Assembly: GCA_039648995.1 (NCBI GenBank) | Contig: JBBWZH010000045.1 | Coordinates: 2,821 to 66,820 of the forward strand | From: Mycobacteriales bacterium | GTDB taxonomy: Bacteria > Actinomycetota > Actinomycetes > Mycobacteriales > CADCTP01 | Direction: 5' to 3' | Length of the DNA stretch: 64,000 nt | Shown: in pieces, positions 1 to 64,000 of the stretch | Position numbering within the stretch: position 1 is the first letter of the stretch | Layout of the letters: each line of letters begins with the position of its first letter | The notes under the pieces: model-generated | What the model was told of the DNA's origin: nothing | What the model saw: the letters and a program-made list of their open reading frames with translations, nothing else | Databases searched by the model: none | Translations under genes and position numbers: made by a program

Positions 1-8814: not shown

Positions 8815-10395
8815 TCACGGCCGGGCCGAGGGCACGAACTGCTCGGTCAGCCGCTTGCGGTCCACCTTGCCCACGGTGGTCAGCGGGATCTCGTCGCGGT
8901 GGTGGAAGCCGCGCGGATGCATGTACATCGGCAGGTCCTCGATCAGCCGGGCGAAGTCGGCGTCGGCGACCTCCTCGCCGGTGTAGACGGCGTGCAGGTC
9001 GATCTCGCCGTCCGGCCCGGGAGGCGTGAGGACGACAACCTCGGCGATCGCCGGATGCTTGCGCAGCGCCGACTCGATCTCGCCGAGCTCCACCCGGTTG
9101 CCCCGGACCTTGATCTGATCGTCGATCCGGCCCAGGTGCACCAGTTCGCCGTCCTCGCGCCGGACCCGGTCGCCGGTGCGGTACCAGTGCTCGGCGGTCA
9201 GCGGCTCCCGGCCGTCGTACAACCACGCCTGCTCGCCGTCGAACGACACGAACCGGCCGGCGTTCTCGCTCGGGTCGAGGTAGCCGGGGAACCGCTGGGA
9301 GCCGCGGACGCACAGCTCCCCGTCGTCGCCGGGGCGGAAGTCGGCGTCCAGCAGGACGTACTCCAGGTGCGGGTAGAGCTCACCGATCGGCATCGACCGG
9401 TTGGATGTGACCGGCCAGTGCGCCGGGTCGAGCGGCACCCGGTACGCGGTGACGGTGACCGTGGTCTCGGTCGGTCCGTAGCAGTTGAAGATGCGGGCGT
9501 TCGGCGCGGCCGCCGACCACGCCTCGACCTGCTCCAGGGTGAGCGCCTCGCCGCCGAAGAAGCCACCGCGCAGCTGCGGCATGCTGCCCGGGGCCAGCGC
9601 CCGCAGCCGCTTGGCGAAGGAGATCAGCGAGGGCACCGACATCCAGTGGGTGAGCCGCTTGGCCTTGACGAACTTGACCGGGGTGAAGACATCCCCGTGC
9701 TGGGCGACACACAGCGTCGCGCCGGAGCCCCAGGTGCCGAAGATCTCCACGATCGAGCCGTCGAAGGACATCTCGAAGGTCTGCGAGACGCGGCAGCCGG
9801 CTTCGAGGAAGTACCACGGGATGACGTGGCCGAGGAACGCGGACACGTTCGCGTGCGTCGTCGGCACGCCCTTCGGCTTCCCGGTCGTACCGCTGGTGTA
9901 GATGATGTAGGCGATGTCGTCAGGCCCCCGCTCGACCCGCGGCGGGATAGCGGTGCCGCCCGCGGCCGGGTCCAGCCACCGGCGCGGCCCGTCGCCGGTG
10001 ACGTCCAGCAGCCGCACGCCGGAAGCCGCCCGGTACTCCGCCAGCCCGTCGCCGGAGGTGTCGTCCACCACGGTCAGGTCCAGGCCGGCGTCGGCGGTGA
10101 TCGCCAGGTTCCGGGCGGCCGGGGTGGCCGGGTTCAGCGGCACGCAGGCCGCGCCCAGCCGCTGGGCGGCCAGGTAGGCCACGTAGCCGACCAGGCTGCG
10201 CGAGGTGAGCAGGCCGACCCGGGTCGGCGGCCGGCCCAGCGCGTCGTGCATCGCCGCGGACGCGCGCTCGACCGCCGCCCGCAGCTCGGCGTACGTCAGC
10301 GCGGTGGTCAGCACCTCCAGCGCCAGCCCGTCCGGGTACTTCTCGGCGGATGCCAGGAACCAGTCGTAGAGCGTGCGTGTCGTGCGGATCGTCAT
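8815..10395 (-). CDS. Stand-alone adenylation enzyme, paralogue of 4589..6259
   Basis: 526 aa with YTSGTTGKPKGV, FDGSIVEIF, YGPTE, YRTGDRVR and GKVDRKRL. It aligns by eye with the other free A protein over its whole length. Confidence 0.9.
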   Translation of the reverse strand: MTIRTTRTLYDWFLASAEKYPDGLALEVLTTALTYAELRAAVERASAAMHDALGRPPTRVGLLTSRSLVGYVAYLAAQRLGAACVPLNPATPAARNLAITADAGLDLTVVDDTSGDGLAEYRAASGVRLLDVTGDGPRRWLDPAAGGTAIPPRVERGPDDIAYIIYTSGTTGKPKGVPTTHANVSAFLGHVIPWYFLEAGCRVSQTFEMSFDGSIVEIFGTWGSGATLCVAQHGDVFTPVKFVKAKRLTHWMSVPSLISFAKRLRALAPGSMPQLRGGFFGGEALTLEQVEAWSAAAPNARIFNCYGPTETTVTVTAYRVPLDPAHWPVTSNRSMPIGELYPHLEYVLLDADFRPGDDGELCVRGSQRFPGYLDPSENAGRFVSFDGEQAWLYDGREPLTAEHWYRTGDRVRREDGELVHLGRIDDQIKVRGNRVELGEIESALRKHPAIAEVVVLTPPGPDGEIDLHAVYTGEEVADADFARLIEDLPMYMHPRGFHHRDEIPLTTVGKVDRKRLTEQFVPSARP

Positions 10396-10459
10396 CCGGT
10401 TTCCCTCTCCCAGCGCGGGCTGGCGGTGATGTCGAAGAAATGTGGATCTGGCGCGACGG

Positions 10460-11077
10460 CTACCCCGGCGCCTGCTGGTACGCGCAGCTCGCCGGCACGG
10501 CCCGGCAGCCGGGCACGCTCTGCCAGCGGTAGTGCCGCCAGCTTCCGGTGCGCTGGCCGACCCCGACCGGGATCGTCCACGGCCGGCCGGCCAGGCCCAC
10601 CCCGGCCGCCTTGACGCAGGCCTCCTGCACCGTCCAGATGCGGGCGAACTCCCGGTCGCGCGCCGGGACCGGCAGCCCGGCCAGTTCGGCCCGGGCGGCG
10701 GGCGTGCAGCAGCGGCGCAACAGGCCGGTGCTCACCGGCTCCGGCGCCTGCACGTCGACCCCGACGGCCGCGCCGACGCCGAGCGCCGCGGCGACCCACC
10801 CGCCGCCGTGCGAGAGGCTGACCGCGAGATCCGGCCGGCCCGGCAGGTACGGCTGACCGCCCGGCCGGGCGCCGATCGACAGCCGGGCGGCGGCCGGACC
10901 GGCCACGTCGGCCAGCAGCCGGCGCAGCACGGACCGCGCGGCGACGTACTCGGCGGCCCGCCGCGCGGGCAGCGCGGCGGCGGCCCGCGCGTCCCCCGGG
11001 TGCGGCGCCCGTCCGTCCATAGTGGACAGCTCCGCCACCCCGACGTGCACGCCCGTGGCGACCTGCGCGCTGATCAC
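10460..11077 (-). CDS. Sfp-type 4'-phosphopantetheinyl transferase
   Basis: 205 aa with GVDVQ and WTVQEACVKAAG (W-x-x-K/Q-E-A-x-x-K motif). GTGA overlap with the upstream stop at 11074-11077. Confidence 0.8.
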   Translation of the reverse strand: MISAQVATGVHVGVAELSTMDGRAPHPGDARAAAALPARRAAEYVAARSVLRRLLADVAGPAAARLSIGARPGGQPYLPGRPDLAVSLSHGGGWVAAALGVGAAVGVDVQAPEPVSTGLLRRCCTPAARAELAGLPVPARDREFARIWTVQEACVKAAGVGLAGRPWTIPVGVGQRTGSWRHYRWQSVPGCRAVPASCAYQQAPG

Positions 11078-12486
11078 CGGGACCGCCGCCGGTGCCGGGC
11101 GAACGCCGCGGCCAGTGACCCGGCGTCGCGCAGCGTCGCCGGGGTGAGGTCGTCGGCGTCGAGCTGCACGCCGAGGCGCTCCTCGACCTGGTCGATGATG
11201 TCGAGCAGCCGGAACGAGCTGTAGTTGGGCAGCTCGCGCAGCGGCCGGCTGGTGATCGTGTCCACGGCGTCCACCCGCAGCACCGCGCCGATCGTGCCCA
11301 CCACCACGGCGCGCACATCATCGCCGGGGTCCGCCCCGCCGGCGGCGAGGGCCGGTTCGGCCGGGGCCCCGCCGGCCGCGTCGTCGGCAGCGTCGTCGGC
11401 GTCGTCCGTATCGTCCGTGTCGTCCGCGCGGGCGGTCACGCCGCCGGTCGCGGCGGCCGGCGCCGCGGCGGCCGGCACGGCGGCCGCCGGCACGGCGGCC
11501 GCCGGCACGGCCGGGGCCGGGGCGGCGGCGGGAACCCGCTCGGCCAGCAGCTCGGCCAACGCGACATCGCCGTGCAGCAGCCGGGCCAGTTCGTCGACGA
11601 CGGCGCCGGGCAACCCGCCGGACCGCTGCGCCCGCCGCATCGCCACGTAGGTCTGGGACGCGAGCGCGAGCCAGGCCCGCGCGTGCTCGTCCGCCGCGTC
11701 CGCCGCGTCCGCGGGCACGCCGGCGGCGGTGCGCAGCCAGGCCGCGTGAAGCAGCCGGGACCGGCCGAGCAGCCACCCGTCCAGCACGACCTGCTCGGCC
11801 GCGCCGCGGTCACCGGCGCCGGCACCCGCACCGGCGCCGGCCCCCGCGACCACGCTGTCCAGATAGGACTCGATGGCCGGCCCCGCGGCCGCCAACGCCG
11901 CCGCGTTCGCCGCGATCACGGTGCCGGGATCGACCGGTGGCACCGGCCCCGGCGAGATGAGCAGCGCGGTGGCCGCCGGCACCGCCGCGTCCAGCTCGGC
12001 GGCGGGCAGCCGCCACACCCCCGGGCGGGCCGCCCCCCACGGGTTGTCGTCGTGGTAGGCGTCCACCACCGTGTCCGGTCGGACCAGCAGGAAGCTGTGC
12101 TCCAGATGCCGCTGGCCGGCGTCGGGCAGCCAGCTGAGCCGGTAGGTGTCGGCCACCACGTACAGCGGGCCGGTCCCGGCCGCGAGCTGCCGCAGCGCCG
12201 GCCCGTCCAGCCCGTCCCATCGCCGGGTCACCGTCAGGCCGAGCAGGTCACGCGCCTCGGCCAGCCGGCGGCCGACCGGGGCGGTCACCGCCGGCACGCC
12301 GCCGGGACCGTCCACAGTGGAGAACCGGAGCAGCGCGCCGAGCGCGAGGTGGCTGCCGGCGCCGTGCTCGCGGTCGGCGAGTACGGCCAGGTTGGCCTGC
12401 AGGCAGTCCAGCGCGGGCGCCCGCACGTCGTCCAGCACCGGCGACCACAGCCGGTCGCGGGTGGGCAGCGCGGCCGTGAGGCTCAC
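11074..12486 (-). CDS. Didomain protein: N-terminal papain/BtrH-like putative acyltransferase plus C-terminal carrier-protein-like domain
   Basis: ORF 11074..12738 trimmed to the GTG at 12486 (GTGA overlap with the SDR stop). Ordered Cys...His...Asp candidates are ALDCLQANL, LEHSFLLV and VVDAYHDD. A low-complexity linker (AAVPA)n / DDTDDTDD follows. The C-terminus LPNYSSFRLLDIIDQVEERLG resembles a phosphopantetheine site. Confidence 0.6.
   Translation of the reverse strand: MSLTAALPTRDRLWSPVLDDVRAPALDCLQANLAVLADREHGAGSHLALGALLRFSTVDGPGGVPAVTAPVGRRLAEARDLLGLTVTRRWDGLDGPALRQLAAGTGPLYVVADTYRLSWLPDAGQRHLEHSFLLVRPDTVVDAYHDDNPWGAARPGVWRLPAAELDAAVPAATALLISPGPVPPVDPGTVIAANAAALAAAGPAIESYLDSVVAGAGAGAGAGAGDRGAAEQVVLDGWLLGRSRLLHAAWLRTAAGVPADAADAADEHARAWLALASQTYVAMRRAQRSGGLPGAVVDELARLLHGDVALAELLAERVPAAAPAPAVPAAAVPAAAVPAAAAPAAATGGVTARADDTDDTDDADDAADDAAGGAPAEPALAAGGADPGDDVRAVVVGTIGAVLRVDAVDTITSRPLRELPNYSSFRLLDIIDQVEERLGVQLDADDLTPATLRDAGSLAAAFARHRRRSR
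11381..11512 (-). repeat. In-frame short tandem repeats encoding the interdomain linker
   Basis: 9-bp units (TCGTCCGT-like) at 11401-11428 and 2.8 copies of the 15-bp unit GCCGGCACGGCGGCC at 11471-11512. They translate to DDTDDTDD and AAVPAAAVPAAAVPA. Confidence 0.8.
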
Positions 12487-13226
12487 CACATGAACTGCCC
12501 GCCGTCCACGACGATCTTCTGCCCGGTCAGGTACGCGCTGCCCGGGCCGACGAGGAACTCCAGCGCGTCGGCGATCTCCTCGGTGCTGCCGATGCGCCCC
12601 TGCGGGATGTCGGCGACCGCCGCTGCCCGCCCGGCCGGGTCGTCCAGCCGGAACCTCGTCACCAGCTCGTCCGTCTCGGTCATGCCCGGGATCAGGCAGT
12701 TGACCCGGATGGCCGGCGCCAGCTCCAGCGCCAGGCACTTGGTGAGCTGGAGCAGGCCGGCCTTGCTGGCGCAGTAGTTGGCGCCGTCGCGCCGCGGGCG
12801 GATGCCGGTGGTCGCGCCGACGTTGACGATCACGCCACCGGCCGGGTCGGCCAGCATCGCCGGCACCAGCACGCGGGTCAGGTAGAACGCGCCGGACAGG
12901 TTGGTATCCAGCACCCGGCGCCAGTCCTCGACGCTCAACTCGAGGAACGGCCGGTCCACGTTGATCCCGGCGTTGTTGACCAGCACCGCCGGCGAGCCGT
13001 GCGCGGACAGCACGGTGTCGGCGGCAGCGGCCACCGCGGCGGCGTCGGCGACGTCGACCCGGACCGCCTCCAGCGCCGGCCCCAGCTCGGCGACGGCGGC
13101 CCGCGCGGCCGCGGCGTCGGAGTGGTAGAGCGCCACCACCCGGTAGCCCAGCTTGACCAGCCGGCGGCTGAAGGCCAGCCCGATCCCGCGGGTGCCGCCG
13201 CTGACCACGGCCAGGGCCGGGCTCAC
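12483..13226 (-). CDS. Short-chain dehydrogenase/reductase (FabG-like ketoreductase)
   Basis: 247 aa from the GTG at 13226 (GTGA overlap with the TEII stop). SGGTRGIG cofactor motif, NNAG, catalytic YCASK. Confidence 0.85.
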   Translation of the reverse strand: MSPALAVVSGGTRGIGLAFSRRLVKLGYRVVALYHSDAAAARAAVAELGPALEAVRVDVADAAAVAAAADTVLSAHGSPAVLVNNAGINVDRPFLELSVEDWRRVLDTNLSGAFYLTRVLVPAMLADPAGGVIVNVGATTGIRPRRDGANYCASKAGLLQLTKCLALELAPAIRVNCLIPGMTETDELVTRFRLDDPAGRAAAVADIPQGRIGSTEEIADALEFLVGPGSAYLTGQKIVVDGGQFMW

Positions 13227-13948
13227 CGCCCGGACTCCGCGGGTACCCGGAGGAAGTCGGCGATCCGGCCGGTCAACTGTGCCAGGTGATCCGGCTCGAA
13301 CACGGTGAAGTGGCCGGCGTCCAGCGTGCCGGTGCGCACGTCCGGCGCGAGTTCCTGCCAGCGCCGCACCGACGCGTCCCGCCCGGCGATGTCGTCGTCG
13401 GAGCACATCAGCAGCAGCACCCGGCCGGCGTAGGCACGCTCGGTCCGGTAGTCGACCAGCGCCGCCACCTGCGCCCGGAAGGTCGCCAGCACCCGCTCGA
13501 TGGTCAGCGGATCCGGCCGCGGCCCGAGCATCGCCACGATCGTGTCCCGGATCCGGCTGTCCTCGTCCACAGTGGACGGTCGGGGCAGCGGCGAGCTGTC
13601 CACGATCACGAGGTCGGGCCGCTGCCCGGCCGCGGCCAGCCGGACGCACAGCTCCCAGCCGACCGTGCCGCCCAGCGACCAGCCGAACACCAGCTCCGGC
13701 ACGATCGCGTGCTCGTGCAGGGCGTCGAGCACCGAGTCGGCCATCTGCGCGACGGTCTCCTCCGGCGCCTCGCCCGGCAGCAGCCCGGCCGCGCGGACCG
13801 CGTGCACGCTGTGGGTCTGGCCGAGGAACGAGGCGAGCCGCAGGTAGGGGTTGAGGCCGCCGCCGGCGCCGGGCAGCAGCACGCACGCCGGCCGCTCCTT
13901 GCGCCGCACCAGCGTGATCAGCCGGCCCGGCAGGGTCGGGTTCGTCAC
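13223..13948 (-). CDS. Type II (editing) thioesterase
   Basis: 241 aa alpha/beta hydrolase with GWSLGG nucleophile elbow and a C-terminal GHF motif. GTGA overlap with the NRPS stop. Confidence 0.85.
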   Translation of the reverse strand: MTNPTLPGRLITLVRRKERPACVLLPGAGGGLNPYLRLASFLGQTHSVHAVRAAGLLPGEAPEETVAQMADSVLDALHEHAIVPELVFGWSLGGTVGWELCVRLAAAGQRPDLVIVDSSPLPRPSTVDEDSRIRDTIVAMLGPRPDPLTIERVLATFRAQVAALVDYRTERAYAGRVLLLMCSDDDIAGRDASVRRWQELAPDVRTGTLDAGHFTVFEPDHLAQLTGRIADFLRVPAESGR

Positions 13949-16900
13949 GCCCCACCGCCCGCGCGCACCAGCGCGGCGAGGGTGGCGACCGTGGGCGAGC
14001 GGAAGAAGTCCACCGGTTGGACGGCCACCCCGAAATGCTGCTGAACCTGGCCGAGCGCGGCGAAGATGTTCAGCGAGTGCGCGCCGTACTCGGTCACCGG
14101 CCGGTCCCGTTCCACCACCGGCACGGTCAGCACGGTCGACCAGATCTCCGCGATCGCGCGCTCGACCTCGTCGGCGTACCCGGCCGGTGCCCCGGCGGGC
14201 GCGTCGGTGCGCTGGTCGGCGACCAGCCGGTCGGCCAGCGTGGTCAGCGCCCGGCGGTCGGTCTTGCCGGCGGCCGTGGTCGGCACCTGGTCCAGCTCGA
14301 AGATCCGGGCCGGCACCATGTACGCGGGCAGCGCCCCGGTCAGCGCCCGGCGCACCGCGTCGTGGTCGATCGACCCGGCCGGCTCGGGTGCCAGGAACAG
14401 CACCAGCTCCCGGTCCGCGCCGTCGCCGCGGGCGGTGGCCACGGCCTGCCGGACGCCGGGCGCCCCGGTGGCGACGGCCTCCAGCTCGCCGAGCTCCACC
14501 CGGTGGCCGCGGATCTTCAGCTGCGTGTCGTCACGGCCGAGGTAGACCAGCGCGCCGTGCTCGTCCTGCACCACCACGTCGCCGGTCCGGTACAGCACCG
14601 CGCCGGGCCCGGCACCGAACCGGTCCGGCAGGAACGCCGCCGCGGTGCGCTCCGGGTCGTTGACGTAACCGTCTGCCGGCGCGGACCCGCCGAGGTACAG
14701 CTCGCCGGGCACCCCGACCGGCGCCAGGTGGCCGGTCGCGTCGACCACGTGTGTGGCGACGTTCGGCAGCGCCAGCCCGATCGGGACGTGCCGCGGCCAC
14801 CCCGGGTCACCGCCGGCGAGCCGCCGCGTGGTCGCGGCCTGGGTCTCGGTCGGGCCGTAGTGGTTCACCAGCACGCAGTCGGGGTGGTCGACGAAGAACT
14901 GCCGGATCTCGTCGTCGACGATCAGCTGCTCGCCGGAGACGCACAGGTAGCGCAGCGCAGGCAGGTGCGCGGCCGCGGTACGCGCGCTCTGCACGAACGG
15001 GCGCAGCGCGGCCACCGGCAGGTAGACGTGGCTCACCGCGGTCTCGGCGACCCGGCGCACCAGCGCGGGGAAGTCACGCCGGTCCGCCGGCTCGCGGGAG
15101 ACCACGGTGCCGCCAGCCAGCAGCGTGGGCACGATCTCCTGGAACGAGACGTCGAAGCCGGCCGGGGCGTACTGGAGGAAGCGGCTCGTGCCGGTCATGC
15201 CGAGCGCGGCGAGCTGCCACGCGGTCAGGTTCAGCAACGGCCGGTGGCCCAGCTGGACGCCCTTGGGCCGGCCGGTCGAGCCGGAGGTGAACATGATGTA
15301 CACGGCGGACCCGGGATCGGCCGCGGACGGTGCGGGGTCGGCACCGGCCAGCTCCTCGATGCCCACCGACGGCACGCCGGCCAGGTCCAGCCCGGTGCCG
15401 ACGATCACGCCGCAGCCGGCCTGGGCCACCATGTAGGCCAGCCGGTCGGTGGGCAGGCTGGAGTCCAGCGGCAGGTACGCCGCGCCGCGGCGCAGCGCGG
15501 CGAGGATCGCCGCGGTGGTGTCGCCGAGGTTGTCCAGGTGCAGGCCCACCACGCTGCCGGGACCGACCCCGTGCCGCCGCAGGCCACCGGCGATCCGTTC
15601 CGCGGCCGCGGCCAGGTCGGCGTAGGTCAGCCGGCCGGCCGGGTCCTCGATCGCCGGTGCGTCCGGCGTCCGCCGCGCGGTGTCGTCGAACCACTCGCTC
15701 AGCGTCGGGAACGGCACCCGGACCGCGACGCCGTCGCCGCGCGGCCGAGGCCCGTCGGCCCCGTCGAAGAGGTCGGCGAGGCGGCAGCCGCCGTCGCTGA
15801 TCGCCCGCCGCAGCGCGGTGCGCAGCGAATCGAGCAGCCCGCCGGCGACGGCCGCCGGGATCAGGCTCCGGTCGTACTCCAGCTCCAGCAGCCAGCGGCC
15901 GTCCCGGGGGGTAGCACCGAGCCACAGGTCGAACTTGGCGGTGCCGTTGCCCGGCTCGCGCACGCCCCGGACCGCCCCGGCCGAGCTGGCGTCGACCGTG
16001 TCCTGCATCGCGAGCATGGCGGCGAACAGCGGGTTGCGGTTGGCCGGCCGGTCCGGCTGGACCCGCGCGACCAGCTGGTTGAACGTCACGTCGACGTTGG
16101 CCCGGCAGTAGTCGGCCGCGGCCCGCACCGTGCCGCCGAGATGGTCGTCGACCGTGCGCTGCCAGTCGACCTCGACGGTGACCGGCAGCGTGTTGACGAA
16201 GAAGCCGCACAGGTCGAACGCGCCGATCGTGCGGCGGGCCGCGAACGGGCTGCCGACCAGCACGGTGGAGACGGCCCCGTGCCGGGCCAGCACCGTGCCG
16301 TAGATGCCGGTCAGCGCGACGAACGGGGTGATGTTCAGCCGCCGGCAGGTCGCCTGCAGTTGCTCGGCCTCCCCCTGGTCCAGCAGCCAGGACAGCCGGG
16401 CGCCGGCGAAGTCGGTCTCGGTCGGGCGGTTCGGCCGCGGGTAGAGCACCAACGGCGGCACGTCGACCAGCCGCCGCGCCCAGGCTTCGGCCTTCGCCGC
16501 CGTCTGCGCCGACCCGGCCACCCGGTTCTGCGCCCGCAACTCCTTACCGAACGCGGTCTCCCGCTCCACCCGGCGCGACTCGACCGCGGCACCGGTCAGG
16601 GTGCCGGTGAGCGCCGCCTCGAGGTCGCGCACGATCGGACCGATCGAGACGCCGTCGCCGACGATGTGGTGCGCGGACAGCTGCACCGCGGCCGCGCTGC
16701 CGTCGGTGGCCTCGACGAAGCCGAACCGGTAGAGCGGGCCGACGGTCAGCTCGAACGGCGGCCGGCCGACCCGGCGCGCCATCTCCGCCAGTCCGTCCTC
16801 GTAGTCGGCGGGCGCGACCCGGAGGCTCTCCAGCGGCAGCCCGGCCCGGTCCGGCGGCGGCAGCAGCGCCCCGCGCATTTCCGGCACCAGCGTGAAGACC

Positions 16901-17163
16901 TGGCGCAGCGCGGGCTGGACGGTGACGAGGGTGACGAGCGCGTCGGCCACGGCGGCGGCGAGCGGCGGCGCGGGATCGCCCGGGCCGGCAGGTGGCAGGA
17001 CGCACATCGCCGGGTCGAGGTCGAATTGCATGATCTGGTTGTAGATCTCGCGGGTCGGCACCAGCGTGTCGACCACGAGCAGCCCCTTCTGGGACTCCGT
17101 GATCGGCAACGGCGACGCCGCGGCGGCCGGCCCGGGGGCGAGCTCGGTGCTGGCCGCCGTCAC
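13945..17163 (-). CDS. NRPS module C-A-T
   Basis: ORF 13945..17208 with its start at the GTG at 17163 (GTGA overlap with the ACP stop). C motif AHHIVGDGVS. A motifs FTSGSTGRPKGV, FDVSFQE, YGPTE, YRTGD, GKTDRRAL. Carrier motif EYGAHSLNIF. Confidence 0.9.
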   Translation of the reverse strand: MTAASTELAPGPAAAASPLPITESQKGLLVVDTLVPTREIYNQIMQFDLDPAMCVLPPAGPGDPAPPLAAAVADALVTLVTVQPALRQVFTLVPEMRGALLPPPDRAGLPLESLRVAPADYEDGLAEMARRVGRPPFELTVGPLYRFGFVEATDGSAAAVQLSAHHIVGDGVSIGPIVRDLEAALTGTLTGAAVESRRVERETAFGKELRAQNRVAGSAQTAAKAEAWARRLVDVPPLVLYPRPNRPTETDFAGARLSWLLDQGEAEQLQATCRRLNITPFVALTGIYGTVLARHGAVSTVLVGSPFAARRTIGAFDLCGFFVNTLPVTVEVDWQRTVDDHLGGTVRAAADYCRANVDVTFNQLVARVQPDRPANRNPLFAAMLAMQDTVDASSAGAVRGVREPGNGTAKFDLWLGATPRDGRWLLELEYDRSLIPAAVAGGLLDSLRTALRRAISDGGCRLADLFDGADGPRPRGDGVAVRVPFPTLSEWFDDTARRTPDAPAIEDPAGRLTYADLAAAAERIAGGLRRHGVGPGSVVGLHLDNLGDTTAAILAALRRGAAYLPLDSSLPTDRLAYMVAQAGCGVIVGTGLDLAGVPSVGIEELAGADPAPSAADPGSAVYIMFTSGSTGRPKGVQLGHRPLLNLTAWQLAALGMTGTSRFLQYAPAGFDVSFQEIVPTLLAGGTVVSREPADRRDFPALVRRVAETAVSHVYLPVAALRPFVQSARTAAAHLPALRYLCVSGEQLIVDDEIRQFFVDHPDCVLVNHYGPTETQAATTRRLAGGDPGWPRHVPIGLALPNVATHVVDATGHLAPVGVPGELYLGGSAPADGYVNDPERTAAAFLPDRFGAGPGAVLYRTGDVVVQDEHGALVYLGRDDTQLKIRGHRVELGELEAVATGAPGVRQAVATARGDGADRELVLFLAPEPAGSIDHDAVRRALTGALPAYMVPARIFELDQVPTTAAGKTDRRALTTLADRLVADQRTDAPAGAPAGYADEVERAIAEIWSTVLTVPVVERDRPVTEYGAHSLNIFAALGQVQQHFGVAVQPVDFFRSPTVATLAALVRAGGGA

Positions 17164-17405
17164 GCGTCCACCCCGTCGCCCGGACCGGCGGCGAGGCTGT
17201 GCAGCCACACTTTCAGATCGCCCACGGTGTGGACGTCGACCAGCCGGCCGGCGTCGATCTCGGCGTCTTCGTCGGTGGCGACCTCCACAGCGAGCCGCAG
17301 CAGCGACAGTGACTCCAGGCCGGCGTCCAGCAGGGTGGTGGAATCGTCGAAACTGACCGTGGCGTACTTGGCGATCGTCGAGTCAAGGTCCAGCTGTGCG
17401 GTCAT
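17160..17405 (-). CDS. Free-standing acyl/peptidyl carrier protein
   Basis: 81 aa, acidic, with LDAGLESLSLLRL (DSL-type Ser site). It is the first gene of the coupled operon. Confidence 0.8.
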   Translation of the reverse strand: MTAQLDLDSTIAKYATVSFDDSTTLLDAGLESLSLLRLAVEVATDEDAEIDAGRLVDVHTVGDLKVWLHSLAAGPGDGVDA

Positions 17406-17478
17406 TCCCGGTTCCCCACGTCATCTTGGTTGGCTGCTCTGCCGGTGGTTCCGGCGCTGCAGAGAGGCTCTCGAAAGG

Positions 17479-19665
17479 TCATGTACTGCCGATGTTCTCC
17501 GGATTCACCTCGGCTGTGGCACCTTTCCCGGCCGGGCGGCGGGCGGCCGGTCCGAACCCTTCCGACCGGTCGGCTCTCGCCACCGAGCCGCCCTCCCACA
17601 ATGCCCAGCGCAATTCGTCGACGGCTTTCCGCAGCAGGTCGCCGTCATCCCGGTCGGCCAGCGAGCGCAGGGTGCCGAGCTCCCGGCGGTACCAGGCGGA
17701 TACGGCCGCCGCCGACCCGGACCCGGACGCCCGGCGCACCAGCCCGATGCGGTCCCGGACCAGCCCGAGGTAGTGCTCGATCACCCGCCGCACCCCGGCG
17801 GCGGGGTCGACCGCGGCGTCCTGCTGCTCCCGGGCGACCAGGCGCACCAGGTCGGGCACCCGGTACAGGTCCAGCCGCAGCGCGTCGACCAGCCCCGAGT
17901 CGACCAGCCGCTCGACCACCGGGTGCGCCGCGTGCTCCGGCTCGCCGAGCAGCGCGGCCACCGTGTCCACGCCGACCACCGCGAGGTCCAGCGTGCCGAG
18001 CAGGCACAGCGCGGTGCGGGCCGCCGGGCCGCCGCTGACCCGCTCGAGCTGCCGGACGCTGGCCTGGAGCCGGTCGCGGACGCTCTGCTCGCCGGACGCG
18101 AGCAGGTCCAGCCGGCGGCGCGGGTCGGCCAACCGGTGGGCGAAGTCACCGACCGTCCACTCCGGACGCAGCGCCAGCCGGTTCGCCGCGACGCGCAGCG
18201 CCAGCGGCAGGTACTCGCACAACCGGGCGATGTCGGCCGCGCCGGCCGGGTCGGCGTCGATCCGGCCGGGGGCGAGCGACTCGCGCAGCAGGGCCACCGA
18301 CGCGGCGACCGGCAGGCGGCCGAGGCGGACCTGCCGCCGCGCGCTCACCGCACCGACCGGCGCCCGGCCGGTGACCAGCACCGCGCAGCCCGGCGGCGGG
18401 GCGAGGAAGCCGCGCACCTGATCGGCGTCGGCGATGTCGTCGAGCACGACCAGCACCCGCCGCCCGGCGATCGCGGCCGCCCAGCCGGCCACCGCCCGGC
18501 CGGGGTCGTCGGGGACGTCGCCCGCCGGGTCGTCGGCCCGCAGCAGCGCCCGGGCCGCCTCGGCCGGGCGCACCGGCGACTCGCCCGGCGGTGCCGACGC
18601 ACGCAGGTCCAACCACAGCCGGCCGTCCGGGAAATGCGCCGCGACCGCTCGTGCCGCCTGCCGCGCGAGCGCGGTCTTGCCGGTGCCGGCCGCGCCGTAG
18701 ACCGCGCACACGCCGCCGCGTACCAGCAGGCCGGCGGTCGCGGTCAGCTCGGCAGGACGCTCGACGAACGGCTCGGCGTCCGGCGCGGGCGGCCCCGTGG
18801 CGACGGGCCCCGGCCCCGCCGGGCCAGCCGGCCCGGCCGGGCCGGACCGCGCCGCCGGCGACCGGTCGTCGGCCACCGTCGCGGACAGCAGCGGATCCTC
18901 CCGCAGGATCTGCTGCTGCAGCTCACGCAGCGGCTTGCTGGGCTCGATGCCGAGCTCGTTGACCAGCAGGCGGCGGAGGTCGTGGTAGGCGCCGAGGGCC
19001 TCGGCCTGCTGACCGCACCGGTACAGCGTCAGCATCAGGTGCCCGTGCAGCCGCTCCCGCAGCGGGTACGCCGACACCAGCTGCTTCAGCTCGGGCAACA
19101 GCGTGTCGTGCCGGCCGAGCTGGATCTCGGCCCCGAGCCGGGACTCCAGCACCGCCAGCCGGGACTCCTCCAGCCGCGCCGCCTCGGCCATCACCGCCGG
19201 CGCGGGCGCCACGTCCGACAGCGGCACGCCGCGCCACAGCCCGAGCGCGGCACCGAACGCGTCGGTCGCCGCGGCCACGTCGTTGCCGGCCAGGCCGGCC
19301 CGGCCGGCGGCGACCAGGTCGTCGTACTCGTGCACGTCCAATGCCCCGGGCGGGACGGCGAGCTGGTAGCCCGGCGGCCGGGTGATGAGGACCTCGCCGG
19401 TGCTGTCGCCGAGCAGCCGGCGCAGCCGCCACACGTACCCGGCGAGCAGGCCGGCCGCGCTGGACGGCGGCTGGTCGGTCCACAGCTCCGACACCAGCCG
19501 CTCGGCCGGGACCACCTGGTTCGCGCTCAGCAGCAGCGCCGCGAGCAGGGTGCGTTGCTTGGCCGCACCGATCGGGGACCATCGCCGGCCGTCGAAGAAC
19601 TCGAGGCTGCCCAGGATGCGGAAACGGATCGGCGACGTCCCGGCCATTGGCGTCGTCGTCGACAT
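17479..19665 (-). CDS. SARP-family (AfsR/DnrI/RedD-like) transcriptional activator with BTA and NB-ARC-type ATPase domains
   Basis: 728 aa. N-terminal OmpR-type winged helix starts IRFRILGSLEF. The BTA region includes LRERLHGHLMLTLYRCGQQAEAL. P-loop is VYGAAGTGKTALARQ. Confidence 0.85.
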   Translation of the reverse strand: MSTTTPMAGTSPIRFRILGSLEFFDGRRWSPIGAAKQRTLLAALLLSANQVVPAERLVSELWTDQPPSSAAGLLAGYVWRLRRLLGDSTGEVLITRPPGYQLAVPPGALDVHEYDDLVAAGRAGLAGNDVAAATDAFGAALGLWRGVPLSDVAPAPAVMAEAARLEESRLAVLESRLGAEIQLGRHDTLLPELKQLVSAYPLRERLHGHLMLTLYRCGQQAEALGAYHDLRRLLVNELGIEPSKPLRELQQQILREDPLLSATVADDRSPAARSGPAGPAGPAGPGPVATGPPAPDAEPFVERPAELTATAGLLVRGGVCAVYGAAGTGKTALARQAARAVAAHFPDGRLWLDLRASAPPGESPVRPAEAARALLRADDPAGDVPDDPGRAVAGWAAAIAGRRVLVVLDDIADADQVRGFLAPPPGCAVLVTGRAPVGAVSARRQVRLGRLPVAASVALLRESLAPGRIDADPAGAADIARLCEYLPLALRVAANRLALRPEWTVGDFAHRLADPRRRLDLLASGEQSVRDRLQASVRQLERVSGGPAARTALCLLGTLDLAVVGVDTVAALLGEPEHAAHPVVERLVDSGLVDALRLDLYRVPDLVRLVAREQQDAAVDPAAGVRRVIEHYLGLVRDRIGLVRRASGSGSAAAVSAWYRRELGTLRSLADRDDGDLLRKAVDELRWALWEGGSVARADRSEGFGPAARRPAGKGATAEVNPENIGST
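17490..17499 (-). promoter_or_regulatory. Site B of the shared motif GAGAACATCG
   Basis: Plus strand CGATGTTCTC at 17490-17499, ~85 bp upstream of the ACP start (17405). It overlaps the last codons of the SARP gene. A second ACAT element lies 11 bp downstream (ACATCGGCAGTACATGA in gene orientation). Confidence 0.4.
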
Positions 19666-19698
19666 CTACCCCTCACTCAACGAATAGCGATTGCATTC

Positions 19699-19708
19699 CG
19701 ATGTTCTC
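19699..19708 (-). promoter_or_regulatory. Site C of the shared motif GAGAACATCG
   Basis: Plus strand CGATGTTCTC at 19699-19708, ~35 bp upstream of the SARP start (19665). A CAATCG element lies 11 bp downstream (ACATCGGAATGCAATCG in gene orientation). Confidence 0.4.
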
Positions 19709-19942
19709 CTCAGCACCGGCCCTCCGTCAGGAACCCGGCCGCAACCTGCCCAATGGCGCGGGTCTGGCGCCCGTTCGGGAAGCAGCCGTATTCGGCCAGT
19801 TCGGCTGAATGGCGGACGCCATATGGTCGTCCGGCCGATGTCACACCCGAGCGACTCTGATAACCGCGGATTCCGCGGCGCGTGGCCCGTCACATGTATT
19901 GCCTGACCGGCCGACCCGGCGCGTACAGCGCCGGCGTATCGC

Positions 19943-19952
19943 CAGAACATCG
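19943..19952 (+). promoter_or_regulatory. Site D of the shared motif (CAGAACATCG)
   Basis: Plus strand CAGAACATCG at 19943-19952, ~110 bp upstream of the proB-like ATG (20064). ACATTC lies 11 bp downstream (ACATCGAAAGTACATTC). Confidence 0.4.
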
Positions 19953-20063
19953 AAAGTACATTCCGGGCCGGAAACATCTCCCTCGCCGCCGGGACAGCCG
20001 GCGAGGCCACCAGGCGAGGCCCGGTTGCACCACTTCCATCGATCGAGCGTGGAGCGCGCACCT

Positions 20064-21197
20064 ATGCTGACCGACACTTCGACGACCACCGCCGGGCCGG
20101 CGCTCTCGGTCCTCGCGGCCGGCCGGCCGGCCGGCGGAACCACCCCGGGCGACCGGGTGGTACTCAAGATCGGCACGTCCTCGCTGGTGACCGGTGGCCA
20201 GGTCGACCCCGTCAAGGTCGACCGGCTGGCCGACACTGTGCACGAGGGGATCCGGGCCGGCCTGGCGCCGGTGCTCGTCACCTCCGGGGCGATCGCCGTC
20301 GGCCGCACCCGGCACCCCGCGCTGGCCGGCGGCGACCCGGTGGCCCAGCAGGTCGCCGCGGCGGTGGGCCAGGGCGTGCTCTACTCCGCGCTGCAGACCA
20401 GCTTCGCCGAACGCGGGCTGGTGGCCGGCCAGCTCCTGCTGACTCCTTTCGACCTGGTCGAGCTGGAGCGCAATGCCGGCGTCGGCGGCACCCTGGCCAC
20501 CATGCTGGCGCTCGGCCTGGTGCCGATCGTCAACGAGAACGACGCGCTGGGAGTGCGCAACAACGACGTCCTCGCCGCGGTGCTGAGCGGGTTCCTCCGC
20601 GCGCGCCTGCTGCTGCTGCTGACGAACGTGTCGGGCCTCTACGACAGCAACCCGCTGCTGGGCGGCGCCGCGACCCACATCGCCAGCGTGCCGCGGCTCA
20701 CGCCGGAGCTCGAGGCCGTCGCCGGCGGATCGGTCGGCGACGGGGGCACCGGCGGGATGACCACGAAGCTGAGCGCGTCCTGGATCGCCACCTACGCCGG
20801 GGTCCGCACGGTCATCGCCGACACCACCGATCCGGGCGTGCTGGTCGCCGCCGCCCGCGGCGACCAGGTGGGCACGGTGTTCCAACCAAGGCCGGTGACC
20901 GCGGCCCCGGACCTCGGCCGGCTGTGGCGGGCGTTCCGGATGCCGCCGCGCGGCACGCTCGGCTGCGACGCGGCCGGGCTGCGGGCGATCGCGCGCGGGC
21001 GGCCGGTGCTGCGCGGGCACGTCACCCGGGTGCGCGGCCCGTTCCGCACCGGCGAGGTCGTCGACCTCGCCGGCGCCGACGCCCGGCCGGTCGCCCGCGG
21101 CGCCGTCCGGCTCGACTCGGCCGCCGCCGAGGCCGCCGGGCCGGCCAGCTCAACCCTTGTCGCCGAGCACGACTACGTACAGATCGTGGAGGACTAG
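20064..21197 (+). CDS. proB: Glutamate 5-kinase with C-terminal PUA domain
   Basis: ORF 19809..21197 with its start moved to the ATG at 20064. VVLKIGTSSLV, VLVTSGAIAVGR, IVNENDA. The C-terminal PUA-like region includes GEVVDLAG...ARG. Confidence 0.85.
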   Translation: MLTDTSTTTAGPALSVLAAGRPAGGTTPGDRVVLKIGTSSLVTGGQVDPVKVDRLADTVHEGIRAGLAPVLVTSGAIAVGRTRHPALAGGDPVAQQVAAAVGQGVLYSALQTSFAERGLVAGQLLLTPFDLVELERNAGVGGTLATMLALGLVPIVNENDALGVRNNDVLAAVLSGFLRARLLLLLTNVSGLYDSNPLLGGAATHIASVPRLTPELEAVAGGSVGDGGTGGMTTKLSASWIATYAGVRTVIADTTDPGVLVAAARGDQVGTVFQPRPVTAAPDLGRLWRAFRMPPRGTLGCDAAGLRAIARGRPVLRGHVTRVRGPFRTGEVVDLAGADARPVARGAVRLDSAAAEAAGPASSTLVAEHDYVQIVED

Positions 21198-21199
21198 GC

Positions 21200-22450
21200 A
21201 TGTCCGTGACCGAGATCTGCCGGGCGGCCGCGGCCGCGTCGGCCGCCGTCACGCAGCTGACCACGGCCGAGAAGAACGCGGTGCTGCTGGACATGGCCGC
21301 CGCGATCGAGGCGCACAGCGGCGCGATCGCCGAGGCGAACGTCCGCGACGTCGAACGGGCCAGGCGGGACGGCGTCACGCCGACCCTGGTCGACCGGCTC
21401 ACCCTGACCGAGCGGCGGATGGCCGGTCTGGTCCGGGCCATCCGCACGATCGTCGACCTGCCCGACCCGGTCGGCCAGGTGGTCAGCGGCTGGACGCGCC
21501 CGAACGGCCTGCTGATCGAGCGGGTCCGCGAACCACTGGGCGTGGTCGCGGTCATCTACGAGGCCCGGCCGAACGTGACGGCGGAGGTCGCCGCGCTCTG
21601 CCTGAAGTCGGGCAACTGCGCCGTGCTGCGCGGTTCGTCGATGGCGATGGCGACCAACAGCGCGATCATGACGGCGCTGGCCAGCGCGCTCGAACGGCAC
21701 GACCGGGTGCCGGCCGCGGCGGTGCAGCTGATCACCGACCCGTCCCGGGACGCGGCGCTGGAGCTGATGCGCGCCAAGGAACACGTGGACCTGCTGGTGC
21801 CCAGGGGCGGGCCGGCGCTGATCGCCAGCGTCGAGCAGAACGCGACGGTGCCGACCGTGATCGACGGCGCCGGCAACTGCCACATGTACGTGGACGGGGC
21901 GGCCGACCGGCACCTCGCGACCGCGGTCACGGTCAACGCGAAGACGTCCCGGCCGAGCGTCTGCAACGCGATGGAGACGATGCTGGTGCACGCCGACCTG
22001 GCCGCCGACTGGCTGCCCGACGTGCTCGACGCGATGGCCGGCGAGGGCGTGGAGATCCGCGGCTGTCCGGTCGTCTGCGACATCTGGCCGAAGGCGGTCG
22101 CGGCGCGGGAGGCGGACTGGGGCACCGAGTACCTCGACCTGACGCTCGCGGTCCGGGTCGTCGCGAGCGTGGACGAGGCCATCGAGCACATCCGCCGGTG
22201 GGGCACCTCGAACGCGGACGGCATCGTCACCCGGGACATCGACGTGGCCCGCCGGTTCGTGCGCGAGGTCGATTCCGGCAGCGTGTTCGTCAACACGTCC
22301 ACCCGGTACTCCGACGGCGGTGAATTCGGCTACGGCGTGGAGATCGGGGTGTCCACGCAGAAGCTGCACGTCCGCGGCCCGATGGGTCTGGAAGCACTGA
22401 CCACCGTGAAGAACGTCGTCTGGGGCAGCGGCCAGACGCGGGTCGTGTGA
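21200..22450 (+). CDS. proA: Gamma-glutamyl phosphate reductase
   Basis: ATG at 21200 behind GTGGAGGA. 416 aa, aldehyde-dehydrogenase-like, with VIYEARPNV, CNAMETMLVH and a typical ProA C-terminus (FVNTSTRYSDGGEFG). Confidence 0.85.
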   Translation: MSVTEICRAAAAASAAVTQLTTAEKNAVLLDMAAAIEAHSGAIAEANVRDVERARRDGVTPTLVDRLTLTERRMAGLVRAIRTIVDLPDPVGQVVSGWTRPNGLLIERVREPLGVVAVIYEARPNVTAEVAALCLKSGNCAVLRGSSMAMATNSAIMTALASALERHDRVPAAAVQLITDPSRDAALELMRAKEHVDLLVPRGGPALIASVEQNATVPTVIDGAGNCHMYVDGAADRHLATAVTVNAKTSRPSVCNAMETMLVHADLAADWLPDVLDAMAGEGVEIRGCPVVCDIWPKAVAAREADWGTEYLDLTLAVRVVASVDEAIEHIRRWGTSNADGIVTRDIDVARRFVREVDSGSVFVNTSTRYSDGGEFGYGVEIGVSTQKLHVRGPMGLEALTTVKNVVWGSGQTRVV

Positions 22451-22462
22451 GGAGCCCTACCG

Positions 22463-23671
22463 ATGCAGATTCCCACCGCCATCCGACCGCCGGCACAGGC
22501 GGCGCCGCCGTCGGCCGTGCGCACCGCGGCCCTGATGGAGGACATTCCACAGGCGCTGTCGATCCAGTTCAACAACCTCGTCTACGAGCTGCGCGCGTCC
22601 GGCCAGGACATCATCACGCTGTCGCTCGGCGAGGCCTTCTTCGACCTGCCGTTGCCCACCTTCGACCGGATCGACCCAGCCGGCCTGCACCACTATTCGC
22701 ACTCCCGCGGGCTGATCGAACTGCGCCGCCGGCTGAGCCGCTACTACCGGGACGAGTTCAGCGTGCCGGTCGATCCGGACTCCGAGATCCTGGTCACCGC
22801 CGGGTCGAAGGCCGCTATCTACATGACGCTGCTGGCCGTGCTGGAGCCGGGTGACGAGGTGATCATCCCGGAGCCGTTCTGGCTGAGCTATCCGGCACAG
22901 GTGCGGCTGTGCCACGGCCAGCCGGTCATGGTGCCGCACGACGTGAGCGTGTACGACCTCGGGCGGTACGTGACCCCGCGCACCCGGGCCATTGTGATCA
23001 ACAACCCGAACAACCCGTCCGGCCACGTCTACTCCGCCGACGAACTGCGGCAGGTGCACGCCCTGGCCGAGGCGCACGGGCTGCTGCTGATCGCCGACGA
23101 GGCGTACAACGAGTTCGTCGGGCCAGGCACCGACTTCGTCGCCTGCGGCGCGCTCGACCCGGACAAGCACCACACGGTCACGATCAACTCGATGTCGAAG
23201 AACTACGGCGTCTCCGGCTGGCGGGTGGGCTACGTGATCGCGCACCAGCGGCTGGTCGACCAGATCCTGAAGATCAACCAGCATCTGGTGACCTGCGCCC
23301 CGACGATCCTGTCCTGGTATCTCGCCGAGCACTTCGACGACATCATCCAGATCACCCGGCCGCAGATCCAGCGGGTGGTGGCGTTGCGCAACCGGGTGGC
23401 CGGCTGGTTGACCGACGCCGGCATCGAGGCGATGCCGGGCTCGGCGGCGTTCTACCTGTTCGCGTCGATCGGCAACACCGGTCTGACGTCGACGGAGTTC
23501 GCCACCCGGCTGCTGCGGGACAGCGGGGTCTGCGTGGTGCCCGGCATCGCGTACGGCGACTCCTGCGACCGGTACATCCGCATCTCGGTGGGCAGCGAGC
23601 CCGAGGACCGGGTCGCCCGCGGTGTCGCCGCCATCGGGCAGCTGATCGCGGCATCCCGGCCGGCGGCGTGA
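22463..23671 (+). CDS. Class I/II PLP-dependent aminotransferase (aspartate aminotransferase family)
   Basis: 402 aa with NNPNNPSG, IADEAYNEF and the PLP-lysine motif NSMSKNYGVSGWRVGY. GAGGAG RBS at 22449-22454. An internal start (MEDIPQ) is possible. Confidence 0.85.
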   Translation: MQIPTAIRPPAQAAPPSAVRTAALMEDIPQALSIQFNNLVYELRASGQDIITLSLGEAFFDLPLPTFDRIDPAGLHHYSHSRGLIELRRRLSRYYRDEFSVPVDPDSEILVTAGSKAAIYMTLLAVLEPGDEVIIPEPFWLSYPAQVRLCHGQPVMVPHDVSVYDLGRYVTPRTRAIVINNPNNPSGHVYSADELRQVHALAEAHGLLLIADEAYNEFVGPGTDFVACGALDPDKHHTVTINSMSKNYGVSGWRVGYVIAHQRLVDQILKINQHLVTCAPTILSWYLAEHFDDIIQITRPQIQRVVALRNRVAGWLTDAGIEAMPGSAAFYLFASIGNTGLTSTEFATRLLRDSGVCVVPGIAYGDSCDRYIRISVGSEPEDRVARGVAAIGQLIAASRPAA

Positions 23672-23681
23672 CGGAGCGCGG

Positions 23682-24479
23682 GTGACCGCCCTGGTGAGTC
23701 CCCGGGTCGCGCTCCTCGCCGATCTCGGTGAGAGCTTCGGCGTGTACCGGATGGGCGACGACGACGCGCTGCTGGACGTGGTGACCTCGGCCAACGTCGC
23801 CTGCGGCTTCCATGCCGGCGACCCACGGGTGATGGCCGCGACGGTGGCGGCCTGCGTCGAGCGCGGCGTCGAGGTCGGTGCCCACCCGGGCTTCGGCGAC
23901 CTGGTCGGCTTCGGCCGGCGGGCGCTGGAGGTGACCCCGGACCAGCTGCGGGCCGACCTGCTCTACCAGCTCGGCGCGCTCGACGCGTTCGCCCGGACGC
24001 ACGGCACCCGGGTGCGGCATGTCACGCCGCACGGGGCGTTCGGCAACCTCGTGATGAGCGAGCCCCGGTACGCCGGGGCGATGGCCGGCGCACTCGCGGC
24101 CTACGACCCGGCGATCGCCGTCGTGACGCTCGACGGTCCGCTCGCGGTGGCCGCCCGGGCCGCCGGCCTGCCGGTCGCGCTGCTCGCGCTGGCCGACCGC
24201 GCCTACACCGAGGCCGGCACGCTGGTGCGCCGCTCCGAGCCGGGCGCGGTGCTGACCGGCGCGGTCGAGGTGGCGCGGCGCGCGGTCCGGATGGTCACCG
24301 AGGGTCTGGTCCGCGCGGCCACCGGCCGCGACATCGCGGTGACCGCGGACGCGATCCTGCTGCACGGCGATACGCCGGGCGCGGTCGGGCTGGCCCGCGC
24401 CGTGCGCGCCGCCCTGCTCGCGGCCGGCGTGCGGATCGTGCCGCTGGCGTCGGTGCTGGCCGCGCCGGCCACCGCCTGA
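23682..24479 (+). CDS. pxpA: 5-oxoprolinase subunit A (LamB/YcsF family)
   Basis: 265 aa with LLADLGESFG and TSANVACGFHAGDPRVM, the characteristic LamB/YcsF N-terminus. Confidence 0.8.
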   Translation: MTALVSPRVALLADLGESFGVYRMGDDDALLDVVTSANVACGFHAGDPRVMAATVAACVERGVEVGAHPGFGDLVGFGRRALEVTPDQLRADLLYQLGALDAFARTHGTRVRHVTPHGAFGNLVMSEPRYAGAMAGALAAYDPAIAVVTLDGPLAVAARAAGLPVALLALADRAYTEAGTLVRRSEPGAVLTGAVEVARRAVRMVTEGLVRAATGRDIAVTADAILLHGDTPGAVGLARAVRAALLAAGVRIVPLASVLAAPATA

Positions 24480-24495
24480 GCGGCCGGACCGTCGC

Positions 24496-25284
24496 ATGCG
24501 GGCAGCCCACGCGCACGGGTCCCGGGTACGGCTGGAGATCGCGCCGTACGGCGACTCGGCCGTGCTGGCGACCGCGGTCGGCGGCGACGACGAGCAGCGG
24601 TGGCGGGCGGTGCACCGGCTCGCCGACCTCCTACCGGCGGCGGCCGGGCTCGGCGTGGTGGCGACCTACGACAGCCTGCTGGTCGAGTTCGACTGCGAGC
24701 TGACGTCCCACCGCGAGGTCACCGCGGAGCTGCGCGGAGCCGCCGCCCGGCTCGGCGAACGCGCCGACGGCTGGGCCGGCGGCGGCGCCGGGGGCCCGAC
24801 CGACGGTCGCGTCGGCGGGGGCCCGGCCGGTGCGGTCGCCGCGCCGGCGCCGCGGACGTTCCACGTCCCGGTGGCGTACGGCGGCGAACATGGCCCCGAC
24901 CTGCCGGCGGTGGCCGCCGAGCTGGGGTTGCCGGTCGACGAGGTGGTGCGGCTGCACTCGGCCACCCCGTGGACGGTGCGGTTCCTCGGCGCTCCGGCGG
25001 GCGCGCCGATGCTGGACGGCTCGCCGTTCCCGGCACCGGTCCCCCGCCGCCGGCGGCCGCGCACCCGGGTGCCGGCGGGGTCGGTCGCCGTGGCCGGCCT
25101 GCAGGCGGTCGTCTACCCGGTGCCGTCCCCGGGAGGCTGGCAGCTGATCGGCCGGACCCCGCTCCGGCTGATCGACATCGACCGCGTCCCGCATGTGGCC
25201 TACCGGCCGGGCGACGTCATGCGGTTCGTCCCGGTCGACGGGCTGGCCGGGCGTCCCGACACGCTGCTGGAACCCGATGGGTGA
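24496..25284 (+). CDS. pxpB: 5-oxoprolinase subunit B (KipI / allophanate hydrolase subunit 1 family)
   Basis: 262 aa with YGDSAVLA, VPVAYGGEHGPDL and the cyclophilin-like C-terminus GGWQLIGRTP. Confidence 0.75.
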   Translation: MRAAHAHGSRVRLEIAPYGDSAVLATAVGGDDEQRWRAVHRLADLLPAAAGLGVVATYDSLLVEFDCELTSHREVTAELRGAAARLGERADGWAGGGAGGPTDGRVGGGPAGAVAAPAPRTFHVPVAYGGEHGPDLPAVAAELGLPVDEVVRLHSATPWTVRFLGAPAGAPMLDGSPFPAPVPRRRRPRTRVPAGSVAVAGLQAVVYPVPSPGGWQLIGRTPLRLIDIDRVPHVAYRPGDVMRFVPVDGLAGRPDTLLEPDG

Positions 25285-26245
25285 CGTGCTCACCGTGCAC
25301 CGCGCCGGCATCGCCGCGGTCACCGACCTGGGCAGAGCAGGCCTGACCCGCGTCGGCATCCCGGGCAACGGCGCGGCCGACCAGTACTCGGCGGCGGTGG
25401 CGAACCTGCTGGCCGGCAACACGGCCGGCGACCCACTGATCGAGATCACCGCGACGGCGTTCGGATTCACCGCGACGCGGGCCGTGCGCATCGCCGTCAC
25501 GGGCGCGCCGGCGGACATCACGATCGGCGGTCGGCCCGGCCCGATGTGGCGGCCGATCCAGGTGGCCGCCGGCGACCGGGTCGGCATCGACCGGATCCGG
25601 GACGGCCTGCGCAGCTACGTCGCCGTGCACGGGTCGCTGGACGTGCCGCGCGCCCTCGGCAGCTGCGCCCCTGACCCGCTGCTGCGCGTCGGCGGCTGGC
25701 TTCGCCGCGGCAGCCAGGTCGCGCTCGCCGGCCGGTGCCGGCCGGGTGGGCACCGCACCAGCTGCGAACTCCCGGTCGACACGCTGGCCCCCCGTTTCGG
25801 CAGCCCGTGGACGATCGACGTCACCGGCGGACCGGACGCCGGGGACTTCGCCGATCTGGACGGCACGCTGCTCGCCGCGGACTACGCGGTCAGCCCGGCC
25901 AGCAACCACATCGGCCTGCGGCTGTCCGGGCCGGCGCCGGCCCGCACCGGGCCGGCCGAGGTGCTGTCGCGCGGCGTGCCGGTCGGCGCCGTCGAGGTAC
26001 CGCCGTCCGGCGAGCTGATCGTGCTGCTCCGCGGCCGGCCGGTCACCGCCGGCTACCCCGTGGTCGCGGTCGCTACCAGGGTCGCCCAGGGCCGGCTGGG
26101 TCAGGTCCGGCCGGGTCACACGCTCCGCTTCCGCCATCGCCCGGTCGAGGACGCGGTCGCGGCCTACCGGCGACAGCGCCACACCGTCCACACGCTGGCA
26201 GCGGCGATGGCCGGCCCCGGGCCCGCCGCCGACTGCGCAGGGTGA
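25277..26245 (+). CDS. pxpC: 5-oxoprolinase subunit C (KipA / allophanate hydrolase subunit 2 family)
   Basis: ATG at 25277 overlaps the pxpB stop (ATGGGTGA). 322 aa with TDLGRAGLTRVGIPGNGAAD and VTAGYPVVAVA. Confidence 0.75.
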   Translation: MGDVLTVHRAGIAAVTDLGRAGLTRVGIPGNGAADQYSAAVANLLAGNTAGDPLIEITATAFGFTATRAVRIAVTGAPADITIGGRPGPMWRPIQVAAGDRVGIDRIRDGLRSYVAVHGSLDVPRALGSCAPDPLLRVGGWLRRGSQVALAGRCRPGGHRTSCELPVDTLAPRFGSPWTIDVTGGPDAGDFADLDGTLLAADYAVSPASNHIGLRLSGPAPARTGPAEVLSRGVPVGAVEVPPSGELIVLLRGRPVTAGYPVVAVATRVAQGRLGQVRPGHTLRFRHRPVEDAVAAYRRQRHTVHTLAAAMAGPGPAADCAG

Positions 26246-26261
26246 CGGGTCGGAGCCAGTC

Positions 26262-27068
26262 GTGTGGACTAACGTCGCGCCGATGAGCGCGATTCTGGTG
26301 CCGTACCACCTCGAGGAGTACCTGCCGGATCTGGACGTGCCGGTGCGGACGGCGGTCACGGTGCGCGCGGTGGCCGCCGGCGGCGATCAATGGGCCCGGC
26401 TCGGCGGGCTCTACCGGCGGGTCGCGGCGGCGGTCCGGGACGAGGTGGGCGCTGGCGGGGCGGCCCTGGTGGTCAGCGGCGACTGCATGACCGCGCTGGG
26501 TACGGTCGCCGGGCTGCAGCGGGCGGGGTTGGATCCGGCGATCGTCTGGTTCGACGCGCACGGCGATCTGCAGACCCCGGAGACGTCGACGTCGGGGTAC
26601 GTCGGCGGGATGCCGCTGCGGATCCTGGTCGGACACCGGCCCGAACTGATCGCCGAGCGGCTCGGGCTGGCGGCGGTGGCACCGGACCGGGTCACCCTGG
26701 TCGGCGCCCGCGACCTCGACCCGCCAGAGGTCGCGTACCTGGCCGGCAGCGCCATCCGCAGCCTCCCCGTTGGCGCGGTGACCGCCGAGTCGCTGCCGGA
26801 CGGGCCGCTGTACCTGCACGTCGATCTGGACGTGATCGACCCCGCCGGCCTGCCCGGCCTGCGGTTCCCGGCCAGCGGCGGCCCGGACGCGGCCGCCACG
26901 ACCACCGCTCTGCGCCGGGTGCTCGACACCGGACGCGTCGCCGCGGTCGGCCTGGCCTGCACCTGGCGCCCCGGCCAGCACGCCGCCGACCGGCTCCGCC
27001 CACACCTGGAACCCCTGCTCGCCCGGCTACGCCCGGCGTCCGGCCACGGGCCGGCCCACCAGCGCTGA
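26262..27068 (+). CDS. Arginase/ureohydrolase-family protein with an atypical first metal motif
   Basis: 268 aa with DAHGD and HVDLDVIDP (DxDxxDP) present. The position of the canonical GGDH[ST] reads SGDCM. Alternative start ATG at 26283. Confidence 0.7.
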   Translation: MWTNVAPMSAILVPYHLEEYLPDLDVPVRTAVTVRAVAAGGDQWARLGGLYRRVAAAVRDEVGAGGAALVVSGDCMTALGTVAGLQRAGLDPAIVWFDAHGDLQTPETSTSGYVGGMPLRILVGHRPELIAERLGLAAVAPDRVTLVGARDLDPPEVAYLAGSAIRSLPVGAVTAESLPDGPLYLHVDLDVIDPAGLPGLRFPASGGPDAAATTTALRRVLDTGRVAAVGLACTWRPGQHAADRLRPHLEPLLARLRPASGHGPAHQR

Positions 27069-27217
27069 CCGGCTCCCAGCCGGCGACCCGGTGTCCCAGC
27101 AGGTTGGCGTCGACCCGGCGGGACAGCTCGTCGTCCCCGTCGTTGCGCTCCTGGCCGGCGAGGAACCGGTACTCCGGCCCGCGGCCCGTCCACGAAACCG
27201 CGCAGCGGCGCGGGCGG

Positions 27218-30200
27218 TCACTCCGCTGCCGGGTCGGCGGTCAGCTCGTGGCCGTTCCAGGTGAAGCGGGCGGTGGTCACGGCGTCGTCGCCGTCGCCGG
27301 TGATGAGCTGGTGGATGCCGATGCCGGGTAGTTCGGCGTAGGTGCACCACTCGTGGTCGGAGGTGAGGACCAGGTCCAGGTCGAGCGCGGACAGGAGGGC
27401 GAAGACCTGGCCGCGGTTGGTGCTGTCGACGCCGACGAAGACCTCGTCCAGCAGGATGATCCGGGGGGATTCCGGGACCGCCTGATAGTGCGCGGCCACG
27501 GCGGCGAACAGTGGCAGGTGCAGCGCGATGGCCTTCTCGCCGCCGGACAGCGCCCCGTGCAGGGCCCGGGTGAGCAGTTGCCAACCCGTGCCGTTGTCGC
27601 GGTCGAGCTTCACCACGAAGCGGTGCCAGGCGGTGTAGTCGAGGACCTGGCCGAGCTGCTCCTCCCAGCTGGCCGCGGTGTCTTCCGTCCTGGCCTGCTC
27701 GATGCGGTCGCGGAAGAACCGGTGCAGGGACTCGCGGTCGGCCTCGGTCAGCCGCACCGGGTCGCGCAGCAGCAGGTCGCGGGCGGCCTTGGTGCCGGAC
27801 GGCAGGTCGGGCGCGATCTGCCACACCAGCCGCACGGCCACCTTGGACGCGGTGCGGACCCGTTCCAGCCGCGCGTTCATGTCGTCGACCAACTCGTTCG
27901 CCTGCCGGATGCGGGCGGCGAGGTGGCGCCGGGTGTCGCCGGTGAGGGTCTGATCGAACAGCTTCCGTTCCCGCTCGGTGATCTCGTCCCGGCTGCGGGC
28001 CAGATCGCCGTCGAGGATGCCGTGCAGTTCGGCGGCGCCGACCCGGATGCCGTCCACCGTCGCGGTGAAGATCTGGACGTCCTCGTCGGTCTCCAGGTCG
28101 AGGTCGGCGCGGGCCTGCAGCGTCGTCCGGCAGGCGTGGACGGTCTCGGTGAGCCGGTGCAGCGCATCGCCCAGGTTGTTCGGCGCGTAGGGCACGGACG
28201 GCCAGGTGGCGGCGACGTGCTGGGCGGCCCTCAGCGCCGCGCGGACGCCTTCGGAGGACGCCAGCGCCGCACGGAACCCGTCCGGGTCGTCGATCCGGCT
28301 GTCGTCGCCCAGTACGCCGCCGGCCAGGTGCCGGAACCGGTGCGCCGCCGCGTCCCGGGCGGCGGTCGCCTGGTCGCGGGCCGTGCCGTCCGCCGCCAGG
28401 TTCGCCTCCAGCCGGCTCAACCGGCCGGTGAGGGCCCTGATCGCGGCGTGGGCGGCGCGGAGCCGACCGGCCAGTTCGGTACGGGACCGGCGCAGGTCGC
28501 CGAGGTCGGCCAGCACCTGCTGGTAGTCGGCGCCGATCGTGCTCTCCACCGCGGCCAGCCGGGCCGCGAGCTGCCCGTGCTCGCCGGCCGCGTCGCCGGC
28601 GTCCGACTCCCGCTCGGCCGCGGTGCCGACGGCGCGGGCGGCCTGCTCGGCGAGTGACGCCAGGTTCCGGCGGGCCGATGTCAGTTCCGCGTGCGCGTCC
28701 AGCCAGGCCTCGGCCTGCTCGCCGAACAGCCGGGTCGCGGTGGCGAGCGTGTCCAGCGCGGACCGCTCGGTCGGCACGGCGGCCTCGGCGGCCCGGCTCA
28801 CCAGCTCGCGCAGGGTCGCGGTGGCGGCGGCCTCCCGCGCGGCGAGGCCGTCGATCCGCTGCCGGACGGTGGCGTCCGTGGCGGCGAGGGTCGCGTCGGC
28901 GTGGGTGACCTTCTCGGTGGCCCCGGCCAGCGGGGCGTGGCTGGGCCGGGCGGCGCGCTCGGCGGCGAGCGCGTCCCGCCGGGCGGATAGGGCAGCCAGC
29001 TCGGCCCGCAGCCGACCGACGCGGGTGTCGCAGTCGGCCAGCCGTGCCAGCAGCTCGGTGAGGCGCCGCTGCCGGGCCCGCTCGCGCGCCCGGGCGCCGA
29101 TGTGCTCGGCGTGGTCCTTGTGCCAGCTGCCGGCGAGGTTGGCCAGCCGCCAGGTGCCGTCCGCGCCGACCGCCGCCGGCCCGCCGACCGCCGCCGGCCC
29201 GCCGGGCGGCAGCCGCTCACCGAAGGCCACCGCCGACAGCAGGCGTTGCACGGCCGCCGGCGCCACCCCGGGCGCCCGCTCCGCCCCGGACGCCGGCTCC
29301 GGCCCGACCGCCGGCTCTGGGACCAGGACGTCGGCCAGCGACCGGCCGGCGACCGGCGCGAGCGCGTCCGGGTCGGCCAGCACGTCGTGCCCGACCACCC
29401 GGCCGTCCGCGCTCACCCAGGCGTCCAGCAGCCCGGCGGCCTCCAGGGCCGCCTCGATCGAACCGCGGTCGGTCTCCGGCACGGCCGGCGCGAAGTCGAC
29501 CAGCCGCCACAGCGGCGCGCCGGCCAGCGCGGCCCGGTCCGCCGTCCTGGTCGGCGGGGGCAGCGGCGGCAGGTCGTGCTCGGCGCGCAGCCGGTCGATC
29601 TCCGTGCTCAGCTCGGTGTGTTCGGCGCGCGCCGCGGTCAGATCGGCGGTGGCGACCGTGTCCAGCCGGGTGATCGTGGCCAGCGCTGTCGCGGCGGCGG
29701 CGTCGATCGTGCCGAGCACCGCCGGCTCCGACTCGGCCAGCGCGGCGACCGCGCCCGGGTCGGCGAACGCGAGCTCCCGGCAACCGGCGGCCCAGGTCGA
29801 CAGCCGGTCGGCCAGGTCGATCAGCGCCTGCTCCCGGTCGTCGGCGGCGGCATCGCGCGCCTCCCGGGCCTGCGCGTAGCCGGCGCGGGCGCGGTCGAGG
29901 TCCTGCTCGGCCTCCTGCCGCCGCTCGATCGCGCGCTCGTGCCCGGTGAGCGCCTCGCTGACCGCGCCGAGCTGCTCCTGCCGGCTCCGTAGGACCGCCC
30001 GCAGCAGCGGCCTGGCCCGGACCGACTCGGTATCGAGAACGCCGGCCAGCTCGCCGTGCGCGGTGTCCAGGCCGGCCCGGGCCGCCGCCCGGGCGGCGGC
30101 AGCCGCGGCCGTTCCAACGGCGCCCGCCTGGGTGGCGGCGGTCTGCTCGGCCACCCGCCGCCTGGCCTCGTCCGCGTCCGCCAGCGTTCGGGCCTGCTCG

Positions 30201-31342
30201 GCGAGCGACCGGAACCGCTCGGCCCGGGCCTGCGCGGCGGACGTGTCCTGCCGCAGCCGGTCCAGCTCCATACCCTGCTGGTACGCCTCGCTCTCGGTCA
30301 GGCCGGCGATCCGCGCCTCGGCCTCGCCGATCTGCCGCTCGAGGCCGACGGCATCCGCGTCGGCCGCCGCCAGCTCGGCGGCGACCGTCGCGTGCTCCTC
30401 GGCGGACAGCCGCGCCTTGCGGGTGATGTTGTCCAGCTCGGTGGTCGCCGAGATCACCGTGGCGGCGCCGGCCCGCAGCACCCGCCGGGCGTACGCCTGC
30501 TGCCGGGCGGCCAGCGTGCGGGTCGCCTCCACCTCGGCCGCCAGCGCCCGAACCCGCTCCCGCTGGGCGTCGAGCCGCTCGAAGCCCTCGGCCAGGTCGG
30601 CGATCTCCTGCTGATCGAGTGGCGGCAGCGCCCGGGACAGCAGCGTCGACAGCAACGCCGGGTCCAGCCGCTGGGACAGCTTCGGCGTCCGCAGCTGCAG
30701 CAGCGCGGTGATCAGCGCGTCGTACCGGCGCTCCCCCATCGATGGGAACAGTGCCGCCCGGACCGCCGCCCGGTAGTCGCCGGCGTTGCCGTGCACCTGG
30801 CCGCTGTCGCCGAGGTGCTGCTCCAGCGCCGACCGCGTCAGCGGCTGCCGCGCGTCGTTCACCAGGGCCAGCCCGCCCGGCCGGCCCACCCGCAGGTCGG
30901 TGGTGAAGTAGTCGGCGTGCACGGTGGTGGTGTGTGCGCTGGCCTGCAGCCGGGCGCCGCAGGTGAACCACCGGTCGGCGGCCCCGGCCGGGCCCGCCGT
31001 GGCGGCGGAGCCGAACTCGAGCCAGACGTAGCCGACCCGGGTGGTGCCGCTCGCGCCCTCGCCCATCAGGTTCCAGTGCATGCTGCGCTCGCCGGTGCCG
31101 AACGTGGACAGCCGGCTGGCTCGCAGGTTGGCGTCGAACAGGAACGGCAGCAGCAGTTCCAGCGCCTTGGACTTGCCGCTGCCGTTCTGCCCGCGCAGCA
31201 GCAGGCGCCCGTCGTGGAACTCGAAGATCTCGTCGTGGTAGCGCCAGACGTTGAGGATGCCGGCCCGGCTGGGCCGCCACCGCGCCGGCCGCTCCCGGGG
31301 CACCTCACCCCGGGCCGGCCGCGGCAACTCGGTCACAGTCAT
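27218..31342 (-). CDS. jetC: Wadjet JetC: SMC-like ATPase (TIGR02680-like)
   Basis: 1374 aa. N-terminal Walker A is GQNGSGKSKALELL. The middle is long, Ala/Arg/Glu-rich and coiled-coil-like. C-terminal signature LSGGEKAIAL and Walker B RIILLDEVFVGVD. Confidence 0.85.
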   Translation of the reverse strand: MTVTELPRPARGEVPRERPARWRPSRAGILNVWRYHDEIFEFHDGRLLLRGQNGSGKSKALELLLPFLFDANLRASRLSTFGTGERSMHWNLMGEGASGTTRVGYVWLEFGSAATAGPAGAADRWFTCGARLQASAHTTTVHADYFTTDLRVGRPGGLALVNDARQPLTRSALEQHLGDSGQVHGNAGDYRAAVRAALFPSMGERRYDALITALLQLRTPKLSQRLDPALLSTLLSRALPPLDQQEIADLAEGFERLDAQRERVRALAAEVEATRTLAARQQAYARRVLRAGAATVISATTELDNITRKARLSAEEHATVAAELAAADADAVGLERQIGEAEARIAGLTESEAYQQGMELDRLRQDTSAAQARAERFRSLAEQARTLADADEARRRVAEQTAATQAGAVGTAAAAAARAAARAGLDTAHGELAGVLDTESVRARPLLRAVLRSRQEQLGAVSEALTGHERAIERRQEAEQDLDRARAGYAQAREARDAAADDREQALIDLADRLSTWAAGCRELAFADPGAVAALAESEPAVLGTIDAAAATALATITRLDTVATADLTAARAEHTELSTEIDRLRAEHDLPPLPPPTRTADRAALAGAPLWRLVDFAPAVPETDRGSIEAALEAAGLLDAWVSADGRVVGHDVLADPDALAPVAGRSLADVLVPEPAVGPEPASGAERAPGVAPAAVQRLLSAVAFGERLPPGGPAAVGGPAAVGADGTWRLANLAGSWHKDHAEHIGARARERARQRRLTELLARLADCDTRVGRLRAELAALSARRDALAAERAARPSHAPLAGATEKVTHADATLAATDATVRQRIDGLAAREAAATATLRELVSRAAEAAVPTERSALDTLATATRLFGEQAEAWLDAHAELTSARRNLASLAEQAARAVGTAAERESDAGDAAGEHGQLAARLAAVESTIGADYQQVLADLGDLRRSRTELAGRLRAAHAAIRALTGRLSRLEANLAADGTARDQATAARDAAAHRFRHLAGGVLGDDSRIDDPDGFRAALASSEGVRAALRAAQHVAATWPSVPYAPNNLGDALHRLTETVHACRTTLQARADLDLETDEDVQIFTATVDGIRVGAAELHGILDGDLARSRDEITERERKLFDQTLTGDTRRHLAARIRQANELVDDMNARLERVRTASKVAVRLVWQIAPDLPSGTKAARDLLLRDPVRLTEADRESLHRFFRDRIEQARTEDTAASWEEQLGQVLDYTAWHRFVVKLDRDNGTGWQLLTRALHGALSGGEKAIALHLPLFAAVAAHYQAVPESPRIILLDEVFVGVDSTNRGQVFALLSALDLDLVLTSDHEWCTYAELPGIGIHQLITGDGDDAVTTARFTWNGHELTADPAAE

Positions 31343-31424
31343 GAGGCGGCCCTCCGAGTGGGCATCGCAGGTGCCGTCCGGGGCGCCGCGGAGCGGAGCG
31401 AGGAGGACCGCCGGGCTGGCACCG

Positions 31425-32690
31425 TCACGGTAGGTCCTCCTCGGTCAGGGCGCTGCCGCGGGTTTCGACCACGGCGTACCGGGCGGCCGCGGGCAGTGGC
31501 TCGACCACCCCGCCGCTCACCCGGACCAGGCCGAACTCGGTGAGCACGGCGAGCGCGTCGGCCAGCAACCGGGCCGGCCCGCCGTCGTCCTGGTACTGCT
31601 TGGCCCAGCGTGGCGAGCGGGCCAGCAGCCCGGCCGCGGCGACCTCCAGCTGTTCGGTGACCACCGGCTCCGGCCGGCCGCCCGTCCCCGACATGCCATC
31701 GAGTAGCAGCAGCGCCGCGACCTTGGCGGTGCTCGCGTCGTCCGGGAACCGGCCGTCGGTGGCCAGCCCGTCGCGGTCGACCAGCAGCACGCCCTCGGCC
31801 CGCTCCTCGGCCGCGAAACCACCCTCCGCCGCTGCCCTGCGGAGCAACTGCCGGCCGGTCGGCGAGGCGAGGTAGCCGCACTCGTCGGCGGTCAGGTCAT
31901 CGAGGTACACCACCGGGTCGTCCACCAGCCGGCGGAAGATCGAATGCCGCAGCCACAGGTTCCGCTGCACCTCCGAGCCGCCGGCCCCATCCACCGCTCG
32001 CTCGGCGGCCGGGCCGTACCGGCGTTCGCGGGAGACCGCGGCCAGCATCTCCTCGAACCGCACGGCCACCTCGCCGGGCGGGACGGCCAGCTGCGACGGC
32101 CCGACCGGGACCGAGAGCAGCCGCAGCAGCAGCGTCGCGTCGACCCGGTACAGCACCTTCGCCGCGGCCGAATCCTCGAACGCCGTCGTGGCCCCGTCCA
32201 GCACCTCGACCACGCCGTACGCCTCGAGCACGCGCAGGACGTCGACGAATGCCATCCGCTCGGCGCGGCTCGCGGTGTCGAACGTCGCGACCACGTCGTC
32301 GGCGGCGGTGGCCCGGCTCACCCGGTCGGCCAGCAGGCCGACCGTGGTCACCGGGACGGCGAGCAGCTCAGCCGCCACCACACACAGCAGCACGTACCGC
32401 CGCCGGTCGAACGGCGCGCGGCCGGACCGCAGCCGCCGCGCCGGGCGGGTGGCGTCGGCGGCCGGCCGGACCTTGAACAGCCGGACGTACCCCAGCCGCG
32501 GCTCGACGACCAGCGTCCAGCCGCAGTAGTAGTCGAACCAGCGCTGGATCGGCTCGCGCCGGCGGCGGATCAGGTCGAACTCCTCGCGGGCGGTGCGTTC
32601 GGCGATCAGCGGCCGGGCGAGCAGGAGCCGGATGCCGCGGGCGACGTCCTCCCGCTCCGCGACAACCAGCTGGTTGGCGAGCTGGCTCAT
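31425..32690 (-). CDS. jetB: Wadjet JetB (TIGR02678/DUF2398-like)
   Basis: Only the last 421 aa of ORF 31425..34292 are used. ATG at 32690 forms an ATGA overlap with the jetA stop. Call is based on position between the jetA-like and jetC-like genes and remembered family-level similarity. Confidence 0.65.
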   Translation of the reverse strand: MSQLANQLVVAEREDVARGIRLLLARPLIAERTAREEFDLIRRRREPIQRWFDYYCGWTLVVEPRLGYVRLFKVRPAADATRPARRLRSGRAPFDRRRYVLLCVVAAELLAVPVTTVGLLADRVSRATAADDVVATFDTASRAERMAFVDVLRVLEAYGVVEVLDGATTAFEDSAAAKVLYRVDATLLLRLLSVPVGPSQLAVPPGEVAVRFEEMLAAVSRERRYGPAAERAVDGAGGSEVQRNLWLRHSIFRRLVDDPVVYLDDLTADECGYLASPTGRQLLRRAAAEGGFAAEERAEGVLLVDRDGLATDGRFPDDASTAKVAALLLLDGMSGTGGRPEPVVTEQLEVAAAGLLARSPRWAKQYQDDGGPARLLADALAVLTEFGLVRVSGGVVEPLPAAARYAVVETRGSALTEEDLP

Positions 32691-34234
32691 CGGCGCTCCC
32701 CGGACGCCTGCCGGGCCTCGCCGGCCCGGCCGTGGCCGGCGGCACGGATCTCGATCTCGTAGTCCGGGCCGGCGAACGTGCCGCGGGCGGTGGTCAGCCG
32801 GGCGGTCGCGCCGTCCGCCGGTGGCCGCAGCAGGATCTCGATGCGGCCGTCGATCGTGCTGCTCCGCCGGGCGCCGGTGCGGCCGGGCGGTCGGTCGAGC
32901 GCCCGGCCCAGCAGGTCGAGCAGGCGCTCGAAGACCGCGTGGTCGAGCCGGCCGAACGCGGACAGCCGCACCGGGCCGCCGGTGTCCAGCATGCTCCAGG
33001 CCGCCTCCAGCTCGGCCCGCTCGGCGAGCGCCTGCTCGGCGCGGGCGGCCTTGATCGCGTCCACATCGCGGACCCGGCCGGTGCGGCTGAAGCGCTCGGT
33101 GCGGCCGGCCGACCGCAGCAGCGCCGACACCGGCACCGGCGGGGCCTGCCGCCAGGACGCGGACGAGCTGACCAGCTCCGGATCCGGGTGCGCGAGGTGG
33201 GCGTGCCGGGCGGGGCTCAGCCCGAACATCGTCGACCACAGCCGGTGCAGGTCGGCCTGACCGGGCACCACGCTGAACCAGCGGGCGAGCTCGCGGAAGT
33301 CGGCGATCGCGCTGCTCGACCGGCGCCGCGACTCGGTGATCCGATCGAGCACCTGCAGCAGCGTGATGATCGCCCGGCGGGCCACCAGATGAAGCTCCTC
33401 GACCCGGGCGGTGGACCCGTCGTCGGGCAGGAACCAGGCTCGCAGGCCGGCCCACCGGGCCCGGCGGTGTTCCAGCCAGGCCGGGCCCGGGTCGGGGCCC
33501 GGCAGCCGCGGCAGCTCGGCGCCGAGCAGCGCCCGCTGCTGCAGCACGGCCACCCCGCGCTGCTCTACCGCCCGGATCCGGGTCGCGATCGCCTCGGCCC
33601 GGTGCTCCAGATCGGTCACGAACTCCTGCAGGTAGGCCACCGTGGACGCCTTGACCTCGTGGAAGGTCGCCAGGTCCGGCCCCTCGGCGCGGAGCAGCCG
33701 CTGCAACTCGCCGTTGAACTGCGTCGTGTTGCCACGCAGCGCGGTCAGGTGCCCCTCCAGCTCGGACAGCGCCGTGAAGATCCGCCGGTTCGAACCGCCG
33801 TCGAGTAGTTGCACCAGCTCGCCGAGCTTGTCGCAGATCGCGTCCAGCACGGCGGTCTGCAGCGCGCCGGTCGAGGCCAGCACGGTCATCGCGTGCGTCA
33901 CGCCGGCGAACGCGGCCTCGCCCTGGCGGGTCAACGAGTACTGCAGGTTCCGCCGCTCGTACTCGCTGGCGGTGCGGTAGTTCTCCGAATGGTTCTGCAC
34001 GACGTCGACCAGGCGCCAGTCGGCCAGCTGCCGCAGCGCCGCGACCAGGTCGTCGTCCGCCAGCGCGTCGAGCCAGCCGACGGACCGCAGCCGGGCCCGC
34101 ACGTCGTCCAGGCTCAGCGCGGTCTCCAGCCGCTCGTTCGCCTCGCTGAACGCATGCAGGACCGACACGTACAGCCCGGCCCGATCTCCCGTGGTGAAAC
34201 GGAACATCTCGGGCGGGACGCGGATCGGATCCAC
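32687..34234 (-). CDS. jetA: Wadjet JetA (TIGR02677/DUF2397-like)
   Basis: 515 aa starting MDPIRVPPEMFRFTTGDRAGLYVSVLHAF, helical. It is the first of the coupled jetA-jetB pair. Confidence 0.65.
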   Translation of the reverse strand: MDPIRVPPEMFRFTTGDRAGLYVSVLHAFSEANERLETALSLDDVRARLRSVGWLDALADDDLVAALRQLADWRLVDVVQNHSENYRTASEYERRNLQYSLTRQGEAAFAGVTHAMTVLASTGALQTAVLDAICDKLGELVQLLDGGSNRRIFTALSELEGHLTALRGNTTQFNGELQRLLRAEGPDLATFHEVKASTVAYLQEFVTDLEHRAEAIATRIRAVEQRGVAVLQQRALLGAELPRLPGPDPGPAWLEHRRARWAGLRAWFLPDDGSTARVEELHLVARRAIITLLQVLDRITESRRRSSSAIADFRELARWFSVVPGQADLHRLWSTMFGLSPARHAHLAHPDPELVSSSASWRQAPPVPVSALLRSAGRTERFSRTGRVRDVDAIKAARAEQALAERAELEAAWSMLDTGGPVRLSAFGRLDHAVFERLLDLLGRALDRPPGRTGARRSSTIDGRIEILLRPPADGATARLTTARGTFAGPDYEIEIRAAGHGRAGEARQASGERR

Positions 34235-34307
34235 CGTTCCTCCCCCGTACTCGACGAGCGCCGGGGACGACGATAGGGCCTGGCGCCGACAAATTTGCGA
34301 CGTACGT

Positions 34308-35654
34308 TCAGCCGCTCAGTTCCGCGAGCAGCGCCGGCGCCACCCGCTCCTCCGGCACGGTCGTGCCGACCCGGAGCAGGTGGCCGGCCAGGTCGGCGTC
34401 CCAGGGCACCGGGGTGACCCGGCCCACCGGCGGGCCGCCGGCGACCGCGGCGAGGTAGTCCGCGCTGCTCATCCGCCACGGCCGCGCGCCGGTGCGGGCG
34501 ATCACGTTCGCCGCGATCCGCAGCCCGTCGCCGTCGAAGTCGCCGTGGTAGTGCAGGGTGGCGCCACCGGCGGCCAGCGTGCGCAGGAACCGGATCCCGG
34601 CCGCGCTCGGCCAGCCCGACACGCAGACCAGCGGCGGGCACCCGCGGTCGAACTCGCGCAGCGCCAGGGCAAGCACCGCGGGATTCTCGACGATCCAGAC
34701 GTCGGCCGGAGCGCCGGCCCAGCCGGTGGCCGCCCGCAACTGGCCCAGCGTCAGCACCGCGGCCTGGCCGGCGTCCGCGGCCGCCCGGAGGATCGTCGGC
34801 ACCAGACCGTCGCCCGGGAGCCGGAAGCCGGCCGCGAGCACCGTGGACGAGAGCTCGTCCGGGGCGATCCCGACCCGCTCCCACAGCTCGCGGCGGGCCT
34901 CGGCGTCCAGCGGTGGCGGCAGGTCGAAGCTGGCGGCCAGCGCGCGCAGCACCAGCCCCGCGCAGCGACCCGGCTCGTCCAGGCCGTGCGGATCGCCGAG
35001 CACCCGGTCGGCGAACACCGGCTGCGGCAGGCCGGGCGCGGGCAGTTCGGCCAGCACCCGCAGCACGCGGTCCAACTCGTCCCGGGTGCGCGTGACCGAC
35101 CCGCCGACCAGCCCGCCGCGACGGACCCCGGCCGCCCACTCCGCCAATGCCGGCTGCCTTGCCACCACCGGGTGCCGCTCGAACCAGTCCCACAGGCCAT
35201 CCCGCTCCGCCGCCGCGCGGCGCCGCTCCGCCGCCCGGTCGGCGACCGGCCCGACCAGCCGCGTGACGACGCCGTGCACCCCGTCGCCGACCGCGTCCCG
35301 CAGCACGCCGTCCAGCAGCGGTATGGACACGGTCGCGTACTCGCCGGGCAGCCGGGCGAGCCCGAGCAGGTCGGCGAGGGCGGCCCGCTCGTCCGGCCCG
35401 AGCGGGCCGACCCGGACGCGGCTCACCGGCCGACCGGACGACAGGCGCGCATGCACGGCCCGCCACACCGGCGCCAGCGCCGGCGGCAGCCGCCCCTCGT
35501 CGATCCCGATGGCCGCAGCATAGAGCCGGGCCGGCGGCCCGAGCCGGCGCCGCCCTCGGTGGCGGTCACGGTGCTCTTCGACGGCCGCTGCGTCGGACCG
35601 ACCCTCACCGACGCACGTTCCGGCTTGAGCATGTCCTGCAGCGCGGTGTAGCAC
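34308..35654 (-). CDS. jetD: Wadjet JetD (TIGR02679/DUF2220-like, Toprim nuclease domain)
   Basis: C-terminal Toprim-like acidic motifs VWIVENPAV and HYHGDFDGDGLRIA. The start is uncertain: the first ~20 codons from the GTG at 35654 have poor third-position GC, and the next in-frame GTG is at 35468. Confidence 0.7.
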   Translation of the reverse strand: MLHRAAGHAQAGTCVGEGRSDAAAVEEHRDRHRGRRRLGPPARLYAAAIGIDEGRLPPALAPVWRAVHARLSSGRPVSRVRVGPLGPDERAALADLLGLARLPGEYATVSIPLLDGVLRDAVGDGVHGVVTRLVGPVADRAAERRRAAAERDGLWDWFERHPVVARQPALAEWAAGVRRGGLVGGSVTRTRDELDRVLRVLAELPAPGLPQPVFADRVLGDPHGLDEPGRCAGLVLRALAASFDLPPPLDAEARRELWERVGIAPDELSSTVLAAGFRLPGDGLVPTILRAAADAGQAAVLTLGQLRAATGWAGAPADVWIVENPAVLALALREFDRGCPPLVCVSGWPSAAGIRFLRTLAAGGATLHYHGDFDGDGLRIAANVIARTGARPWRMSSADYLAAVAGGPPVGRVTPVPWDADLAGHLLRVGTTVPEERVAPALLAELSG

Positions 35655-35728
35655 GATCCGCGGTCTCGGCGGCGATCGGGACCGGCTGCGGGCTGGTCAA
35701 GATCCGACCCGTGCTGGCGCGCGGTGGC

Positions 35729-36370
35729 TCAGCCGCCGGCGGTGAGCAGCACGGCGACCGCGGTGCCGACCACCACCACGCCGAGGAGCAGCAGGACGGC
35801 GGCGACCGCGCCCCAGCCGATGGTGCCGGCCAGCCAGGCCCGCCACGCCGGCGCGTCCGGTGGCAGCCGGCGCAGCGCGTCGGCGGGAGCCGGGCCGAGC
35901 GGGAACTTCGCGTGCATCGCGGTCGCCCAGGCCCCAGGCTGCCGCCCCGCCGGCCCCACCGCGGCGGCCGGGTCGGGCGCGGCGCCGGCCAGCGCCGCGA
36001 TCAGCTGCTGGCGCCGGGCCAGCAGCGCCCACCGCTCGGCCGCGACCGCGCGGACCGGGCTGAACGCCCGCCGCTGGAGCCGTACGGTCGCCACCGTGAG
36101 GCCGGCCGCCGCGGCGCCGAGCAGCGCCGCCGCGAACAGTCCGGTGCCGAGGTCGCCGTCCTCCGCCGCGCCGATCACGCTGACCACCGCGACCAGGGCG
36201 AGCAGGAGCGCGACCGCGCCGGTCACGCACGCCAGCGCGAGCGGGCCGTAGCGGACCGCCGCGGCCGACTCGGCCCGGATCCCGGCGAGCCGCGCGTCCA
36301 CGCCGGCCAGCTCCTGCCGCAGCGCGGCCGCGCCGGCCGGGCCGGGCCGCCCGGGCTCATCGCCGGTCAT
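35729..36370 (-). CDS. Multi-pass membrane protein; candidate immunity protein
   Basis: ORF 35729..36388, with the likely start at the ATG at 36370 overlapping the upstream stop. Hydrophobic segments include LALACVTGAVALLLALVAVVSVIGA, LFAAALLGAAAAGLTVA and WGAVAAVLLLLGVVVVGTAVAVLL. Confidence 0.55.
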   Translation of the reverse strand: MTGDEPGRPGPAGAAALRQELAGVDARLAGIRAESAAAVRYGPLALACVTGAVALLLALVAVVSVIGAAEDGDLGTGLFAAALLGAAAAGLTVATVRLQRRAFSPVRAVAAERWALLARRQQLIAALAGAAPDPAAAVGPAGRQPGAWATAMHAKFPLGPAPADALRRLPPDAPAWRAWLAGTIGWGAVAAVLLLLGVVVVGTAVAVLLTAGG

Positions 36371-37175
36371 GGCCGAGCGCGGCGGCACCGATCAACCCGT
36401 GCGGGCGCCACCCGATCTCGCCGCCACCGTCCGGCGAGGAGAACCGCAGCGACATCGCCATCGCCGCCCCGTCCAGGCACCGCGGGCCGAACTCCGCCAG
36501 CACCGGCGTGGTCAGCGTCAACACGAACAGGCACTGGAACTCCTTGACCGGGACGTGCACCTGCAACACGCCGACATCGACGCCGGCCGCCTCGCCGCTC
36601 GGGCTCTCGGCGGCCTCGACCCGAACCGTCCGCAGTTCGGTGAGCGCTACCGCGGGCCCGCACGGCAGTGCGACGCCCACAACGTAGCGCCCGTCCCGGA
36701 ACACGCCCGGGCCGTCGTCCCCGGCCACCCCGCCGGCCAACGGCGGGAGGCCGTCGGCTCGCGGGAGGCCGTCCGGAGGTGGTTCGGCGGCGAGATCCGC
36801 CGCCGGGAGATCCGGCGTCGTGAACGAGTCGAAGATGCCCATCGCGGCGACCTCGACCGACTCGTAGTCCAGCGGGGTCAGCGCGCAGGACACGTACGCC
36901 GCGGTGAACTCGTCGCCGGCCCGGGAGTAGCGCAACGCCGCTGCCGCCACCCCGTTCCCGCCCTGCAGGTCGGCCACCGCGCTGAAGTGCGCCGTCGCGG
37001 CGGCCAGCTGGGCGTCATCGGCGGCCGGGAACATCATCCGGACCATGCGCTCGGTGCGGGCCAGCCGTACCAGCGGGTCGGCGTCCAGCGGGACCGGCCG
37101 GTAGCCGGCCGGCAGGTCGAGCCGCACCCGGGGGAACCCGACCGGGGCTCCGCTCGGCGGTGCTACCGCAGCCAC
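36357..37175 (-). CDS. Hypothetical protein (272 aa), cassette member
   Basis: ORF 36357..37295 trimmed to the GTG at 37175, a 13-nt overlap with the upstream TAG at 37163-37165. Good GC3. No motif recognised. Confidence 0.5.
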   Translation of the reverse strand: MAAVAPPSGAPVGFPRVRLDLPAGYRPVPLDADPLVRLARTERMVRMMFPAADDAQLAAATAHFSAVADLQGGNGVAAAALRYSRAGDEFTAAYVSCALTPLDYESVEVAAMGIFDSFTTPDLPAADLAAEPPPDGLPRADGLPPLAGGVAGDDGPGVFRDGRYVVGVALPCGPAVALTELRTVRVEAAESPSGEAAGVDVGVLQVHVPVKEFQCLFVLTLTTPVLAEFGPRCLDGAAMAMSLRFSSPDGGGEIGWRPHGLIGAAALGHDRR

Positions 37176-38416
37176 GCCGCCCGCCGGTCGGCCGCGTCCT
37201 GGTCCATCCCGTCGGTGACGTAGTTGTAGAAGCCGACGCCGGCCGGGCCGACGACGGCCTCGGCTCCCGCCTCGGCGCCCGAGCGCGGGACCCACTTGGC
37301 GAACGGGATGTCCGACGTGGTCAGGTCGCCGTCGACGGCCGCGCTGTTGACGGAGCCGCCGCCCGTGCCGGCCAGGCCCACGAGGGTCGACCCGCCGTCG
37401 TAGAAGCTGTAGTGGTAGCGCGCCGCCTCGCCGGCGGCCACCTGGCCGCCCTTGCCGAGCGCCTCGCCCTCGGCGATCGCCGCCTCGGCGCCCCGGGTGC
37501 CGAGCTTGCCGATCACGCCGGCACCGCCGGAGGCAGCCGCCACCCCGTCGAAGATCAGGGTTCCGGCGTTGATGCCCTTGGCGCCCGCCGCCCAGGCCAG
37601 CCCGTGCGCGCCCAGCGCGGCCAGGCCGAGGCCGCCGGAGATGGCCAGGCCGATCACGTCGGCCGGCGGCGGCAGGAACAGCGAGACGATGCCGACGATC
37701 GCGCTGAGGTCCGACATGAAGTCGCCGATGGCCTTGATCAGGTACTTGTGGTCCTTGACCCAGCCCCAGACCTTGCCCGGCAGGTCTTCCAGGAACTTGA
37801 CGCCGTCCTCGAACATCTTGCCGAGCCGCTCGAAGAAGCCCGGCTTGGGTGGCGCCGCCTTCGCCGCGTTCCGGATCGCCTGGGCGGCGGCCTGCAGTTC
37901 CTGACCGTGCTGGCCGGCCAGCTGCTGGGCCTGCCGGATGATCGCCCGCAGCGCCGTGTCGGCGTCGGTGACCGCGCGGCCGGCGGTCGCCGCGTCCTGC
38001 TTGAGCTGCGCGTCCTGCTCCGGCGTGCCGCCGGTGCGGCCGCGGTAGCCGTCCAGGTGGCCCTGCGCCTGGCCGAGCTTGGCCCGCGCCTCGGCGGCCT
38101 GCCGCTCGTACTCCCGCGCCCGGGACTTGAAGTCACGCAGCTGGGTGGCCCAGTTGGACAGCGCGCGGGCGGTGCTGGCGTTGGACTGCTCGGCCTTGTC
38201 CAGGTACGGCGGGAGCTCGCCGAGGGTCTGCGCGAAATTCCGGGCCGCCTCGCCCTGCCAGAAGCCGTTGTCCTGACCGATCTGGCCGAGCAGCGCCCGG
38301 ACGTCGCTGACCTGCCGGGCGACGGTATCCACCGTGGAGGCCAGCGCGCTGACCTGGTCGTCCAGCCCGGGTGCGGGATCGAAGCCGAGCGCCGGGAACG
38401 CGGGCGGCGGGCTCAT
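37163..38416 (-). CDS. Putative T7SS-secreted effector: WXG-containing helical N-domain plus glycine-zipper membrane region
   Basis: ORF 37163..38569 trimmed to the ATG at 38416 (ATGA overlap with the upstream stop). It starts MSPPPAFPALGFDPAPG and has a WxG in FWQGEAARNF. About 230 aa of Ala/Gln-rich helices follow, then GLAISGGLGLAALGAHGLAWAAGAKG. Confidence 0.65.
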   Translation of the reverse strand: MSPPPAFPALGFDPAPGLDDQVSALASTVDTVARQVSDVRALLGQIGQDNGFWQGEAARNFAQTLGELPPYLDKAEQSNASTARALSNWATQLRDFKSRAREYERQAAEARAKLGQAQGHLDGYRGRTGGTPEQDAQLKQDAATAGRAVTDADTALRAIIRQAQQLAGQHGQELQAAAQAIRNAAKAAPPKPGFFERLGKMFEDGVKFLEDLPGKVWGWVKDHKYLIKAIGDFMSDLSAIVGIVSLFLPPPADVIGLAISGGLGLAALGAHGLAWAAGAKGINAGTLIFDGVAAASGGAGVIGKLGTRGAEAAIAEGEALGKGGQVAAGEAARYHYSFYDGGSTLVGLAGTGGGSVNSAAVDGDLTTSDIPFAKWVPRSGAEAGAEAVVGPAGVGFYNYVTDGMDQDAADRRAAWLR

Positions 38417-38712
38417 TTCGGCTTCCCGTCCGGCGTCATGCTGGATTTGATGGCGTCCTCGGTCTCGGTGTAGACCTTGATGGCCCCATCCATGCGGTCG
38501 GCGATTCCCTTGGCGAACTTGGCGACCTGGCCGATCCCGTAATGCCAGTCGCCGGCGAAATCGCCGCACGCGTCGTCCAATTCACGGCCGCCGAGCTGCT
38601 CCGGGCTTACCGACTTCAGTGTGCCGGCGGCATTGTCGAGCCGGCCCTCGGTATCTCGCAGGCCGCTCTGCAGGCCTTTCAGCTGGTCGATCTCGACCTT
38701 GAACCCAGCCAC
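38413..38712 (-). CDS. Small (~99 aa) helical WXG100-sized protein with a C-terminal YxxxE motif
   Basis: ORF 38413..38754. The likely start is the GTG at 38712 behind GGCGGGGG. The central Trp lies in GDWHYGIG. The C-terminal VYTETEDAIK contains YxxxE, resembling the EsxB-type export signal. Confidence 0.55.
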   Translation of the reverse strand: MAGFKVEIDQLKGLQSGLRDTEGRLDNAAGTLKSVSPEQLGGRELDDACGDFAGDWHYGIGQVAKFAKGIADRMDGAIKVYTETEDAIKSSMTPDGKPK

Positions 38713-38909
38713 GCGGACCCCCGCCGTCTCGTAGTCGGCACAGTTTAGCCACAACCCGGGCAGGACGGGTCATAACGTCCAGCAACGCGCACATTGCATA
38801 ACCGACAGTTACAGCGAGCGGGGATCGCGGGGCTGACTCAGCCGGCCCCGAGCACCATCCGGAAACAACCGCCTACGGACAGGAACGTCGGCGCCAATCA
38901 GCCGGCGCG

Positions 38910-39146
38910 CTACCGCCGTTGGGTGCGGCGGGCGTGGTCGGCGACGACGCTGGCGTAGCTGCCGTCCCATTCGCGCGGGCCGCTGCCGTAGAGGCTGGCG
39001 GCCCACGACTGGAGGCTCGTACCGGCGACGCCGGCCCGCCACACGAACAACACCCTGACCGTTCCGAAGAGCAGGAATGCGAGGCCGGCCGGAACGCTCA
39101 CGACCCCTGTCAATACGGTCGTGATTGCCAGCACCACGGTGGCCAT
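38910..39146 (-). CDS. Small two-TM membrane protein (78 aa), hypothetical
   Basis: MATVVLAITTVLTGVVSVPAGLAFLLFGTVRVLFVW. Only hydrophobicity and ORF integrity support it. Confidence 0.35.
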   Translation of the reverse strand: MATVVLAITTVLTGVVSVPAGLAFLLFGTVRVLFVWRAGVAGTSLQSWAASLYGSGPREWDGSYASVVADHARRTQRR

Positions 39147-39361
39147 GACAGCACCTCTGAGCGTGCCCCGAGTTTACGCCGGCACTCCCGGGCGCGCCGT
39201 GACGGCCGCCGGGCGGTGCCTGACCAGGGTCGATGAGGCAGCCGAAAGTGCACGTCGTTTCGACGGCCACCGAAGCGAGTTGTCGGAGTTGCCGCGACTG
39301 CGGTAAATCTGTGTTGTCTGCGTCCCCCGGGCATTGAGATGGAATCGGTAGGTGGGAGCAC

Positions 39362-40117
39362 GTGTCTCAGTGGAAGCCCGTGGCGGCCGAGCTCGATCCG
39401 GCGGTACGGCGGATGGTGGTCTCGCTGCGTACGGTCAAGGACGAGGCCGGGCTCAGCACGACCGCGCTGGCGGGCAAGACGCCGTACAGCCGGTCGGCGT
39501 GGGACCGGTACCTCAACGGCCGGGCGTTCCCGCCGCGCGAGGCGGTGGCGGCGCTGGTCCGGGTCGCGGGCGCCGACGAGGCGCGGCTGCTCGCGGAGTG
39601 GGAGCTGGCCGACTCGGCCCGCGCGGCCGCGGTGCCCGCCGGGGCCGCGGCGCCACTGGACGGCCCGGATGTGCCGGGCGGCGCGACCGGCGGCTCGGCA
39701 GCGGGTGCCGGCGGGCGGCGGCGCTGGGGCGTCGTGGCCGCGGGCGTGGTCGTGATCGCCGCGGCGGTCGTGGTCGGCGCGCTGTGGCTGTCCGGCGGCG
39801 GCCAGCCGGCCCCCCGTGCGGCATCCGCCGCGACCCGGGCCGGGGCACCGGATCTGACCTGCCACCTCGGTCGTACCGGCGGGCGCCTGTACGCCGGGCA
39901 CAGCACCACGTCCGACCGGCTGGTCGCGATGAACGGGGCCGGGCAGGACGTGGTCGAGGTGCAGTGCCTGCTCAAGCAGCGCGGGTTCGATCCGGGCCGG
40001 GTGGACGGGCTGTTCGGCGAGCACACCGCGACCGCGGTCAAGCAGTTCCAGCACGCCGCGGGCACGCCGGCGGATGGCATCGTCGGCCCGCAGACCTGGG
40101 CGCTGCTGCGCGGATGA
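39362..40117 (+). CDS. Membrane-tethered HTH protein with C-terminal peptidoglycan-binding domain
   Basis: 251 aa. N-terminal XRE-like HTH (GLSTTALAGKTPYSRSAWDRYLNG). TM segment WGVVAAGVVVIAAAVVVGALW. The PG_binding_1-like C-terminus includes VDGLFGEHTATAVKQFQ and DGIVGPQTWALL. Confidence 0.75.
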   Translation: MSQWKPVAAELDPAVRRMVVSLRTVKDEAGLSTTALAGKTPYSRSAWDRYLNGRAFPPREAVAALVRVAGADEARLLAEWELADSARAAAVPAGAAAPLDGPDVPGGATGGSAAGAGGRRRWGVVAAGVVVIAAAVVVGALWLSGGGQPAPRAASAATRAGAPDLTCHLGRTGGRLYAGHSTTSDRLVAMNGAGQDVVEVQCLLKQRGFDPGRVDGLFGEHTATAVKQFQHAAGTPADGIVGPQTWALLRG

Positions 40118-41145
40118 CCGGCGACTGGCGGCCGCTGCCAGCGTCGCTGGATCCCGAGCTCGCCTACCTGGTGGGTGTGCTGCGGGAGTTGAAGGACCGG
40201 TCGGGTCGCAGCCTGGACGCGCTGGCCGCCGAGACGGCGGTCAGCAAGTCGTCCTGGCAGCGGTACCTGAACGGCACCAAGCTCCCCTCCCGGTACGCGG
40301 TCGACGCGCTCGGCCGGCTGGCCGGCGAGCCCACCGACCGCCTGCTCGCCCTCTGGCGGCAGGCGGAGGCGAGCTGGAGCCGCCGGGCCGCCGCAGACCC
40401 GCCCGCCGCCGAACGGCCCCCTGCCGGCCCCTCCCCTGCCGGCTCCTCCGCCATCGACCCGGCCGCCGCCGACCCGGCCGCCATCGACCCGGCCGCCGCC
40501 GACCCGGCCGCCGCCGACCCGGCCGGTGCCGACCCGGCCGGTGCGGTCCGGCGTCCGGCCGAGCCGGCGCCGGCCGGCGTACGGCGGGGCTGGCGCTGGG
40601 CCGTGGCGGTGGGCGCGGCGGCCGTCCTGGCCGGTGCCGCCGCCCTGGCCGGCGTGATCGCGCACGACCGCGAGCCCGGCGCGGCCGCGCCGGCGGTCCT
40701 GTCGCCGTCGCCGTGGCCGGTCCCGGTCGGCTGCCACGGCGGCACCTGCACCGGGCAGGATGCGCTGGACATGGCCTGTTCCGTCGACGCGGCCTCGTAC
40801 GCGCAGTTGCGGGTGGCCGGCGCGTGGCTGGAGCTGCGGATCAGCGACGAATGCCGCGCCGGCTGGGCCCGGGTCGCGCACGCGGCGGCCGGCGAGCAGG
40901 TGCAGGTGGCGAGCCAGGACGGCAGCACGCGGTCGGCGACGATCCAGGGCTCGGCGGGCACCGACCAGTTCCTGTCGACCCGGATGGTCGGGGCCGGCCA
41001 GCACGCGGAGCTGCGTGCCTGCCTCATCGCCCGCGACGGCGTCCACCGGTGGTGCACGCCGCCCGGTGCCGAGCGTCGGGTCAGCGTTCCCGCCCCGGCC
41101 GACCGGCCGGCCTCGCCGGCCCCGCTCCGCTCCGGGCAGCCCTGA
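40114..41145 (+). CDS. Membrane-tethered HTH protein with DUF2690-like C-terminal domain (paralogue of the upstream gene)
   Basis: ATG at 40114 forms an ATGA overlap. 343 aa. HTH is GRSLDALAAETAVSKSSWQRYLNG and TM is WAVAVGAAAVLAGAAALAGVI. The Cys-rich C-terminus (GQDALDMACSVDA...LELRISDECRAGWARV) recalls DUF2690. Confidence 0.7.
   Translation: MTGDWRPLPASLDPELAYLVGVLRELKDRSGRSLDALAAETAVSKSSWQRYLNGTKLPSRYAVDALGRLAGEPTDRLLALWRQAEASWSRRAAADPPAAERPPAGPSPAGSSAIDPAAADPAAIDPAAADPAAADPAGADPAGAVRRPAEPAPAGVRRGWRWAVAVGAAAVLAGAAALAGVIAHDREPGAAAPAVLSPSPWPVPVGCHGGTCTGQDALDMACSVDAASYAQLRVAGAWLELRISDECRAGWARVAHAAAGEQVQVASQDGSTRSATIQGSAGTDQFLSTRMVGAGQHAELRACLIARDGVHRWCTPPGAERRVSVPAPADRPASPAPLRSGQP
40456..40545 (+). 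repeat. Six tandem copies of a 15-bp unit (GACCCGGCCGCCGCC and variants), in frame
   Basis: Units start at 40456, 40471, 40486, 40501, 40516 and 40531. They encode DPAAA/DPAAI/DPAGA pentapeptides in the cytoplasmic linker. Confidence 0.85.
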
Positions 41146-41149
41146 GCCA

Positions 41150-41187
41150 CCGCCCAGCGCTCAGCCACCGGTAGCGCCGCTGGGCGG
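41150..41187 (+). terminator. Possible terminator hairpin after the DUF2690-like gene
   Basis: CCGCCCAGCG (41150-41159) / CGCTGGGCGG (41178-41187) with an 18-nt loop, 5 nt after the stop at 41145. Confidence 0.35.
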
Positions 41188-41426
41188 GGCGTCGGCGCCC
41201 TGTCGGCGGCCGTGCGGCGCCCCCGCCCGTGCCACGGCTGCGCCCTGGGCCGGGGCGTCCCCGCAGGTCGGCGAGGTGAGCGTCCCACGTTGGACCGGTC
41301 CCGGCAGTTCGTCTTCCACCCGCGCCGCGGCGCCGGCCAGCATGGGCCCGACACCGGCGCACACCCGCGACATGCGCCGGTCCGGAGCACCCGGAGCGAG
41401 CACTCGGAGAGAGGCGGAGCGGGCGG

Positions 41427-44400
41427 ATGCGGTTCGTGTTCGGCGACGCGGGCGCCGAGTTGGAATGCGAGCTCGCGGTCCGCCGCCCGGATGCCCGGGT
41501 CGGTGATCTTGCCGCCGCGCTCGGCGTGCCCGGTGGCGCGCTGCTGGTCGACGGGCGCTGGTTCCGGGGCGACGCCGGCGTGGACGGCTGCGGCCTCGTG
41601 CTCGGCGCGCGGGTCGTGCCCCCCGGGCCCGCGGCGCACCCGGCGGCGCCGGCCCCGGCCGCGGTCCTGCAGCTGGTCGGTGGTCTGGGCGCCGGCCGGT
41701 CGGTGCCGCTCCCGGTGGGTCGTACGGTCGTCGGCCGGGGTTCCGGCTCGACTGTGGTCCTGCCGGCGGTCGACGTGTCCCGCACCCACTGCGCGATCGA
41801 GGTCGGTCCGTCCGGCGAGGTGACCGTCACCGACCTGGCGTCGCGCAACGGGACGGACCTGAACGGACGCCGGCTGGACGCCCCGGTCAGGCTGCGCCCG
41901 GACGACCTGGTCTGCCTGGCCGGTGAGGTGTTGCTGCGGGTGGTGCCGCCGGGCCACGCCGGGCCGGTCCAGCACGTGAACCCGGTGCGGGAGGCACGCG
42001 CGGCGGGCACGATCCCGTTCAACCGGGTGCCGCGGGTGGCCGAGCCGGAGCCGCCGCGCCCGGTGCGGTTCCCGGAAGCGCCGAGCCAGGCCTTCAAGGC
42101 GCCGTTCAGCGTGGCGGCGATGCTCGGGCCGATCGCGATGGCCGGCGCGATCGTGGCGCTGACGAAGAACTGGCAGTTCGCGGCGATCGCGGGACTGTCG
42201 CCGCTGATGTTCCTGGGCAACTTCATCGAGGAGCGCACCCGTGGCCGGCGCGGCCTGCGGCGGGCCACCCGGGAGTACGCGGCGAAGCTGGCAGCGACCG
42301 GGGTGGAGCTCGCGGCGCGGCACGCCGGCGAGGTAGCGGCGCGGCGTACCGCGTCGCCGGACCTGGCCGAGCTGCGGTTCCGGGCGCAGGCGCCGGGTCA
42401 ACGGCTGTGGGAACGGCGCCGGCGGGCCGGCGACTTCCTGCGGGTCTCGGTGGGGTACGCGGACCTGCCGTGGCAGCCGCCGATCGCCTCCCGGTCCGAG
42501 GAGTTGCCGCCGGACGCGACCCGGCTGGTCGCGGCGCTCGGCCCGCTGCCGCAGGTGCCGGTGGAGATCGAGGTCGGCGCGGGCGGGGTGGTCGGCATCG
42601 GCGGTGACCGGCCGGCGGCGCTGGCCGCGGCGCGTGCGCTGCTGTGCCAGGCGGTGGTGACCAGCGGGCCGGCGGACGTGACCGTGGCGGTGTTCACCGA
42701 CCCGGACCGGTTGGCCGACTGGGATTGGACGAAGTGGCTGCCGCACGGCGCGGATCCGCAGTCGGGCTCGGCCCGGCTGGTCGCGGTCGGCGCCGCGCAG
42801 GCCGACGCGCTGGCCAAGTCACTGCTGGCCGCCGTCCCGGGCCCCGAGCCGGCCGGGACCACCGGCCGCCCGGTGACGCTGATCGTGGTGGACGGGGCGG
42901 CGCTGCTGGAGGGCCGGCCGTGCCCGCTGCGGGACCTGCTGGCCGGCGCCGGCCCGTGCGGCGGAATCGTGCTGACCGACCGGCTGCCCGCGCTGTGCAC
43001 GTCGATCCTGACCGTCCGGGGCGACGGGGCCGGCCGGCTGGAGCGGGTGACGACCGGCGCGCAGGTCGATCGGCTGCTGGTCACCGGCATCGGCGAGCCG
43101 GACGCGCGGTCGGTGGCCCGGGCGCTGGCCCGGTACGAGGACCCGGAGCTGCGCGCCGACGGCGCCGGCCTGCCGGACCGGGTGAACCTGCTGTCCCTGC
43201 TCGACCTCCCGGAGGTCTCCGGCGCCGCCGTCGCGAACCGGTGGCGCGCACAGGCGCCGGCCTACCGGGTGGGTACGGTGCTCGGCGTCGCCGAGCGGGA
43301 CCTGTTCGCGATCGATCTGGACGGCGACGGCCCGCACGGGCTGATCGCCGGGACGACCGGGTCGGGCAAGAGCGAGTTGCTGCGGACGCTGGTCGCGGGC
43401 ATGGCGGTGGGGGCCAGCCCGGAGCAGTTGACGTTCGTGCTGATCGACTACAAGGGTGGCGGTGCGCTGGATGAGTGCGCCCGGCTGCCGCACGTGGTCG
43501 GGCTGGTGACCGATCTGGACGAGCACCTGGGTGAGCGGGCGCTGCGGTGCCTGGAGGCCGAGGTGCGCCACCGGGAGCGGGCGCTGCGCGCGGTCGACCT
43601 GTCGCACGTGCGGGACTACCAGCGGCTGCGGGACACGGCCCGGCCGGAGCTGGAGCCGATGCCGCGGCTGCTGGTGCTCATAGACGAGTTCGCCACGCTG
43701 GTCACGGCCTTGCCGGACTTCGTGGACTCCCTGGTCAGCATCGCCCAGCGCGGCCGCAGCCTGGGCATGCACCTGATCATCGCCACCCAGCGGCCGGCCG
43801 GGTCGGTCAGCGACGCGATCAAGAACAACGTGAAACTGCGGATCGCGCTGCGGCTGGAAAGCACCGGCGACTCCCTCGACGTGATCGACAACCCGGCCGC
43901 GGCCGGGATCGGCAGCCGGCAGTGGGGCCGCGGCTACTACCGGGTCAGCGCCCGCGAGGTACTCGCCGTGCAGACCGCGCTCTCCACCGCCATCACCCCG
44001 GACGCGGCGGTCAGCACCCCGATCAGCGTGACACCGTTCGCGCTCGGCGCCGACCCGCACGGGCAGGAGCAGGCCGAGGGCGAGACCGACCTGGCCCGGC
44101 TGGTCGCCGCCGTGGCCGGCGCGCAGGCCGCCGCCGGGTTCGCGCCGCCGCGCCGGCCCTGGCCCGAGCCGCTGCCGCCGGTGCTGCCGCTGGCCGACCT
44201 CCCCCCGGCCGCGTCGCGCGGCCTGCAGACCGACACGACCGGCCTGCCCACGCTCGCCATCGCCGACGACCCGGACCGGCAGAGCCAGTACCCGGTCGGC
44301 TGGGCGCCCGAGGCCGGCAACCTGCTCGTGTACGGCGCGGTCGGCGCCGGCACGTCGACCACGCTGGCGGCCCTCGCCCTCGGCGTCGCCGGCGCGACCG

Positions 44401-45674
44401 GCCCGGACCGGCTGCACCTGTACGCGCTCGACCTCGGCCCGGGCGACCTCGCCCCGCTCGCCGACCTGCCGCACACCGGCGCGTACATCGGCGCCGGCGA
44501 GGCCGAACGGCAGATCCGGCTGATCCGGATGCTGCGCCGCGAGGTCGACCGGCGCAAGACCGCCGGCGGCGGCACCCGCTGGCTCGTCCTCATCGACAAC
44601 CTCGGCGCGCTGCTGGCGGACAACGACAAGGACACCGCCGGGATGAGCCGCACCGACGACCTCACCCGCGTCTACACCGACGGGCCCACCGTCGGCATCC
44701 ACATCGCCGCCACCGCCGACCGCACCGGCGCCGTACCCGCGGCCTGGAACGCGATCACCCAGCAGAAGCTACTGCTGCGGCTCGCCGACCCCGGCGAGTA
44801 CGGCAACTTCGACGTGCCGCGCAGGGCCGTCCCCGCCGCGCTGCCCGGCCGCGCCGTGATCGCCGCCACCCACCAGGTCGTCCACATCGGACACCCCGGC
44901 GACCTGCCCGCCGCGGTACGCGGGGTCGCGGCGCGGTGGGCCGACCAGCCGGGGACCGCGGCACCGGTCGGCGTGCTCCCGGACCGGATCGCTCTGTCGC
45001 AGGTGGACAGTCGCGGATGGACCGGCGCGGAACCCTGGCAGCTGCCCCTCGGCATCGGCGACACCCGCCTCGCCCCGGCCGGGCTCACCCTCTACGAGCA
45101 CGAGCACGCGCTGATCACCGGCCCGTCCCGGTCCGGCCGCAGCCTCGCGCTGTGCACGGTCGCCGCGGCCGCGCTGGCCGCCCCGCGACCGCCGGCCGTC
45201 ATCGTGTACGCCCCGCGCCGGTCGCCGCTGCGCGACCTACCCGGGCCGGTCACCGTGCTCACCGGCTACGCCGAGCTCGGCGACGCGCTGGCCGCCGCCG
45301 GCCCGACGCTCGTCCTCGTCGACGACGCCGAGACCGTCGAGGACGACCAGGGACTGCTCGAAGGCTGGCTCGCCGCCGCCGGCCCCGGCCGCCACCTGGT
45401 CGCCGCCGGCCGAGCCGACGGCATCCGCCGCAGGTACGGCGGCTGGGCCCAGAAGGTGCGCGACAGCCGCTGCGGCGTCCTGCTCGTCCCCGACCACGAC
45501 CTCGACGGCGACCTGCTCGGCATCACCCTGCCCCGCCTCGACCGGATGGCGCCCGTCCCCGGCCGCGGCTACCTCATCGCCAACGGCACCGCCGAAGGCA
45601 TTCACATCGCCCTCCCCGACCCGCCCGACCCGCCGGCCGCGCTCGCCGAGCCCGCTCTGGAAGGGACATCCTGA
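41427..45674 (+). CDS. FHA-domain FtsK/SpoIIIE-family triple-P-loop ATPase (EssC-like T7SS ATPase)
   Basis: 1415 aa. The FHA-like region is GRTVVGRGSGSTVVLPAVDVSRTHCAIEV...LASRNGTDLNGRRL. Two TM segments (PFSVAAMLGPIAMAGAIVAL, FAAIAGLSPLMFLGNFI). Three NTPase domains: GTTGSGKSELLRTLV with LLVLIDEF, the degenerate GAVGAGTSTT, and GPSRSGRS. Confidence 0.85.
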   Translation: MRFVFGDAGAELECELAVRRPDARVGDLAAALGVPGGALLVDGRWFRGDAGVDGCGLVLGARVVPPGPAAHPAAPAPAAVLQLVGGLGAGRSVPLPVGRTVVGRGSGSTVVLPAVDVSRTHCAIEVGPSGEVTVTDLASRNGTDLNGRRLDAPVRLRPDDLVCLAGEVLLRVVPPGHAGPVQHVNPVREARAAGTIPFNRVPRVAEPEPPRPVRFPEAPSQAFKAPFSVAAMLGPIAMAGAIVALTKNWQFAAIAGLSPLMFLGNFIEERTRGRRGLRRATREYAAKLAATGVELAARHAGEVAARRTASPDLAELRFRAQAPGQRLWERRRRAGDFLRVSVGYADLPWQPPIASRSEELPPDATRLVAALGPLPQVPVEIEVGAGGVVGIGGDRPAALAAARALLCQAVVTSGPADVTVAVFTDPDRLADWDWTKWLPHGADPQSGSARLVAVGAAQADALAKSLLAAVPGPEPAGTTGRPVTLIVVDGAALLEGRPCPLRDLLAGAGPCGGIVLTDRLPALCTSILTVRGDGAGRLERVTTGAQVDRLLVTGIGEPDARSVARALARYEDPELRADGAGLPDRVNLLSLLDLPEVSGAAVANRWRAQAPAYRVGTVLGVAERDLFAIDLDGDGPHGLIAGTTGSGKSELLRTLVAGMAVGASPEQLTFVLIDYKGGGALDECARLPHVVGLVTDLDEHLGERALRCLEAEVRHRERALRAVDLSHVRDYQRLRDTARPELEPMPRLLVLIDEFATLVTALPDFVDSLVSIAQRGRSLGMHLIIATQRPAGSVSDAIKNNVKLRIALRLESTGDSLDVIDNPAAAGIGSRQWGRGYYRVSAREVLAVQTALSTAITPDAAVSTPISVTPFALGADPHGQEQAEGETDLARLVAAVAGAQAAAGFAPPRRPWPEPLPPVLPLADLPPAASRGLQTDTTGLPTLAIADDPDRQSQYPVGWAPEAGNLLVYGAVGAGTSTTLAALALGVAGATGPDRLHLYALDLGPGDLAPLADLPHTGAYIGAGEAERQIRLIRMLRREVDRRKTAGGGTRWLVLIDNLGALLADNDKDTAGMSRTDDLTRVYTDGPTVGIHIAATADRTGAVPAAWNAITQQKLLLRLADPGEYGNFDVPRRAVPAALPGRAVIAATHQVVHIGHPGDLPAAVRGVAARWADQPGTAAPVGVLPDRIALSQVDSRGWTGAEPWQLPLGIGDTRLAPAGLTLYEHEHALITGPSRSGRSLALCTVAAAALAAPRPPAVIVYAPRRSPLRDLPGPVTVLTGYAELGDALAAAGPTLVLVDDAETVEDDQGLLEGWLAAAGPGRHLVAAGRADGIRRRYGGWAQKVRDSRCGVLLVPDHDLDGDLLGITLPRLDRMAPVPGRGYLIANGTAEGIHIALPDPPDPPAALAEPALEGTS

Positions 45675-45967
45675 TGTCCGACCCGCCCCCGTTCGACTTC
45701 GGCGCGGCCGACCACCTGAGCCAGCAGCTGGCACAGCTGAAAGCGAAACTCGAGTGGTTCGCCTGGGTGCGTACGACCCAACGCCACAGCCGGTTGGGCT
45801 CGCCGTCGAGCGACAACTGGATGGGCCACCGGCGGGGCGATTTCGAGGCCCGGTTCGGCCGCGAGCAGGCCGCTCTGCACGACCTCGCCAGCGCCGCCCT
45901 CGCGGCCAAGGCCCGCGTCGACAGCGACATCGCCGGCGCCCACGCGGCGCGGCAGAAGGCGCACTGA
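45674..45967 (+). CDS. Small (97 aa) WXG100-like protein
   Basis: ATG at 45674 overlaps the ATPase stop (TGATG). Helical, with a central WxG in SDNWMGHRRG. Confidence 0.55.
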   Translation: MSDPPPFDFGAADHLSQQLAQLKAKLEWFAWVRTTQRHSRLGSPSSDNWMGHRRGDFEARFGREQAALHDLASAALAAKARVDSDIAGAHAARQKAH

Positions 45968-45980
45968 GTAGAGGCATGCC

Positions 45981-47648
45981 ATGACCGACGTCTCCGCCAT
46001 CCCGTTCAATCTCTACTCATACTCCGACGCCTGCACGCACGCCGCCCAACAACTGCAGGACTGGGTACACGGCGTGCTGGGGCCGGCGCTGCGCGAATAC
46101 CAGAACGGCGGCGGCACCTGCTTCACGATCGACGCCGACACCGCCGCGCACGTGTCCGCCACGTACCACACGGATCGGGATGTCCGCCTCGTCGGCAAGG
46201 CGTTCGAGCGCGCCGGGCACGCGCCACCGGGCCCGCTGACGCCGTACTCCGCGCCCGAGAAGGAGGTGGACGCGACCTACCGGGCGCTCAAGGCCGCCGC
46301 CGAGCACGGAGCCGAGATGCGCGCCGGCGCCGCACTCGCCGCGAAGATGTCCACCCACCGTGACGCGCGGAACATCGAGTGGATAACCCACATGCTCGGC
46401 GAGCACGCCGGCGACAAGTACTTCGCGGCCGGCTTCTTCAACTCGCTGTCCGCGGACCAGATCGCCGAACTGCTCGGCCACGGGCGGAACACCAGGGCGC
46501 TGGTGTCCGCGTACGCCAGTGGCGCGCTGACGCCGGAGACGATGAATGATGTGGTGCGGGCGCTCACCTGGGTCCAGGGCGGCGATCTATCCCCGCAACA
46601 CTGGCACATCACGCCCGGCGTGCAGGTCTCGGTACTCAAGGCGCTGGCCGCGGACAAAGCCGCCGCGGCGAATTTCGCCAAGCTGCTCACCACGGCTCAG
46701 GCGCGCAAGCTCTTCGACAGCTCACCGGCGCGGAACGGCCGCGCCTGGAACGACTACGGCACCCAGGTCGCCTTCCTCGACCTGCTCGCGACCGCGGCCG
46801 ACGCGGCCGATTCGTCGGCGGCGAAGGAGCTCCTGGAAAAGGTCGCGCCGGCCTTCTCCGGTACGCCGTCCGCTGACGAACTCAGGGCGGTGATGCCGGC
46901 GCTGTCGGCGTTCCTGGTCGCCTCGACCCGAGGGCTGCTGAACTCCGACATAGGGCCGCTGACCGGCAACCCGGCCGAGGACGACGCCCGGATCGGCAAG
47001 TGGGCGACCGCCAACGCGGCCAACCTCGGCCTGCTCAAGGAGTACGTCGAGTGGGTTTCGCGGGGGGAGGAGAAATTCAACCTGGGCCACGAGAAGCAGG
47101 CCAGTTCGCTGGCCGAGTTGGGGATCGACCTGGTCGTAGCCGGGATGCTGGAGAAGGTGTTGCCGGTGGAGGGCGACAAGGCCGCCAAGGCGGCGAGGCT
47201 CGGCATCCATGCGCTGATCGGCACCGGCGCGGTCCAGACGTTCGAGCCGTGGATCGCCCGCGCGCTGAGCGAGGGCGGCAACAAGGAATTCGACGCCGAG
47301 CTCGCCCGGTTGATCAACAAGGATCTCGGTGACGACGCGAAGAAGCCGAAGGAAGTTCTCGGCGACGTGGTCTGGCAGAAGTCGCGGGTGCTCACCACGA
47401 TCCTGGCCTTTCAGCAGCTGCCGGTCTACCGCACCGGCGCCGGCGGGCACGCCCGCCGGGTGACGCTGCACTCCGAATTCGGTACGACCGACCCGGGCCA
47501 GTTGCAGGTGAAGGTGCTGAGGGCGATCAACAGCGGCGACTGGGCGAGACACGTCGAGATCCGCGGCGAGCACGGTCACATCATGAGTCTGGAAGACCTA
47601 CTGGCGAACCTGTCGAAGTCAGCGCACGGTTCGCCGAATTTCTGGTAG
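45981..47648 (+). CDS. Hypothetical 555-aa helical protein (possible T7SS substrate or accessory factor)
   Basis: Long intact ORF in an operon context between two WXG-like genes. Lys/Glu content is unusually high for this genome. No motif recognised. Confidence 0.6.
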   Translation: MTDVSAIPFNLYSYSDACTHAAQQLQDWVHGVLGPALREYQNGGGTCFTIDADTAAHVSATYHTDRDVRLVGKAFERAGHAPPGPLTPYSAPEKEVDATYRALKAAAEHGAEMRAGAALAAKMSTHRDARNIEWITHMLGEHAGDKYFAAGFFNSLSADQIAELLGHGRNTRALVSAYASGALTPETMNDVVRALTWVQGGDLSPQHWHITPGVQVSVLKALAADKAAAANFAKLLTTAQARKLFDSSPARNGRAWNDYGTQVAFLDLLATAADAADSSAAKELLEKVAPAFSGTPSADELRAVMPALSAFLVASTRGLLNSDIGPLTGNPAEDDARIGKWATANAANLGLLKEYVEWVSRGEEKFNLGHEKQASSLAELGIDLVVAGMLEKVLPVEGDKAAKAARLGIHALIGTGAVQTFEPWIARALSEGGNKEFDAELARLINKDLGDDAKKPKEVLGDVVWQKSRVLTTILAFQQLPVYRTGAGGHARRVTLHSEFGTTDPGQLQVKVLRAINSGDWARHVEIRGEHGHIMSLEDLLANLSKSAHGSPNFW

Positions 47649-47673
47649 TCCCACCCCGAGGAGAGGAACTGGA

Positions 47674-47949
47674 ATGCCCACCGTCAAGTCGACCGACATG
47701 GCGCACCAGGAAGCGACCAAGATGCTCAGCATCATCAACAGCCAGATGCCGACGCTGATCAACCAGCTGAACAGCCACGGGCAGCAGCTGTCCGACCCGA
47801 ACAACTGGGACGGGCCGCTGGCGCAGCGCTTCCGCGGCGAGGTGTGGCCGCAGGCGAAGGGCGACCTGGACAAGATGAAGACGGGCCTGGAGCAACTGCA
47901 GCACCAGGTACAGAAGATCCTGACGAACATCACGAGCGCGGGCAGCTGA
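47674..47949 (+). CDS. WXG100 family protein (EsxA/EsxB-like)
   Basis: 91 aa, helix-turn-helix hairpin size, with a central WxG in NNWDGPLAQRF. Strong RBS GAGGAGAGGA upstream. Confidence 0.8.
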   Translation: MPTVKSTDMAHQEATKMLSIINSQMPTLINQLNSHGQQLSDPNNWDGPLAQRFRGEVWPQAKGDLDKMKTGLEQLQHQVQKILTNITSAGS

Positions 47950-48038
47950 CCGACCAACTGCCCCATCGGGGGTTGCGGTACGGCCCGCGACGCCGGGCCG
48001 TACCGCCACCGGCGGTTCACGTGAGGGTGCGAGATTCG

Positions 48039-49949
48039 ATGCCGATGTTTTCGAAGTTGTCCCGGCCGGCGGACGAGCAGGTGGAGAAGGTGCCCGGGTA
48101 CCGGGACCTGCGGCCGCTCGCGCGCGGCGGGTTCAGCCTGGTGTACCGGGCGCACCAGGAGGCGCTGGGCCGCCAGGTCGCGCTGAAGGTGGTCACGGTC
48201 GCCGTGGACGAGGGCGTCCGCCGGCGGTTCCTGCGCGAGGTGGCGCTGACCAGCCGGCTCACCGGGCACCCGAACGTGGTCACCACGCTGGACACCGGGC
48301 TGGCCCGGTCCGGCCGGCCGTACCTGGCCATGGACCTGTACGAGCGCGGCTCGCTGATGGACCGGCTGGCCGCCCAAGGCCGGCTGCCCGCGGTCGAGGT
48401 GGCCCGCATCGGCGCGCGGATCGGCTCGGCGCTGCACGCCGCGCACCGGGTCGGCGTCGTGCACCGGGACGTGAAGCCGAGCAACATCCTCATCTCCCGG
48501 TACGGCGAGCCGGTGCTGTCCGACTTCGGCGTCGCCTGCCTGCTCGACGACCAGATGTCGGCCACCGTCGCCGGCACGTTCACGCTCCGGCACGCCGCGC
48601 CCGAGTTGGTCGACGGCGGCCAGCCCACCCCGGCCTGCGACGTCTACGCCCTCGGCTCGACGATGTACGAGCTGCTCGCCGGCCGGCCCGCGTTCGGCGG
48701 CCGCGGCATGGCGATGGCTGCGCTACTGCAGCAGATCCTCACCACCGCGCCGGCCGAACTGCACTGCCCCGAGCTGCCGCCGCTGGTCGACGTGATCGGG
48801 CGCGCGATGGCCAAACGCCCGCAGGACCGGTACCCGGACGCGGCCGGGCTCGCCGCCGCCCTCGACCAACTCGCCCCCGCCGGAGCCGCATCCGCCGGCC
48901 CGCCGGACAGCGCCGGCCGCCCGTGGCGCCCGACCGGCAAACGCCAACGCACCCTGCCCCTCGCCTCAACCCGCGACCCGACCGCTCCGGCCGACCCGGC
49001 GCCGGCTGGCCCGACTGCCCCGGGCGACCCGGCGGCTGGACCGGCGCCGGCGCGCCTGGCCGGTCTGGCTGCCCCGCGCGACCCGGCGGCTGGACCGGCG
49101 GCGGGTCCGCCCGCGACGGCCGGGCCCGCGGGATCGCCAGCGGTCGGGCCGGTCGGCGCGGTTCCCGGGCCGGGCACCGCCGGGGTCGGCGACTGGGCCG
49201 AGACCGCATTGCGTCCCGGCCGGGAACGGTCGCCGGTCCTGGCCGCACCGGCGGTGAAACGGCGGGCCAGGACGGTCGCCGCCGTGGCGAGCGTGCTGCT
49301 CGTGCTGGGCACCGTCGGTGGGCTGCTCTACTGGCAGTTCCGGCCGGACGGCCCGACCGCCCTCGCGCCGGCCGCACAGGGCCGCCAGCAGCCGCCGGCC
49401 GGCGCGGCGTCCGCAGGCAAGCTGGTGCCCGGCCATACCGCCACGGCGGGCCGCCGGCCGGCCCGGCCGGCCCAGCCCCCGGCCGGCGGCTACCCCGGCG
49501 GCCAGCAGCCGGGGCCGGCCGGCGCTCCCGGCCCCGCCGGGCCGCCGGGCCCGGACGGCCAACCCCAACCGCCGGCCCAGTCGGCGCCACCGGCGAACCC
49601 GCGGCAGCCCCCGCCGGCCGCGCCGCCGGCGAGCAGGCCCGCGCCGCCGCCGGCCAAGCCGGCCAAGCCGGCCAAGCTCGCGGTCGACGGCAAGTTCGGC
49701 TCGGCCACCTGCGCCGCGTTGCAGCGCGCGCTGAACAAGCACCACCACGCCGGCCTCGCGGTAGACGGCGCGTTCGGCACGCAGACCAAGAAGGCCTTGC
49801 AGCGGGCGCTCGGCGTCACGGCCGACGGCGTGATCGGCCCGGTCACGGTCAAGGCGCTGCAGCGGCACGTCGGCGCCACCGTCGACGGCCAGTGGGGCAG
49901 CGACACCACCCGCCACCTGCAGACCGCCCTGAACGCCGACCGGTTCTGA
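48039..49949 (+). CDS. Transmembrane Ser/Thr protein kinase with extracellular peptidoglycan-binding repeats
   Basis: ATG at 48039 within ORF 47844..49949. Hanks motifs VALKV, HRDVKPSNIL and SDFGVA. A Pro/Ala-rich linker is followed by the TM segment VAAVASVLLVLGTVGGLLYW. Three DG-x-FG-x-x-T-x-x-ALQ repeats sit at the C-terminus. Confidence 0.85.
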   Translation: MPMFSKLSRPADEQVEKVPGYRDLRPLARGGFSLVYRAHQEALGRQVALKVVTVAVDEGVRRRFLREVALTSRLTGHPNVVTTLDTGLARSGRPYLAMDLYERGSLMDRLAAQGRLPAVEVARIGARIGSALHAAHRVGVVHRDVKPSNILISRYGEPVLSDFGVACLLDDQMSATVAGTFTLRHAAPELVDGGQPTPACDVYALGSTMYELLAGRPAFGGRGMAMAALLQQILTTAPAELHCPELPPLVDVIGRAMAKRPQDRYPDAAGLAAALDQLAPAGAASAGPPDSAGRPWRPTGKRQRTLPLASTRDPTAPADPAPAGPTAPGDPAAGPAPARLAGLAAPRDPAAGPAAGPPATAGPAGSPAVGPVGAVPGPGTAGVGDWAETALRPGRERSPVLAAPAVKRRARTVAAVASVLLVLGTVGGLLYWQFRPDGPTALAPAAQGRQQPPAGAASAGKLVPGHTATAGRRPARPAQPPAGGYPGGQQPGPAGAPGPAGPPGPDGQPQPPAQSAPPANPRQPPPAAPPASRPAPPPAKPAKPAKLAVDGKFGSATCAALQRALNKHHHAGLAVDGAFGTQTKKALQRALGVTADGVIGPVTVKALQRHVGATVDGQWGSDTTRHLQTALNADRF

Positions 49950-50091
49950 CCGGTCGGCGTCCCGGGTCCGCCCGCGGCGCCGGCCGGCACCCACCCGCCG
50001 GCCCTGCGGGCGCACCGCTCACCGGGTCCGCGGCCGGTGGTTCCGCTGTCGGTGAAGTCCTTGCCTTGCCGGGCGGATCGGTTGGCAGGCT

Positions 50092-50889
50092 GTGCTGATG
50101 GGTCTCGGGTTCGGTGGTGAGGTCGCGGAGTTCTACGCGAGGTTCCGCCGCGGCTACCCGCCCGCCGTGTTCGACGTCGTGTCGGCGGCGTTCGAGTTGA
50201 CCGTCGACGACGTGGTGATCGATCTCGGCTGCGGCACGGGACAGTTGGCGCTGCCGCTGGCCCGCCGGGTCCGGGCGGTGGTCGGGGTCGACCCGGAGCC
50301 GGACATGCTGGTGCTGGCCCGGCGCGCCGCGGCCACCGAGCGGCTGCGCAACGTCGGGTGGGTGCTGGCGGCCGACACCGACATGCCCGCGCTGCGTGCG
50401 CTGCTCGGTCCGCGGTCGGTCGCGGCGGTCACGATCGGCACGGCGCTGCACTGGATGCGGCCCGACGAGCTGTTCCCGGCGCTGGCGCCGCTGCTGCGGC
50501 CCCGCGGCGGTGTCGCTGTGATCGCCAACGGCCTGCCCCTGTGGTCGCAGGACGCCGCCTGGTCACGGCGGCTGCGTGCGTTCCTGCGGCAGTGGCTGGG
50601 CCACCCGCCGCGGGCCTCCTGTGGCACCGATGCCGAGGCCCAGCTCGGGTACCGGCGCGCGCTGGCCACGGCCGGCTTCACCGACATCCGGGAGGTCGTC
50701 ACGCGGTACGACGACATCCTGGACGTGGACCAATTGGTCGGCAGCGTCTACTCGGCGATGCCCGCGGACCGGCTCCCGGCACCGGCCGACCGGCCGGCCT
50801 TCACCGAAGCGCTCACCGAGGCACTGATCCCGGACCGGCACTTCACCGAACACGTCCGGGTCACCACCCTCCTGGCTCGCATCCCCTGA
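50092..50889 (+). CDS. Class I SAM-dependent methyltransferase
   Basis: 265 aa with motif I VIDLGCGTGQLALPLA and GVDPEPDML. Confidence 0.8.
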   Translation: MLMGLGFGGEVAEFYARFRRGYPPAVFDVVSAAFELTVDDVVIDLGCGTGQLALPLARRVRAVVGVDPEPDMLVLARRAAATERLRNVGWVLAADTDMPALRALLGPRSVAAVTIGTALHWMRPDELFPALAPLLRPRGGVAVIANGLPLWSQDAAWSRRLRAFLRQWLGHPPRASCGTDAEAQLGYRRALATAGFTDIREVVTRYDDILDVDQLVGSVYSAMPADRLPAPADRPAFTEALTEALIPDRHFTEHVRVTTLLARIP

Positions 50890-51001
50890 CCAGCGCCCAC
50901 ACAGGTTGCGCACGCGGGCCCGGCCGGGCGGTGTAGGTTGCCTGATCTGCTCCACAGTGGACCGGCCACGTTGTGGACACTCCCCGGGAAGGGAGGTCGA
51001 G

Positions 51002-51472
51002 GTGGCTCCGAGCATCGCGACCACCCGCCACGTCGCGCGCCCTGACCTGCTCGACTTCCTGCGCCCCCGCCATCGCGGCGTGCTGATCACCACCCGCTCC
51101 GACGGCCAGCCGCAGGTCTCGCCGGTCGCCGCCGGCCTCGACGCCGACGGCCGGATCGTCGTCTCCACTTACCCCGAGCGGGCCAAGGCCCGCAACGCGC
51201 GCCGGGACGAGCGGGTGTCGATCTGCATCCTGTCCGAGGAGTGGAACGGGCCGTACGTACAGGTGGACGGGCGGGCCGAAGTACTCGACATGCCCGCCGC
51301 GCTGGACGGCCTCGTCGAGTACTACCGGTGCATCGCCGGCGAACATCCCGACTGGGACGAGTACCGCGCCGCGATGCGCCGGCAGAACAAGTCCTTGATC
51401 CGCATCCACATCCTCAGCTGGGGCCCGATCGCGACCGGCGGCTTCCCCGCCCGGCTGGCACCCGACCAGTAA
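51002..51472 (+). CDS. PPOX-class (pyridoxamine 5'-phosphate oxidase-like), probably F420-dependent oxidoreductase
   Basis: GTG at 51002 behind GGGAAGGGAGG. 156 aa with GVLITTRSDGQPQVSPV...RIVVSTYPERAKARNARRD. Confidence 0.65.
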   Translation: MAPSIATTRHVARPDLLDFLRPRHRGVLITTRSDGQPQVSPVAAGLDADGRIVVSTYPERAKARNARRDERVSICILSEEWNGPYVQVDGRAEVLDMPAALDGLVEYYRCIAGEHPDWDEYRAAMRRQNKSLIRIHILSWGPIATGGFPARLAPDQ

Positions 51473-51567
51473 GCCCGCACACCGCACCGCCCGGCCCGGC
51501 AGCCCATCCCGACGGGCGGGCACCCGGGCATCCGCTCCGCGCGACCCGTCACCCCGCCGGGAGCGGA

Positions 51568-52053
51568 TCAGGCCAGCGTGGCGGTGATGAGGTCAGCGGC
51601 CCGGGCCCAGGTTGGCGCGTGCTCGGCGCAGGCAGGCACGGGCGACGCCTGCGGCCCGAAGTAGTACTGGTGCTCGACGGCGCCGCGGATGGCGGCGTGC
51701 ACCTCGGGGTGGTCGTCGACGAAGTGGGTGAGGGCGAGGGCGAGGCAGTGCGTTCGCTTGTCCGGCCGGGTGCGGCAGAAGCGCAGGTGGGCTCGCGCCA
51801 GGCCGGTCCGGCGGTAGAAGTCATGCCCGTCGAGCCAGCGCCCGGTGCGGGCCTCCAGCCGCGGCCCGCACCTGGAGACCAGCCAGACCTGGCCGCCGAA
51901 CCGGCTGACGAGGTCGGCGATCACCGGCACGCAGCCGGGCATCTCGGGCGTGGCCAACAGGGTTGCCTCGTCCCCGGTGAAGAACGCGGTGTCGCCGCCG
52001 CCGGGATCACAGCGGCCGCCGCCGCGCTGCACATCAGCCAGCCCTCGCTGCAC
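51568..52053 (-). CDS. Hypothetical protein, weakly HAD/nucleotidase-like; start uncertain
   Basis: 161-aa ORF with a THFVDDHPEV motif. The 5' part overlaps the LysR-like remnant on the other strand. Alternative start ATG at 51942. Confidence 0.35.
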   Translation of the reverse strand: MQRGLADVQRGGGRCDPGGGDTAFFTGDEATLLATPEMPGCVPVIADLVSRFGGQVWLVSRCGPRLEARTGRWLDGHDFYRRTGLARAHLRFCRTRPDKRTHCLALALTHFVDDHPEVHAAIRGAVEHQYYFGPQASPVPACAEHAPTWARAADLITATLA

Positions 52054-52137
52054 GTGAAGATCCGGAAGCTGGCGGCCGGGTTGGGGGTGAGCCTGTACGA
52101 ACGCGAGGGCCGGCCGTTGGTCCTGACCGCCGGGTGA
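51988..52137 (+). pseudogene. Remnant of a LysR-type regulator (HTH region only)
   Basis: The tail of ORF 51241..52137 translates to ITAAAAALHISQPSLHVKIRKLAAGLGVSLYEREGRPLVLTAG*. This matches the LysR N-terminal HTH consensus (LhvSQPAlSxqIrxLExxLGvxLFeRxxRxvxLTxAG). It then stops, and no effector-binding domain follows. Confidence 0.55.
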
Positions 52138-52183
52138 GCATGCCGTGCTGTGCGGCCACCTATGAGCGGTCGTCGGCGGTGTG

Positions 52184-53530
52184 TCAGAGGAAGAATTGGC
52201 GGTGTGAGTCGATCAGCCGGCGCAGCCAGGTGCCGGTGTCTTCGATCATGCCGTCGCGGTCCGCGCCGAGTTCCACGTGGGTGGCGATCGAGACGTAGCT
52301 GATCGCCTGGTTGAGCGCGGCCAGCGGCTCGGCGAGCTGCCATGCCGCCAGCAGTCGCGCGCGTGGCGCGAACGACGCCCACTCCGCGAGGTAGACGTCG
52401 CGCAGGCGCTCCCGGGTGGCCGGGTCGTCGTCGAAGAAGATCACGATCATGTCGACGAAGGGGTGCGTGACGCAGGCGTCGCTCCAGTCGAAGAACCGGT
52501 AACCGGCCCCGTCGCGGGCGACGTTGCCCAGGTGCATGTCGCCATGGCCGAGCGTGTACGGCACCGGGTGGCCGGTCAGCGCCGCACAGGCCGACGCCAG
52601 GTCCGCCCCGGCGGCTGTCAGCTCGGCGACCTCGTCGGCGGACAGCCACCGCGACAGGTCGATCGTGGCCGGCCACTCGGTAGCCTGCCGGGCCAGCCAC
52701 CGCGGCGTACGGTCCAGGCACCCGGCGGCCAGCAACCGGTCGACGGAGCCGATGGACCGGATCTGCAGGCCGGCGAAGGCGCGGAGCACCTCCTCCCGAA
52801 CCTCGACCGGCGCCTGCCAGCCGATCTCCGGGCCGAGGTCGGGCAGCAGCATCCAGCGACGTTGTCCGTCGACCGCCAGCGGCGCGGGGATGTCGTCCGG
52901 GAACAGCTCGGACAGCGCCGCCATCACCCGGCCCTCGTTGACGAACAGCGGTAACTGCGTCGTGGCCTTGAAGTACACGTCTCCGCCGTCGGTGGCCGCA
53001 CGCAGCACGCAGGACAGCTCGGCCACCCGCGCCTGCTCCACCCGGCCACGCACCGGGCGGCCGAGCGCGGCGAGCGACGTGACCATCCACTGCTCCGCGG
53101 TGCCGAGCCAGGCGCGGGCCCGCCACGGAACCCGCCCGGCCGGGACGCGACCGCCGGCGAGCTCACCGAGGACCGGCGCGAGGCCGACCACGCCCGCCGC
53201 CTCCGCCGCGCCCACCCACCGGGCGTGACCCGGGATCGCGGGGCTCCCCTCCCGCGCGGCGAACACGACCGCCGCGTGCCGGATCAGCCCGGCATCGTCA
53301 ACCCGCGTTTCCGCCGTTCGCAGCAACGCCACCTCGACGCCCACCGCGTCGCGCACGCCCTGGACGAACTGCTCCGGCCGGCCCGCCCACGCGCGGCCCG
53401 GCAGCTCGAACTCCGGCAGCGCCGGACCGCCCGGAGCCCGCAGAACCAGCGCCTCGGGCCGGCTCGGGTGCAGCACGATCGCCCGCACCCGGGTACGCCA
53501 GGACGCGGTGTCAGCCGTCGACTCGCTCAC
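52184..53530 (-). CDS. Phosphotransferase (APH/choline-kinase-like) family protein
   Basis: 448 aa with the catalytic region LGHGDMHLGNV and FFDWSDA. Confidence 0.75.
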   Translation of the reverse strand: MSESTADTASWRTRVRAIVLHPSRPEALVLRAPGGPALPEFELPGRAWAGRPEQFVQGVRDAVGVEVALLRTAETRVDDAGLIRHAAVVFAAREGSPAIPGHARWVGAAEAAGVVGLAPVLGELAGGRVPAGRVPWRARAWLGTAEQWMVTSLAALGRPVRGRVEQARVAELSCVLRAATDGGDVYFKATTQLPLFVNEGRVMAALSELFPDDIPAPLAVDGQRRWMLLPDLGPEIGWQAPVEVREEVLRAFAGLQIRSIGSVDRLLAAGCLDRTPRWLARQATEWPATIDLSRWLSADEVAELTAAGADLASACAALTGHPVPYTLGHGDMHLGNVARDGAGYRFFDWSDACVTHPFVDMIVIFFDDDPATRERLRDVYLAEWASFAPRARLLAAWQLAEPLAALNQAISYVSIATHVELGADRDGMIEDTGTWLRRLIDSHRQFFL

Positions 53531-53840
53531 CGGCGGAGCCTAGAAGCGCGCGGCCGGCCCGGCACCTGAGTTTCCCCGGCGAGGCGGCGTCGGCCAGCTG
53601 CCGTCACCGCGCCACCCCGTCGGGACGGTAGGCGCCGGGACAGGAAACCGGCGCCGACCGTCCGGTCACGGCCCCGGCGGCCGGGTCGACGAGCACGCCG
53701 ACGTGGTCGTTGAGCCACACGTCGGCGACCGGCCGGTCGCCGACGAGCCGCGAGGTGGGCGTGCGCGGAGCCGACGAGGACGTCGTCGATGCGACGCCGG
53801 TGCCCGGGTCCGGCCGACGAGCCGGCGCTCACCGGCGCCG

Positions 53841-54842
53841 ATGATCGAGACGTCGGGGTGCCAGACTGTGCGGGTGGCTTGGCAGGACACGCCGTTCAGC
53901 CGGCTGGTCGGGGTGCGGTTTCCGATCGTGGGTGCGCCGATGGCCGGCGGCCCGTCGACGCCGCGGCTGGCCGCGGCCGTCTCGGCGGCCGGCGGGCTGG
54001 GTTCGGTGGCCGGGGCGATGCTCGGCCCGGACCAGCTGCGCGACGCGATCCGGGAGACGCGGTCGCTGACCGACCGGCCGTTCGCGGTCAACCTGTTCGC
54101 GCCGCTGCCGGCGCCGAGCGGTGAGCGGGTGGCCGACTGGGCCGCGTTGACCGGGGTGCCCGTACCCGGGCCGACGCCGCGGCCACGGTTCACCGACCAG
54201 CTTGCCGTGGTGGTCGACGAACGGGTGCCGGTGTTCAGCTTCACCTTCGGTGTCCCCGACCTCGTCGGGCTGGACGCGGTCACGATCGGCACGGCCACCA
54301 CCGTCGCCGAGGCTGTCGAACTGCAGCGCGCCGGCGTGCGGGCCATCGTCGCCCAGGGCTTCGACGCCGGCGGCCACCGCGGCACCTTCCTCGCCCCGGT
54401 AGCCGAGTCGCTGGTCGGCACGTTCAGCCTCGTCCCGCAGATCGTCGACGCGGTGTCCGTACCCGTGCTCGGCTCCGGCGGGATCATGGACGGCCGCGGC
54501 ATCGCGGCCGCCCTCACCCTCGGCGCGGCCGGGGTCCAGCTGGGTACGGCGCTGCTGCGCTGCCCCGAGGCCGGCACCGCCCCCGCACACCGGCAGGCAC
54601 TGGATCGGCCCACCACCATCACCGACGTCCTCACCGGCCGCCCGGCCCGGGCCGTACGCACACCGCTGGTCGACCGCCTGGAGGCCTCGGGACTGCGGCC
54701 GCCGGACTACCCGCTGCCGCGCTACCTCTCCCCCGAACCACCCATGCTCGCCGGCCAGGCGGCCCGACTCGCCCGGTCGCTGCCGGCCGCCGACCTCATC
54801 CACGCCCTGGTCGACGAGGTCGAGGCCGCACGCCGCGCCTAG
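53841..54842 (+). CDS. Nitronate monooxygenase (NMO / 2-nitropropane dioxygenase family)
   Basis: PIVGAPMAGG, AQGFDAGGHRG and GSGGIMDGRGIAAALTLGAAGVQLGT. The start is either the ATG at 53841 or the GTG at 53874. Confidence 0.8.
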   Translation: MIETSGCQTVRVAWQDTPFSRLVGVRFPIVGAPMAGGPSTPRLAAAVSAAGGLGSVAGAMLGPDQLRDAIRETRSLTDRPFAVNLFAPLPAPSGERVADWAALTGVPVPGPTPRPRFTDQLAVVVDERVPVFSFTFGVPDLVGLDAVTIGTATTVAEAVELQRAGVRAIVAQGFDAGGHRGTFLAPVAESLVGTFSLVPQIVDAVSVPVLGSGGIMDGRGIAAALTLGAAGVQLGTALLRCPEAGTAPAHRQALDRPTTITDVLTGRPARAVRTPLVDRLEASGLRPPDYPLPRYLSPEPPMLAGQAARLARSLPAADLIHALVDEVEAARRA

Positions 54843-55048
54843 CGCACGAACCGGCCGTCCGGCAGGGCGGAGCGCTGGACAGCAGGCGGCGTCGACGGGT
54901 CTTCAGGCGACGTCGACGCCGGCGGCCGGCCGCGGCTCGCCACCCCGGTCAGGGCGCCGCCGGCCGGCCAGTCGGTTCGACCCGATGGGTGGGCAGCGTC
55001 CCGGCAGGCACGCTCAACGCACCGACGCGGCGAGTTATCGCATGGCGG

Positions 55049-55082
55049 TTGACACAGGTCATCTACTCAATGATTCTTGAGT
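55049..55082 (+). promoter_or_regulatory. ars promoter/operator candidate
   Basis: TTGACA at 55049-55054, followed by the inverted repeat ACTCAA (55065-55070) - 6 nt - TTGAGT (55077-55082). This sits in a locally AT-rich patch that overlaps the first possible start codon of the ArsR-like gene. Confidence 0.4.
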
Positions 55083-55831
55083 CAATGGACGTTGACTGGG
55101 ACGGTGTGCGGGGCCGGGCGGCGGTGCACGCGGCGCTGGCCGAGCCGGCGCGGCTGGCCGTGGTCGAGCAGCTGACCCTGGGTGACCGCTCACCGGGCGA
55201 GTTGGGCGAGGCGTTGGGCCTCCCGTCGAACCTGCTCGCGCACCACCTGCGGGTGCTGGCCGACGCGGGGGTGGTGGCGCGGTCGCGGTCGGAGGCCGAC
55301 CGGCGCCGCACCTACCTGCGCCTGCTGCCGGCCGCGCTGGCGGGCCTGCTACCGGCAGCCGGGGTGGCGACGGCGCCGCGGGTGGTGTTCGTGTGCACGC
55401 ACAACTCGGCCCGTTCGCAGTTGGCGGCGGCGGTCTGGGCGCGCCGCAGCCGGGTGGCGGTCGCCTCGGCCGGCACCCAGCCTGCCGCGCGGGTGCATCG
55501 CGGGGCGGCGGCGGTGGCCCGCCGGCACGGCCTGGCCCTGGCCGGGGCGCGGACCGCGCACGTGCGGGACGTGGCCGAACCCGACGATCTGATGGTCGCG
55601 GTCTGCGACCGGGCGTATGAGGAACTCAGCGACCGTCCCGGCCGGCTGCACTGGTCGGTGCCCGACCCGGTGCCCGCCGGGTCGGCGGCCGCGTTCGAGC
55701 AGGCATTCCAGGACATCGAGGCGCGCGTCGAGCGGCTGGCCGGCGCGCTCGTCCCGGACCCACGCGGCAGGCACCGAGGTACCGGCGACCCGGGGGTCGG
55801 GGCACGCACCGGGGACGGGAGTCGGCGGTGA
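55070..55831 (+). CDS. arsR: ArsR-family HTH fused to an LMW-PTP-type arsenate-reductase-like domain
   Basis: ArsR HTH: LAVVEQLTLGDRSPGELGEALGLPSNLLAHHLRVLADAGVV. The C-terminal domain has VFVCTHNSARSQ (CX5R). Start is the ATG at 55070 or at 55085. Confidence 0.75.
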   Translation: MILESMDVDWDGVRGRAAVHAALAEPARLAVVEQLTLGDRSPGELGEALGLPSNLLAHHLRVLADAGVVARSRSEADRRRTYLRLLPAALAGLLPAAGVATAPRVVFVCTHNSARSQLAAAVWARRSRVAVASAGTQPAARVHRGAAAVARRHGLALAGARTAHVRDVAEPDDLMVAVCDRAYEELSDRPGRLHWSVPDPVPAGSAAAFEQAFQDIEARVERLAGALVPDPRGRHRGTGDPGVGARTGDGSRR

Positions 55832-56277
55832 CAGGAACATACGAGCGCGACGACCTGGACCTGGACGACGGCAAGCCGGTGGTGCTGTTCCTGTGCGTGC
55901 ACAACGCCGGGCGCAGCCAGATGGCGATGGGCTTCTTCACCCACCTGGCCGGCGACGGCGCGGTGGCGTGGTCGGGCGGGTCGGAGCCGGCCTCGACGGT
56001 CAACCCGGCCGCGGTGGCCGCGATGCGCGAGGTCGGTATCGACATCTCCGCCGAGTTCCCCAAGCCGTGGACCGACGAGATCGTCCGCGCCGCCGACGTC
56101 GTCGTGACGATGGGCTGCGGCGACGCCTGCCCGGTCTTCCCCGGCAAGCGCTACGAAGACTGGGTCCTGGACGACCCGGCCGGCCTGGGCGTCGAGTCGG
56201 TCCGGCCGATCCGCGACCAGATCGAGGCCCGGGTCCGCGGCCTGCTCGCCCAACTGGACGTGCCCGTCACGGCGTGA
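55828..56277 (+). CDS. arsC: Arsenate reductase, LMW-PTP family
   Basis: 149 aa with LFLCVHNAGRSQM (CX5R) and TMGCGDACP. GTGA overlap with the upstream stop. Confidence 0.85.
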   Translation: MTGTYERDDLDLDDGKPVVLFLCVHNAGRSQMAMGFFTHLAGDGAVAWSGGSEPASTVNPAAVAAMREVGIDISAEFPKPWTDEIVRAADVVVTMGCGDACPVFPGKRYEDWVLDDPAGLGVESVRPIRDQIEARVRGLLAQLDVPVTA

Positions 56278-56423
56278 GGCCGGATCGGCGCCACCGCGGC
56301 CGCCGCCCCGCGCCGGTGGACGGCTGCGCGTGCACCCGCCCCTGGGCACGGCCCGGGAGGCCGCCCGGCAGCGGCCGCACCGTCGCCGCCCGCCCCCACC
56401 CACGCTCCCCACCGGAGGAAGCC

Positions 56424-57209
56424 ATGAGCGCCACGCAGGCCCCCCTCATCCGACGGCTGGCCGCCGAGGCGCTCGGCACCGGGCTGCTCGCCACCGCCGT
56501 CGTCGGCTCCGGCATCGCCGCCGCCCGCCTGTCGCCCACCGACGTCGGCCTGCAGCTGTTCGAGAACGCCGCCGCGACCGCCGCCGCCCTGGCCGTCATC
56601 ATCCTGCTCGTCGGCCCCGTCTCCGGCGCCCACCTCAACCCCCTGGTCAGCCTCGCCGACTGGTGGCTCGGCCGCCGCGACCACACCGGCCTCGACCTCG
56701 CCCACGTCGGCCCCTACGCCGCCGCGCAGACCATCGGCGGCATCGCCGGCAGCATCGTGGCCGACCTCATGTACGACCTGACACCGGTCGCCTGGTCACA
56801 CACCAACCGGTCGGCCGGCCACCTCTGGCTGTCCGAAGTCGTCGCCACCGCCGGCCTCATCGCCACCATCTTCGCCCTCGCCCGCAGCGGGCGCGCCGCC
56901 CTGTCCGCCGCCACCATCGGCGCTTACATCGGCGCGGCCTACTTCTTCACCGCCTCCACCTCTTTCGCCAACCCCGCCATCACCATCGCCCGCGCCTTCA
57001 CCGACACCTTCGCCGGCATCGCCCCCGCGTCCGTCCCCGCCTACCTCCTCGCCCAGACCGTCGGTGCCGCACTCGGCCTGGCCACCGTCCGCCTGCTCTA
57101 CCCCGACCTGCCCCGGACCGCACCCGCCCCGGCGGTCGTCCCACACGACGCCACCCGACCCGACCCGACGGCACGGTCCGGCCGGGCGCAGGGCCGCCTC
57201 CCGCACTAA
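56424..57209 (+). CDS. MIP-family channel (aquaglyceroporin-like), probable arsenite channel
   Basis: ATG at 56424 behind GGAGGAAG. 261 aa with GAHLNPLVS (NPA variant) and SFANPAITIAR. Six hydrophobic segments. Confidence 0.8.
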   Translation: MSATQAPLIRRLAAEALGTGLLATAVVGSGIAAARLSPTDVGLQLFENAAATAAALAVIILLVGPVSGAHLNPLVSLADWWLGRRDHTGLDLAHVGPYAAAQTIGGIAGSIVADLMYDLTPVAWSHTNRSAGHLWLSEVVATAGLIATIFALARSGRAALSAATIGAYIGAAYFFTASTSFANPAITIARAFTDTFAGIAPASVPAYLLAQTVGAALGLATVRLLYPDLPRTAPAPAVVPHDATRPDPTARSGRAQGRLPH

Positions 57210-57327
57210 CCGCCGCCCGGGCCGGCGGGCGGGCGATGCGGTCCTGCGGCTAAACGGGCTAACACGGTGCGGTCCGTGCGATTTGGCAGGCGCGCCCTGG
57301 GTATAGGCCCGTTGGGCGAAGGAGGCG

Positions 57328-57843
57328 ATGAGCATGGCGATGGGCTGGAAGGACTGGCTCACCGGTTGTTCGGTAGCGCTGACCGCCGGTATCCTCGCCG
57401 GCACCCTGCATACGGCGCTCGGGCACCCGGCCGCGCCGGCCCCGGTGGCACCGGCCTCGGGCGACGCGGTACTGCCGGCTCCAGAGGACGACGCCCAGCT
57501 GACGCGGCCCAAGGCCGGCACAGTGCACAGCGACCGGCAGGCCGCCGCCGGGGCGCCGTCCGATCAGGACCAACCGGCGCCCGCGGCCAGGCGGGCCGGC
57601 CAACCGGCAGTCCCGGCCGGGGCAGCGGCCCCGCCGAAGCCCGGCGTCGCCCGGGGCGCCGCCCCGCGGTCGGACGAGCCGGCCGCGCCCAGCACCCAGC
57701 CGACGCCGACGGCGCCGACAGACTCCGCGACGCCGACCGACCCGACCCCGTCCGACGAGCCGCCCGACCCGACGCCCACCGCGGCGCCGACCGACCCCGG
57801 TGGCGGCGCCGACCCGGGCCAGCCCACCGACCCGGTGGCCTAG
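57328..57843 (+). CDS. Membrane-anchored or secreted Pro/Thr/Ala-rich protein
   Basis: GAAGGAGG RBS. N-terminal hydrophobic anchor WLTGCSVALTAGILAGTL. High GC3. The remainder is low-complexity. Confidence 0.5.
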   Translation: MSMAMGWKDWLTGCSVALTAGILAGTLHTALGHPAAPAPVAPASGDAVLPAPEDDAQLTRPKAGTVHSDRQAAAGAPSDQDQPAPAARRAGQPAVPAGAAAPPKPGVARGAAPRSDEPAAPSTQPTPTAPTDSATPTDPTPSDEPPDPTPTAAPTDPGGGADPGQPTDPVA

Positions 57844-57932
57844 CCGGCGCGGTCCGGGGTACCGGGTGACCGGCCCAGGGGCCGGTGCGGCCCGGGCGGC
57901 GCTGTCGCCGGCGCTCGTGCGATCGTGGCGGG

Positions 57933-58454
57933 ATGACGCGCTGGACCGCGCCCGCGGTCACCCGGGTGGCTGGCTTAGGTCTCGCCGCGGAGCCGGAACT
58001 GCTACCCGGGCTGCTCGACTGGCATCGCTCGACGCTGCTGCTCAAGTGCGCCGGGTTGTCCGGCGACCAGCTGGCGCAGGCGCCCATCGCGGCGTCCAAC
58101 CTCACCCTGCTCGGCCTGATCCGGCACCTGGCCAAGGTCGAACGCACCTGGTTCCGGCGCGTGGTCGGTGGCGAGCGGATCGACCCGCTCTACTCGACGC
58201 CGCAACGGCCGGACGCCGACTTCGAAGACGTCGATCCCGGCCGCGCCGAGGCCGACTACGCCCGGTTGCTCGACGAGCAGGAGGCCGCCCGGCGCACCCT
58301 GGCCGGCATGCCGCTCGACACCCCGATCACCCTCCCCGACGGCGACAAGTTCTCGCTGCGCCTCGTCGTCATCCACATGATCGGTGAGTACGCCCGGCAC
58401 AACGGGCACGCCGACCTGATCCGGCAATGCGTGGACGGCGTCACCGGCGCGTGA
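57933..58454 (+). CDS. DinB/DUF664-family protein
   Basis: 173 aa from the ATG at 57933. Four-helix-bundle family hallmarks LIRHLAKVERTWF and HMIGEYARHNGHADLIRQ. Confidence 0.75.
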   Translation: MTRWTAPAVTRVAGLGLAAEPELLPGLLDWHRSTLLLKCAGLSGDQLAQAPIAASNLTLLGLIRHLAKVERTWFRRVVGGERIDPLYSTPQRPDADFEDVDPGRAEADYARLLDEQEAARRTLAGMPLDTPITLPDGDKFSLRLVVIHMIGEYARHNGHADLIRQCVDGVTGA

Positions 58455-58488
58455 GCCCAGTCCGGCGCGGGTGTGACCCGAGGATCCG

Positions 58489-59526
58489 TTACCAGCGGCC
58501 GTCCGGGGGCAGGCCGAAGTGGACGGTGACCCGCCGGAGCGTCCCGGCGGGGTCGTCGCCGCCCGGTTCGGCGGGTGTGGGCGGGGCACCGGGGAGGCGG
58601 CACCAGCAGGACGGGCGGTCGACGGGGCCGCAGAGGAGGACGTGCGGGGCGGGCGCCGTGCGGGCGTGCGCCAGGCCACGCTCGGCCACTCCTTCCGGGC
58701 CGACGAGCAGTCCGTACGGCACCGGCTGGCCGGTGTACCGGGCCTCGACGGTGCAGTCGGCGCGGCCCGCCAACAGACCGACCAGCATGGTCCGGACGGT
58801 CGGCTCCGGGCGGCTGGCGAGGTGCTCGGCCAGGCGGTCCAGCCGGTCGTAGTCCGGCACCTCGCGGCAGCCGACGGCGAGGCTGAGCCGCTCCACCACG
58901 CCAGCGGGCCGGCGGGATACGGCGAGGGTGCCGACCGCGGGTGTTTCCGCGCTCCCGCCGACGACCACGAGCGCGGCGGGCTCCGGCGCCAGTCGGCGGC
59001 AGTGGTCGGTGAGCTGGCGCTGGTTCCAGTGCTCGGAGGCCGGTTCGGCAACCCCCCATCCTGCCGGCGGGCGGCCGGTCAGCGCGTCCATGCAGTCGGC
59101 CACGACGCCGCCGAGTTCGGTCTGCCCGGTGGCGGCGTGCAGTACCACCAACCGCAGCCGGATAGTCCCGCCGCTGACCTCGGCGGGCGGGGCGAACCCG
59201 GGGGCGGGCGTCGCGTCGCCGGTGGGTTCGAACGCCGAGCCGGACCAGTGCAGCCGCTCGCCGCGCAGGCCGTCGTAGTACCCGCCGGCGGCGTCGCGCA
59301 CCACCCAGCGCCCGCCGACTGCCAGCAGGGTGGCTTCCAGCGGCGTGGTCAGCCGGCTGGTGGGCGGCGTGACGACCTGGATGAGCTTCGACTCGCCCGT
59401 GGCGGCCGCGATCGCGTCGGCCAGCCAGCGGCTCAGCGGCACGATCCGGCGTTCCTGCAGGACGACGGCCGCCGCGTCGGTGAGCACGTCCACGGCGGGA
59501 TGGCGCAGCGCGGCCGGCCCGGTCAT
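58489..59526 (-). CDS. Hypothetical protein (345 aa), last gene of the eccC operon
   Basis: ORF 58489..59718 trimmed to the ATG at 59526 (ATGA overlap with the upstream stop). No motif recognised. Confidence 0.5.
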   Translation of the reverse strand: MTGPAALRHPAVDVLTDAAAVVLQERRIVPLSRWLADAIAAATGESKLIQVVTPPTSRLTTPLEATLLAVGGRWVVRDAAGGYYDGLRGERLHWSGSAFEPTGDATPAPGFAPPAEVSGGTIRLRLVVLHAATGQTELGGVVADCMDALTGRPPAGWGVAEPASEHWNQRQLTDHCRRLAPEPAALVVVGGSAETPAVGTLAVSRRPAGVVERLSLAVGCREVPDYDRLDRLAEHLASRPEPTVRTMLVGLLAGRADCTVEARYTGQPVPYGLLVGPEGVAERGLAHARTAPAPHVLLCGPVDRPSCWCRLPGAPPTPAEPGGDDPAGTLRRVTVHFGLPPDGRW

Positions 59527-59954
59527 CCGGGGCTCCCGTGGGCGGCCGGGCCGACCGCGGGACGGCGCAGCGCGGCCGGCGCGCTCACCCCGGGGCTCCC
59601 GTGCTCCGTCGGTGCCGGCCAGACGATCCCGTCCAGGTGGCCGGCGAGCGCCTCGGCGAAGCGGTAGGCGATCGGCACCGCCTCGGGGCGGCTGCTGGCG
59701 GCCCGTGTCTCGACCCACCAGACCGGTTCGGTGCCGGCCGCCGGCCCGAGCAGCCGCCGGACCTCGCCCTGGGTCCGCACCAGCAGCGGCGCTTCGACGG
59801 CCAGCAGCGGCCGGTCGTGCTCGTCCAGCAGGTGCAGGACGGTCCCGGACGGGTGCGGGACGGTCCGCAGGTCAGGGCCGGCGGCCAGCAGCGCGGCGAG
59901 CAGGTCGGGCAGTTCTGGGCGCTGCCGGCAGAGCGCGATCACGTCAACGGTCAT
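59523..59954 (-). CDS. Hypothetical protein (143 aa) coupled to eccC
   Basis: The ATG at 59954 overlaps the eccC stop (59944-59946) by 11 nt. Good GC3. Confidence 0.5.
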   Translation of the reverse strand: MTVDVIALCRQRPELPDLLAALLAAGPDLRTVPHPSGTVLHLLDEHDRPLLAVEAPLLVRTQGEVRRLLGPAAGTEPVWWVETRAASSRPEAVPIAYRFAEALAGHLDGIVWPAPTEHGSPGVSAPAALRRPAVGPAAHGSPG

Positions 59955-62900
59955 CGCCCGCCCCCGCGTAGGCGACCTGCGTGGTGCGCGCCGGCTCGCC
60001 CTGGCGTACCAGCCGCGCCCGACCCGGCGGCAGGATAACGGCCCGCACTCCAGGGAACAGCGGGCCCTCGGACCGGTCGCCGGACATCACCAGCCCCGCG
60101 GCTCCGGCCTCGCGCAGCGCGGCGGTGAACGGCTCGTACAACCCGCGGGACGCGCCCGCCACCTTGCGCGTCATCACCACGTGCAGGCCGATGTCCCGGG
60201 CGGCGGCAAGGTACGGGACGTAGCCGGCCAGCGGCTGGCTGCCCGACGCGGTCAGCACGTCGTAGTCGTCGATCACCACGACTACCCGAGGACTGGGCAC
60301 CGGGCCCGGCGGCGAGCTGTCCTCCGGGAGCCGCTCGACCAGCTTCCGCGTCACCCCCTCGGTCAGCGCCGCGGCCAGCGGTGCGTTGTGGGCGTACCCG
60401 CCCAGATACGGCTCGGGCACCGCGGCGCGCAGCCCGCGGCGCGGGTCGTACAGCGCGAACACCACATCGTCGTCCGGGTAGCGGCCGAGCAGTTGGCGCA
60501 GCACGACGCGCAGCAGGTTCGTCTTGCCGCAGCCGTTGTCGCCGAACACGAGCAGGTGCTGGTCCCGGCCGAAGAGGTCGAGCAGCGCCGGCGCGAGGTG
60601 CTGCTCGTCCAGGCCGATCGGGAAAGCGCTCAGGTGCTCGACGACGGGCAGCTCGGCGACCGGCAGCAGCACCGGCAGCACCCGCACCCGTGGCGCCGCG
60701 GGCCCGGTCCAGGCTCCCTGGACGGCCCGGACAGCCAGCGTCACGCCGTCGCCCAGGCTGCCGGTCTCGGGCAGGCCGTCGATGCGCGGCAGCGCGACCT
60801 GGCCGACGAGCGCCTGACCGGTCTGGCCGGCCAGCACCTGGCCCGGCCGGGTCAGCGTGCCGGCCAGCCGGCGGTCGACCACCGAGTCGGCGGGGTCCGA
60901 CAGTCGCAGCTCGAGCCGGGTGCCGAAGGACGCCTGCTGCGCCATCCGGATCTCGCTCCAGCGGCCGACGGCGGCCACCACATGGATCCCGTAGCCGCTG
61001 CCCCGACCCACGATCTCAGCGACCAGCGGCTCGATCTCCTCGAACTCCGCGCCGAGCTGGCCGTACCCGTCGATCACCAGGACCACGTCGGCGGCCGGCA
61101 GTTCGGGCACCTGCCCAGCGGCGTGCGCTGCTCGCAACCGGTCCACCGAGTCGATCTGGCGGCTGCGGAACACCCGCTCGCGGTGCGCCACCATCGCCCG
61201 CACCTCTTCGACGGTGCGCCGGACCCGCTCCGGGTCGGCGCGGCCGGCGACGCCGCCGACATGCGGCAGCCCCGCCATCGCCTGCGGCCCGCCGCCGACC
61301 AGATCGACCACGTAGCAGGTCAGCTCGGCGGGCGTGTGGGTCAGCGCGGCGCCGAGCATGAGCGTGCGCAGCAGCGTGGACTTGCCCGACTGGGGGCCGC
61401 CGATCACGGCGACGTGACCACCGGCCGCCGTCAGGTCCAGCTGCCAACTGCCCTGCCACTGCCGGGCCGGGTCGTCCAGCAGGCCGCACGGCACCCGCAG
61501 CTGACCGCCGGTACCGAGCCGCAGCCCCACCGGCCCGGCCCGGACCCCGCCGGCGCACGCGTCCAGCGTGACCGCGGCCGGCATCGGCGGCAGCCAGATC
61601 TGGGCGACCCGCGCGTCGGCGCCGGCGAGCTGGTCGGCGATCACCCGCAGCAGGGTCGGCAGGCTGGGAGCCCGCCGCGCCGGTGGTGTCGCGTCAGCCG
61701 CCCCGGCGACCGCCCCGCCGTACCGGGGCACCAGCCGGACGAGCTGATCGCCGTCCGTCGGCGCCTCCTCGGCCGCCACTGGCCGCGCCGGGCCGGACAC
61801 GTACGCGGCCTTGAAGCGCTGGTAGATCGTGGTGTCCACCTTCAGGTAGCCGAAGCCGGGCAGCGGCGGGAGGTGGAACGCGTCCGGGGTGTCCAGCACC
61901 GTCCGGCTCTCGGACTCGGAGAACGTGCGCAGGCCCAGCCGGTAGGACAGGTACGTCTCCAGGCCCTTGAGCTTGCCGCTTTCGATCCGCTGGCTGGACA
62001 GCAGCAGGTGCACGCCGATGCTGCGGCCGATCCGTCCGATGGACAGGAACAGCTCGATGAAGTCGGGCTTCGCGGTGAGCAGCTCACCGAACTCGTCGAT
62101 GATCACGAGCAGGTGCGGCATCGGTGGCAGCGGCCGCTCGCCGCGTGCCACCCGCTCGGCGCGCAACTGCCGGTAGTCGGTGATGTGGCCGATGTCGCCG
62201 GCGTCGGCCAGCTGCTGCTGCCGGCGGCGGACCTCGCCGGCGAGGCTGGAGTGGACCCGCTCGACCAGGCCGGCGTCCCCTTCCAGGTTCGTGATCACGC
62301 CGGCGACGTGCGGCGACCCGTCGAACGGGGCGAACGTCGCGCCGCCCTTGTAGTCGACCAGGACCATGCTCAGCTCGTCCGGCGGGTGGGTCGTCAGCAG
62401 CGCCAGGACGAGCGTGCGCAGCAACTCGCTCTTGCCCGACCCGGTCGCGCCGACGCACAGCCCGTGCGGGCCCATCCCCAACTGCGCGGGCTCCTTCAGG
62501 TCGAGCAGGACCGGGCGGCCGGTCTCGTCGACCCCGACCGGCACCCGCAGCAGGCTCTGCTCCCCACGGTCGCCGCGCACCAGGCCGAGGTCGAGCCGCT
62601 CGGGGTCGGGCAGACCGAGCAGCGCGGCGAGGTCCGCGGGTGCCGTGCCCGAGCCGTCGTCGCGGGACTCCGGGGACAGCCGCAGCGGGGCGAGCATCCG
62701 GCCGACGCCCTCGGCGAGCGCGACCGGTGCCTCGTCGAGGTCACCGGCCGCCTCCCGCTCGGCCCACAGGTCCTCGATCCGGACGGTGCCGGCGGCGCTG
62801 TCGACCAGCACCCGCACCGAGACGTCGTCGGGCTCTTGCAGCCGGTCGGCGACCAGGTGCACAACGGTGACGCCCAGGGTCGGCAGCGTCGCGGCCCGGT

Positions 62901-63912
62901 CCGGCAGCGGCAGCGGCGCCGCGTCCGCCCCGTACCCGTCCTGGACGACCAGCAGGCGCTGCGCGGTCGCGGCCGGCAGCCGGCTGGCCAACTGCCGGGT
63001 GGCCTCCGCCGCCGCGCCAGCCCGGCCCCGCAGATCGTCGCCGAGCACGGCGGCCAGCGCGGCCGGATCCGGCGCCACCCTGCGCACCGGCCCGGCCGAA
63101 TCCCACTGCCGCTGGTCGGCCAGGTGCGGCAGCCAACCCGCCCACTCCCAGGCCCGGGCCTGCTCCGGCGGGTAGCTCAGCGCGACGGCCACGTCGTCCG
63201 GAGCGTGCAGGGCCGCGGTCTGCAGCAGGATCAGGCGGCCGACGGCCAGGACGCCGGCCCGGTCCCCCACCACGCTGACGTCGCCGCGCAGGTCGAGCGG
63301 GACCCGCAGAGGCATCGCCGGCGCGGACTCGAAGCGCAGCGCCACCGACCGCGCCTCGGCGAGCATGAACGGATCCACCGGCTCCACGGCGGTACCGCTG
63401 TCGGACACCACCAGCGACAGCCCGGGCAGCGTGCCGGTACCCACCCGGACCTGGAGGAAGTCGGGATGCCGTCGCCGCCGCTCCCACAGCCGGGCCGGGT
63501 CGCGGACCACGTCCAGCAGCGCCGCGGGCGGCGGATCCAGCAACCGCGCACCGTCCCGGCGACCTCGTTCGTGCTCGAGCAGTTCCTCGCGCAGCCGTTC
63601 CAGGTAGTCGAGATAGCGCTCGCGCTGCCGACGGCGGAGGCGGACCGCCTGGCCGCGCTGGGAAACCACCATCGCGCCGGTGGCGAGCACCGTCACCACC
63701 ATGACCAGCGCACCGATCGCGGCCAGACCGGAGGTCCGGAACGCGAGCATCATCCCCATCGAGCCCATCGCGCCGGCCACCGGCAGGATGCCGTGCAGGC
63801 CGCCGCCGGCGTGGCCATCGGGCAGCAGCGGGGGTGCCTCGACGTGCCGCGGCTCCGGCTCCGGCTGCGGGCGGGTCAGCCGCGTGGGGCGGTGCACCAG
63901 GCGGGTGGTCAT
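59944..63912 (-). CDS. eccC: Type VII secretion ATPase EccC (FtsK/SpoIIIE family, three P-loop domains)
   Basis: Start ATG at 63912 (ATGA overlap with the upstream gene stop). Two N-terminal TM segments. P-loops are GATGSGKSELLRTLV with LLVIIDEF, GGPQSGKSTLLRTL, and GDNGCGKTNLLRVV. Confidence 0.9.
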   Translation of the reverse strand: MTTRLVHRPTRLTRPQPEPEPRHVEAPPLLPDGHAGGGLHGILPVAGAMGSMGMMLAFRTSGLAAIGALVMVVTVLATGAMVVSQRGQAVRLRRRQRERYLDYLERLREELLEHERGRRDGARLLDPPPAALLDVVRDPARLWERRRRHPDFLQVRVGTGTLPGLSLVVSDSGTAVEPVDPFMLAEARSVALRFESAPAMPLRVPLDLRGDVSVVGDRAGVLAVGRLILLQTAALHAPDDVAVALSYPPEQARAWEWAGWLPHLADQRQWDSAGPVRRVAPDPAALAAVLGDDLRGRAGAAAEATRQLASRLPAATAQRLLVVQDGYGADAAPLPLPDRAATLPTLGVTVVHLVADRLQEPDDVSVRVLVDSAAGTVRIEDLWAEREAAGDLDEAPVALAEGVGRMLAPLRLSPESRDDGSGTAPADLAALLGLPDPERLDLGLVRGDRGEQSLLRVPVGVDETGRPVLLDLKEPAQLGMGPHGLCVGATGSGKSELLRTLVLALLTTHPPDELSMVLVDYKGGATFAPFDGSPHVAGVITNLEGDAGLVERVHSSLAGEVRRRQQQLADAGDIGHITDYRQLRAERVARGERPLPPMPHLLVIIDEFGELLTAKPDFIELFLSIGRIGRSIGVHLLLSSQRIESGKLKGLETYLSYRLGLRTFSESESRTVLDTPDAFHLPPLPGFGYLKVDTTIYQRFKAAYVSGPARPVAAEEAPTDGDQLVRLVPRYGGAVAGAADATPPARRAPSLPTLLRVIADQLAGADARVAQIWLPPMPAAVTLDACAGGVRAGPVGLRLGTGGQLRVPCGLLDDPARQWQGSWQLDLTAAGGHVAVIGGPQSGKSTLLRTLMLGAALTHTPAELTCYVVDLVGGGPQAMAGLPHVGGVAGRADPERVRRTVEEVRAMVAHRERVFRSRQIDSVDRLRAAHAAGQVPELPAADVVLVIDGYGQLGAEFEEIEPLVAEIVGRGSGYGIHVVAAVGRWSEIRMAQQASFGTRLELRLSDPADSVVDRRLAGTLTRPGQVLAGQTGQALVGQVALPRIDGLPETGSLGDGVTLAVRAVQGAWTGPAAPRVRVLPVLLPVAELPVVEHLSAFPIGLDEQHLAPALLDLFGRDQHLLVFGDNGCGKTNLLRVVLRQLLGRYPDDDVVFALYDPRRGLRAAVPEPYLGGYAHNAPLAAALTEGVTRKLVERLPEDSSPPGPVPSPRVVVVIDDYDVLTASGSQPLAGYVPYLAAARDIGLHVVMTRKVAGASRGLYEPFTAALREAGAAGLVMSGDRSEGPLFPGVRAVILPPGRARLVRQGEPARTTQVAYAGAGDDR

Positions 63913-64000
63913 CGGGCCCTCTGCCACTGCGACCGGTCCGGCAGGGAGAGGCGCAGGGCCGCCGCGGCCAGCACGGTGGCCAGCACCGTGCTGGTCGCGG
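63909..64000 (-). CDS. 3' end of a gene truncated by the window edge; hydrophobic C-terminus, possibly a T7SS membrane component
   Basis: The minus-strand frame reads ...ATSTVLATVLAAAALRLSLPDRSQWQRAR*, with its TGA at 63909-63911 overlapping the eccC ATG. Confidence 0.35.
   Translation of the reverse strand, partial: ATSTVLATVLAAAALRLSLPDRSQWQRAR

Follow-up and report, generated by a model that had tools for sequence, protein, structure and literature searches.

In the window, a stretch of 64,000 nucleotides from contig JBBWZH010000045.1 of a Mycobacteriales bacterium, four overlapping genes on the minus strand, here called A to D, form a cassette of an uncharacterized actinobacterial family. 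With slightly less than even confidence, it is best explained as a type VII (Esx) secretion effector module, in which A and B would be exported together, C would serve as a chaperone and D is the candidate for immunity, with a membrane-perturbing antibacterial toxin as the leading reading of B. Cassettes of this kind are known, the present family is uncharacterized, and for B we infer the toxin role. A and the WxG domain of B probably pair into an EsxA/EsxB-like helical bundle, through which the two halves of an export signal would be shown to an ATPase of the FtsK/SpoIIIE type; a plausible one is the EssC-like protein with an FHA domain that is encoded 2.7 kb from the cassette. In the producer cytoplasm, C would most likely bind and shield the core of B, with its buried Asp and His residues, either as a chaperone or as a cytoplasmic neutralizer. 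Once outside the cell, the core would become inserted in a membrane, and D would guard the producer from outside.

Gene organization and the probable A–B pair

The four genes overlap in series by 4, 13 and 14 nt and encode proteins of 99, 417, 272 and 213 residues. Each of them has a separate GC3 signal in the expected frame (0.84–0.97), which bears out the minus-strand series described in the sequence-only reading.

Gene A (38413..38712, minus strand) begins with GTG, has a GC3 of 0.84 and ends in a stop codon that overlaps the ATG of B as ATGA. Judging from sequence, its product is probably a WXG100/EspC-like helical partner of B. It carries an export-type motif, Y81-T-E-T-E85 (38458..38472), and at the aligned position [YF]xxx[DE] is found in 45/47 relatives and D/E in all 47. 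The protein had been described as ending in VYTETED; the YxxxE is indeed there and is kept in the family, but it is not terminal, as 13 residues follow the motif. W56-x-Y-G59 is also conserved. The sequence of A itself matches no Pfam family, EspC (PF10824) and WXG100 included; among its 47 relatives, 18 match WXG100, 11 match EspC (best E 5.4e-07), eight match DUF6507 and two match DUF6317. The A-family profile finds the PDB chain 4lws_A, deposited as “Uncharacterized protein”, at E 0.01, an entry which we take to be Thermomonospora curvata EsxA-EsxB. An A-family gene adjoins B in 85 of the 89 related loci.

Gene B (37163..38416, minus strand) has an ATG start. Residues 1–192 of its product (37841..38416) form a helical domain of the WXG100-superfamily or PF21725 type, delimited by profile matches in relatives, by the structure model and by invariant motifs. 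By sequence comparison, this N-terminus is a WXG100-superfamily domain, a membership established through the family and not through B taken singly, whose scores all lie under the respective cut-offs (Pfam WXG100 PF06013, 23.2 bits against 27.3; PF21725, 20.8 against 27; TIGR03930, 17.1 against 44.85). PF21725 is matched by 18 of 19 homologs and WXG100 by 17 of them, the genome relatives of B reach 29–47 bits with PF21725 and so exceed its cut-off of 27, and one homolog carries the NCBI name “putative T7SS-secreted protein”. The B-family profile also aligns with EsxA structures on the WxG, at E 0.025–0.075.

The two N-terminal features on which the sequence-only reading had relied are both present and strictly kept. 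LGFDPAPG (residues 10–17) is invariant in 81 relatives, and in W53-Q-G55 (38252..38260) the tryptophan is found in 100% and the glycine in 98% of them. In the model, which has long helices in the N-domain (pLDDT up to 95), the WxG lies in the turn between helix 19–45 and helix 56–122. The description of this domain as LXG-like is not supported, since B has no match to LXG (PF04740) and only 3/19 homologs match it weakly (best E 0.0035). The motifs of A and B go far beyond chance, as they are conserved across relatives. Together with profile matches to WXG100, PF21725 and EspC, each weak yet consistent across both families, and the linkage to an FHA-EssC-like ATPase, this strict conservation makes A and B resemble a type VII substrate pair, in agreement with the earlier proposal of a signal split between the WxG of B and the YxxxE of A.

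The core and tail of B and the conserved partner C

Residues 215–300 of B (37517..37774, minus strand), delimited by hydropathy and by conservation across 81 relatives, form a conserved, Gly/Ala-rich core. It is moderately hydrophobic, with Kyte-Doolittle means over 19 residues of 1.5–1.8 versus 2.0–2.95 for the helices of D. In the 81 relatives, G278 and D290 are found in 100%, A267 in 99%, D232 in 90% and H271 in 88%. This region is a putative membrane-insertion and chaperone-binding region, and a membrane-active C-terminal part of B, as suggested earlier, fits a core that is only moderately hydrophobic and retains such residues. The suggested glycine-zipper segments fared less well: the hydrophobic Gly/Ala-rich stretch exists, at about residues 226–300, but the zipper does not rise above chance. 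When the longest chain of small-xxx-small residues (i, i+4) is compared, for each relative, with shuffles of the same region, the chain of B comprises 6 residues and is equalled in 40% of shuffles; across the family the median chain is 4, only about 10% of the relatives reach p<0.05 against their own shuffles, and the pattern is not conserved.

A profile of residues 193–417, searched among 1.84 billion proteins, matches 210 clusters. In nearly all full-length matches, the match starts at about residue 170–250, and those sampled have a T7SS-type N-domain, with the core about 200 residues behind it. In these matches the hydrophobic domain is never joined to a different delivery domain, so that it does not qualify as a shuffled module of polymorphic toxins.

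The remainder of B, residues 301–417 (37163..37516, stop codon included), is a variable, Gly-rich tail, delimited by low column identity and low pLDDT. After residue 300, the mean column identity in the 81 relatives drops to 0.13–0.33, with the short motifs F/YW.PR and [YW]N.[VI].[DE]G conserved and a pLDDT of 25–55. The tails of B relatives contain no Pfam domain and no recognizable enzymatic domain.

Gene C (36357..37175, minus strand) starts with GTG within its 13-nt overlap with B. A C-family gene adjoins B in 87/89 loci, and 83/89 have all three of A, B and C, in the order A-B-C in 56 and A-C-B in 27. The family is recognizable across loci, as a profile built from 39 neighbor-gene products, with C left out, matches C at E 1.2e-20 (profile positions 6–199 of 201). 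Its product has no hydrophobic segment, and its N-terminus carries a strand motif, “LPxGF..LP”. The earlier label of a 272-residue unknown is right insofar as C has no match in NCBIfam or among PDB sequences and none of the 36 family members (C and 35 relatives) has a Pfam match at E ≤ 1, YbaB and DUF1795 both being absent; it is misleading insofar as C is no incidental neighbor of B. The model of C shows an alpha/beta topology at low confidence (pLDDT 54), and its best full-length Foldseek matches are all of the PsbP, LpqN, Mtc28, 3lyd or Mog1 type, at weak E-values of 0.04–0.36. For B and C alike, the models are of low confidence except in the N-domain of B, and the fold searches are non-significant.

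C is a putative dedicated cytosolic chaperone or neutralizer of B, and its near-universal presence beside B fits a dedicated chaperone better than an incidental or immunity gene. C was also considered as a variable immunity gene, a candidate that was rejected, as one conserved family, chaperone-like and not polymorphic, occupies these loci.

The succession of a conserved core and a variable tail could also mean that the core is a translocation device and not a toxin; C would keep hold of the core as long as B is inside the producer, and the core would then carry the tail across the target membrane, by analogy with the transmembrane domains of type VI secretion system (T6SS) effectors and their Eag chaperones. 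The tails are about 100 residues longer in relatives with the order A-C-B, and the C model has PsbP/Mog1-type top matches, the fold with which Eag chaperones are grouped. Eag chaperones bind the transmembrane helices of effectors (PMC7773334). Nevertheless, this explanation is improbable, given that the tail in the window is only about 115 residues long, Gly-rich and predicted to be disordered, that no tail offers an enzymatic cargo domain that can be recognized, and that C lacks a DUF1795 sequence match and has no significant fold match.

Gene D, the probable secretion ATPase and genomic context

Gene D (35729..36370, minus strand), which overlaps C by 14 nt, encodes a protein with 3–4 hydrophobic transmembrane helices (segments at 38–74, 73–98 and 177–213) and was correctly described as multi-TM. 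It is a candidate immunity protein. D has no match in Pfam or PADLOC, and its homologs amount to only 9 clusters among 5.8 billion proteins, 4 of them from contigs carrying the cassette, that of the window included, and no orphan homolog was found. D is confined to the closest relatives of the cassette. In loci L088, L089 and L087, identities are 61/58/53% for D, 65/69/59% for C, 84/84/71% for B and 87/87/64% for A; D diverges fastest, and divergence is faster in both C and D than in A or B. More widely, a membrane protein is among the first two downstream genes in 47/62 loci, and several Amycolatopsis loci have tandem small membrane paralogues.

The cassette is rare and patchy, with only 262 relatives among 185,579 species genomes, and it moves, the same four genes being found in unrelated contexts, one of them between purL and purF. 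A Wadjet defense system adjoins the cassette in the window. Rarity, unrelated contexts, the faster divergence of C and D, downstream membrane proteins, tandem paralogues and the Wadjet neighbor are all points of conflict-type behavior. Against the toxin reading stand the chance-level zipper, the lack of homology to TspA, TelE or EsxX, the non-modular core and the lack of orphan D genes.

The ATPase (41427..45674, plus strand) is an FHA-bearing, EssC/EccC-like FtsK/SpoIIIE protein according to Pfam (FHA 9.9e-14, FtsK_SpoIIIE 5.5e-52) and NCBIfam (EssC 468 bits, EccCa 378, EccCb 294, all under their cut-offs). It is the probable export motor of the cassette, an assignment based on linkage only. 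On contig L086, one operon runs from the gene of an FHA-FtsK protein, 35% identical to this ATPase, straight into a WXG100 gene and genes like A, B and C, whereas an EssC-like gene lies within 10 kb in only about 5/89 related loci. In the annotated part of the window, no EccB, EccD, EccE, MycP, EssA, EssB or EsaA is seen, and beside the ATPase there are no Esr sensor genes (vWA, MoxR, beta-propeller). The window also encodes a Ser/Thr kinase near the ATPase, and this kinase appears to be active.

The ATPase is encoded close by both in the window and in L086. Along with the hydrophobic stretch of B and its helical, cytoplasmic-type N-domain, this would also suit a B that is not secreted and stays anchored in the producer membrane by its hydrophobic region, assisting the EssC-like ATPase or forming part of its structure. 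Such a resident B is very improbable, because most relatives lie far from EssC-like genes, the cassette inserts into unrelated loci, the segments are barely hydrophobic enough to anchor a protein stably and conserve charged residues inside them, and a WxG paired with a YxxxD/E on the partner marks substrates and not machinery (PMC6107294).

Comparison with known systems

The proposed effector module finds precedents among the T7SSb toxins of firmicutes. S. aureus EsxX is neutralized by soluble cytoplasmic (ExiAB) and polytopic membrane (ExiCD) immunity proteins (PMC12744356), and further membrane-depolarizing LXG toxins are TspA with TsaI (PMC7456083) and TelE with TipE (PMC10434224); in Amycolatopsis, a toxin with an LXG domain is known whose targeting factor is encoded upstream (PMC12691689). 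Like EsxX, TspA and TelE, B has an N-terminal WXG-superfamily export domain and a hydrophobic, Gly-rich C-terminal region, with a small helical partner encoded upstream, and the soluble and membrane proteins that accompany EsxX match the layout of C and D. In contrast to these toxins, B shows no sequence homology to them and no meaningful LXG match, and A is WXG100/EspC-like and does not belong to Lap, DUF3130 or DUF3958. The glycine zipper, which defines TspA, TelE and EsxX and is required for their toxicity, is not above chance in B. Unlike ExiAB, C belongs to one conserved family; the bacterium is an actinobacterium of high GC content, and its ATPase fits neither the canonical EssC nor the canonical EccC. 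The likeness to TspA that had been drawn from the sequence is not upheld, B having no homology to the firmicute toxins, no LXG match and a zipper at chance level.

In its architecture, the cassette also resembles the EspC/EspA/EspD and EspF/EspE/EspH triads of ESX-1, in which a small YxxxD/E protein, a WxG protein of about 400 residues and a soluble stabilizer or chaperone have their genes outside the main secretion locus (PMC6107294). The cassette might be a non-toxic counterpart of these triads, with A, B and the stabilizer C co-secreted, acting at the producer's own envelope or surface and killing no competitor, for example as a secretion co-factor, as a surface layer, in development or, in the manner of AesA/AesB, as an effector against epibionts. 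This alternative is somewhat unlikely. For it speak EspC matches among A relatives (11/47), a near-invariant A/B/C triad such as a substrate pair and its chaperone should form (PMC6107294), a C-terminal domain of B that is never shuffled onto other delivery domains, and no orphan copies of D. The AesB layout is similar too, and FHA-EccC fusions are described as regulated through Ser/Thr kinases (PMC13622651); the window has an FHA-EssC-like protein and an apparently active kinase. However, neither B nor 18 homologs and 8 further relatives match an EspA or EspE Pfam family at E ≤ 0.01, C has no YbaB-like signal and another alpha/beta topology in its model, and B has a conserved hydrophobic core and the cassette an extra membrane-protein gene that set them apart from the triads. 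A rare, patchy and mobile cassette is unlike a housekeeping envelope function, and the variable downstream membrane proteins and tandem paralogue arrays look like immunity.

The AesA/AesB Esx pair of Schaalia odontolytica comes from an actinobacterium, as does the pair predicted here, and in AesB, the larger partner, a helical N-domain is combined with a region rich in glycine and a short motif conserved at the C-terminus; both systems also have an FHA domain fused to the ATPase (EsrG-EccC in S. odontolytica) and a Ser/Thr kinase nearby (PMC13622651). The resemblance is one of architecture only, and AesB is reported to have FxG and a disordered region, whereas B has WxG and a hydrophobic core. 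PF21725 (T7SS_signal), which at NCBI corresponds to “putative T7SS-secreted protein”, is matched by the N-terminal domain of B relatives, several of which exceed its curated cut-off. Matches begin at about model position 70 and so lack the first third of the model. Beyond PF21725, no Pfam model covers the core of B or the families of C and D, and in the literature searched no paper names PF21725 or DUF6317.

DUF1795, the family of the Eag chaperones, is grouped with the PsbP/Mog1 fold. As in T6SS Eag systems, a soluble protein, C, is encoded beside a putative effector with hydrophobic helices; the secretion system is a different one, C has no DUF1795 match, and its structural likeness is weak (pLDDT 54, E ≥ 0.04). 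It is unlikely that the cassette represents an undescribed class of actinobacterial type VII effectors, in which C, as a PsbP/Eag-like cytosolic chaperone, would shield the membrane-insertion domain until export through the FHA-bearing EssC-like ATPase, possibly switched on by the neighboring Ser/Thr kinase. If true, the A/B/C triad would be the type VII counterpart of the T6SS system of Eag chaperones and transmembrane effectors.

Gene structure and the probable A-B pair

In a window of about 75% G+C, a GC3 frame plot of the minus strand reveals four successive coding regions, which occupy separate frames and each have a GC3 of 0.84-0.97. Gene A (GTG at 38712 to a stop at 38413-38415) encodes a small partner of 99 aa, gene B (ATG at 38416 to 37163) a 417-aa WxG protein, gene C (GTG at 37175 to 36357) a soluble protein of 272 aa, and gene D (ATG at 36370 to 35729) a membrane protein of 213 aa. 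Starts and overlaps were fixed by reading the DNA: the start of B overlaps the stop of A as ATGA, C begins 13 nt inside B, and D begins 14 nt inside C. The coordinates and lengths proposed in the sequence-only reading are therefore right; its statement that A ends in VYTETED is not, since 13 further residues follow that motif. Just upstream of A, on the same strand, lies a gene for a small membrane protein of 78 aa (38910-39146), followed by a weak terminator-like hairpin (38869-38882); this protein is not conserved beside related cassettes.

The sequences of A and B suggest a substrate pair of type VII secretion. The N-domain family of B is already catalogued as PF21725 (T7SS_signal). B itself stays below threshold in Pfam, with 23.2 bits for WXG100 and 20.8 bits for PF21725 (cut-off 27); among its homologs, PF21725 is matched by 18 of 19 and WXG100 by 17 of 19, several genome relatives exceed the curated PF21725 cut-off (29-47 bits), and NCBI calls one homolog a “putative T7SS-secreted protein”. 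The family profile aligns with EsxA crystal structures around the WxG, at E-values of only 0.025-0.075. LGFDPAPG, W53, F61, L72 and W89 never vary in 81 family members, where G55 is conserved at 98%. In the AlphaFold model, which has high confidence in the long helices only, the WxG is predicted to lie in the turn between helices 19-45 and 56-122.

No Pfam match was obtained for A itself; its 47 relatives match WXG100 (18), the EspC family (11), DUF6507 (8) and DUF6317 (2). The A-family profile also matches PDB chain 4lws_A (E 0.01), which we take to be the Thermomonospora curvata EsxA-EsxB pair. The position aligned with Y81 of A is Y in 41, F in 4 (thus Y or F in 45/47) and L in 2 of the relatives, and the +4 position holds D or E in 47/47. 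The earlier proposal of a bipartite signal, WxG on B and YxxxD/E on A, is supported by this conservation; the same split, with WxG on the large and YxxxD/E on the small partner, occurs in EsxA/B, PE/PPE, EspA/C and EspE/F (PMC6107294). Profile-profile comparison of the A and B families did not detect their presumed shared WXG ancestry. In P0125, a metagenome protein of 342 aa, an A-like N-terminus runs in one reading frame into a B-like protein; either A and B are naturally fused here, or the join is an artefact of assembly or of a frameshift.

For the cassette as a whole, we tentatively favour a working that is possible but still somewhat doubtful. A type VII ATPase would export the A:B pair, C would hold the hydrophobic core of B in the cytoplasm, the exported core would enter a membrane and damage a competitor, and D would be the putative shield of the producer.

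The core of B and its partner C

The hydrophobic, Gly/Ala-rich core of B (residues ~215-300) is conserved in the 81 relatives as strongly as the N-domain, with G278 and D290 invariant, A267 at 99%, D232 at 90% and H271 at 88%; past residue 300, conservation drops to 0.13-0.33. Gly, Ala and Ser make up 46% of the hydrophobic region, and residues ~226-300 are moderately hydrophobic, with Kyte-Doolittle means of 1.5-1.8 versus 2.0-2.95 for the helices of D. That this core serves translocation is improbable in our estimate, and that B is a resident membrane accessory very improbable. The glycine zipper previously ascribed to B does not survive the shuffle test: its longest small-xxx-small chain, 6, is equalled by 40% of region shuffles, the median for the family is 4, with only ~10% of relatives exceeding their own shuffles. 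Since the periodicity does not rise above shuffles, the zipper was rejected as a specific motif, and the region is described simply as Gly/Ala-rich and hydrophobic.

A profile of B 193-417 retrieved 210 clusters from 1.84 billion representative proteins. In nearly all full-length matches (350-517 aa) the match begins at ~residue 170-250, and the sampled ones bear an LGFDPAPG-type or related “DPVPGDP” T7SS N-domain. The hydrophobic domain is known in this single architecture, and therefore a modular, shuffled polymorphic-toxin domain was rejected. No Pfam domain was found in any tail of the relatives examined, and Foldseek of the B model against the PDB was uninformative, returning only long-helix proteins of a generic kind, BAR domains among them (E >= 0.1).

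Genes adjoining B in 84 loci fetched around its relatives cluster with C, and a profile of 39 of these neighbour proteins, with C excluded, matches C over its full length at 1.2e-20. When genes on the same strand as B and within 2.5 kb are counted in profile searches, a C-family gene is present at 87 of 89 loci, an A-family gene at 85 and both at 83. C is a core partner of B and not an incidental gene, and its presence at 87/89 loci led to the rejection of C as a polymorphic immunity gene. The order is A-B-C at 56 loci and A-C-B at 27; the latter (L016, 9036-9950, which has its C-family gene between those for A and B, and 26 other loci) form a second group with a longer B of ~505 aa, whose extra ~100 C-terminal residues contain no Pfam domain. 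The invariance of the A/B/C triad and the single architecture of B favour a non-toxic triad like EspC/EspA/EspD (PMC6107294) or an AesA/AesB-like effector (PMC13622651), which is the main rival explanation and which we consider unlikely.

C lacks hydrophobic segments, and its N-terminus does not resemble a signal peptide. Pfam gave no match for C, D or their relatives, in 36 members of the C family even at E<=1, and the C profile found only designed helical repeats, no real match, among PDB sequences. The model of C is poor (pLDDT 54), with a predicted beta-hairpin, helices, an antiparallel sheet and a C-terminal helix; its best full-length Foldseek matches are of one fold type (PsbP, LpqN, Mtc28, 3lyd and Mog1p; E 0.04-0.36). 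The Eag (DUF1795) chaperones of type VI secretion are grouped with this PsbP/Mog1-type fold. They bind transmembrane helices of effectors (PMC7773334), and the modelled likeness of C to the fold and to Eag is a lead, not a result.

Membrane genes, spread and neighbourhood

D contains three hydrophobic stretches, predicted to form 3-4 helices, and its homologs fall into only nine clusters among 5.8 billion proteins, four of them from contigs with a cassette, the window's own included. At three loci with B relatives (L088/L089/L087), identity to the window is 87/87/64% for A, 84/84/71% for B, 65/69/59% for C and 61/58/53% for D. The post-triad position in distant loci is held by membrane proteins unrelated to D: a conserved ~226-aa two-helix protein follows B in the A-C-B loci, and other loci carry members of one family of single-helix proteins of ~100-125 aa, sometimes in tandem. 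In Amycolatopsis (L031, L033, L059 and L074) arrays of two to three such paralogues lie downstream of the C-like gene, an arrangement typical of immunity gene arrays. Overall, a membrane protein is among the first two downstream genes at 47 of the 62 loci with called downstream genes. Firmicute T7SS toxins have immunity arrays of a similar pattern (PMC9484751), yet no orphan immunity copies of D were seen among its nine clusters in the 5.8 billion proteins.

The B family comprises ~210 clusters at 50% identity, from Streptomyces, Amycolatopsis, Pseudonocardiaceae, Actinopolyspora and Rhodococcus, and confirmed relatives number only 262 among 185,579 species genomes, the best being ~40% identical. 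Accessory and mobile, the module has its closest counterparts at unrelated sites, one of which lies between purL and purF. Its patchy occurrence and mobility, together with the variation in the membrane genes, speak against the Esp- or Aes-like alternative. At L085, a cluster of BatA/vWA, vWA, DUF58 and MoxR (AAA_3) genes (4449-8710) directly follows a 55%-identical cassette; this may be coincidence, and Esx-linked Esr threat-sensing pathways likewise employ MoxR and vWA proteins (PMC13622651).

The EssC/EccC-like ATPase (41427-45674, plus strand) is encoded 2.7 kb upstream of the cassette on the opposite strand, combines an N-terminal FHA domain with two hydrophobic helices and three FtsK/SpoIIIE ATPase domains, and scores under the cut-offs of the NCBIfam EssC, EccCa and EccCb models. 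No EccB/D/E, MycP, EssA/B or EsaA genes were seen between 27 and 56 kb of the window, and this could be a type VII system that is either minimal or divergent. L086, a metagenome contig, carries an FHA-FtsK gene with 35% identity and, directly after it, a WXG100 gene and genes like A, B and C; most other B relatives have no FHA-FtsK-like gene within 10 kb.

The ATPase stop is overlapped (ATGA) by the gene of a 97-aa protein (45674-45967, plus), predicted to be two-helix with W49-M-G51 central, which has no Pfam match, shows no relation to the A family in hhalign and is possibly a divergent WXG100 substrate. A 555-aa protein (45981-47648, plus) has no match in Pfam, NCBIfam or PADLOC and no homolog among the fetched loci; its gene lies in the part of the neighbourhood that is poorest in G+C (0.68 versus ~0.75), which suggests recent acquisition. 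The Ser/Thr kinase (47649-49949, plus), two genes after the ATPase, keeps its VALK, HRD and DFG motifs intact and combines a single transmembrane helix with PG_binding_1 repeats at the C-terminus. Between cassette and ATPase, and divergent from the cassette, two adjacent XRE-type HTH_31 proteins (39362-40117 and 40186-41145, plus) with C-terminal envelope-type PG_binding_1 and DUF2690 are candidate local regulators. Directly downstream of D, after a 75-nt gap, lies a complete type II Wadjet system (27218-35654, minus; PADLOC E 1e-127 to 0), ordered JetD2 (34308..35654), JetA2 (32687..34234), JetB2 (31425..32690) and JetC2 (27218..31444); within A-D, the sole PADLOC match, of B to JetC, is a spurious coiled-coil hit.

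Meaning and comparison with known systems

Neither Pfam nor the searchable literature was found to contain the core of B, the family of C or the A/B/C rule, and the literature yielded no papers for PF21725, DUF6317 or “T7SS-secreted protein” with Streptomyces. To our knowledge, type VII effectors outside mycobacteria are almost uncharacterised in Actinobacteria, and the cassette is a compact, testable four-gene module with an ATPase and a kinase close by. If B is membrane-active and C its chaperone, the module would show how type VII secretion handles hydrophobic cargo, and antagonism among soil bacteria that make antibiotics would gain a further route, by protein toxin. Were B non-toxic, the family would carry the EspC/EspA/EspD logic to bacteria other than mycobacteria.

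Cassettes of a targeting factor plus a toxin have already been reported in Amycolatopsis (PMC12691689), and the soluble-plus-membrane protein layout of EsxX with ExiAB and ExiCD is mirrored by C and D (PMC12744356). The pairing of kinase and ATPase in the window recalls the kinase-to-FHA control of Esx in Esr pathways and FHA-EccC fusions (PMC13622651). The earlier interpretation as a possible TspA analogue is partly supported: the substrate-pair signals stand, the glycine zipper does not. With neither an LXG domain nor a zipper nor homology to them, the cassette falls outside the TspA, TelE and EsxX systems, yet it is like them in its proposed working, and it resembles the Esp triads not in sequence but in logic.

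Follow-up and report, generated by a model that had tools for sequence, protein, structure and literature searches.

A core of three genes, encoding a T7SS-type ATPase, a WXG100-like protein and an apparently active membrane kinase, appears from its sequence to be a so far undescribed T7SS variant under phosphorylation control. The core lies within the analyzed window, a stretch of 64,000 nucleotides from a Mycobacteriales bacterium, and is set apart by its domain anatomy, intact catalytic and phosphothreonine-binding residues, conserved synteny and lack of any other known T7SS part. All five genes of the preliminary description were confirmed on the sequence at their positions and as described (Table 1), while its interpretation was supported in part and corrected in part. 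It had anticipated poorly characterised territory, and no published description of this module family was found in the literature.

Table 1. Features of the module and its surroundings, with positions in the window
Feature	Position	Strand	Evidence
Core gene 1, EccC/EssC-type membrane ATPase, 1415 aa, ubiquitin-like and FHA N-terminal	41427..45674	+	Pfam, NCBIfam, PDB matches
Ubiquitin-like (beta-grasp) domain, residues 1-65	41427..41621	+	AF2, Foldseek, profile searches
FHA domain, residues 79-173, complete phosphothreonine-binding site by residues	41661..41945	+	Pfam, conservation, Foldseek
Membrane segment(s), residues ~225-270, after PFNRxPR motif	42099..42236	+	Hydropathy, conservation
DUF domain and P-loop domains D1 (~615-850), D2 (~940-1180), D3 (~1200-1400)	42402..45626	+	EccC alignment, Walker motifs
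Optional cassette gene 1, 97-aa WXG100-like protein (NWMG)	45674..45967	+	TGATG overlap, profile comparisons
Optional cassette gene 2, 555-aa soluble protein, candidate cargo	45981..47648	+	Synteny, conservation; no family match
Core gene 2, 91-aa WXG100-like protein, motif NWDG, conserved C-terminal NIxxAGG tail	47674..47949	+	Pfam, family profile
Core gene 3, transmembrane Hanks Ser/Thr kinase, 636 aa	48039..49949	+	Pfam Pkinase
Kinase juxtamembrane T-x-[LVF]-R motif (T389-R392, AETALRPGR), candidate FHA docking threonine	49203..49214	+	48/48 conservation
Kinase membrane helix, residues 410-434, single	49266..49340	+	Hydropathy 2.21
Kinase ectodomain, four DGxxGxxT half-repeats, PG_binding_1-like, residues 550-636	49686..49946	+	Pfam, motifs
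Possible accessory, membrane-anchored regulator HTH_31, membrane helix (120-148), PG_binding_1	39362..40117	+	Pfam, hydropathy
Possible accessory, membrane-anchored regulator HTH_31, membrane helix (161-184), DUF2690	40114..41145	+	Frame analysis, Pfam, hydropathy
Canonical EccC	59944-63927	-	Above EccCa and EccCb cut-offs (NCBIfam)

Composition, spread and surroundings of the module

Synteny was compared across 49 loci with at least 55% identity and enough flanking sequence. In all 49 loci, a homologue of the 91-aa protein followed the ATPase within 3.5 kb, and a transmembrane Hanks kinase was found by tblastn within 5 kb downstream in 47. The kinases of the remaining two were recognised by clustering (L034) or lay upstream (L003). 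Recurrence of the identical gene order at 49 independent loci shows that the arrangement is not due to chance. ATPase, WXG100-like protein and membrane kinase, earlier viewed as parts of one module, form a conserved unit. Of the five genes originally counted as the module, only these three remain as its core, whereas the 97-aa and 555-aa genes belong to a cassette that is optional: it occurs in 33 of the 49 loci and lies there between the ATPase and WXG100 genes or past the kinase. The module was found in Streptomyces, Actinacidiphila, Catenulispora, Actinospica, Actinocrinis, Catellatospora, Rugosimonospora and Streptosporangiaceae, and the ATPase-kinase pair is retained at more distant Acidimicrobiales loci.

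The reported lack of EccB, EccD, EccE and MycP genes beside the ATPase held, as none was matched among the genes at 35.7-59.7 kb of the window; homologues of EssA, EssB, EsaA, TsdH and TsdI do not accompany the module either. No conserved phosphatase was found in the locus. The canonical EccC, in which no FHA domain was found, just as described before, is located 10 kb from the module, with 8.5 kb of unrelated genes between them. Some Streptomyces loci (e.g., L011) have a separate homologue of the HTH_31/PG_binding_1 regulator downstream of the kinase, while in L004 and others the tblastn match to it is the kinase's own PG_binding_1 C-terminus, and its association with the module is loose. In 8 Streptomyces loci, proteins resembling the HTH_31/DUF2690 regulator (cluster C8) are again encoded on the downstream side of the module. 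At 27218-35654 of the window, PADLOC identified a full JetA2B2C2D2 Wadjet system.

Domain architecture of the ATPase

From its N-terminus, the ATPase comprises a ubiquitin-like domain and a single FHA domain, then two membrane helices, and beyond these a DUF and a set of three P-loop domains; the FHA domain ahead of the membrane segments and the three P-loop domains had already been noticed and were seen with Pfam, Walker motifs and hydropathy. Pfam assigned FtsK_SpoIIIE with an E-value of 5.5e-52. In NCBIfam, EssC, EccCa and EccCb scored 468, 377 and 294 bits, all under their T7SS equivalog cut-offs, compared to 68 and 21 bits for FtsK and TraB, respectively, in support of the proposed T7SS type and against a DNA translocase. 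The best PDB match was T. curvata EccC (4nh0), with EccC5 and YukB also among the best solved relatives. The window's own EccC aligned from residue 326 onwards with 31% identity (residues 326-1239), spanning DUF-D1-D2-D3. As D1 is 41-49% identical to all T7SS ATPase subtypes, the ATPase appears by sequence no nearer to EssC than to EccC. The Walker A and B pairs are GTTGSGKS/LLVLIDE in D1, GAVGAGTS/LVLIDN in D2 and GPSRSGRS/LVLVDD in D3, so that only D1 carries a canonical Walker A and B (DE), with D2 and D3 ending in DN and DD. All are nearly invariant in the family.

More than 120 full-length homologues with 57-69% identity were found, all carrying FHA and FtsK_SpoIIIE. The combined ubiquitin-like, FHA and membrane N-terminus occurred in 79 clusters (50% identity) at E<=1e-30; the 150 matches listed for this search all had E<1e-23, and most aligned from or near residue 1. 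A ubiquitin fold, possibly YukD-like, had been suggested for the first ~60 residues, and a beta-grasp was indeed predicted for residues 1-65 by AF2 (pLDDT ~90) with the order strand-strand-helix-strand-strand-strand. All top 50 Foldseek matches in the PDB were ubiquitin or ubiquitin-like proteins (TM 0.5-0.64) at modest E-values of 5e-3 to 5e-2, with YukD and EccD structures absent from these 50. PDB profile searches matched ubiquitin, SAMP2, RAD23 and ISG15, and the top Pfam family for N-terminal fragments was YukD (PF08817), a weak link obtained in 4 of 32 diverse members with a best E-value of 2.9e-4.

The FHA domain was matched by Pfam at residues 100-164 (E 1e-13), and G103, R104, S118, R119, H121, N141 and G142, which make up the GR, SxxH and NG motifs, are invariant in 36 homologues. 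The top Foldseek matches were Rv0020c FhaA, OdhI, GarA and MDC1 with a TM to target of 0.8-0.9. Conserved residues and predicted fold thus support a true phosphothreonine-binding type, which agrees with the role first given to the domain. Hydropathy peaks at residues 225-247, followed by a weaker second stretch at ~250-270. P197, F198, R200 and P202 of the preceding PFNRxPR motif are invariant, and an F-x-R-x-PR motif ahead of the membrane helices is shared with EssC and TscC-TsjC (Fig. S2, PMC11217815).

WXG100-like proteins, candidate cargo and kinase

The 91-aa protein had been named a WXG100 protein and can be retained as WXG100-like, with a Pfam score of 21.2 bits against a cut-off of 27.3 bits. 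WXG100 was matched by 9 of 16 members of its family and 5 of 14 members of the 97-aa family, all below the Pfam and NCBIfam cut-offs, and no other family was matched by the 91-aa family. The top-ranked PDB matches of the 91-aa family profile were mainly Esx proteins, the best being EsxA 2vs0 with an E-value of 0.006, while the best match of the 97-aa family profile was S. aureus EsxA with 0.04. Aligned with hhalign, the two families matched at E 1e-4 with the WxG in register. The 97-aa protein of the window has no Pfam match of its own.

The noted TGATG overlap (TGA 45672-45674, ATG 45674-45676) is present, and the 97-aa gene is predicted to be translationally coupled to the ATPase gene. It always lies directly upstream of the 555-aa homologue. 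The 555-aa protein and 10 relatives had no match in Pfam, NCBIfam or PADLOC, and its column conservation decreases from 0.5-0.63 N-terminally to ~0.25 C-terminally. Signal peptides and membrane segments were found in none of the 91-aa, 97-aa and 555-aa proteins. The cassette is probably a cargo with its partner.

For the kinase, 48039 was the best start, and Pkinase was matched with an E-value of 9e-40. All 48 linked kinases retain the beta3 Lys, HRD, the catalytic Asn, DFG and PE, and the module kinase is predicted to be catalytically intact. The Thr and Arg(+3) of the T-x-[LVF]-R motif are likewise invariant in these 48 within an otherwise hypervariable linker, mostly ~20 residues ahead of the membrane helix, which makes T389 a putative phospho-acceptor. 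PG_binding_1 (E 4.7e-10) and PG_binding_3 (E 1.2e-7) were assigned to the C-terminus. The ectodomain is of the peptidoglycan-binding type as described, but instead of three repeats it holds four DGxxGxxT half-repeats, with motifs at residues 550, 576, 596 and 616 and equivalent to about two PG_binding_1 units. In orthologous kinases the ectodomain contains a single PG_binding_1 in Streptomyces, Ricin_B_lectin in Catenulispora and fn3 in Catellatospora and others. As the ectodomain depends on the lineage, peptidoglycan sensing is not universal but would be lineage-specific.

Relation to known systems and proposed mechanism

Among described systems, T7SSd and the T7SSb core unit (YukB/YukC/YukD) come closest to the module, which matches neither. 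The firmicute EssC architecture initially ascribed to the ATPase was not upheld, as EssC carries two FHA domains, both without phosphothreonine-binding residues (PMC11217815), whereas the module ATPase has a fused ubiquitin-like domain and then one canonical FHA. In T7SSb, YukD fixes the FHA domains of YukB and so enables the pseudokinase YukC to bind (PMC12637312); there, the kinase has decayed, the FHA has lost phosphothreonine binding and the ubiquitin-like protein is free-standing, in contrast to the canonical FHA, fused domain and active-type kinase of the module. ATPases are paired with active membrane kinases in T7SSc, d, e and j, and their FHA retains the phosphothreonine residues in T7SSd, e and j (PMC11217815). 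The module could be a T7SSd (TsdA/TsdC/TsdD) whose accessory genes were lost or are unrecognised, with which it shares the phylum Actinomycetota, a single WXG100 gene, a phosphothreonine-retaining ATPase FHA and an adjacent active kinase. Yet the definition of T7SSd includes TsdH, with one membrane helix, and the Ig-like TsdI of 1654 aa with a signal peptide, and expressly excludes a ubiquitin-like component (PMC11217815), while the module has this domain fused to its ATPase and no conserved TsdH/TsdI-like gene, for which the short intergenic gaps of minimal loci are too small. In TsdC, ~230 residues precede the membrane region and align with the N-terminal FHA region of EssC. D1 is 46% identical to TsdC, the lowest-scoring of the non-EccC5 representatives, compared to 49 and 45% for TscC and EssC, respectively (approximate values from OCR-read sequences), and Streptomyces, Catenulispora and Micromonospora are nowhere named in the accessible parts of the text and supplements of PMC11217815. 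Membership in T7SSd is thus considered quite improbable.

An accessory role is unlikely, though conceivable, in which FHA-ATPase and kinase, without a channel of their own, plug into or regulate the ESX-4-like apparatus of the window's EccC as a phospho-regulated entry for special WXG100 substrates. The cut-offs passed by that EccC, the missing channel-forming partners and the EccC-like DUF/stalk region of the ATPase would fit this. The linkage is not conserved, however, with a second EccC within 10 kb in 0 of 75 related loci and unrelated genes separating the two in the window, and with its own membrane helices and full DUF-D1-D3 the ATPase duplicates EccC rather than complementing it. FtsK-like pumps serve conjugation and spore DNA segregation in mycelial actinomycetes, and together with the database annotation of the family as FtsK/SpoIIIE DNA segregation ATPase and D1 matches to FtsK structures at 71-73 bits, this raises an envelope-signalling or DNA-handling device, possibly in sporulation septation or conjugation, whose kinase regulates the translocase through the FHA with the helical proteins as cytoplasmic adaptors. 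It is very improbable, since DNA translocases combine a single motor with a gamma domain that binds DNA, instead of a DUF and three P-loop domains, T7SS models score five- to sevenfold higher, with TraB at 21 bits, and the invariant WXG100-like neighbour is a T7SS hallmark. Anti-phage defence, with kinase and ATPase acting like MADS mad6/mad8 in a defence island by the Wadjet system, is hardly credible: PADLOC matched D1 to mad8 (134 bits) and SspH (99 bits) and the kinase to mad6 (184 bits) and PD-T4-6 (~205 bits), but only within generic P-loop and Hanks domains. NCBIfam MADS6 reached 123 of the required 460 bits, the remaining MADS genes are absent, and the genes flanking the 75 related loci are of the regulatory and housekeeping kind and not of defence. 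Nor would such a role account for the EccC-like DUF-D1-D3 architecture and the WXG100 gene.

As a phosphorylation-controlled export unit, the module may operate as follows. The ATPase would probably oligomerise in the membrane like EccC and EssC, with D1 as the sole canonical motor and D2 and D3 regulatory or substrate-binding as in EccC. Engagement of cell-wall or glycan ligands by the kinase ectodomain could lead to autophosphorylation of T389 (T-x-L-R), on which the FHA would dock, with the fused ubiquitin-like domain keeping the FHA in place. The resulting ATPase-kinase core would be equivalent to YukB-YukC-YukD, and secretion would be gated by the kinase. Once assembled, this core would secrete the 91-aa protein, which is probably a homodimer, and in cassette-bearing loci also the 97-aa partner with the 555-aa protein. 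As no known channel partner (EccB, EccD, EccE, EssA, EsaA, TsdI) is present, the conduit would be formed by only two ATPase helices and one kinase helix per protomer, which would be unprecedented. In this model, the module would act autonomously from the canonical ESX system. Speaking against this reading are the T7SS and WXG100 scores below the cut-offs, the missing channel partners and phosphatase, the modest Foldseek E-values of the ubiquitin-like domain and the canonical EccC 10 kb away, whose apparatus may be shared. On balance, we consider a compact type VII-like export unit under phosphorylation control a moderately likely explanation of the module, which would represent a widespread, unnamed T7SS subtype of mycelial Actinomycetota.

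Gene content and conservation of the module

Genes were called in the window, which has a G+C content of about 75%, from codon-position G+C followed by a translation check. The module consists of a core, formed by a 1415-aa FHA-ATPase, a 91-aa WXG100-like gene, and a Hanks kinase, and of an optional cassette of a 97-aa WXG100-like gene and a 555-aa gene. The TGATG overlap claimed in the preliminary description is real, with the ATPase stop codon overlapping the start of the 97-aa gene, and gaps of 13, 25, and 89 bp precede the 555-aa gene, the 91-aa gene, and the kinase, respectively. The region from 37 to 51.6 kb gave no promoter or terminator signal above shuffle expectation, and operon boundaries are therefore defined by gene spacing only. 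The claimed absence of EccB, EccD, EccE, and MycP holds, as neither Pfam nor NCBIfam matched any of them from 35.7 to 59.7 kb, and the module genes did not match EssA, EssB, or EsaA either.

Coordinates of features in the window (nt)
Feature	Coordinates	Strand	Remarks
Small non-ribosomal peptide cluster	131-19665		Two stand-alone adenylation enzymes, C-T-TE protein, C-A-T module, MFS transporter, iron-containing redox enzyme, PRMT-like methyltransferase
SARP/NB-ARC regulator of the cluster	17479-19665
Wadjet anti-plasmid/defence system	27218-35654	-	Complete; JetA2/JetB2/JetC2/JetD2 type; PADLOC 447 to 1392 bits
JetC	27218-31342	-
JetB	~31425-32720	-
JetA	32687-34234	-
JetD	34308-35654	-
Esx-like substrate operon	35729-38754	-
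Next gene of the operon, ~417 aa	37163-38416	-	Starts MSPPPAF; WXG100-like N-terminus (FWQG)
First gene of the operon, 113 aa	38413-38754	-	Small helical protein; WxG-like GDWHYG
One-component regulator	39362-40117	+	HTH_31, membrane helix, PG_binding_1
One-component regulator	40114-41145	+	HTH_31, membrane helix, DUF2690
1415-aa ATPase	41427-45674	+	Pfam FHA at residues 100-164, FtsK_SpoIIIE
97-aa WXG100-like gene	45674-45967	+	Cassette
555-aa gene	45981-47648	+	Cassette
91-aa WXG100-like gene	47674-47949	+	Core
Hanks kinase	48039-49949	+	Best start 48039; Hanks domain, single membrane helix 410-434, C-terminal PG_binding_1/PG_binding_3 matches
T-x-[LVF]-R motif (kinase T389-R392)	49203-49214	+	Linker between kinase domain and membrane helix
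ArsR-type HTH/phosphatase gene and channel gene	54989-57209	+	Gene boundaries overlap in ORF calls
DUF6177 protein	58489-59718	-	323 bits
Canonical EccC	59944-63927	-

The 120 best matches to the full ATPase were 1330-1560 aa long and 57-69% identical, and all carried FHA and FtsK_SpoIIIE domains, while their source annotation reads only “FtsK/SpoIIIE domain-containing protein”. Of 1.84 billion cluster representatives searched with residues 1-330, 79 reached E≤1e-30. Every one of the 150 matches listed had E<1e-23, most aligned from residue 1 or near it, and the complete proteins among them measured about 1400-1800 aa. No description of this family was found in the literature. SCO4507-4509 of S. 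coelicolor may be a counterpart, a guess that brought up no relevant paper and on which nothing here is based.

For synteny, 76 genome loci were fetched and queried with all proteins encoded at 35.7-53.5 kb of the window, and the 49 loci retained had an ATPase identity of at least 55% and a downstream flank of 3.5 kb or more. The neighbourhood described for the window recurs: a homologue of the 91-aa gene lay within 3.5 kb downstream of the ATPase in 49/49 loci and a kinase within 5 kb downstream in 47/49. The two exceptions are also kinase-linked, one (L034) by clustering and the other (L003) through an upstream kinase encoded on the opposite strand. The 97-aa and 555-aa genes invariably occur together; their cassette, found in 33 of the 49 loci but in none from Catenulisporales, follows the kinase in some and separates the ATPase from the 91-aa gene in others. 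Clustering of all called ORFs across loci yielded no further universally conserved gene.

Regulatory genes make up the lineage-specific neighbourhood of the module. In 26 loci, a HisKA_3 histidine kinase is the immediate upstream neighbour, and in 15 the Ser/Thr kinase is followed by a LuxR-type response regulator. Streptomyces loci carry HTH-membrane-DUF2690 proteins and small proteins with PG_binding_1 in addition to an AraC-type regulator. In Catenulisporales (L017, L019, L021, L023-L025, L028-L031, L034, L039-L041, L045, L052, and L054), the module sits inside a two-component system, whose HisKA_3 sensor kinase lies upstream in divergent orientation and whose LuxR/NarL response regulator follows the Ser/Thr kinase. 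In these loci, the WXG100-like protein has a C-terminal extension of GLPVVGSLPVVGGL type. More distant ATPases with 40-46% identity occur in Chloroflexota and Nitriliruptoraceae MAGs (L059, L064, L065, and L075) and in Acidimicrobiales (L067 and L068). Both Acidimicrobiales loci keep an adjacent kinase, and L068 also a WXG100-like gene; tblastn detected neither homologue in the four MAG loci, and the core may thus differ outside the class Actinomycetes.

On the other strand upstream of the module lies a separate Esx-like substrate operon. Its first gene overlaps the start of the next, whose ~417-aa product has a weak T7SS_signal match and a Gly/Ala-rich hydrophobic C-terminus; two genes of no assigned function end the operon, the last with membrane segments. 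As this operon shows no synteny with the FHA-ATPase at other loci, it was left out of the module. Beyond the module, a gene for an ArsR-type HTH joined to a low-molecular-weight phosphatase/arsenate-reductase domain precedes one for a MIP-family channel, and the two resemble an arsenic-resistance pair. The gene of the DUF6177 protein directly follows that of the canonical EccC, and the protein may be an as yet uncharacterised partner of ESX loci in actinomycetes; the remainder of the EccC locus falls beyond the window end. The window also holds a Wadjet system and a peptide cluster.

The ATPase, the small proteins and the kinase

As claimed, the ATPase carries an FHA domain ahead of its membrane segment(s) and three Walker A/B pairs. 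The membrane segment lies at residues 225-247 and is followed by a weaker second one. Only the Walker pair of the first P-loop domain (D1) is canonical (GTTGSGKS with DE), those of D2 and D3 reading GAVGAGTS with DN and GPSRSGRS with DD. The description of the protein as a T7SS-type ATPase was borne out by the NCBIfam models, with 468, 377, and 294 bits for EssC, EccCa, and EccCb against 68 for FtsK and 21 for TraB, although all three T7SS scores stay below their equivalog cut-offs (778, 509, and 347; 1566 for FtsK and 800 for TraB). The closest solved structures were T. curvata EccC (263 bits), EccC5 (215), and B. subtilis YukB (203), while FtsK motor structures matched at only ~72 bits. The canonical EccC of the window indeed has no FHA domain and passes the EccCa and EccCb cut-offs with 727 and 674 bits; the ATPase aligns with it at 31% identity from residue 326 through the DUF domain, D1, and D2 into D3. 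The ATPase combines a pair of membrane helices with a DUF domain and three P-loop domains of FtsK type, which fits the ATPase of a T7SS in the broad sense (TsxA, TsxB, and TsxC; PMC11217815). A PFNRxPR motif preceding the membrane helices is invariant across the family and agrees with the FxRxPR motif of EssC and TscC-TsjC (Fig. S2, Garrett et al. 2024, PMC11217815). From these domain and model matches, the 1415-aa protein is a diverged T7SS ATPase rather than a DNA pump.

The N-terminus was modelled with AlphaFold2 from 35 homologues. Residues 1-238 formed two domains at a mean pLDDT of 81, namely a strand-strand-helix-strand-strand-strand fold at residues 1-65 (pLDDT ~90) and an FHA sandwich at residues 79-173. 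Foldseek returned only FHA matches for the two-domain model, led by the pThr-binding FHAs of Rv0020c FhaA, OdhI, GarA, and MDC1 with a TM to target of 0.8-0.9, and the pThr-binding residues G103, R104, S118, R119, H121, N141, and G142 are invariant across 36 homologues. Modelled alone, residues 1-76 reached a pLDDT of 86.5 and a pTM of 0.72, and the top 50 Foldseek matches in PDB were all ubiquitin or ubiquitin-like (TM 0.5-0.64, E 5e-3 to 5e-2); a sequence profile search of PDB gave ubiquitin, SAMP2, RAD23, and ISG15. Among 32 N-terminal fragments of diverse members, YukD (PF08817) was matched by four (best E 2.9e-4), SAMP2 by as many with a much poorer E-value, and the other matching families were mostly beta-grasp or ubiquitin-like. 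The suggested YukD-like ubiquitin fold, a component expected of a T7SS in the broad sense, thus stands as a fold, while kinship to YukD itself is weak. The firmicute EssC architecture proposed for the protein had to be given up: it consists of a ubiquitin-like domain (Ubl) and one canonical FHA, whereas EssC has two FHA domains without pThr residues (PMC11217815).

In the 91-aa family, the WxG context does not vary and the C-terminal NIxxAGG tail is conserved. Nine of 16 members match Pfam WXG100 and no other family (best E 5e-5), and the window protein carries the WxG motif and scores 21 bits on Pfam WXG100 against a cut-off of 27.3. Its profile ranked mainly Esx proteins first in PDB (E 0.006-0.1), with S. 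aureus EsxA at the top (E 0.006). The 97-aa family is weaker, with 5 of 14 members matching WXG100 and an E of 0.04 for EsxA, and hhalign aligned the profiles of both families end to end, their WxG motifs in register (E 1e-4). All WXG100 scores of both families are below curated cut-offs. The 555-aa family contains no domain recognisable by Pfam (including 10 relatives), NCBIfam, or PADLOC, and a word-index homology search with the window protein returned five hypothetical proteins. A polymorphic toxin with a swapped C-terminus was rejected because lengths are stable at ~500-620 aa and conservation falls gradually from 0.5-0.63 at the N-terminus to ~0.25 at the C-terminus without a single breakpoint. 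None of the 91-aa, 97-aa, and 555-aa proteins has a hydrophobic segment, so that their export, if it occurs, needs a route other than Sec. The cassette represents a family of uncharacterised candidate effectors.

The beta3 lysine, HRD, catalytic asparagine, DFG, and PE are retained in 48/48 linked kinases, which apparently are catalytically active, unlike the EssB/YukC pseudokinase. In place of the three peptidoglycan-binding repeats ascribed to the window ectodomain, four DGxxGxxT half-repeats underlie its PG_binding_1/PG_binding_3 matches. A PG_binding_1 head occurs in the window and in Streptomyces, while Catenulispora carries a ricin-type lectin and Catellatospora and some others fn3. Peptidoglycan sensing, as first proposed for this kinase, therefore describes just one of several envelope- or glycan-binding heads, and their exchange suggests lineage-specific environmental or cell-wall cues. 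The two membrane-anchored one-component regulators upstream of the ATPase, whose genes overlap (ATGA) and which have relatives close to the module in loci of Streptomyces, have a PG-binding head in common with the kinase, which suggests a shared envelope signal.

The Thr and Arg(+3) of a juxtamembrane T-x-[LVF]-R motif are conserved in the window kinase and in all 47 others (loci L004-L063), usually ~20 residues before the helix, while the surrounding Pro/Ala-rich linker is hypervariable. The site reads AETALRPGR in the window kinase, with QLTILRR and DDTMVRPDR as Streptomyces and Catenulispora examples. We take the motif to resemble the ETTSVFR auto-recognition phospho-motif of GarA and OdhI, whose FHAs are among the closest folds to the ATPase FHA. 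Its threonine is a candidate docking site for this FHA.

Relation to known type VII subtypes

Subtypes T7SSc to T7SSj were defined by Garrett, Higginson and Palmer 2024 (PMC11217815), with T7SSd, from Olsenella and Bifidobacterium, as the only new one in Actinomycetota. It comprises TsdA (WXG100), TsdC (an FHA-ATPase with conserved pThr motifs), TsdD (an active membrane kinase), the small TsdH with one membrane helix, and the 1654-aa TsdI with a signal peptide, Ig-like domains, and a C-terminal membrane helix, and it has no ubiquitin-like component (PMC11217815). Both systems occur in Actinomycetota without EccB, EccD, EccE, or MycP, and the module likewise combines an FHA-ATPase bearing GR/SxxH/NG with an adjacent, predicted active membrane kinase and a single WXG100-like gene. 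However, simple membership of T7SSd fails on TsdH, TsdI, and the fused Ubl. No conserved gene of TsdH or TsdI type was present in 75 loci in which ORFs of at least 50 aa were called, and intergenic gaps in minimal loci measure 60-250 bp. The N-termini also differ, with Ubl and one FHA in the module and, in TsdC, a longer region that matches the N-terminal FHA part of EssC in the alignment, as do the kinase ectodomains (PG_binding_1, ricin, or fn3 compared with helical) and the hosts, which for the module are mycelial soil actinomycetes. D1 was 41-49% identical to subtype representatives (TscC 49, TsdC 46, and EssC 45), values that are approximate as the sequences were OCR-derived; on these, the module D1 is about equally distant from all subtypes and not specifically TsdC-like. 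The available parts of the article and supplements make no mention of Streptomyces and the other genera found here (PMC11217815).

As shown by Oka et al. 2025 (PMC12637312), the T7SSb core unit consists of YukB, YukC, and YukD; the FHA domains of YukB are held in place by the ubiquitin-like YukD, which allows binding of the pseudokinase YukC. Four functional parts of T7SSb recur in the module: an FHA-ATPase that includes stalk and DUF domains, a protein of kinase fold that spans the membrane once and bears an ectodomain, a single WXG100-like protein, and a ubiquitin-like module, which contacts the FHA in T7SSb (PMC12637312; Tassinari et al. 2022, PMC9600267). In contrast to T7SSb, the kinase is catalytically intact, a single FHA in place of two keeps the pThr site lost in EssC, Ubl is placed in cis on the ATPase, and EssA/YueC and EsaA/YueB are lacking; the ATPase does not stand closer to EssC than to EccC. 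The module holds the same pieces as the T7SSb core, more compact and apparently still catalytic.

T7SSa/ESX-4 shares the DUF-D1-D2-D3 ATPase core, as reflected in the EccC matches of the ATPase, and also a ubiquitin-like domain, there fused to EccD. However, its EccC has neither FHA nor ubiquitin-like domain, and it needs EccB, EccD, MycP, and an Esx protein pair, none of which accompanies the module ATPase; EccB, EccD, EccE, and MycP are also not among the gene clusters conserved across 75 loci. T7SSc of Bacillota (PMC11217815) resembles the module in having a membrane kinase, TscD, that is active, besides a ubiquitin-like component, just one WXG100 gene (WXG100-like in the module), and an ATPase that groups closer to EccC, and TscC gave the highest, if approximate, D1 identity to the module. 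In contrast, TscC has no FHA, the phylum differs, and none of its vWA protein, PPM phosphatase, and EspG-like chaperone is conserved in the module.

Outside type VII secretion, Rv1747 of M. tuberculosis is an ABC exporter with N-terminal FHA domains, encoded beside the Hanks kinase PknF, which regulates it by threonine phosphorylation. The module shares the layout of a membrane transporter with a cytoplasmic FHA beside a Hanks kinase, and the Rv1747 FHA structure 6cah was among the PDB matches of the ATPase. Rv1747 is, however, an ABC transporter without a WXG100 partner or a ubiquitin-like domain.

Alternative readings and a proposed phospho-switch

A DNA-translocase role of the ATPase is contradicted by its DUF and three tandem P-loop domains, where DNA translocases have a single motor domain, and by the model scores. 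A role in phage defence was considered from PADLOC matches to mad6, mad8, and PD-T4-6, but these cover generic domains only; NCBIfam MADS6 reached 123 bits against a cut-off of 460, and no other mad genes are present. The module may instead depend on a canonical ESX apparatus. A conserved linkage of this kind was, however, not seen: none of the related loci carries another EccC at a distance of 10 kb or less. Overall, the observation in the preliminary description was confirmed and its interpretation proved largely right in outline, with several details corrected.

A tentative and still rather doubtful reading is that the module is a self-sufficient minimal T7SS, in which the FHA-switched Ubl-FHA-ATPase and the active receptor kinase would form the whole membrane core and a still-catalytic counterpart of the T7SSb EssC-EssB-EsaB core. 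Binding of the FHA to the invariant juxtamembrane phosphothreonine (T-x-L-R) would switch on assembly, triggered by the kinase ectodomain sensing cell-wall or glycan cues. If this holds, the firmicute pseudokinase-FHA contact may be a fossil of such a phospho-switch, which offers an evolutionary reading of the T7SSb pseudokinase EssB, the non-binding EssC FHAs, and the free ubiquitin-like EsaB.

To our knowledge, the T7SS field has no minimal, genetically tractable system, and the trigger of channel opening is not settled. The three-gene unit would be among the simplest T7SS layouts known, and as it occurs in Streptomyces and many other culturable actinomycetes, phospho-regulated T7SS assembly becomes directly testable with it. 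The large Ubl-FHA-ATPase family is not covered by the a-j T7SS scheme of 2024, and the module may be considered a widespread, unnamed variant of the type VII secretion theme.
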